From the NCBI GenBank assembly GCA_964255285.1, contig CAXUUL010000071.1, positions 1 to 37,834 on the forward strand: a stretch of DNA of 37,834 bases, given 5' to 3'. This DNA comes from Ionaspis alba. Its lineage: Eukaryota. The notes under the pieces were generated by a model. That model saw only the letters and a list, made by a program, of their open reading frames with translations. It did not search any database and was not told where the DNA came from. Below are positions 1 to 37,834 of this stretch, piece after piece. Numbering within the stretch: position 1 is the first letter of the stretch; each line of letters opens with the position of its first letter. The translations under genes were made by a program, and so were the position numbers.

Positions 1-1052
1 TGGGAGCCAAGGTACGGCACGGCTCGATCCCGCTGTCTCCTGTGGTTACATTGCGATCGTTGTGCGTTGCTGCTTCTCATAACCCTCATAGACGTGGGCC
101 ACCAGTATTGCCTGAAGTATACTAGATCCTCCACTGCCTGCATCTGCGAGGCAAAATCCCCAACATAAGAATCTCACGTGTTGCCCGGAAATGATACTCG
201 TCGGGCGCGTAGGAGATAGAGGTGTATGCATCGATCCGAAACCTGGGGTAACAGTAGGTGGGGAAATTCTCCGAAATTAGCCTTTCGGAATAACCCAGTT
301 GCTTAGAGTAGACGTCCCAGAGCTTGACCGGATCTCCTCCTCCTGGAAACTAAAGCAGGAGCAGACAGCAGGCAACAGACAGACAGAAAGGCTTTTGCAG
401 TCTGCCTTCAGTCACGAACGGGAAGTTTCTAGTACGCCACGGTCCACAGGGGCATCGAAACATACCAACGGAGACGACCAAGCAGGGATGAGAACGAATA
501 GTACGAAGGTATTGTTCGACTACTAATCCGTGCCAGAGGCTATAGCTACTATCCTGATCTATTCCAGAGAAACGTATACAGTCCGAGACATTATTACATT
601 ATTGATTCGTATGCGTTTCGGTACGCGTGGCTTTTGGCTTTTCTGTCCCTACACTACACCTACACTACCGAAGTAGATCGGCAACCTGGGGCCCCAAAGG
701 CTTGTTGTCCGTGCGAGTACGGCGATACTTAGAATCCAATCAGAAAAAGTCCCGGCCGCCTCTCATGTTGTTGAAGGTCTGAGTCCTGGAGAAATTCAGC
801 AGATGCCAGCCCGCCTGGCGTGCTTCAACCTCTAGTACTATGCTACAGCAGCGCGGCGTCACGGATTGTCAATCGATTGCTCGGCGGCCCTTGTTGTTGA
901 TCCAAGTGGAATTCTCGTCTACTTGAAGCCTGGCTGGCCCTGTATTGAAAATCCCAAGCATCTGTCTCCTGCAACTACAAATATACACACTCTTGTGTCG
1001 TTGAGGCCAGCACTGTATTTACTGGATCACCTTTGTCGAAGAGTTCGCAGTC

Positions 1053-2687
1053 ATGGCCAAGCATCCAAGCCCGGAAGAGATTGCCTACATGAAGGCTCAT
1101 ATTGAGGACAATCGAGCTGACGGTCTTATCGCTTCTCATGTCATTTGCTTCACTGCTGCGTGCATTGCTGTGGGCTTGAGATTCGTAGCCCGTCGACTCG
1201 GGAAGGTCAAGTATGGGCTTGATGTATGTCCTTCCTGTGTGCAGCCTCTGTCCTCCAGAAGAAGCACCAAACACCCCGATCTATTCGAGTCTCAAGCACC
1301 TGTTACTTTACATGTAATGAACGAGGCTAATTGTTGACTTTGATAATAGGATTGGCTAATAGTTGTGGGTCTGGTACGATTGAAACTAGACACCTGATCG
1401 TCTATTGAAACCTTGTGGCTGATCAAGCATGGCATGGTTAGGTACTGACAATGGCGACAATGATATGCAATCTTCTTGGTATAGTTTCTTCTCTTCATCT
1501 GATCGGGAAATTGTTGCTGATGAAGATTGTAGCGGTCTATTTTGGCCTCGGCAGGCATATTATCTTAGCCAAAAGTCCAGTACGCATGGCTCACGTATGG
1601 CATCACCCAACCCCTGTGCATCCAGCGACGTTTTACTGACCTGGAATCTTGATATCAGTGCATTCTGGCCGCCGAACTCCTGTACAATCTCGCTATGATG
1701 ACCATCAAATTCTCGATCCTCAAACTATTCCATCGGATCTTTTTTGTCAGCCGCCGCTTCGTTGCGGCGCTTTGGATTATTGCCTTCGTTGTCTTCGGTT
1801 ATAGTATTGCCTCTGGTGTAGGAGGTATGTTGCCATTTCACTGACTGAGTGACTTCTTTCAACTTTCATGTGCAGATGAACTCCAAGGCTTTTTCAAATC
1901 CAGAAGAGCTCGATCCTACCATCATAGAGATTGAATGCTAACAACGATTTTCAACTTCTTCAGCTCTCTTTCAATGTGTACCACTCAGTGCAGTGTGGGA
2001 TCCCTCAGTCAAGGGCATATGTATCAACGTCCAGCTTGGAGCTACAATCCTTGGTCTTTTCAACGTTTTGACCGACTTTGCCATGTTGATCTTGCCTCTG
2101 CCTCTATTGTGGAAGTTACACATGGCAACAAAGCAAAAGCTCCAGACCATAGGAATTTTCTGTCTCGGCGGCTTGTGAGTTCCATTCGCTCTACGTCCGC
2201 GCCTCCTTATCCGCTAACCTTGTTAGTGTTACCTTCGCATCGATATACCGCACCGTCGTCATTCATACCTTTAGCTACAGTGATGCCAGCTGTAAATGCC
2301 TCCCCTTCCTATTCCTTACGTCTTTTCCCGACCCCGAGCCATGCGGAGAAAGAGCTGACACGTTCACCCTCAGGGACCAACGCTCCAACCGACACCTGGA
2401 CCTTGGTGGAACTCGGCATGGCTGTCGTCTCCGCCTGCCTTCCCACCTACCGCGCGCTCTTCGTCGGTATCAGTGATCTCACGAAGCGTGGCACCTCATA
2501 CAACACAGGCTCGAAAACAGCGACTAACAATTCATCCAGCGCCAATGGCTTGACCCTTCAACAAAGTCACGCGGGTTCGTCCAAGTCGGGTGCGTTTACT
2601 AAGCTGAGCGCTTTAAGCACGGAAAAGGATTCGGTCAGCGAGCTAGAAAGGGGCAGATCGGAAGATGTTACTGGGCATGGCTTTTGA
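1053..2687 (+). CDS. PTH11-like integral membrane protein (fungal rhodopsin domain, no CFEM domain), about 349 aa
   Basis: Exons 1053-1223, 1350-1373, 1442-1478, 1533-1594, 1659-1824, 1964-2174, 2227-2291, 2374-2687, all joined by GT-AG introns; total 1050 nt. The spliced protein has the family motifs LRFVARR..GLDDWLIVVGL, GLGRH, LYNLAMMTIKFSILKLFHRIF, FQCVPLSAVWD, NVLTDFAMLILPLPLLWKLHM, ASIYR and WTLVELGMAVVSACLP, followed by a Ser-rich tail. Confidence 0.9.
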
Positions 2688-4527
2688 AGTTTATAAGGTG
2701 CTGTCTGGGGAGGGGCAGAACAAAGGAGTAAAGGGACCAAGAGATGGACAGCTGAGTTGCTGGAAGAGGAAAAAGCCTCCAAGTCAAGAAAGAAAGCGGA
2801 GGGGAACTACAGTCTTCACAAGGGAGATGATCCGCTTAGGAATTTGATGGAGAGTGGGAAAAGATAATAGTGGTCTTCACCGAGGAGTTTTACTTTTTCT
2901 GTTGGGGGGATTCTTATACCAGTGGAAGCTACGTTCGTGTGCACCTATGTTGGAGTCGGGTGCACGTATTATTATTAGTTCCATTCATGTAGACAAATAG
3001 CTATCCGCAAGATTTCACGAGAAAAGTTGAGCGTGGCATCCAATCCCCAGAGATTTTCAGCAATCTAACGTTAGAGCACGGTGCGTTTGAATCGGAAGCA
3101 TTGCATTGCATTTGTGTATAGAGGGTAGTTGCTATAATGGTAGAAAGTATACATGGATTCTATTCGAGAACTTTAGTGAGTTATGGCCTAGGAAAATCGC
3201 GGCAGTATCCGGGATAGGTAGCATTTCCCCTCAGTGCCAGTGATTGAGAGGTTACACGTAAATATATATATCTGAGCTGAATAGAACCTCACCCACTCAT
3301 TCAGGACATATCTGATATGTTTTCTATACTTCATGAGTCTAGGAAGTCTTGCCTGACGAGGGAGCAACAGGAATAAGGGGAAAACCCCCTCCATCCTTGC
3401 TCGGCTGCACTGCTGCATTACGAAGTCTACTCATGTTCCACAACGAAGATTATTGTATAGCGCACGGCGCGCAAATCATGTTCTCCATAAACATTGCTCA
3501 CCCAAAGCGGCCCTTAAAGTCTGCTCGGGTGTGCCTGAATTTCTAACCACTCGATGGGTACTGTAACACCGGCAACGCGAAAGAAGAAAAACAAGGAATT
3601 GTGGTGCTCGTCTCATTCTGCATCTTGTTTAGGAAGCAACGCTCCATATCTTCAACATATACCCTTAGCGCCGGACAGCAGCAGGCAGCGGACATGGACT
3701 CCGAGACTGCCTTCAGTGCAAACATCGACACCTTCTCCAACACCTTCTCCTCCGACCGATTTAGCAGATCAACGCAAGAGTCAAGATTGGTGTGGGGCCA
3801 TTGGGCAGCAGAGTTTTGTCGATGGGCTTCCTTCCCTGCATCCGCGGCGAGCATATCCTATCAATGTCTTGAAGCTCGGATCCAAGTCGAAGCAATGTAT
3901 GAAGAGTTTTTGGTTGGCTGTACAGCCCATCCTACCAGAATTGCAGCAAGCACGAAAACACTTTAGGGTCATGCTCTTCTTCGTCCAGCTCATGCGCACA
4001 TACGCTTTGAGATCAAAATCTTTCAGCGTGCCTTTTCTGACGGATGGAAGCAGACGTCAGATTGGGATATTTGTCCTGAGATCTAGCTGTCTTCCAGTGG
4101 TTGTGATTCGCGCACTGGTGAAATCTTCTACGCATCTCTATGCCATGTATCGTTGCCGCCGCTTCTATCTTGAAAATCTGTTTTGGTTGCCCTCGACCTG
4201 ATCCGTAGAGGCGCCTCGCGATGGCCACTGCTCCGCTCATCCATAGACCCACCGCTCTTGCGTGTGCATACCCGGCTTGCATGGTGGAATGATTTCACTG
4301 AGATAATCGTCCATGGTCGCTGCTTCTCAAATTGGCCGTCACTGCTTATATGACGGCCATAATCCTACTCCTTGCGGATGTACGCTTTTGGTCCTCGATA
4401 TTGAGTGAATGACAGAATCATCAGATTCGAATCTTTCTCGAAGACGTGTTATAGCTTTGAATCGTCGCTGTACATTGATCTTGTTCCTCGTTGCATTAGC
4501 AGTGTCAAATCATCGGATTATCCAACC

Positions 4528-6614
4528 ATGACAATCCTCACAGCTTCTTCGAGCTCGCCTCCAACTGAGAAGATTTGTACTCATGTGGAGACCGTACACA
4601 GCAAAGAAAACGTGCCAGGCCAGACAGAATTCCTTGAAAAGCACGGCCTGCGGACAGATAGTGAGGATCAGGACCATAGCCTTGAGCATGAACCTAGGGT
4701 ACATCGGAGCTTACCGATTAATATAAGTTGTTCGACTGACAAGGCGCCTCATAGTTGAGTTTCAAGCGCCTGATGTCCTTGGTTGCAATGGCTTTCCTCT
4801 GGACTGGCTCTCAGATTCCAGTGTACCTCTTTGGGGCGATCCCCCCTTATATCTATGGCGACATTGGAGGCATAGATCGATGGGTGTGGTTCGTAAGTCT
4901 TGCCACATCTCTCCTGACAGGCTCAACCTAATGACTACTTCAGATATTGGCCAATCTTCTTGCTCTTGCGGCTGTCTGCCCTTTTGTGGGATCACTGTCC
5001 GATTTACTGGGACGACGTTACGTTGCCATCTTTGGCGCTTCCTTTATCGTCCTTGGTATGATCTTGTGCTCGACCGCGCACGAGATGAACACCTTCATCG
5101 GTGGGTCTCTCGTTCCTTGTAGAACCAGACCGGAATCTTACTGATAGGACGACAGTCGGTATGGTGTTTGCTGGTATTGGTGCTGGTGTTAATGAGCTCA
5201 CGGCGTTGGCGGTAACTTCAGAACTTGCACCGGCGAGCAAGCGAGGGAAATACGTGGCAATCTTAATATTCACGATACTTCCCTTCTGCCCCTCTGTCCT
5301 CTGGGGTCAGCTCATTGCATTTCATGCCGGATGGAGATACTGTGGACTTCTGTGTGGGGTTTGGGCAGCCGTGGGTCTTTTCTTGACCATCTTCTTCTAT
5401 TTCCCTCCACCAAGGGCCAATTCCACGGGCTTGACCAGAAAGGAGATCGTTGGCCAGATCGACTTCTTGGGAGGATTCCTGAGTGTAGTCGGTATCCTCC
5501 TATTCATCTGCGCCTTACAATGGGGAGGCTACCAGGTTTGTCAAACAAATCGTCCTTCCTTCCGCTGAAACACAGGACTTATACGGGACTAGTACGCTTG
5601 GTCATCTGCCCACGTTCTTGCTCCTCTCCTCCTTGGAATTTTCTTGCTCCTCGCTTTCGTGGTATGGGAATTCAAGATCGCCAAATTTCCCATGTTCCCA
5701 AGGCGTCTCGGACAAGCTCCCAGAACATTAGCTTTAACTTTACTGATCACCTTCATTTCTGGAGCCAATTTCTTCTCTATCCTCATGTTCTGGCCGACAC
5801 AAGCCTTCAATGTCTACGGCCATGATCCTGTGGGGCTTGGCATTCGCGGCCTTCCAGTGGCCTTCAGTATACTAGCAGGTGCCTGCGTTGTACTCTGGCT
5901 ATTGAGTGTTTGTCGCGGGCGTAATAAAGAACTCATGATTGCGTCCTCCGTGCTAATGACGGCTGGTATGGCTATGAAACCATCCCTATCCAATGCAATA
6001 TGCTTATACATATGTAGGATGCGGCTCTCTAGCCGTAGCACGAGCTGACAACTTATATGTCCTCTGGGGTCTATTGGTCCTTGGGGGGCTTGGAATTGGT
6101 GGAATTGTCGTTCCAGCCTCGATTATCACGATCATCATATGTCCAGACGTTAGTCGAATCATTCTCCTTCCCAGTCGTTATATACTGACATGGTACTTAG
6201 GACTTGATTGCAACAATTGGAGCGCTCACCTTGGCCATTCGAGTCATTGGAGGTAGCATTGGCTACGCAGTATACTACAACGTGTTCGTCAATAAATTCG
6301 TGACCAACGCTCTGCTCTATATTGGTAGTGCAATGGCCGTCGAACTCAATATCACAAACGAGACCTCCATCATGGAAGCGATCGTGCTTACGGGGGCCTC
6401 ACAGCTCGAGGAACTCAGAATGATTCCAGGCATTGGGCAGAACGATACGGCTTATGCTATCGTGGTGGAGGCTGGGCAGATAGCTTTTGCCGAGAGCTAC
6501 AAGTATATCTATCTTACGAGTATTGCGTTTGGCGTGGTAAGTATCCTTGCCGCTTGCTTCCTCGGCGATATCAATAGTTTCATGGACGATCATGTGGCAG
6601 TCGTGATGCACTGA
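4528..6614 (+). CDS. MFS transporter, TRI12 (fungal trichothecene efflux pump)-like DHA2/14-TM family, about 587 aa
   Basis: Exons 4528-4698, 4755-4892, 4944-5100, 5156-5535, 5593-5965, 6018-6148, 6201-6614; total 1764 nt. MFS motif A (GSLSDLLGRRY), GVNELTALAVTSELAPASKRG, FYFPPPR, IDFLGGFLS, QWGGYQYAWSSAHVL and many TM segments. Confidence 0.9.
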
Positions 6615-7185
6615 TACGATATGTGGATTTCCTAAAGCTTGCATTCTGTTGGCTTGTGTTTTACTGGCCCTAAAGATTGTTCGTGCGACACTTCAATTGT
6701 TTTGTTTGAAAATGATAGAGCAGCCTTCGTGAGGATAAACACGCACGGTCTTCATGCAGACAATGCAGTTGTTGGCATAGACAATTTGAGCCATTCGACA
6801 GCGTGCTGTAACCTTCTTGCTATATCGTAACAGGAAGAATCGACTTTGGGTATTCGTATTTCCCTTCCGTCTCGGCAATTTCTGTATTGTGGCCTAGGGA
6901 TCGAATTGATTGGTGAGGCAATTGGTACTGTTGATAACGTAACGAGCAAAACAGACGTTGACAGTGGGCCCGCCTGAGCGCGTTTGACCAATCTGCGGTT
7001 CCCAATGTTTAGCTCCATGGTTTGATGCTTTGTGTGATTCGAAGCAGGAGATCTACCCCCTTTGCTCCAACATGTGTGATTGTAACAACACACAAGCGAA
7101 GCATCTTATTAATACATAAGCCCAGCTCATTATAGATGGCTCTATTTCCAAAGCTTTCAAGGTTCTCCCAGACAATACCGGGCCG

Positions 7186-8187
7186 TCAGCCAAAATATTT
7201 GCCGAGTATTGACAATGACCACGAAGAGACAGGAGCTATGGGTTGGGTTTGCGCTGTTTGTGCTGATGCGGATGATACTTGTGAAGGTCTGGCACAACGT
7301 GCGGATGCCTCTGCTAGAATCGCACCACTATCAATATCTTCTAGAGTGGCCTTCGTGATCACAGGGAGGTCCGTATCATCGATTGTAGCAGACTCATCGA
7401 TCTCTGCCCTGATGACATGAAAGCGATTAGCTAATGTTGGTTTGCGATATGTTATCTTCATATCCATTGCCAGACCGTCTGCACTGGAAAAGTCTCCTTT
7501 CTCGCCGGCAATTAGTCTCTCCATATGCTCCTGCATAATGGTAGCTATTGCGCCTCCATGCGTAACACCAGGCCATCCTGAAAGTGATCCGCCAAAGAAC
7601 GCAACGCCAATACTTCGTTGTTCTTTCTCATTCCAGAATATCTTCTGCACTCCTAGCCCCCTTGAACCTCCCATTGCACCAGCAGTGAAACTGGACTGTC
7701 TCTGTAACATACTTTTGTCGTCGTAAGCCTCCATCTCTTGCCACTCATTGGAATATGATCGCAGCTCCTTCACTATAGACAGTTCGTCCACGTCGCGATG
7801 AAGGGCTGCTGTATAAAGAGCATCTTCCTGGGAGCCAGGAACTGGAAGTGGGGGAGGCACAACCGCAAATCTCACAACCTGGCCGAAAACGTAGCCACCA
7901 AGGAGGAAGACTGTAGCGTAGAAAATGTTCCGAGTGCGGAAACGATGGGTTCGCTGATACCGTTCCGCCGGACGCAGAGGAAGGGCCGTGGATGCAGGCT
8001 TTGTGTCATTGCTTGGGATCTGTGTAGACACGGTACGTTTCGAATTTAGAGTTCTAGGATAATTCAGGCTTGCGATACCATACATACAGGATGATCGCAG
8101 AGATCCTTGAGGGAGCAAAGCGCCAGGTCGACCGCAAGTAGATGCCAGCACTTGCATGACTGTGGGATTGCCTAGTCGGGGTGTCAT
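7186..8187 (-). CDS. HotDog-fold thioesterase superfamily protein (FMP10/THEM4-like, probably mitochondrial)
   Basis: Single long ORF with FFGGSLSGWPGVTHGGAIAT and ITYRKPT motifs, an Arg/Ser-rich N-terminus resembling a targeting peptide, and one TM segment (IFYATVFLLGGYVFG). The start is uncertain: ATG at 8187 or 8157. The ORF-track start at 8241 is TTG. Confidence 0.85.
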   Translation of the reverse strand: MTPRLGNPTVMQVLASTCGRPGALLPQGSLRSSCMYGIASLNYPRTLNSKRTVSTQIPSNDTKPASTALPLRPAERYQRTHRFRTRNIFYATVFLLGGYVFGQVVRFAVVPPPLPVPGSQEDALYTAALHRDVDELSIVKELRSYSNEWQEMEAYDDKSMLQRQSSFTAGAMGGSRGLGVQKIFWNEKEQRSIGVAFFGGSLSGWPGVTHGGAIATIMQEHMERLIAGEKGDFSSADGLAMDMKITYRKPTLANRFHVIRAEIDESATIDDTDLPVITKATLEDIDSGAILAEASARCARPSQVSSASAQTAQTQPIAPVSSWSLSILGKYFG

Positions 8188-8865
8188 GATACTGCAGTGA
8201 CTCAACGGGGAGGCTCGCCACGAGTACTGCGGTATTTGCAAGCTTAGGTGGTAAGTAGTTGATATTAGAGGTCAGGAATGGGTCATGATAGTTGCCCATC
8301 GTTCAATATGTAAGGCCTCCCATGTCCTAGCAGGGATTAGGGCTGCGAGTACCTTGTCGGAGGATCATCGACAATTACATATCTGCGATGTAAGCATGTC
8401 TGAGCCGTGGATTTGAAACCTGAGCAATCAACATTCAAGATTTTGTTATCCAACGGTGGCAGCAAGCCAATGTTCGTCCTCTACCAAACGTCGTTTTCCT
8501 TCTTGGGAAACAGACGCTGCTCCTTTAGGATTATTGATTGATCAATCAAGCTTACCGATTTACTTCGAGCTTCCTGCGGGATTCGTTGAGATGGGTTTTC
8601 GCTCTCCCTCTGTCTCTGGTTCTGATCCTGTGGACGAGGCTGCGCTGCTTAGAAATACTGGCGTTGCTAGGACTACCCCTTTCATCCATCTATAAAAGAA
8701 TGGCTACGCCGTAAATCCCACTTGCTCCGCTCGACTCGTGCACACTTCGATTTCACTTGTCTGCTTCTTCCTAGACCTATTCTATTGTTGCCTTCTCTCT
8801 GTTCTCAACACGTTTTCCTTGACACCTTTAGGATATCACGAACATAGCCTTCGCGGAGCCTCGCA

Positions 8866-9828
8866 ATGCTGATCCCCTCTTTCACTAAAACATACCATCA
8901 TGATGTCTATCCTGCCATAGACGCCCATCGCCCACAGCTGTCTGCCAGCGGCAAAACTGTTCTGGTCACAGGTGCTGGCCAAGGCATTGGAGCTGCTATC
9001 ACAAACAACTTCGCCCTTGCTGGTGCCGCCAATCTCGTCATTCTCGGTCGAAACTCCGAGACCCTCAACGCCGTGAAGTCAAAGGTCGAAAGCGGCAAGG
9101 ACAGCACGTCCAAAGTCCACGTTTATCAGGCCGATATCACGGATGAGAGTAGGATCAACCAAGTCTTCGCAGACGTTGTGAACAAGATCGGTCCGGTGGA
9201 CATTTGCATTGCCAATGCGGGATACCTTCCTTCTCCTGGACCAATCGCCAAATGCTCGGTCGAGGAATTCTGGCGTGGCTACGAGATCAATGTCAAAGGC
9301 GCATTCATTGTCACCAAAGCCTTTCTCCGAGCTGCATCCGCAAACCCAACTCTCATCAATATTTCGAGTGGTGCCGCTTTAGCGCAATACGCAGGTCCTT
9401 TCTCAAGCTACTCGGGCAGCAAGGCAGGGGAAGTGCGCCTAATGGATAGCGTCGCCGCTGAATGCCCTCATGTGAGGGTTTTCAATGTCCAACCAGGCTT
9501 TATTGCGACAGCCATGGGTGAAAAATCTGGGATCAATGTCTCACCATTTGATAGTGGTGAGTCAAATTTGGTTTGACTAGCCCTGTTTTGGCGGTTTGGC
9601 TTACTGTATCTTCTAGTCAACTTACCTGCTGGATTCTGCTTGTGGCTTGCCAGTTCCGAAGGAGAGTTCTTGCGTGGGAGGTTTGTGAATGCAAATTGGG
9701 ACGTGGATGAAATGAAGGCGATGAAGGAGGAGATCGTCAACAACCCACAGCTTTTGACTTTGAATATCACAGGGTTTCCTTTTAAGTATACTACGGAGAT
9801 CAAGGTCGGAGCAGAGATTCAGGGTTAG
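8866..9828 (+). CDS. Classical short-chain dehydrogenase/reductase (NAD(P)-binding), about 300 aa
   Basis: Exons 8866-9556 and 9617-9828 (intron GTGAGT...CTAG). Motifs TGAGQGIG, IANAG, catalytic S and YSGSK, NVQPGFIAT, and C-terminal WLASSEGEFLRGRFVNANWDVDEM. Confidence 0.92.
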
Positions 9829-10753
9829 TGGGATCATCACGAGGCAGAGGAAGCACATTGTAGGGTAAAGACGCGCACATTCAGGACGCCAGAAGATCAG
9901 TTTGGACCATAAGTACCGACGAACACAGGCTCTTAGGAGATTTAAAAACTTCACAGTACCATGAAACGCTGTGTGATGATCAATTGCATGCTCAACGTTA
10001 ATACACTAGCCTTAGCCTTCGGCTTCATGATTGCCAAACCGTGGGACTCTCCACCTAAATAGAAAGAGATTACATCCCTGACCGCGGAAAGCTTTGGACA
10101 CTCTGCCCTTGTTAAAGAATGCTTCTAGTCCACCAAAACCATCTTCGATCTTCCCCATGTTTGCGGTTTATTTTGGGTGAAGGTCTTCTAAATTAACTGT
10201 AGCCATGCATTCGTTTGAACCATTCGCACGGCATTTCCTTATCAATCCCTGTAATATCCTTTCAGACTACCATGACAACGCGGGCATCTGAGAGCTCCAC
10301 TACTCAACTTACATTCTGCATGCGTGTTAAAGTGGAAGACAGCAAAATTATTCAGTCTCAAAGAACAGACCACTGTCGGTGCTTTTCTTGTTCGAGTGCT
10401 GAGAGAAGGGGGGTTGTCAGCGTTGAGGTGCAAGATGTAGAATTTCTAAGTACCTAAAAGGTAGGAAGTACTATCTAGACTACGCTACTAACGGCTAAAC
10501 TTTTGTCCGCCCTGCTTGCCTCTTTCCGTCCTTGACAGTGCTATATCCTCGCAGTCTGGGTTATAGACTTCTCGCTTGAATTGACCCCTATAGCGCTGAA
10601 AGAGGAGTATCGATCTGTACAATCTTGAGTATGACTCGCAGATCTGGTGTCACCCTCAAGTTCTACCGACCAAATGACCCAAGACAGAGCCCGACGATGT
10701 TTGTGGCGCACCCAGAGCCAAGCCAGTCAAGCCTCAAAAGCAAGTTTGATGCT

Positions 10754-10775
10754 CCTACGTCAAACCCTACGTCAT
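10754..10775. promoter_or_regulatory. Tandem CRE/ATF-like sites (CCTACGTCA x2) upstream of the small Gly-rich gene
   Basis: CCTACGTCA at 10754-10762 and 10766-10774. The second copy includes ACGTCAT, the reverse complement of the Atf1/M26 core ATGACGT. The sites lie about 170-190 bp before the ATG at 10944. Sequence match only. Confidence 0.35.
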
Positions 10776-10943
10776 TTCCATTCTGGGCATATGGACCAAG
10801 GTTGTAATTAAACCTCATATGCGCTCAAGCCTTTAATCACAACCAAATACTTTCTCTCGATCTGCAGGACAACAGCAATTCTATCAGAGTACTGCAATTC
10901 TTCGCCTACACAACCCAAATCAACCATAGAGAAGCACTCAACA

Positions 10944-11545
10944 ATGGAGTGGACCAAGGAAAAGTACAACAGCGCCTACAATTCTTGTAAGTATTTCGAC
11001 ATGTTCCCTCGATTAAACCATCGCTCGAACTTCACAATCTCGACTTGAGTGACCTGCGCTTGAGCAATCCATGTGGACTATCTTGTTACCAGCTAACATA
11101 CGTCTAGATGTACCCTGGCTGGAAGACAAATACCTTGCCTGGTTTGGCGAGAACAAGACCTCCTATACCGCCAAAGGTAAACTCCTATACACTTCCAGAC
11201 CCCAGATCCTATATTCACCCTCTGACTTGGGTTTTGTTCTCCCTCTCGCTCGTCTGCTTTTGCATCATTTCGGCTAATATCCACTCGACAGAACAACTGC
11301 GGAAAACCGAGATCACCGGTGACAAGAATATCAACAAAATCCAGGACGGTGTGATCGATGGTGTCGGTGGACAACTCGGAAGCGGAGGACTTCTTGGAGG
11401 TGTCGGCGACATGGCCAGTAAGCAAGGAGTGAACCGAGCCGAAAGGGGTGACACAGGTCCTATCGATAAGAAGGAATTGGAGAAGCAGCAGAAGGGTTGG
11501 GGCGAGACCTTGAGCGGAGGTATGTTGGGCGGTGGGAAGAAGTAA
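10944..11545 (+). CDS. Small hydrophilic Gly-rich conserved fungal protein of unknown function, about 121 aa
   Basis: Exons 10944-10986, 11108-11176, 11292-11545; total 366 nt. Spliced protein: MEWTKEKYNSAYNSYVPWLEDKYLAWFGENKTSYTAKEQLRKTEITGDKNINKIQDGVIDGVGGQLGSGGLLGGVGDMASKQGVNRAERG...GGGKK. Good ATG context (ACAATG) and canonical splice sites. Confidence 0.82.
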
Positions 11546-12263
11546 ATTTGTGATGCGAAGTTCACAGCTAGGGCGATGATAAGGACGCCTGAGAAGTGGT
11601 ATTTACGATCATGTTTTTCCGCATGTCGATTGGGTTCTTATACTTTTGTTGGATATCCACTATAAATTGGGCTTCACTTGAGTGAGATTGTAAGATCATG
11701 AGCAATCCTTACGTATGATAAACAAGTCATGAGATTCGTAGAATCCCATGTATGTGCAATTGGTTTACCGCCTCCGGAACTGTCCATACTCTATAGTACA
11801 TCCGGCGCAACATGATGTGCCTGCTATGCTGTTAAAGTGTCTTTAATGGTGAGTGTTGAAGATTAGGGTCGTTACAAAACGTTCTGTCAAGGAATCGAAG
11901 ACACAACAATGCGGGGCTGGGACTCCGAGGGCAAGGCAAATTCTAAAGGCGACTCAAATTTCAAAAAAATCTTGTTGATCGAAGAAGGGACTGGACCATT
12001 TAGTGAACCTGTGGAGCAACTGGCCACAAATTCGTTTCAATTTTGCATGTAGAGCTTTTTGTGTTGGAAAAAGGAGGGCAACGATATAGAATTATCGTAA
12101 TCCGGTTACTAGCATGGTTCCTACCAAGCCCGCAGCATGCACGAGTTACATAAAAGGACATGTGTGAAGCCAGGGCTGAATCCAAGCTCATTGCTCGTAC
12201 CATTTGAACAATGAATCAAGGCTGAAGGCTGCAGAAATCTGGCATAGTAGACCTCGATGCGCT

Positions 12264-13454
12264 TCACAGGTGCTTGTGGCTTAACGAAGCAGTTAGCTAT
12301 GCAATATATGGTGACAAAGCTATGGTAGACTCACAAGAACTCGAGCACAATCTTGTATCCTCGCTCATACTCTGAACGAACCCTATCATCCTTGAGATCG
12401 CCACTACAAGTCATTAGCAGGGACCGCTGTTATCAAAGCCTACTCTTACCGGGCAGCCATCCAACCCTGTGAGACATTTGTCAGTAACATATGGATGACA
12501 CGTGGATCGGATGCGCTAGCTCACATGGACCTGATCCGAGAAGGTCTCAACGTGGTGATCCGCCGTCAATCTCTGCTCGAACGCCTTGACTGCATCGGCA
12601 TCTTCGCCCTGAGACGCCAGCATACAGAGTGGAATCTTGATTTTCTTGGCGTCTTCGGGATCGACCATTGCTGGGTGGACTTCGCAGACTGCGGAAAAAG
12701 GAGTATCGGACTGGGAAGTCAAAGAGACCATCTATACTCCACGCGTCAATCTACCGTTCATGTCGATGAAAGGGGTCCTCAGGAACGGTCCGGACAGGAA
12801 AGGATTCGACAGACCTTCCCACCCCAGCACATTCCGATCGCACCCCAGTTTCTGATCGTCCCGTTACTCTTCTCCTGTATCTCTTTGACAACCTTCAATA
12901 TCCTCGGCACGTTCTTTGGAGGCGCGGCTTTGGTGGAGAAGAACTGGCCGAGCTTTTCGCCCTTTTCCTTTGTGTCTGGAGGATACCAAGAGTGGTCGGC
13001 TGGCTCTCCTTCGAAGAAATCGGGCACGAAGACTTGGTATTGGTGTTGCTTGTCATCGGCGTGCGAGATGATGTCGGCGCCCTGTATTCGTCAGGAACGG
13101 ATCTGCAGTGCGCACATAGGTATGGCAGAGGGAGAAAGCGAAGATGTACCTGGAGTGTTTGAGGGCTGAAGCCGAAGATGTCATAGACAACGAGGATGGC
13201 AGTTGTTGCTGTTGAAGGGCCAGTCTTGTCTGCAAAGAAGCTCAGTTAGTGGGCGAGTACTGGATAACGAAGTCAGGGCCGATTGGACATACACGTCTTC
13301 AAACCATCAACTTCAATGAAGCTGCCCTTCTCTTTGTAATCTGCGTCTGCTGGGGGAACCGAGCAACATGCCTAAGAAGTGTGAGCTTAATTCCGGCTGT
13401 GTAAATGACGCTAAGCGGGTGTATGTGTACTTCGCTTTGTACGTGCGGTGCCAT
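12264..13454 (-). CDS. Dienelactone hydrolase family alpha/beta hydrolase (AIM2-like), about 252 aa
   Basis: Exons on the minus strand: 13454-13431, 13371-13293, 13229-13150, 13081-12815, 12731-12525, 12466-12450, 12403-12335, 12279-12264; total 759 nt. Motifs SEACCSVPP, YDIFG, PDFF, nucleophile GMCWGG, HPAM, catalytic His in QVHGWMAARGDL, and C-terminus FFHKHL. Confidence 0.9.
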
Positions 13455-14803
13455 GGCTGATGTTTACTTGGAAGTGGTAGGAAGTGTAAGGAGATTATAG
13501 CGATTCGGAAGAATGGCTACTTAACCATAAGCAGGACTTCCGGAGAACTTTATGCTTTTTCATTTTGCTCGACGGAAGGAGGGGCTAGTATATGGACGAC
13601 GGCGCGCTTTCGGCGCTGCGAATCGGCTTGCGGATGATATTACGTCATATCTAACCCTAAGTCGGTCGGCGAAGTGTGTTTTTGGCAATACTCTGACGAG
13701 CAAGGCAAATAATCACAGTCAACCAAAGTAGCCGTAGTCGGGGCGTGATCAATCCTTTCATGGACGATTCTAATCCATGGGAATACACATAAGCATTTCA
13801 GAACTTGGTTTGAGGCAATAGGCCAAAACCAAAGATCTCATGCGATCAAGGAGATCCAACACCCTTAAGTACATCGAACCCTCCTCTGCTATAATAGCTA
13901 CTACAGTACTTCTTGGGGGATACAACGCGACTAAGCATGCGTTGCCGCTTTGTCGGAAACAGATGCCTCATCGGATGGGACCACGACGACAATGGCTTTG
14001 CAAGCAATGTAGGATTGGCGAAGCACTTACGCCTTTGTCTCAAGGCCGATGAATAAATTCACTTGCTATATGAACGATAGGAGGAAGCTACTGATGGGTA
14101 TTCTCGGAGCCTGTAATCAAAATTCTGGCCTTCCTCATAATCCTCCTTTCACAGCTTTATTTGACGAGACAGCAGTATCCAGGAACAATACTCTACACAT
14201 CCATATAGATTGCTCTCAGATCGATCCATAATATGAATTGCGCCCCTTCCATTCCTCCTGACACATACCAGCTCTTCCGGATGATGACCTGGTCCAAGTC
14301 GCCACTTCCGCTCCTCATTGCTCAAAATCATTGTAAAGATTCATTAACCTAAGGTCAGAAAGCACCATCCGGCCTGGCATTACGATGCTCAGTTTTTTGT
14401 GTGGATATCCATATGGGAATAGATTGCTGCCGGGGATGAAACTCGACGAGATCGGCTCCAAGTGCAATGTCTATGAGTGTCAAATAAAGAACGGTGTTCA
14501 ACGTAGGACTTCTGTAAGGTCAGGATAGAGTGCCGGGCACTATGCCGGTACGATTTAGAGGAGCAAGCGTGGCCGCCGAAAATTGTTCGGGAAGAACTAA
14601 TTGATGACTTCATGTAGATATTACCAAGAGGACATCACAGTATGCAATGTTAGCAGTAGCAAGAGCCAAAACTTGAATGCCTCAACGTCATTCTATGAAA
14701 TGCTCGATGAGCACAAGCGCGCATTGGAGGTATAGCCGGAGAAGGGCTTCTTCTATCCTTCTTCCGTGAAGAAAGCAAAGAAGGAAATTCAATCAGTTTG
14801 CCT

Positions 14804-16547
14804 TTACACAGTTTCGATGTACCTTCGGACCTCCCTAGCCTATCGGTCAGTATGATAAAAGTCACCTAGAGTGCTGCTACTTACCAGTCGGTCACAGCTT
14901 CGTCCCACAGACGTATTTCATGCTCCCGGGTACCTCCATAATGATCCACGAACTCGTCTCCAAACACCTTCCTCGCCACACTCTCCTTGCGCATGAAGGT
15001 AGCTGTCGCTTCTTTCAAGGACTTAGCGAGTCTCACACCCTTGTCCGATGCACCTCCCACATCCTCGCCTTTACCAAGCGGAGGAACTCTAATTTCCATC
15101 TTGTTCTCGACACCTCTCCATCCGAGAGCCAAGATGGCCGCTAGTACGAGGAACGGATTGGCATCTGCGCCTCCGACCCGAACTTCAAACCTAGTAGCTT
15201 TAGGACTTGAGGTCGGAGGTGCGATGAGGCGGATGGAAGCTGCCCGATGCTCCAAGCCCCATGATACCGTTACAGGCGCCCAGAAATTCTCGACAAGCCG
15301 CTTGTACGAATTGACCGTTGGAGCGACGATTGGCATTATGTCAGGAAGTCCGTCGAGCAGACCAGCCAGGAAGTGGCGTCCCATATCCGCGAGGTTTGCA
15401 AGATCTGGGTACTTGGCATTGTCGTCTTTGGATTCCCGATAGAAGAGGTTCTTGCCTGACTTGTCCGCGATTGAAACGTGCATATGACCTGAATTCCCTG
15501 GAAGGCCTTCTCGAGGTTTCGCCATGAAACAGGGCGTGATGCCAAACTGACTACCCACTGACTTGACAACATACCTAGGACAAGCAGGAGGATGATTAGC
15601 AGACTTGCACTGGTCCGAGTTAAAGGTTGGATCGAGGATCACCGACTTGAAAAGACTCGCTTTATCGGCCATCTGCTTGATCTCTCCAAATTCAAGCGCC
15701 TACGGCCCGAATTGATTAGGACACGTGGGGGCAAACTCAACTTGATCGTCTGATATGGTTCCTTACAGCTTCGTAAACGCCAGGTCCACTCTCCGTATGC
15801 CAGCCTTCGATACCGCACCGGAATTTTTCACAAGCATCGAATATGCCATAATAGTACTCCTTGTTATGGACAGGTCGTGTCAAGCTGTATCCGAACATGC
15901 CCTCCGTCAAGGGAGGGAGTGAGTTGACGGGATTCTCCTTCAAAAAAGTAGCCGTGGCTGAGGAGTTGCGCTCGCTCGAAGACGCGTTCGTAGTGCTTGG
16001 TGCACGAAATTGGTAGAATTCATACTCGGCTAATTCGTCGCCAAAGTGGTCAGTTCTCATGGCCCAACGAGGGTGTTGTCCCCACAAAGGTGCATCATGT
16101 AGAAGACTCACCTCCCGCCATTGCGCTCAAACCTTGCTTCTCCATCTTTTCGGCAGCGGTCTTTAGCAATCCTCTTGGACATGCACTGACAGGGTCGTTG
16201 GTCTCTGGATCGAAGAAGGAAAGGAGAAAGAAGGGAACGTCTTCTTCCCAAGGTATTCTCCGAAAGGTGCTGAGGTCGGGGATAGCAATGATGTCCCTGT
16301 ATCCATTCTCCTTGTTGCTGATCTTCAACTCCTTGAAATATGTCTGATCATGCATGTCCCAGCCAAAGATGACCGAACAGAAGCCAAAGCCCTTCTCGAC
16401 AATGCCCAAGAACTTCTTCTTCGCCATGAGCTTGCCGCGTAGGATGCCATCGACATCGATTCCCGCGACTTTGACCTTTGTGTCTTTTTCTAGGAGCTTT
16501 GGAAGTGATTCGATGGTGACATTGACAACCGCGTCTGAGGCGGGCAT
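14804..16547 (-). CDS. Glutamine synthetase-like (GSI-type) gamma-glutamyl-amine ligase, GlnA4/PuuA-like, about 490 aa
   Basis: Exons 16547-16112, 16029-15767, 15699-15647, 15574-14885, 14834-14804; total 1473 nt. Motifs DVDGILRGK, CPRGLLK, AEYEF, HTESGPGVYE, FMAKP..GNSGHMHVS, NSYKRL, RFEVRVGGADANPFL and VTDWEVRRY. Confidence 0.92.
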
Positions 16548-17531
16548 TGCGAGAGGCGCGTCGTCGTTGAGCTACTGTGTGCGAGAAGGGAGATACCCGC
16601 GAACGCCTCGTTGTCCACGAAGCAGTGGCTTACGCGCAGACTCGTGGGAGTGACTGGAGTTCTTGACTGACCTCGCCAAAGCTGCGATAGTGTTTCGGAG
16701 ATACTCGTGCAGCTCGAAGCGGGCCATGATCGGCGCTTATCGAGCCACCCCTGCTCGCAAGGCCACGGGCGGCTTGAAGGACGATCCCCCGGCGATAGAC
16801 CGCTAAGTCCTTCGGGCAGATTCCCGGCTTTTCACTCTCCCATATTCAGATTCGACGCAGGCAATATGCGCATATCCTAGCCTCACGCTCTGTCGATGGT
16901 GTCACAATGCAGCTGTTAAATGTAGGCATGTAGGTATCAATCATCTCTTGTCCGAAGTTCTCGTAACTGGCTATTGTTAGCTGTTAGCTCAATCACCGGT
17001 AGATAGTCATGGGTCGTGTTTCCGGACACGATAAGGTAATAAGAACAAGGGGGCTCCGTCTTCGCACCCAGCCTCAACGCTCCAACAGATTACTCACACT
17101 GCCAATTACGAAAGATGTTAGCTAACAAAGCTGCAACTTTTTTCATTTAAGACTTGGACAGCTTGCATCATCCTCCGTCATCTTCGCTCATCACTCATCA
17201 ACTCATCACTTCTCATCATCTTGTTCCTTTATTCCCTTCAGCATCACCTGTGCCTTCGAAGCTTTCAACAAGCAACCAAGGCGCGTCATTCCCCAATCCA
17301 CCAGCATTCGCCAGTACCCGATCCTGTTACTGCAAGGGATCGTCTTTCTTATCTCACCGCAATCCGTATTAGAAGCATACTAGGGCCCACCAGGAAAACT
17401 AACATCTCTGGTATTGACAGAATTCCACGACTTCGACAATCTCCTACATTTCATCTTTCTCTGCTCTCTGTTTCTCTCTCTTGTGTTTGCGGCTAGACAT
17501 TCTTGTTTGAGCAATCTTGCAAACGGTATCA
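16548..17531. promoter_or_regulatory. Bidirectional intergenic promoter with HGATAR (AreA/NIT2-type GATA) sites
   Basis: 984 bp between the divergent ATGs at 16547 and 17532. GATAAG cores at 16736-16741 (minus strand), 17030-17035 (plus) and 17348-17353 (minus), and AGATAG at 17001-17006. Confidence 0.5.
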
Positions 17532-18768
17532 ATGAAGATGGGTAGCTTGGGACGAATGGGTCGTTTGGAGGGTAAGAATGCCATCATCACTGGCGGTGCA
17601 GGGTGAGTGAACTTGGGCCGCTCTCTCGAGGACTTCGGTCTATGCATCATACTATTTCTTTCAAACGTCGTCACGCAATCCTGTCTATGAGGCACTGCTT
17701 TTCACTCAACTTCAGCGTTGAAGCCGATGCTTTCATTGCCAGAGTGTTCACGATTTTGTATCGACGTTGTTTCTGCATATGATGACATGCAATTCGCTGT
17801 ACTCTTCGTATTGCGTTTTGAAGCGTTCACTACTGAATATTCGTTTTTCATTTCAGTGGCATTGGCCTCGAAACAACCATTCTATTCCTTCGCGAAGGCG
17901 CATCTGTTCTTATGGCAGACATCTCTGAAATAGCTCTGGCCAAGGCGGCTGCCAAGATCAAGCAGCTGATGCCGTACCACGGCCGATTGGAGACCTTTAA
18001 ATGTGACGTCTCCAAGGAATCGGATGTCGAGGCTATGGTTCTACATCTCGACTCATGGGGTGGCGTGGATATCGTTTTCAATAATGCTGGTATTATGCAC
18101 GCCGATGATGCTGATGCTGTTGATACTCCCGAAAAGATTTGGGATTTGACCCAGAACATCAATGTCAAGGGTGTTTGGTTTGGTAGCAAGCATGCTGTGC
18201 TCAGCATGCGGAGGCACAAGAAGGACAGAGGTAGCATCATCAACACGGCCAGTGTGGTCGCACTTGTCGGTAGTGCTACTCCCCAGCTGGCCTACACGGC
18301 AAGCAAGGGTGCTGTCTTAGCCATCACTCGCGAGCTGGCAATCGTTCACGCAAGAGAGGGATTCCGCTTCAACGCCTTGTGTCCCGCGCCGCTCAAGTAA
18401 GTGCATCACCTCCGCCCCCCCTCGTGACTTCCGATCTGATCTCGTGGCACTTGCAGTACAGCGCTTCTCCAGGATTGGCTCGGAGACGATGCAGCTAAGC
18501 GTCACCGTCGCGAGATTCACTTCCCGACCGGGCGTTTCGGAGAAGCTATTGAGCAAGCTCAAGCAGTACTCTTCCTCGCGAGCGACGAGAGCAGCTTCGT
18601 CAACGGTACGGACTTTGTTGTCGATGGCGGTATGACTAAGGTAAGTTTTCACGACTCGTCCCGTGCTAAAATCCGCCATACTGACACCCTGATAAGGCAT
18701 ATGTCACACCAGAAGGCCCGTCCACTCAACCACCGCTGAATTATGCGCAGGATAAGTATCATTACTAG
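17532..18768 (+). CDS. Short-chain dehydrogenase/reductase, similar to the SDR of actinobacterial glnA4 operons, about 288 aa
   Basis: Exons 17532-17602, 17857-18396, 18457-18640, 18697-18768; total 867 nt. Motifs GRLEGKNAIITGGAGGIG, FNNAG, GSIINTAS, YTASKG, NALCPAPLNT, GRFGE and VLFLASDESSFVNGTDFVVDGGMTKAYVTPE. The start could be any of three in-frame ATGs in exon 1. Confidence 0.92.
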
Positions 18769-20234
18769 TCGATTCTGCGATGGACCTTGGCAATACGGTG
18801 CTTGGCGTTTTGTGCTTTTACGGTAGATTAGAGGCTCAATTGCCAAATCGCCATAGATGAATCATAGACTTTGCCTTTACACCACCTCTCATCGATCTTC
18901 TACAGCAGTGAGTAGGTGTGACCAAGATTTTCCCAACTGGAGCATCTGTTCAAAGCCGCCATCTCGGCTACAATATCAGTAAGCCCATCGCCAGTCGCAT
19001 ATCGGATACTGTTCGAGCACCATGATCCTAGATTTATGCCCACACTACCACAGTAATAGAAGTGGGGCTAATGACAATGCTGAGAAATCGAGACAGGCCG
19101 CAGGACACCACTCAGAGGTGTGGGATTGAAGTTACACCTTCGTATTCATTGTGCTATTAAGAACTGGTATACCGCGATGTGATCACCACTAGTCTGCACT
19201 ACGAGTCTCTTTGTTACTCTACACTTCCTTTGCATGTCTCATGGTCTTCAAGATGAGGCGGGGCTCGTCCCGGGATCAGGACTCCTACAAGCGCGGATCT
19301 CTCCTCCAGTAGGTGCCGGAGCCATCTCCAGACGCTCCAAGTTTCGACCTTCTATCGAACACGATCTCGCTGGGAGATCTTCAAGTCGGCAGACTATCTG
19401 CCGGACTTGAAGCCATCCAATCCAATGAACTACGACAGGCACGCACTGCCCCTGAGCTTGCGCCGGTCGACAATTGACACAAAGATGGAGGACATGCGAT
19501 TGGTTTACAGAACGTGAGACCGCCTTGCGGCTATATCGACTCGAGGGTTTGATAGGAGCGCGCAGTCCAAGTACTCCACACTACCAGCAGGAGTTTGGCA
19601 ATTGACGTGGGGATGGATAAGTTTTCTATCGTCGCCGCCGCAGCCGTCGAAAGGCTTTATCAAAGTTCAAGAGGAACTGAACGGAGACGAATGGCTTTGC
19701 TAACACCACTTCACAACAGGAAACAAGACAGTAGTGACACTAAGCTTCACTGGTAACGGTTTCGACGCTCTGACAGCTGAAGTCGACCTTCCCGCCTTTC
19801 CATCTCTCACGTCCATTCCGTACGATTCATTATCCGACGAACCGCGCAGATAGGATGCCAGATCCAAAATCTTGTCAGGTGGGACTTGTTCACTTGGACG
19901 ATCCATCGCAATTAGGGGAGGAAATGTGTGGTGAATTGTGAAGATGAAGGTCTGATCATAAATGCCGACGATCTTTGGAGCGAGGTAGAGAGTGTGTATA
20001 TGGCGGTTATATCGTCAATTGTTATGCAAGGTAGTGCTTAGTTTGTGTAACAACGGTACGCGCGAATAGAGGATAGATTGTTCATGGATTGGGGCTGGAT
20101 CAAGAAGGTTGTATAAGAAAAATTTACCGAGGGTTGTGGATAATGTTTTTCAAATCTATACGTCGTCAACGTCATATTTGTACAACAACATGGTATATCA
20201 ATGTACAAGATGCGAATCGGCCAAAAAAGAACAT

Positions 20235-22373
20235 TCAAAGATTGCAGATGCCCGATGACTTCAACTCCGATAGAGGACAGAAAATCTACGACAGTTAGCT
20301 AATAGCATTTAAATTCGATGGTATTGTATTTACTCTAGGTTCACCGCGTGTAATATCGACGGGGAGATTACCGGAGGCCTCCACCGTCACATTGTTGCAA
20401 GTCAAAATCTCCACCAGCGATTGGTTAGCCGCATAACCTGAGTTAGAGACAGCCAAGGTATAGTTGGCACTATTGGATCCAGAGTTCGAGAACACACTGA
20501 CAAGCTTGCCTTTGCGCAAGGCAATATTGTGATGATCCGAGTAGATTGGGGTGGACTTGTATGTCAGATAGTCGGGAGACTTGTAGATCTCTTGATTCCG
20601 AATTTGGTTGACTGAGCCGATAAAGCCATAGAGACTCGATTTTGTGGAGTAATCGCTCAGCCAAATGGCTTCCCGATTTTCTGGATCGCTACCACCGAAA
20701 TAACGTTGTTCTTGACCTTGGTAGATGATGGGGATGCCGTCCGACATAAGGGTGAAGGCAATGACATTCTTGTCAAGGGAGATATCACTGGTTGAGGATG
20801 GAAAGCGAGGTTGATCATGGTTCTCGGAAAAGGTGCCCAGAAGAGTAGAATCTTTGCATTTCGATTTGATGGCACTGATTGTCGAGCTCAGCGCGTTCAG
20901 ATCGCCAGTCGAATTCTGAAAGCCGCTGGTAAGAGCAAACCATAGCGGGTAGTTCAAAACACCGTCGAGGACATCCTGATACGGGCAAACATAAGACGGA
21001 TCGCCATCAAGGACCTCGCCCAAGGAAAAGATACCAGCCGCCTTGTTGAAACCAGGCCAGAACTCTTTCTGAACATGTTTCACGGTATCAATGCGAAGGC
21101 CGTCAATGGCAAATGTGGCTGCGAGAGATTTCACCCAGCTGTAGTATGTGTCAATTACAAATTGATTGGTCGTGTCAACATCAACTAGAGAGACGGCCCT
21201 AAGGAGAATGTCAGCGATTTGCCAATTAGTTCCAGCTCAAATTTCAGTTACCTGTCGCCTAGCCAGCACTATGCCACACGTCAATGATTGATACAGAAAG
21301 GTGATGTAGGAAGACACTCACATTCTCAACTCTAGTCTGGTTAGACGTGTAGTCCTCGGGATTGATTGGACAGTAAGGGTGAAACTCCGAGGATTTATTG
21401 AACGGATAGAAAGTCGAATAATCGACTGTAGTAGCATCTCCTGCCCATCCAAAATGATTGACCACAATATCGACCATCAGTAACATATCCCTAGAATGGA
21501 GAGCGGTCGACAGCGCCTGTAGGTCGGCAGCTATACCGAAGTTCGGATTGAGATCGTAAAGACTAGTTTGCCAATATCCGTGATAGCTAAATCCGTCACT
21601 TGTGTTTTGGGGGAGGTTCAAGGTGACAGGTGAAATCCAGATGGCCGTGAAGCCCATGTTCTGGATGTAGTCGAGGTTGTTGATAATGCCTTGCCAGCCA
21701 CCCCCACAGTATGTTCTAGACTTTGGATCACAAGGTGCAGTCGAGGATTTATCAGAACGTCCAAATCGATCAGTCAAAATCTGGTATATAGCCTTGCTTC
21801 TCCATTGCGCGGGTGTAGCACTGGATTTGACCAGCGACGTTGAAGCATTGAAAGGAGTTCCGGTGTGGCTTGGCGACGATGTCTGCATTGCTGAAGGAGC
21901 GGGCGGCGCTGGGGAGGTGCTGGTTTGTGCTGCTGCACTACACGATAAATCAAGTCGGCGTGACTTCAATATTGGCAGGGTGGCTTCCTCCACATACTCT
22001 ACCTGATGTCTTCTGGTTGCTCCAATACCACCACCAACCGCAACAGCGATGATAACGGCGAGAACGACGAGACCAATCAATAGCCAACGTCTTCGGCTCC
22101 ATGCTCGTCTATCACGGACTTGACCATGTACCTGCTTCTCTTCCCCGTAACGGGACTGGTTCTCAGCCTTCTCGAGTCCAGGGGACTCAACCTCATCGTT
22201 GGCTGGTGGAAGTTTGCGGTCGTAAGGGTGATCGCTCGTAGGAGCAACTTCCAGACCATTCGAAACGTAGAATTCTGGAGCCTGACTCGATCTAGGCTTT
22301 TGAAAGTCTCAGCACCGCCTTGATCAGGAAGGAAGCAGCTTCTTACAGTGGAGGGCAGCGATTTTTCCGCCAT
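20235..22373 (-). CDS. GH13 (subfamily 1-type) alpha-amylase with N-terminal cytosolic tail, TM anchor and Ser/Thr/Pro stem, about 624 aa
   Basis: Exons 22373-22347, 22296-21998, 21937-21322, 21268-21252, 21198-20334, 20285-20235; total 1875 nt (the first two junctions are less certain). Taka-amylase-like motifs [28 protein letters not shown] and DIVVNH; intact catalytic triad in [16 protein letters not shown] and FSENHD; C-terminal GIC. Confidence 0.9.
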
Positions 22374-23610
22374 AGTTGTTGATTGCAGAATAACAACGAC
22401 GAGGAATTCTGTGCAGGAAACTGCTTAAGCCGCTGGATGAAGAAGTGTCCTGCACCGTGACATAGTTCATCACAATGCCACTAGGGCTCAGCAAGAAGTA
22501 AAGCTGCAAGAGCGACTATTAAGAATCACATGCGGACATAGCGCTGACAAGACATGAATTCTTTCCATTGGCATTGCTGAATCCACCTCGGGCTTCATGG
22601 GATCAGCAGAAGACGCGTGCATAGTTCTGTGCCACCACTGCAACCCTGTCGCGGAGTTGGTAACCCTAGCTTTTCCATCCTCCCATCCAATGTGATTGGG
22701 AGGTCTGTTGCAGACTTGACTTGGAAAGCTTGATCAGGATATGCTCCGTGTCATTATTGATGTTCGAAACATTAGGGTGAGGAGATCCGCGGATAGATTT
22801 CTGCAGAGTTGACATGTGTGCGGGGGTCGGAGGAAAGGTCAACACCGCTTCCGCCATGATTATGAGGCGGGAGCCAGTGATAGTCAACCTTTAATTTCAT
22901 CACACACAGAGCTTCTGAAGAATCCTACCAAAGGCAGGTATACTGCTTGCGCACATCCAGCAAGGGATGAAGTGCACTTGGAACATGACATTGATCCGGA
23001 TTTGAAAGATAAACACAAAGTCGCTGGTTGTCCTTTCAAGTCCCGGTATTCCAGCTCAAACATATATGAGCGTACAAACATAGTGCTCAGTCCAAGGCTT
23101 AAGCTTCAACCAAAGAACAGCCGATGCAGAGTATACGTCCTTGCGAAACGCGCTAGAGCCAACTACATGTCCCCAGGATACTCCCCTGGAGCCCTCTCGG
23201 AGTCATATCGAAGTCATAGGAGCGCCAGTATCCGAAGTACCGTGATACCCCCTTTGCTCCGTCTATCCCAATATCCTTCAGCAGTTGTGGAAATTGCTTC
23301 GAGCCATATTAGCTGTCAGCTCGGCCTGAAAGTTCCTCGACTCGTTGCGGAGCGTGATGGGGATCTTGCCTATTATGTTTCAAGTTGCGAGATGATAGAA
23401 TGAAGGTGGCATGGGAAGGACGAGAGACAGGAGGCACGAATACCAGGAAATGGAGGCTTCAAGATCAATTTAGTGCACGATCTGGCAGTATAAAACGCCA
23501 TAGAAGCCCACATTTGAATTCAGTCCATCATCATCTTCTTCCTCTCTGCCAGATTCTATTCCACGTGGAAACCCAAGCGGTGCAGCAGCGAAGTCAACTT
23601 TTGATACAAG

Positions 23611-24246
23611 ATGAAGTTCAAAGTTTCTACCTGTCTCCTCACGTTATTGACGTCTGGGGTTCTTCTCGTAAGTCATTCACATCAATATCGAAGAGACAAT
23701 CTGATCTGATATCATGGTACTTAAAGGTCCTCGGCGCTCCACAGCCCAGTCCGTGGCAGCAGTATGGCAGCAGTATCTTAGACACGAAGAATGATCTGAC
23801 ACGACGTGTTCCGGTTCGGTTCCATACCCAACAAACTTGCCTGTCATCTCGCTCGTCTACTGACACTTCGTTTTATGGATCTAGGAGGTTATCATCTGCG
23901 AAACCCCAGACGAACCAGTATCTGTCGATAACCTCCAAGAAAACATCCATTACCTGCAGAGGGTAGGCGTTTGCAGTGTTGGGCCTCACAGTTGTGTTCG
24001 TGTCAGTTGCTCATATAACAACGCCATTCTTTTTTGCAACGATGTACATGACATCCAGAATCGATTCCCAATGGACTTATCGCTGACCCAATGCTATAGA
24101 ATGATCACAATATTGAACAGCCAGGCGCACACCTGGGGGATTACGCCACAAGCATAACGCATCAGTGCGGGAGGGATGGTAATGCCAAAGGCCGTTACAA
24201 GGACTCAGAAGGTTGGAACGTGGTTGTAAGGAGAGATTTTTGCTGA
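23611..24246 (+). CDS. Small secreted cysteine-rich protein (candidate effector/toxin), 149 aa
   Basis: Four exons with phase-0 introns: 23611-23667, 23727-23813, 23885-24043, 24100-24246; total 450 nt. Introns GTAAGT..AAG, GTTCGG..CTGAC..TAG and GTACAT..GCTGAC..TAG. Protein: MKFKVSTCLLTLLTSGVLLVLGAPQPSPWQQYGSSILDTKNDLTRRVPEVIICETPDEPVSVDNLQENIHYLQRVGVCSVGPHSCVRVSCSYNNAILFCNDNDHNIEQPGAHLGDYATSITHQCGRDGNAKGRYKDSEGWNVVVRRDFC. Confidence 0.88.
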
Positions 24247-24897
24247 ACTGCTCGACTGGTGGGTATTCACAGGTCTTGTGCGCCGAGACAGGAAATGGAA
24301 TACTGTAAATGTTCAGTACTGCTTAGAACTCACTAAACTTAATAATTATCATGGCATTCATTAGAAGCCTTCTAACATGGTTATGATGAATGGTAGAGGG
24401 TTGGGTGTAGTACTAAGACATCCCCTAGATACCTGACAGTCCCCTTAGGTATCTGCTTGACACCGAGGTTCAGACTGGGTGGGTCATGTTAGGGGACTTA
24501 GTATAACCCGCAATATAGAAGCCCAGATACAGTTCCTTAGTCTGCACTTAAGCAGCCGTTGTCCGGAACCCCTTTGCCGCAAGATCGCCGTTCAGGCCGG
24601 CCTTTAGGGAGTGAGGTACCATGACCTTTTGTGCCATGCATACCCAATTGTGTGTTGCCTGAAGTCTGAGTGATTCGCCAGGATTCTGCGCAAAGGCGGC
24701 CTGGCCTGTGGTCATTGTCCAATTTGGTCGCAGGCTCAGCGCCTGTCAAAACCCAAGCCGCCGGGCGAAAATGTCAGTCACCACCTTCACTATTTCACTC
24801 TCGTGTTCCTTCTTGGATTCTTCATTGACCTTATCGCCGTTGGTGCTTTGGACCGCGAATATACACCAGGCTGGCAGGTTTGAATAGGGTAGAACCT

Positions 24898-25107
24898 GAA
24901 GACTCGAAATACCTTGAATTGGCCGATGTAGCGGCACGGTGCGGTGCCTCCTNNNNNNNNNNNNNNNNNNNNNNNNNNNNNNNNNNNNNNNNNNNNNNNN
25001 NNNNNNNNNNNNNNNNNNNNNNNNNNNNNNNNNNNNNNNNNNNNNNNNNNNNGAAGACTCGAAATACCTTGAATTGGCCGATGTAGCGGCACGGTGCGGT
25101 GCCTCCT
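24898..25107. other. Scaffold gap (100 N, 24953-25052) flanked by an exact 55-bp direct duplication
   Basis: GAAGACTCGAAATACC...GGTGCCTCCT occurs identically at 24898-24952 and 25053-25107, abutting the N run. Confidence 0.95.
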
Positions 25108-28100
25108 GCGACTCCAAGCACATGCTGCATCGACTTGATGTATACTGAAGGCGGCTGAATCCTCTCCCGAACTACAAACCTCGGTTTTCATATGGAGGGT
25201 GTCGGTAGGTCTTTATATTATTGGTTCCGAGAATTGAAGGATATGGCACAAGGCGCTCTTGAGGTCCAAGAATGGTCCTCAATATAGCCAGAAGAAAATC
25301 CTTTGATCACAAGGCGGCGAAGTATCGGAGAAGGATTCGCATCGTTGGTATCGGAGGCACAAGTACACAGGTAATGAGTGAGGATGATCAGAATTCCACG
25401 CCTGGAAGCGCACGTCGAGTCCATAATTGAGATCATCAGTGTAAAAGGAACCGTCCTCACTCTTCATGAAACTTTGCCCCTCCGATCGAAAATCGAAATT
25501 GCCGGGCGAGACAATACATGCAGGTACAACATGTGAGCAAGGAAAGCTTTCATGATCCTATTGAATGTCTCAAAGCGGCGGTAGAAAGGGTCTGATTAAG
25601 AGTGAACATACAATCGATAACGTCTCTATATGCATCTTCTCTGATTCTGACACTCCCTGCAATTTCAAATGTAGCAAAACAAAGCAGGCAGATAGACTGC
25701 ATTACAAAATTGGAATAGAGATCTAGCCTTGGGTGAACATGGTATGCGCGATCGATTTTCAAGAGAAGATTCTCATACGACACGCTCATCGACTGAGAAA
25801 GCTACCTTTGCGAGCCTCTGCAGATTTCTGACGGAGCGCGAGCAGAGGATGGTATCGAGATCCTATGAGCAAATCTGCCGTCAAAAGCAAGCCTGCCATA
25901 AAGATCAAGCTTTTGCTTGACATACTTGCTCTTGGACCTGCTTCATAGTGAAGCACATGCTTGAGTACTCAATTTCACGAGCTCCTCAATCTCCCTAATG
26001 CTCATCGTTCTGCATCAAAAGGGTTTGCAGTATCGGAATTAGAACGGATTAGAACCCTCTGTTCCATGTTCGTGCCACCAGCAAACATGCACGGGAGCCC
26101 TATCTGGCCACTTGACTCCGTCTTCGATAGCATTACCAAAGGGGAAGGTCTCTCACTTCGCGAGCACTGTGGCACAAATATCGCAGTTCGCTTCCAGCCG
26201 CATCAAGCAGGCACACCTCAAGCACGGCTGAGGCGAAACCAAGGTGGTGTGATGGTTTATTCACGGCTGGCTGGCTAGACAACCCGCGTCAAGCAGGTCA
26301 GGAGTTGAAGATGATCGTCTCAAGATGTGTGTAAACCGCATAAGCCGAAAGAGGTAAATAATAGCTATTCGGTCATCGTTACAAAGTGGTTGCGTACGCG
26401 ATGTCCTACGTCTACGAGTTTCTGGAATCTCGGAGTCCATGATGTTACTTTGAGGGATTCCTGGCGTCCTGTTGCTCATCCACTGTGCAAATTCACCTCA
26501 CTGTCGATCGTTAGTGATATGGATCAAATTAAGCAATCCACGTCGAATCTGGAAGTCCCACAAATCTCCAATTTCAGCGGCATGTCAGACATCTTTAATT
26601 TAAGCTTACCTATTAATATTCGTCCTTGTGATTATGACCTTCGTACCGTCGGAACAGGATATCCAACAATCTCTTGTTGCCGTGATTCGAAACAACAGAT
26701 CCCAGTGACCTCATAGGTTTGCTCCCCAGGCCAACACCAGGTCCATGTGGGTAGCAGGGCCAATCCCGGACAGGAGAGGTGGTGGTGGGATAGAGCAGAA
26801 ACGTGCTTCAGGATGGTATGCGGGTTACATGCATGCATGTATGCCGCCGCCTTTCTCTCCATGCAGCCGTCTCCACTGGCTGTCTGTCTACCTGTCTACC
26901 TGCATGTTGCATGCTTGCTACTGTAGATGCGCATCAATCGTCCCCTTGCCGTGGCTGCCTTTCCTTTTATCCTCCCGTGCAAAACCTCCCCCAGATCCGC
27001 TCCAAGCCAAGACGGAAAAATACACAGTCTTGAATGACGCAAATACCCAGAATAATAACAGTCCAGAAGAACCAAGATCGTCAATCGGTTATTCTGGTGC
27101 TTTTGGTAATCTCGCAGAATTGCGCATTCAAGCCGAGCAATTATTCAGGCTAGGAGGATATGTATGTAGAAAGAAAGATTGTCACTCACCTGAACGGCGT
27201 ACGTTATTCCCGCTCTCCGAGATTGTAACAAGGGCCAGTAACGGCACATCAGCCCTGTATATCTCCACACGACCAGGTCGTAGCACTAGACTTGGAGCTT
27301 GAGAAATTCTCTTCCACCCAAGCAACGAGGACTACGGAGTACGTATGTATTCCTCAAAGACCGTGCTTCTTTCTTCCCGGCAATGGCTCATTGGTTGATG
27401 GTATTGTACGGAGTTCTCCCCGTGCTCCTTCCCTTCTCTTCCCTTCCCTTGCACCTGAACGAGTATCCGTGCCGCTTCCTAGTGATCAGCCACTGATTGC
27501 AAGCTCTCTCCAGCCAACGGCCCCTCTCCCAATCAACTGCTCCCAATCCTTCCCCTGGTGTGCGACACCCCATGCATGCTACGCCGTAACCCAACGCACT
27601 GCGAATAGACCTTTTCCACCTTGCGGATAAGCTTACTAGCTTTCTCTGGCTGGCTGCCGGCCCACGCCTTTGCTGCGCGATCACGGTCTGAGACTACTTG
27701 CCCATGTGGCCGGGTTGTTTCACCTGCTTGACGAGCGGACGATGATCGATGCGCCGGGAACTGGTAGAAACGGCCGAAACCCAGATCTGCGGTTGCGCTG
27801 CGTCCATTTGGCCTTGCTGTCGCAATAGCACCAGAATACTGGCGCAACAAGGTCCACTCTGATTTTGAGCACCACCGAAAAGCAGCCCAGTAGCCCAACA
27901 TCCCCTTCTCTTCTCCAATTCGACCGTCCTGATCAAGTTCTCGGTATCATCTCCTGTTGCGCAGTCGTGTTGGGTACATGAAAGTTGATCGCATGTTCTA
28001 ATTGTCCATACCATTCTTTGGCATCAGCAGCTTCCACTTCCTCGGTGACACGGCTGAATACATCGCTCGCTTCAATCTATGGCTAGAATTGATGGCAGGT

Positions 28101-28421
28101 AGATGCTCAGGGAATTCCGAGGTATACGGTAAGTTACATAAAGCCCCCGCTGCTGCCAGGGGGGGAGGTTGCATTATTATTATGGTTGTGCTGACGCTGC
28201 GCCGCCAACATTAGGTATCTCATTTCCCTCTGGTCCAGGCCATTGTTCCGCTTTGTTGTGAAGGAAGCATGTCCGCTCATGGAGCTTGCCTCACACTCCC
28301 AACATCGGGTTTCGGTATTGACCGCAGCAACAGCAACAACAATAGCAGAACTAGCAAAGATCTGCTGCTGAGGTTGGTGCACCACCCATCTAGGCCCAAC
28401 AAGCCAACGTGTTCGCCTCCG

Positions 28422-31400
28422 ATGGCCTCCAGCCTGCAACATTCTTTGTCATCGACGCGGTCCTTTCTGTCGAGGACCAGTAAGATGAGAGGTCATCGAA
28501 AAGAGAAGAGTCGGGATTCGATTGCATCGATTAGACAAGCTGAAGCCGTCCCAATCGAAGCCCTATGGACCGAAGGAAAGCAGGTCGTGTTTGACGGAAA
28601 ACCAGTCGCCATCCAAGCAACACAAGTCGGTGGCGAAGGCAAGCAGGTCGTGGAAGGGAAACAGATTGTCGCGGGAGTAAAAGTTCCAGTCTCAGAAATT
28701 GCGACTACAACGTCCAAGGAGCTTCACTTCGATTCGCTCGACGTTGAAAATCCCGAAAAGATTGCAGAGATTATGGAGGACGCAGTCAAGGCAGACAACG
28801 TGTTCCAAGGGCTTCCAGAATGTCGCATGGACGGTGTCTCAAGTGAAAGCTTGATCGATCACGACTTCATGCAAAGGGCGTTTGGCATTACGATGGATCC
28901 AAAGACTAGTTTCGTGGACCTGCCACAGTCAAATTCTCATACAGACACGGGTCTAAAGACCCTGACAGAGCCGGACAATGATGTTTTCGAAATGTATGTT
29001 CCGCTACAACTGGCCAAGGATCGGAGACCTGAGCTACAAGTCTCCATCCCCAATCGAAAGACACACTCGACAACTTCACCATCAAACAAAGTGGCAAGTC
29101 GATCTGGCAGGCCGCAGCAGGAGACACCGTTCACTGTGTCGCCACCTTCGACATGCACGACAGCACGACATAACAAGCCTTTCAATGGTCTGGCAACAGC
29201 GAGACTCTCGATAGTATCCCCTCTATCTGTCGTGGAAATGCCCAAACCGAGGAGACCTTTCTCAGCTTTGTCTCTTGAAGAACTCACTGCCGATCTTCCC
29301 GTCAGCAATGCGCCCGGGTCAAAATCAGCGACATCGAATTCTTCCGACGACACCAGAAGCAAGTCTTCGAGCGGACGCAGCCCGCGATCCTCGATGTCGA
29401 GTGTCAACTCCGACCGAGCCACAGTCAGGAAATCAAAAGAAAACCTCGATGGTGGTGCTCTTGGGAATTCTACGAAGCCATCCTCGGTGCTGCCATGCAC
29501 TAATGCAGGTGCTCCGGGTCATGGGACTTTAGCGCCCAGGTCGAAGAACATGAGCAGTACCCCATCCCTCCTCAGTAGTATGCCCTCACCAATCAAACCT
29601 CCCCTCCGGAGCAAAGCCAGTTACACTTCAATTCGCAGTACTGTCAGCACGATCAACAAAAATAAACCATTACCGCCGGAGCCGGGCTTGACCAACATCG
29701 CACCTCTCAATGTTGCCAACCAATCGCCGTCACGATCGAGCACCATGACTGTACGCCAACGTTTGCCACACTCGCAGCAAGCTCAGTACGGCGATGAGCC
29801 TCCAGCTGTAGCGCTTAATATTTCGAGACATGCCTCGACGAGATCCACGACCCTGCGCTCAAAATACACACCAAAAGACCTGGATGCTCTCGACGATGCC
29901 TTTCAAAAGACTGTGCCAACCAGGATCCCTTCCGCATTTTCCTATTCCAACAATTCGACACCCACTCTGAGCCAGGTCACTCTGGCACTGGAAACCCAGC
30001 TCGACACCATTACAGAAGACTCTCCCAATAATTCCATGGTCATACAAATGGTCAACGATCCTCTTCAAATCAGTCGCGGACCAATGCGCATGGAACCTTC
30101 GCGTAGACCTCCACCACCACCCTGCTGTACTGGATCGCCAGCCCAAGACAGACCCGAGACAAGGAGGAGACTCATGAAGCGCTCGGCCAGTAGCAATCAT
30201 GTGATCACACAAATGCGGTCGCATGATGGAGCCCCAAGGAGGCGTGCTTCAACGAATGTGGTCGGTTCCAGTAGCAAGGCGAACAAAATATTGGGCAAAA
30301 CGGGAGGATACGTAACTCCAGTCCGTATGGAACGCAAAAGCAGTATGGATTCGAATTGGAGTTCCGGAGATTCACCTGAGATGTATACCGACACCACAAG
30401 CCCTGCCATGTCGATCGACGACAGCCACACACCAGAGAGTGAACTGTCCTCTATTCCCGATGCTCATTTTGAAGAGATTCGGAAAAGACTTGAGCTACTC
30501 AGTCCGAAAGAGGATCCTTCCCAAACCTTCCTCGCCTTTCACACGCAAAATCTTTCTCGTTCGTCCGAAAAGTATCTCGATGAGATCAAGGTGATCCCAT
30601 CCACGGTGCAGAAGTCGATAAGTGACTTCAAGGGGAAGAAGCTACACGAACACATTGTTGAGCTTGAGGCCAATCGAAGTCCTTCCCCTGTCGAACTCGA
30701 GGACACGCAACGGATTCTACCAATTGAAATGGGACTTCCCAGCCCATTGCCCGTCCTCGATGCCTCTACCGCCGAGAAAGATATCCATCCTCTGACCCGA
30801 AAAAATGACACGCTTTCTCCACAATCTGCAACCCAGCTGTCGAACCAGGCACTTAAGAGCCGATCATTAAATGCGTCACAGCGATCGGTCAAAGCACGGT
30901 CATTGGCATCTCTTGCCATGTCAGAGATCCCAGATCTCTATGCTGCGATACCCTCGCCGCCTGAGAGTCGAATCAGGCCTTCGATGACTGCTGAAGAGGT
31001 TGAGCAGTTGATATCCGCCGATGCTGCCGAGCGTGTCTTGCTCAGAATACTCCAAAGTCTTGACAACCTGAAAGACCTCTTTGCAGCTGCCGAGGTCAGT
31101 CGTGGTTTTTACCGTACCTTCAAGCGACACGAACTATCACTTATCAAGAATGCCTTATGGTGCATGTCACCCGCCGCCTGGGAACTTCGCCAAATGAGTA
31201 TTCCATTCGCAGACCTCGAGGATGGTGCTCGTGACTACAAACCGAGAATGTACTTGCAGCATTACATTAGGGATTTGCTGACAATGGTGAAATTGAAAAC
31301 AATGATTTTAGATCACTGCAAAACATTCCTTCGACCCGAGACTATCTCCGGTCTTGCAGGCGAGACTGATAGATCTCCAATCATTGACGATGCTTTCTGG

Positions 31401-32741
31401 CGTGTCTGGACTTTCTGTCGGATATTCGGGTGTGGCGAAGGACGAGAGCACGACATTGTTGGCCAGATGGATTGGTTGAAGGGTGGTGTACTGGCGAAAC
31501 AGCAGAGTACCGACACCGGCACACTTGCAATGAATGATGGGGTTTCCCTAAACTCGGTCCTGTTCAATCCACCGGCAGGCTTCGCAAGGGGGAATGGAAG
31601 TGGTCTGAGCGCGGAAGAGCTTTACGATATGACAGAGATCTGGACTTGTCTTGGTGTTTTGGTTCGCGGCTATCAGGGTAAACGACAGGAAGCGAGAGAG
31701 TTTGGCGTTTTCGACGGTACAGACATTGCCGTGGGTGATGTGAAGAACGAAAACGTTGCTCTTGGTAAGTTCCATCCTCTGGAGGCCGTCGCAATGCATA
31801 CTGATCTTCCAATAGAGGAATGGACACACTATCTCCTCAGCCTTGCTCCTTCAGCTATTTTAGATGTCACCTCTGCCGCAACACCGACACAGGCAACCTT
31901 TGCCCAGGTTCGGTCTCAAGGCTACACGTCATGGAAGATGCCATCACAAGGTGCATCACGCTCGACTTTCCTGAAGGAAGCCGTTACCAGAGTCTATGAA
32001 GAGAAGATGGCTCTCCACCGACCGTCGGCCTCAGGATCACCGAACGGTTTCTCCGCTCTCCCCCAAGTCGCCCCCACCACTCCACAACCTTCGTCACCAG
32101 AGAATACCGATGAGGTTTTTGCCTCCCGTCAGCGGCGCGCTGTGCACGCAGCTGAACTCCGCGCGAAGAAACAAGACCCCAACTACAAAGATGTGCCGAT
32201 ATCAGAGGAAAGGCCAATGAGCAATTACCCCGACGTTCTGGCCCGTCTCGAAGCCCAAGGCATATCCACCGGCAATGCTCCACCGGTACCCAAAATGCCA
32301 AGCCTGGCATCCCGTTTCTCCCTCCGACGACCTAAAGTCACCGTCACCTCACCTTCGAGTTCGAAGAGCTCCCCTAAACCTGGTTCCCCTGCAAGCCCTA
32401 CAGCATCCCCCTCCCGCCAGCAGAAGACTGCTCGTCATCCTACAACCTCTCAAGAACGCCTCGTTGGTCACGTTCCAAGTGCAAGTGTCTCACAAGAAAA
32501 ATTGCCTCTCCATCCCCATACTCAACCATTACCCACAATTCCGACAGGCCCTCAAGTGCGGGATCCGGTTGATGTGGCGGTGGAGAGGCTTACGCAGATG
32601 GGCTTCGAGACGTCGAGAGCAAAGAAGGCACTGGCAGAGACGGATAGTGGAAATAGTGTTGATTTCGGACGTGCGGTCAGTATGTTGATCAAGGAGAGGG
32701 AGAGGAAGAAGTGTTTGGGGAGGTTGGATAGAATGGGTTAG
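28422..32741 (+). CDS. Large Ser/Pro-rich protein with an internal F-box-like segment and a C-terminal UBA domain, about 1422 aa
   Basis: 1490-codon ORF from 28269; the start could be 28269 or 28422. Probable in-frame 51-nt intron at 31765-31815 (GTAAGT..ACTGAT..TAG). Conserved-looking core AAERVLLRILQSLDNLKDLFAAAEVSRGFY...IDDAFWRVWTFCRIFGCG...ELYDMTEIWTCL. C-terminal VERLTQMGFETSRAKKAL...RAVSML carries the UBA MGF motif. Confidence 0.85.
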   Translation: MASSLQHSLSSTRSFLSRTSKMRGHRKEKSRDSIASIRQAEAVPIEALWTEGKQVVFDGKPVAIQATQVGGEGKQVVEGKQIVAGVKVPVSEIATTTSKELHFDSLDVENPEKIAEIMEDAVKADNVFQGLPECRMDGVSSESLIDHDFMQRAFGITMDPKTSFVDLPQSNSHTDTGLKTLTEPDNDVFEMYVPLQLAKDRRPELQVSIPNRKTHSTTSPSNKVASRSGRPQQETPFTVSPPSTCTTARHNKPFNGLATARLSIVSPLSVVEMPKPRRPFSALSLEELTADLPVSNAPGSKSATSNSSDDTRSKSSSGRSPRSSMSSVNSDRATVRKSKENLDGGALGNSTKPSSVLPCTNAGAPGHGTLAPRSKNMSSTPSLLSSMPSPIKPPLRSKASYTSIRSTVSTINKNKPLPPEPGLTNIAPLNVANQSPSRSSTMTVRQRLPHSQQAQYGDEPPAVALNISRHASTRSTTLRSKYTPKDLDALDDAFQKTVPTRIPSAFSYSNNSTPTLSQVTLALETQLDTITEDSPNNSMVIQMVNDPLQISRGPMRMEPSRRPPPPPCCTGSPAQDRPETRRRLMKRSASSNHVITQMRSHDGAPRRRASTNVVGSSSKANKILGKTGGYVTPVRMERKSSMDSNWSSGDSPEMYTDTTSPAMSIDDSHTPESELSSIPDAHFEEIRKRLELLSPKEDPSQTFLAFHTQNLSRSSEKYLDEIKVIPSTVQKSISDFKGKKLHEHIVELEANRSPSPVELEDTQRILPIEMGLPSPLPVLDASTAEKDIHPLTRKNDTLSPQSATQLSNQALKSRSLNASQRSVKARSLASLAMSEIPDLYAAIPSPPESRIRPSMTAEEVEQLISADAAERVLLRILQSLDNLKDLFAAAEVSRGFYRTFKRHELSLIKNALWCMSPAAWELRQMSIPFADLEDGARDYKPRMYLQHYIRDLLTMVKLKTMILDHCKTFLRPETISGLAGETDRSPIIDDAFWRVWTFCRIFGCGEGREHDIVGQMDWLKGGVLAKQQSTDTGTLAMNDGVSLNSVLFNPPAGFARGNGSGLSAEELYDMTEIWTCLGVLVRGYQGKRQEAREFGVFDGTDIAVGDVKNENVALGKFHPLEAVAMHTDLPIEEWTHYLLSLAPSAILDVTSAATPTQATFAQVRSQGYTSWKMPSQGASRSTFLKEAVTRVYEEKMALHRPSASGSPNGFSALPQVAPTTPQPSSPENTDEVFASRQRRAVHAAELRAKKQDPNYKDVPISEERPMSNYPDVLARLEAQGISTGNAPPVPKMPSLASRFSLRRPKVTVTSPSSSKSSPKPGSPASPTASPSRQQKTARHPTTSQERLVGHVPSASVSQEKLPLHPHTQPLPTIPTGPQVRDPVDVAVERLTQMGFETSRAKKALAETDSGNSVDFGRAVSMLIKERERKKCLGRLDRMG

Positions 32742-33248
32742 AAGGGTGTTCGCAGCAGGTCACGATCGATTTATATGTGCTATACCAGGCTCCAAGGATA
32801 TGGGTAAAGGTCGTGAGAGCTCGAGGGAAGGGTGAATGAGTTTCGCTGTTTTCGGAAGTGAATTTATGATACCACATGTACGACGGCGCAATTCTGGCAA
32901 GAACGGGACTTAGATCTTGGATATTGGACATATCCGTACATAGTTGAAGGCATCATTTAACTTCGTGTGTCATTCCAGGGCTATCTATTAAATTCGTCGA
33001 ATTTCGTCCTTGATTTCCCTCGCCCTTACGACATGTTGGCTTGATCGAAACAATCGAGATAACCTAGAGGTAGGAGAACGGAAAGGATCCACTAATCTCA
33101 AGAGGTTAAGTACAAAACATTCAGGTTACTCCGTTCGCGTTTACGAGGATGTCAGCTCGATTAACGCAGCAGGTTGGCCCAACACGTAGCGACTGAAATC
33201 AGTCAAAGCCACCTCCTTCCTTCCCCGTCCTCAAAAGGATAGCACAGA

Positions 33249-35035
33249 TTAACGCCCTCTGCCCGGACATGCCCTCATACAGGCCACCAAATCCGCTGCG
33301 GTCACCCTTGCAACCCCTTGTCCAACATCATCAATACCAATCCCTAGCAAGACCTCATCGTCTAGATAGCCAACATTCATATCCGCAACTTCAACCCCTG
33401 TTCTTCCCGCGGCCCAAGCAATGCTCACCGTATAGGTAAAGTACGCCCAATACTCCTTCCCACCATGAGGGTCCGTAGAGTTGGGACCAAATTGCTTCTT
33501 GTGGTCAGCCACGATCTTCGCGTTGACGGCATCCTCGTCCCAATTGTCCGCCATAGTCCATCCACTGGCCGTCTCATTGGCCATGAGCAGTGGATGTTGA
33601 GAGATCCCTAGCATTGAAAAGGGCGGGGTGGAGGCCCAGATGATGAAGTAGCGCTCGTAGCGAAGGGGCAGCTTCAGGTAGTTGGGGTGTTTACGATGGA
33701 CAATGGCGAAGAAGACTGTATTCTCGGTACTCGGCTTGCAAGCCTTGTCGGAGCGATTACATAGGACAAGTCGGAGCGAATTGGTCGCTTGATGCCATTT
33801 GCCGTTTTGCTTTGCAGGATCGGGCTCATTGGCTGGTAGAGAAGGGATGCAGGGGATCTCGAGGGCATCGGTGAGATTAGTGGTGGTGAGTCCGGAACCG
33901 AGTACTTTGGCGAAAGTTCGGCCTCTAGAGGAATTTCCGGGAGACGAGATATCGTAGTGGAGGAAGGATTCACCGGTCGAGGGATAGAAGAACATCCAAT
34001 TCTTTTCGATAGGAGAACGGGAAGAGGGTGGGTTGCGGGTCAACTCAGTGAGGGTTGGGTAGGACATCAATGGGCCGAGCGATGGGCGACTGGGTGGTGA
34101 GGAGATGATTTGGGACAGAGGTGGATAAAGAGTGCGAAGGTCGATGACCCACAAGCCGAAGCATGCATAACGTGACCTAATGGATTTTTAGCGCAAAGCT
34201 TCGAAAATGATGGTCTACAGTGTCCTTACTGCGTGTTGACCATCATCAGAGGCTCTCCTTTCCCGCTCCAAAAGATTCTTGGATCGTGGAACCCTGGTAT
34301 ATCGACATATGTGTCGAACTTGCCCTCACAGTTTTCGGCTGGAGTAGGCGGTACGCTTAGTCTGACAGGTGCGGTGACACATCGTAATCCACCAGCAGGA
34401 CCCGTGTAGCGTAAGTCTTCTTGTGTACAAGGTTTCTCGCCTTTCCGAGCATTTTGAGGCAGATCGGTGCAGCAGAATTTTGCCTCGCAGACGACATTTT
34501 CTTGATAATTTCCATCCGTAACTATCCTGCTGACTACCAAGTACTGGTTTTCCGCCCAATATGGTAGTGCTATGACGGTCGGGTTCCAGAAGATCCTTGT
34601 CTCTCGGGTTGTTGGGTTAGGTGGTATGTGGGAGATGTTCTGCACGATATTAGGCAGTCGAACGTGGTTGGTGTACTTGTTCTCCTGCCTCAAACACTTC
34701 CATAGCACCTCCAGATGAGGATTTAGTGCTGGACGAGACAACAGTCCTTCTCCAACTGTCCCATTTATAATTCTCTGATGAGTGTCTTCACTCCAACTAT
34801 AGAGATGGTGTATGGGAGGCGAAAGATGATTTTCTGAGGTATTGGCTTGCAGCAGTGCCTGTGACTTGAGGCTGGAGATTGGAATTCGGATTCCTGGAGC
34901 TGGAAGTGGAGGTTGGTGGAGGACGAAGGAAGGCAGGTATTTTGGCACCCCAAGGCTCGACCTCCAAAGCAAGATCAAGGTGAGAAGAGCTACTGCAGAA
35001 AGAAGATGGCGCCGAGACGACGGGAGGTATATCAT
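33249..35035 (-). CDS. Type II membrane (Golgi-like) protein with beta-propeller glyco-enzyme-like motifs, about 577 aa
   Basis: Exons 35035-34230 and 34176-33249 (intron GTAAGG..GCTAA..TAG); total 1734 nt. Short N-tail plus TM (HLLSAVALLTLILLW), a Pro-rich stem, then FWNPTV, HDPRIFWS..GEPL, IEKNWMFF and GYLDDEVLLGIG. Confidence 0.8.
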
Positions 35036-35544
35036 ATTTCTGTTTCACTCCGGGCGACCTTTTGTTGCGCTTGTTGTTCATCAGGGAACCTGTCAATAGT
35101 GTTGAAGTTGTGTAGTACTGCGAGACGAGATTGTGGTTTGGTCCGTGTGGAGCTAACAGAGGTGATTGCCACTTAGGGCAGGCGTGTCAAAGCCATTGCA
35201 CACAAATCAGATCCGGAAATTGATACTCAAGTTTGGTTTCGTACGTGCATAACGTTGTTTTCAGCCCAGAATACCAACCAAAAAATAATTGTTTCTTCTG
35301 CAGCAGAAGATAAGAATGTCCTCGCTGGGATGGCAAAGGCCGCCGCGAGGACGACCACAGCGACCAGCGCGAAATCATGGCCCAAACACAGGACTCCAAG
35401 AATGATCCGACATATGTAGATGACACACTCACTTGTCTAAACAGATATGAAACAGTCCACTCATCAAGAATCATCGGAAAGCCCTCGAAACCCAACGCCA
35501 TTGCTGTTCCCTATATCTAGTCCTTTCATCCCGTATCTACTTTT

Positions 35545-37427
35545 TCAGCGTCGCGGAGTTTCGTCTTCCTCCTCCTCGTCATCGTCATTATTGCTCTCGC
35601 TGCCTTCCTCTTCGTCCCACCCTTCCGCTTCCAGACCTTCACCACGAATACCAAAGCTCCCAACGAAACCAATGAATGCTATCCCGCCAAAGACGCCAAA
35701 GGCAAGAGCTTCACCTTTTGGTCTAACATGAGTAGCAATGGAAAAAAGACCACCTGAGACAAAGGGACCGGCGGCTCGACCGGCCGCTGACAGCGTTTGA
35801 GCGAGGCCATTGAGTGTGCCAAGAACAGAGTGATTGGACGCCGAGTTTGTGATCTGCGTTCTATTAGCTCAACTATGTAATGAAGATAGAAGTTGAATAG
35901 AGAGAGAAAGGAGAAATGGCGGGGGTATCGGGGGCAGGGGGAAAGCGAAGAGCGTGAGAATGAGAGAAGTCTCACGAGTAGAAGAGCACTGGTCAATCCA
36001 CCGACAGCAGCGATCGTCTTTACCAGCAATACAATCCCGAGCTCAATCCATAACCATATTTTACCAGTCGAGATGCCTCCAATCCCGTTTGCGGCGTTTT
36101 TATAACCTACCCATGGCGTCATGAGGAATGCTACAACAAACCCTCCCAATCCCACGCGGTAAGTCGTCTTATTCCCCATCTTCTCCCGCAGCTTTCCAAA
36201 GATGCCGACCTGAAATATGATCGTTACAATTCCTGCAAAAGCTAGAGACAACCCAATCTCTTTAGGTGAGAGGTTTCGTCCAGTCGGTGTTGGTGCCTGA
36301 GCAAAGATGGGGTAGAGATTGTTGTAGGAGATGTTCGAGAGCTGAAAAACCAGATAGGTAGTCAAGAGAATGATCGTATCTCTATTCAGCACCTCCTTTC
36401 GAGTAAGATTAGTGGTATGATGTGGTAGGAGTGTAGGCATCGACCCTTGCGACGTAGTATCAGAATCCGAATCATCCTCCTCATCCTCGTCGAATGCTGC
36501 ATCATCCTGGACATGTGATGATTCTCGATGATCACGACGATGCTTGTGGCTCCGCAGATAGCTTGGCCGGGTTGAACTTGCAAATTGCCAAACCCTGCTA
36601 AACAAATTGCCCATTCGCTTGCCCAGGGGCTGTAAATGCTGTGCTTCCTCCAAACTTTCTTCTAGGTAGATCATCGTGACCAGAAGCTCAAGGACTAGCA
36701 CGAAGGCAGACACCAGATTGGGCCGCAGGTAAGGATAAGCACTTCGATATGATCCATTGGCATCTTTCGCATTCGACACAAGCAGACCTCCCACAATAGG
36801 TCCAGTAATGCCACCAAGACCATATATGACAGGCAGGTATGTGAATGCCTTTGACTGATTACTGCGGTCCGTTATCTCCCCCAAGCACGTCGATACAACT
36901 CCTTGGTTTCCATTGACCAGACCCATGAACGCCTGCACCAACACAGCTTGCCACAGCGTCCTGCAGAATCCAAACATGACGAAACCTACTGCCGTAAGTA
37001 ATGTTCCAACAAGTATCACCGGCTTTCGTCCGATCCTGTCTGAGAGCCAACCCCAGAAGAAGTTTGTGGCAAATTGAGCGAGAGCGAAGGAAGACGCAAT
37101 GGTGCCAACGTAGACGCCGACCTGGCCGGGGTCAACTTCGGGGAAGGACGAGGCCATCTCGGGAAGATAAGGGCTTATGGAGTTCAGTGCTGTTTGTTCG
37201 CAGAGGGCGATAAAGGCGAGCGTGAAGAGTTGTCGCTTTGGCAGCGGAGACTCGTTATGCTCGGAGGCATTCGACTCAGGATGAGGAGGTCCTCTACCAT
37301 CGTTGGACGAGGGAGGAGAGCGCGATGGAGGTCGACCTTTGGATTTGGGTGGAGGAGTGGGAAATGTCTGGTAGTGCGGCGTTGAGGACTTCCGTCGGTC
37401 TGCGGGCAACGGTCTGGAGAGCTTCAT
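35545..37427 (-). CDS. MFS transporter, 12-TM DHA1-type (YCR023C / ZIF-like), about 586 aa
   Basis: Exons 37427-35976 and 35853-35545; total 1761 nt. Motifs SPLPKRQL, SISPYLPEM, motif A WGWLSDRIGRKPV, GLVNGNQGVVSTCLGEITD and GPIVGG; acidic central loop; LGTLNGLAQTLSAAGRAAGP; acidic tail. Confidence 0.9.
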
Positions 37428-37834
37428 CGCAACAAGGTAGCGTTGAAAGGCAGAGAAAATGTGATTTGAAGATGCTTGTGTCTCGAAAACGGATCGAGAT
37501 GACCCTTCGGCCACGAATCTCCAGCTTCCAACCTTTCGATCCAAGTGCGGCAGTCCATTTACCCTCTTGTGACACTTGCCAGGTCCGCAATCATTCTTTG
37601 ACCAAGCGTATCAAGCCCAAGGCTCCGTGGGACGTCGAGGTAATTGTGTCAGCAGCAAAACTAGACCATTGTAGCGCTCCACTCTCTCCGGTCACACAGG
37701 AAAATTGCACGGTAGGAATCTCACTTCGGACGCGCACGATACACTTCTTTGGATTTCAAGTAGGAAAAATCGGCATTACGTCGGCATGCTCTTCGCTCGG
37801 GCATCTGCGCTAGTGGCCAACCAGGTCTGGCTAG

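Follow-up and report, generated by a model that had tools for sequence, protein, structure and literature searches.

Ethanolamine is freed from phosphatidylethanolamine wherever membranes decay, and bacteria use it either through a B12-dependent lyase or by gamma-glutamylation. The E. coli Puu pathway, which consists of the ligase PuuA, the aldehyde dehydrogenase (ALDH) PuuC and the C26 hydrolase PuuD, takes putrescine as its substrate and relies on an amine oxidase for the oxidation step. The fungal route proposed here would share the general gamma-glutamylation logic of that pathway (GS-like ligase, ALDH and C26 hydrolase), while differing from it in substrate and in the use of an alcohol dehydrogenase instead of the amine oxidase. 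In Streptomyces coelicolor, the ethanolamine cluster SCO1610–SCO1615 encodes GlnA4 (SCO1613), a short-chain dehydrogenase (SDR; SCO1611), an ALDH (SCO1612) and an amidohydrolase (SCO1615) (PMC6529630). An operon for ETAGA, GETADH, GAADDH and GGAH has been described in Chromohalobacter salexigens, Agrobacterium and Phaeobacter MED193; the proteins of this type of operon are induced on phosphatidylethanolamine, and its transporter binds ethanolamine (PMC10132767). Ascomycetes have GSI-type domains without a glutamine synthetase role, found in FluG, FlrA (Beauveria bassiana) and MoGln3 (Magnaporthe), and the parts of these reports that we draw on treat FluG-like proteins as regulators, with no biochemistry (PMC6478659, PMC9426541, PMC8229676). 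The literature searched yielded no description of a fungal route for ethanolamine use or of a gamma-glutamylation pathway of this kind in a fungus, and a two-gene module conserved across Pezizomycotina would close that gap.

The window, meaning the whole stretch of DNA that was analysed, comprises 37,834 nt of Ionaspis alba (GCA_964255285.1, contig CAXUUL010000071.1, positions 1 to 37,834, forward strand). It contains a GS-like ligase gene and an SDR gene placed head to head with an ATG-to-ATG spacer of exactly 984 bp, and the gene models bear out both the coordinates and the spacer given in an earlier note on this DNA, which had described a GSI-type gene and an SDR diverging from a shared region (Table 1). 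The two peptide strings that it quoted for the SDR were also found in the translation. Both models aligned end to end with annotated orthologs, identity being 86% in the ligase alignment (481 aa) and 90% in the SDR alignment (281 aa), and conservation across Pezizomycotina was 80–90% for the two proteins alike. The annotated start codon of the SDR orthologs corresponds to the second Met in our model, and its use here would extend the spacer to 990 bp.

Table 1. Features of the Ionaspis alba locus (positions in the window)
Feature	Position	Strand	Details
GS-like ligase gene	14804..16547	minus	5 exons, CDS 1473 nt, 490 aa
Ligase exons	16547-16112, 16029-15767, 15699-15647, 15574-14885, 14834-14804	minus	introns all GT..AG
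Shared divergent promoter region	16548..17531		984 bp
SDR gene	17532..18768	plus	4 exons, CDS 867 nt, 288 aa
SDR exons	17532-17602, 17857-18396, 18457-18640, 18697-18768	plus	
DLH (dienelactone-hydrolase-family) gene	12334..13371	minus	extent of tblastn segments, first exon excluded

Exon 4 of the ligase gene matched Gln-synt_C (PF00120; E 3.6e-59, 201 bits against a cut-off of 24), while the N-terminal 145 aa matched GS N-domains of gamma-glutamyl ligases. The top solved-structure match of the fungal ligase N-terminal domain was PDB 5dm3 (5.8e-09), which we take to be the C. salexigens pathway enzyme. This match and the proposed pathway are what the fungal pair has in common with the ETAGA operon, whereas uptake in that operon is via a TRAP transporter and the aligned 5dm3 segment is, by eye, nearer to the GlnA4-type rows than to the fungal rows. 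Every one of the motifs for metal, ATP and glutamate binding is retained in the alignment with GlnA paralogs (the E-x-E strand, H-x-E...E, G-x-H-x-H, N-S-Y-K-R, R-x-x-x-x-R and R-x-E-x-R), the roles of these residues being assigned on the assumption that enteric GS numbering applies. At the flap, GlnA rows carry F/Y-E-A-P and the window ligase carries N-F-W-A-P. In true glutamine synthetases the flap Glu (Glu327 in enteric numbering) shields the intermediate and deprotonates ammonium; it is replaced by Trp in all rows from fungi and from a bacterial operon type with an iron-containing alcohol dehydrogenase (Fe-ADH) described below, and by Phe or Trp in the GlnA4-type rows. The same flap substitution has been reported for gamma-glutamyl ligases whose product is not glutamine, and a Trp at this position for FluG (PMC6478659). 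At the Asp50 position, which belongs to the neighbouring subunit, a Phe was read by eye from a matching motif before G-W, in an N-terminal alignment that is gapped and insecure.

The possibility that the ligase is a second true, ammonium-assimilating glutamine synthetase has on its side the 'glutamine synthetase' annotation of most records and the fact that GlnA was the top NCBIfam match of exon 4. However, the GlnA model (TIGR00653) scored 149.7 bits on that exon (229 of 490 residues) and 229 bits on a full-length bacterial sister ligase, both far below its cut-off of 429.15, and the flap position holds Trp in place of Glu. The PuuA model reached 113 bits on exon 4, with a cut-off of 650. As to the suggestion in the earlier note that a ligase preferring ammonium would contradict its proposal, the computable part of this check was in favour of the proposal, since the flap glutamate of ammonium-using GS is absent. 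In agreement with this, the window ligase was located outside the GlnA clade in a tree built from 62 GS-family rows with GlnA as the root. We therefore give the possibility of a second glutamine synthetase hardly any weight, and judge from these residues, scores and tree position that the protein is most likely not a glutamine synthetase.

In the same tree the fungal ligases were monophyletic (99), with the window protein among them, and their sister was a clade of bacterial ligases from Fe-ADH operons (joint support 100). The group formed by these two was in turn sister to a 19-row clade of actinobacterial ligases from SDR-containing, GlnA4-type operons (97 SH-aLRT). Membership of the ligase in the GlnA4 clade was thus ruled out, the fungi falling outside the SDR-operon clade, and identity of the fungal ligase to the SDR-operon ligases was only 30–37%. 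The family is pan-fungal, with identities of 56% in Glomeromycota, 45% in Saccharomycotina and 40–49% in chytrids. The nearest bacterial ligases (40–45% identity, 80 loci) belong to operons with the order ethanolamine permease, ligase, Fe-ADH, Peptidase_C26 and ALDH, present in Bacteroidota, Burkholderiales, Bdellovibrionota and other taxa. Among the 66 loci whose downstream sequence reaches 4 kb or more, Fe-ADH was present in 48, ALDH in 46, Peptidase_C26 in 44 and all three in 43, and Pfam confirmed the three assignments in the loci scanned. An SDR match was detected at only 2 of the 80 loci (about 33% identity); with the nearest bacterial ligases lacking an SDR partner, the fungal combination of ligase and SDR is without an exact bacterial model. 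These operons are the closest non-fungal kin of the window ligase and share the flap Trp with it, but alcohol oxidation would be done by the Fe-ADH in the bacterial operon and by the SDR in the fungal pair, which shows non-orthologous displacement inside one pathway. Literature searches of wider aim brought up no paper characterizing this operon type and no characterized member of the Fe-ADH-operon clade.

The SDR exons matched Pfam adh_short (2.6e-34) and adh_short_C2, and the protein contains the classical SDR elements, with T-G-G-A-G-G-I-G as the cofactor motif (T-G-x-x-x-G-x-G), F-N-N-A-G for N-N-A-G, N-T-A-S for the catalytic Ser and Y-T-A-S-K for Y-x-x-x-K. Its beta-strand 2 ends in Asp, which in SDRs fits the use of NAD. 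The top NCBIfam family was NF004713 (PRK06057), against which three full-length fungal orthologs scored 269.0, 270.7 and 278.5 bits; the runner-up trailed by some 60 bits (206–211 bits), and the equivalog cut-off of 404 bits was not reached. Two of the window SDR exons scored 156.5 and 64.9 bits. In a tree of 8 fungal and 21 GS-operon rows with 6 other SDRs, the fungal and GS-operon proteins formed one clade apart from the others (99 UFBoot/91 SH-aLRT), within which the place of the fungi is not fixed (AU p=0.088). Three signatures ascribed to GS-operon SDRs, Q-x-x-Y-T-A-S-K-G, R-R-x-x-H-x-P-x-G-R and a C-terminal A-Y-V-T-P, were indeed found in the window protein, and occurred in 5/5 fungal and 10/10 actinobacterial GS-operon SDRs. 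They were absent from 5/5 other SDRs, and altered forms were seen in one proteobacterial GS-linked SDR.

At E<=1e-55, a single fungal SDR query found matches in 80 of 301 sampled Actinomycetota genomes and in 1 of 301 genomes of Pseudomonadota. The window SDR was 42–57% identical to these bacterial proteins, whereas in five other genomes the best SDRs reached 33–38%. A GS-like gene was located within 8 kb of the SDR in 56 of 60 actinobacterial loci (38/40 and 18/20 in the two sets); of the four exceptions, three are loci truncated where the contig stops and the other is a second gene copy. ALDH was present near the SDR in 36/40 and 17/20 loci and Peptidase_C26 in 31/40 and 4/20, often together with a permease, a layout that is that of the GlnA4-type operon and because of which we equate the sampled operons with the SCO genes. 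The sole proteobacterial match likewise adjoins a GS-like gene. The nearest bacterial homologs of the SDR are therefore located in glnA4-type operons, as the earlier note had expected, and the protein is predicted from its motifs and relatives to be a gamma-glutamyl-amino-alcohol dehydrogenase of the classical NAD type.

Since the sister group of the ligase is found in Fe-ADH operons and the kin of the SDR in GlnA4-type operons, the fungal pair joins parts with their nearest kin in two operon types, and may represent a eukaryote combining components whose closest relatives are kept apart in bacteria. The likeness to the S. coelicolor cluster lies in the proposed chemistry (glutamylation, then a short-chain dehydrogenase, an ALDH and a hydrolase), in the place of the fungal SDR in the SDR clade of operons with that layout, and in the signature motifs. 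In contrast, the fungal ligase falls outside the clade of ligases from such operons, the fungal genes are intron-bearing and divergently transcribed, and the window is without a clustered ALDH, C26 hydrolase, regulator or permease. The proposal that the pair encodes the first two steps of a GlnA4-like pathway was supported by the operon context of the SDR, the loss of the flap residue and the pairing in fungi, while the GlnA4 affinity of the ligase was not.

The pairing was surveyed in 34 informative, distinct fungal metagenome contigs, and an SDR was found beside the ligase in 27 (23 divergent and 4 on the same strand), with no SDR nearby in the remaining 7. Consecutive locus tags or accessions were found for the pair in six named species, Xylographa carneopallida, Agyrium rufum, Cirrosporium novae-zelandiae, Talaromyces stipitatus, T. 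atroroseus and Paecilomyces variotii, while the two genes were not adjacent in Dothideomycetidae sp. 11243. Conservation of the pair in other fungi, on which the earlier proposal depended, was thus confirmed, and adjacency that recurs in this way is not due to chance. The two genes might still be neighbours by descent only, sharing a spacer and acting in unrelated processes, given that even conserved microsynteny is no proof of common function and that adjacency is missing at the seven loci and the one named genome. Against this, the same two families are linked independently in the 56 actinobacterial loci and the proteobacterial one, the pairing outlasts divergence of the ligase to about 60–80% identity between classes, and three distinct arrangements are seen in which an orthologous ALDH accompanies the pair, so that we regard mere neighbourhood as very improbable.

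This ALDH (64–94% mutual identity) abuts the pair at six loci (L182, L184, L190, L191, L192 and L212), five of them distinct at 97% nucleotide identity, and the survey for a linked ALDH thus gave 5 of 30 long fungal loci with the gene and 25 without it. NF006916 was the top NCBIfam family of both the pair-linked fungal ALDH and the ALDH of the Fe-ADH operons. Within the 37,834-nt window, neither an ALDH nor a C26 hydrolase nor an ethanolamine-type permease was found, and the absence of an ALDH and of a class I amidotransferase reported earlier holds on re-examination; candidates for later steps nevertheless exist near the pair, namely the DLH gene here and, in some fungi, an ALDH. Bacterial queries detected no C26 hydrolase or permease at 80 fungal loci. 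The DLH gene is situated just downstream of the ligase gene on the same strand. It was traced with the C-terminal portions of two fused predictions, P0044 and P0015, as tblastn queries; its exon at 12797-13087 matched PF01738 (1.5e-05), and a G-M-C-W-G-G motif is also present. Of the 29 distinct fungal loci that extend at least 2.5 kb downstream, 4 have a DLH gene in the position directly after the ligase, and the gene is a possible member of the module.

Taking sequence and genomic context together, we put at about 0.6 the probability that the pair is a co-regulated catabolic module that glutamylates an amino alcohol, most likely ethanolamine, and then oxidizes it. As to which substrate is used, in what order the reactions run and which enzymes act later, we infer the following. 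The GS-like enzyme would use ATP to join the gamma-carboxyl of glutamate to an alcohol-bearing primary amine, giving gamma-glutamylethanolamide if the amine is ethanolamine, and the NAD-dependent SDR would oxidize the alcohol of this product to an aldehyde. An ALDH would later oxidize the aldehyde to gamma-glutamylglycine, from which a hydrolase would finally free glutamate and glycine. The genes for these later steps would lie elsewhere in this genome, although the DLH-family hydrolase next to the ligase may account for part of them. The pair thus points to an unstudied fungal route that may use amino alcohols as food.

The same logic could serve another substrate, such as 1-amino-2-propanol, 3-aminopropanol, another small amino alcohol or a xenobiotic amine, with ethanolamine at best a side substrate. 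Related GS-like ligases accept polyamines, anilines, naphthylamine and catecholamines (PMC6478659), all four M. tuberculosis GS isoforms are active on several amines (PMC13740247), and an SDR acting on a secondary alcohol would need no ALDH, which fits its absence at the 25 long loci. In contrast, the permease beside the nearest bacterial ligases scored above the TIGR00908 ethanolamine-permease equivalog cut-off in 3/3 cases tested, and GlnA4-type operons, which hold the closest SDR kin, have been tied experimentally to ethanolamine in S. coelicolor and Phaeobacter (PMC6529630, PMC10132767), leaving a different main substrate as an unlikely but appreciable alternative.

It is also conceivable that the pair makes a gamma-glutamylated signalling, developmental or protective metabolite, as proposed for FluG, whose GS-like region is required for development and has been proposed to produce a gamma-glutamyl compound (PMC6478659). 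Knockouts of Beauveria GS-only FluG-like genes, whose orthology to the window gene is not established, alter stress tolerance, virulence and more than 1,000 transcripts (PMC9426541), and conservation of 80–90% across classes is high for a dispensable catabolic gene. However, the nearest bacterial relatives of both proteins are found in permease, ALDH and hydrolase operons, a catabolic layout, and FluG has an N-terminal amidohydrolase domain whereas Pfam detected none (Amidohydro_2) in the 490-aa window ligase; we therefore assign this alternative a low probability. For the Beauveria genes and MoGLN3, with the same proviso on orthology, the portions of the reports that we draw on describe stress, virulence or no phenotypes and no defect in amine use (PMC9426541, PMC8229676).

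Within the catabolic reading, a more specific version can be put forward only tentatively, and we consider it doubtful as a whole. Pezizomycotina would run a mosaic, eukaryotic form of the bacterial-type gamma-glutamyl ethanolamine pathway, in which an ancient, pan-fungal ligase of the Fe-ADH lineage came to stand head to head with an SDR from the GlnA4-operon lineage of actinobacteria, perhaps obtained by gene transfer, with an NF006916-like ALDH in some lineages and a Cys-type DLH-family enzyme releasing glutamate instead of Peptidase_C26. If true, this would be the first biochemical role for the fungal GS-only 'FluG-like' proteins. The catabolic reading in general would offer a testable enzymatic function for fungal GSI-like proteins that are annotated 'glutamine synthetase' or treated as FluG-like regulators.

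The shared spacer suggests that the two genes may be co-regulated. HGATAR sites had a density of 6.1 per kb in it and 2.5 per kb window-wide, a weak control that is unmatched in base composition. At 23 other fungal loci the spacer measured 631–1931 bp, and the module occurs in Aspergillus, Talaromyces, Neurospora, Pyricularia, Botrytis and many lichen fungi.

The window consists of fungal DNA with spliced genes. The earlier note's description of a GS-like gene (the ligase) and a short-chain dehydrogenase (SDR) gene placed head to head was confirmed by the gene models, their coordinates and the 984 bp that separate the two start codons (see table). The ligase reading frame of 1473 nt is distributed over five exons and encodes 490 aa. 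Both models proved full-length when compared with annotated fungal proteins (86% over 481 aa for the ligase and 90% over 281 aa for the SDR), and annotated SDR orthologs start at the second Met of the present model, six bases further on. Pfam placed the ligase in Gln-synt_C (3.6e-59) and the SDR in adh_short/adh_short_C2, and the peptide strings cited previously were found in the translated window. As had also been stated, neither an aldehyde dehydrogenase (ALDH) nor a class I amidotransferase was present among the window genes surveyed.

Features of the window and of the fungal metagenome loci (L numbers) in which an ALDH gene abuts the ligase-SDR pair
Feature	Position	Strand	Remarks
MFS transporter fragments, TRI12-like	4405-6614	+	not linked to the pair
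Second SDR, unrelated to that of the pair	8848-9576	+	not linked to the pair
Dienelactone-hydrolase-family (DLH) gene	~12334-13371	-	complete-looking; PF01738 on one exon; G-M-C-W-G-G motif
GS-like ligase	exons 16547-16112, 16029-15767, 15699-15647, 15574-14885, 14834-14804	-	GT..AG introns
SDR	exons 17532-17602, 17857-18396, 18457-18640, 18697-18768	+	288 aa, four exons
Alpha-amylase	20295-22308	-	not linked to the pair
1508-aa ORF, weak UBA-like end	28215-32741	+	not linked to the pair
MFS transporter gene	35679-37610	-	not linked to the pair
Fungal ALDH	L182:11769-13715		convergent with ligase
Fungal ALDH	L184:11768-13587		convergent with ligase
Fungal ALDH	L191:5704-7408		convergent with ligase
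Fungal ALDH	L190:5490-7150		beside SDR
Fungal ALDH	L192:1-1008		beside SDR
Fungal ALDH	L212:3223-5095		beside SDR

We aligned the ligase with the GlnA paralogs of five bacterial genomes and with its own relatives. In this alignment, the window ligase retains the two-metal, ATP and glutamate binding motifs, and the F/Y-E-A-P of the GlnA rows is replaced by N-F-W-A-P. The Glu that is lost is the flap residue that handles ammonium, Glu327 in enteric GS; around the Asp50 position the alignment is insecure. Identity as a glutamine synthetase (GlnA) was rejected on the change of the flap Glu to Trp and on the NCBIfam score of exon 4 (149.7 against a cut-off of 429); the PuuA-type model scored 113 against 650 with the same exon, and all equivalog cut-offs were missed by far. 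Trp in place of the flap Glu is described for gamma-glutamyl ligases and FluG in PMC6478659. Judged by its sequence, the window gene appears to encode a ligase of the gamma-glutamyl-amine type and not a glutamine synthetase. The best solved-structure match of its N-terminal domain was 5dm3 (5.8e-09), and matches in the ESM Atlas were confined to 'glutamine synthetase' clusters from ascomycetes and Pseudomonadota.

When one genome for each prokaryote species was searched with a five-row ligase alignment, the result was 80 bacterial loci from Bacteroidota, Burkholderiales, Bdellovibrionota and others, the ligases of which were 40-45% identical to the fungal one. Pfam analysis of the neighbours in 11 of these loci revealed a recurring order of amino-acid permease, ligase, iron-containing alcohol dehydrogenase (Fe-ADH), Peptidase_C26 (C26) and ALDH. 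When the 66 loci with at least 4 kb 3' of the ligase were searched by tblastn, Fe-ADH was found in 48, C26 in 44, ALDH in 46 and all three in 43. Any SDR match within 10 kb was seen in only 2 of the 80 loci, at about 33% identity. The permease adjoining the ligase passed the ethanolamine-permease equivalog TIGR00908 in all three cases tested (414-445 bits versus 381.75), and a separate, non-adjacent permease in one of these loci (L032) gave no match to this model. The operon layout would be expected for glutamylation of an amino alcohol, oxidation of its alcohol and then of the aldehyde, and hydrolysis, with ethanolamine indicated as the substrate because of the transporter. Two Bacteroidota loci (L010:8113-13699 and L043:7263-13453) carry a ligase of the same clade without Fe-ADH, C26 or ALDH; in both, a GSII-like or GSIII gene lies upstream of the ligase, and a 345-349-aa gene without a family and a HAD-family hydrolase gene lie downstream.

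The SDR led to a different group of bacteria. Its best NCBIfam family, NF004713, was detected above the cut-off in 46 of 301 sampled Actinomycetota genomes, in none of five genomes with an Fe-ADH-type ligase and in none of 14 control genomes. With a fungal SDR as the query, matches at E<=1e-55 were obtained in 80 of 301 Actinomycetota genomes (three of them, G093, G125 and G179, unpublished) versus 1 of 301 Pseudomonadota genomes. We then inspected 8 kb on either side of 60 actinobacterial SDR genes, in an NF004713 core set of 40 and a second set of the 20 closest SDRs; the products of these 60 genes were 42-57% identical to the window SDR, compared with 33-38% for the best SDRs of other genomes. 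A GS-like gene was present in 38/40 and 18/20 of these neighbourhoods, respectively, an ALDH in 36/40 and 17/20, and a permease in 22/40 and 10/20. The closest bacterial SDRs thus sit in glnA4-type operons, with a GS-like gene near 56 of the 60; among the remaining four loci, three stop at a contig edge and one holds a second SDR copy. All three SDR signatures that the earlier note had named for these enzymes were present in 10 of 10 aligned actinobacterial GS-operon SDRs and in none of five other SDRs. The commonest gene order was permease, ligase, C26, ALDH, SDR. One locus from a 9.2-Mb genome (L123) has the order SDR, ALDH, ligase, divergent C26, the same as the SCO1611-SCO1615 layout of Streptomyces coelicolor given in PMC6529630. 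The single proteobacterial locus (L240:6305-10768) shares the divergent arrangement of ligase and SDR with the fungi and has a C26 gene nearby.

As a separate observation, C26 was found within 8 kb in 31/40 of the core set versus 4/20 of the closest SDRs (L241-L260), a scarcity that recalls its absence from the fungal loci.

The relation between the ligases was examined in a GS-family tree of 62 rows (IQ-TREE, LG+G4, short search, SH-aLRT support), rooted on GlnA. The eight fungal rows formed one clade (99), sister to the clade of the Fe-ADH-operon bacteria, itself supported at 94; the union of the two received 100 and was joined at 97 to its sister, the actinobacterial SDR-operon clade (100). 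The remaining GS-like paralogs were placed outside these clades, and the L240 ligase, on a long branch, fell into neither operon clade. The proposal of a GlnA4-type pathway is therefore supported as to the pathway and amended as to the enzyme, since the fungal ligase itself belongs to the clade that is sister to GlnA4. The module thus joins the ligase of one operon lineage to the dehydrogenase of the other.

A quick tree of the SDRs nested the fungi within the actinobacterial sequences, beside two rows (98), as might be expected if the fungal gene had been acquired from actinobacteria. In a more careful tree (LG+C20+F+G4 PMSF, UFBoot/SH-aLRT), the only supported split was that of fungal plus GS-operon SDRs from other SDRs (99/91), the inner order being unsupported, and an AU test did not reject a tree that held the 20 actinobacterial rows together (p=0.088). 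For these two reasons, we do not claim gene transfer. Assignment of the fungal SDR to the GS-operon SDR family is firm.

From the independent context of the two proteins, the reading of the pair as acting in amine glutamylation gains support. We infer that the ligase would use ATP to activate the gamma-carboxyl group of glutamate and attach it to the amino group of an amino alcohol, ethanolamine being the most likely, and that the SDR would oxidize the free alcohol group of the resulting gamma-glutamyl amide. Beta-strand 2 of the SDR ends in an Asp, the NAD-preferring pattern. In the catabolic direction, an ALDH and then a hydrolase would release glycine and glutamate, an end of the pathway that PMC6529630 and PMC10132767 propose for bacteria. 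The fungal module is best described as a candidate variant of the known gamma-glutamylation pathway. Our literature search, which did not extend to most subscription journals, returned the bacterial work but no description of a gamma-glutamyl amine pathway in fungi. Published knockouts concern the GS-only 'FluG-like regulators' of Beauveria (PMC9426541) and the Magnaporthe gene MoGLN3 (PMC8229676), neither of which has reported biochemistry. According to PMC13740247, all four M. tuberculosis GS isoforms show amine activity and GS4 is placed near eukaryotic GS. In a P. putida fitness preprint, ethanolamine is used by a lyase route.

Both genes are widespread in fungi. A search with ligase exon 4 returned 77-90% identical proteins in Lecanoromycetes, Dothideomycetes, Leotiomycetes, Sordariomycetes and others, and a further search matched ligases of Thermoascus, Rasamsonia, Talaromyces, Paecilomyces, Aspergillus, Exophiala, Malbranchea, Neurospora, Pyricularia and Verticillium. 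Among 1.84 billion cluster representatives, the ligase family extended to Glomeromycota (56%), Saccharomycotina (45%) and chytrids (40-49%), and the first bacterial relatives appeared near 40%. The SDR was 80-92% identical over the same Pezizomycotina range, including Penicillium, Aspergillus, Blastomyces and Cladosporium.

To follow the pairing itself, metagenome contigs were scanned with a fungal ligase, yielding 80 loci (66 distinct at 97% nucleotide identity); 34 of the distinct loci were informative, in that their sequence reaches 2.5 kb or more beyond the ligase on its upstream side. An SDR ortholog (at least 60% identity) was divergent from the ligase in 23 of these, at a distance of 0.9-2.3 kb, and lay upstream on the same strand in four; no ortholog at this identity was found in the other seven, among which L179 carries an SDR of 56% identity in divergent orientation. 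Part of the SDR was also seen in 11 shorter loci. The two genes are numbered consecutively, by locus tag or by accession, in Xylographa carneopallida, Agyrium rufum, Cirrosporium novae-zelandiae, Talaromyces stipitatus (EED19640/EED19641), T. atroroseus (UA08_01668/01669) and several strains of Paecilomyces variotii, and are non-adjacent in Dothideomycetidae sp. 11243. The pairing is hence kept in other fungi, in 27 of 34 informative loci and six named species.

In the spacers between the divergent genes, HGATAR sites were about 2.5-fold denser than across the loci (5.4/kb versus 2.1/kb, base composition unmatched; window 16548-17531 plus 23 fungal spacers). This excess would fit nitrogen control of the AreA/Nit2 type, under which the pair may be co-regulated. 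When k-mers were counted in 24 of the divergent spacers, the top ones were discarded as spacer motifs, the words belonging to the SDR first exon and splice donor; they are artefactual because the spacer boundaries are approximate. Only words containing GATA were left, among them C-G-A-T-A-A-G-A in nine spacers, with a shuffle maximum of eight.

Enzymes for the later steps may be sought among the neighbours of the pair. An ALDH abuts it in six fungal loci, in three different arrangements, and these ALDHs are orthologous (64-94% mutual identity). NF006916 is the best NCBIfam family both for them and for the ALDH of the Fe-ADH operon, whereas NF010000 comes closest for the ALDH of the actinobacterial operons; the fungal enzyme may resemble the yeast Msc7-type ALDH. 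Of 30 distinct fungal loci of at least 8 kb, 5 contain this ALDH, and it was sought in the window and found to be absent there. In the window, the DLH gene follows the ligase on the same strand, at a distance of about 1.4 kb. A DLH gene was located directly 3' of the ligase in 4 of 29 distinct fungal loci with enough sequence, anywhere in 7 of 30 long fungal loci and in none of the 141 bacterial loci searched. Its position may reflect lineage synteny; a role as replacement hydrolase is possible only.

Two gene predictions from Teloschistaceae (P0044 and P0015) join the DLH to the ligase. Together with P0021 and P0058, they belong to four lichen-fungus predictions that merge the ligase with its neighbours, Chs5/BRCT-type domains upstream and DLH downstream, and that are probably annotation run-throughs and not true fusions.
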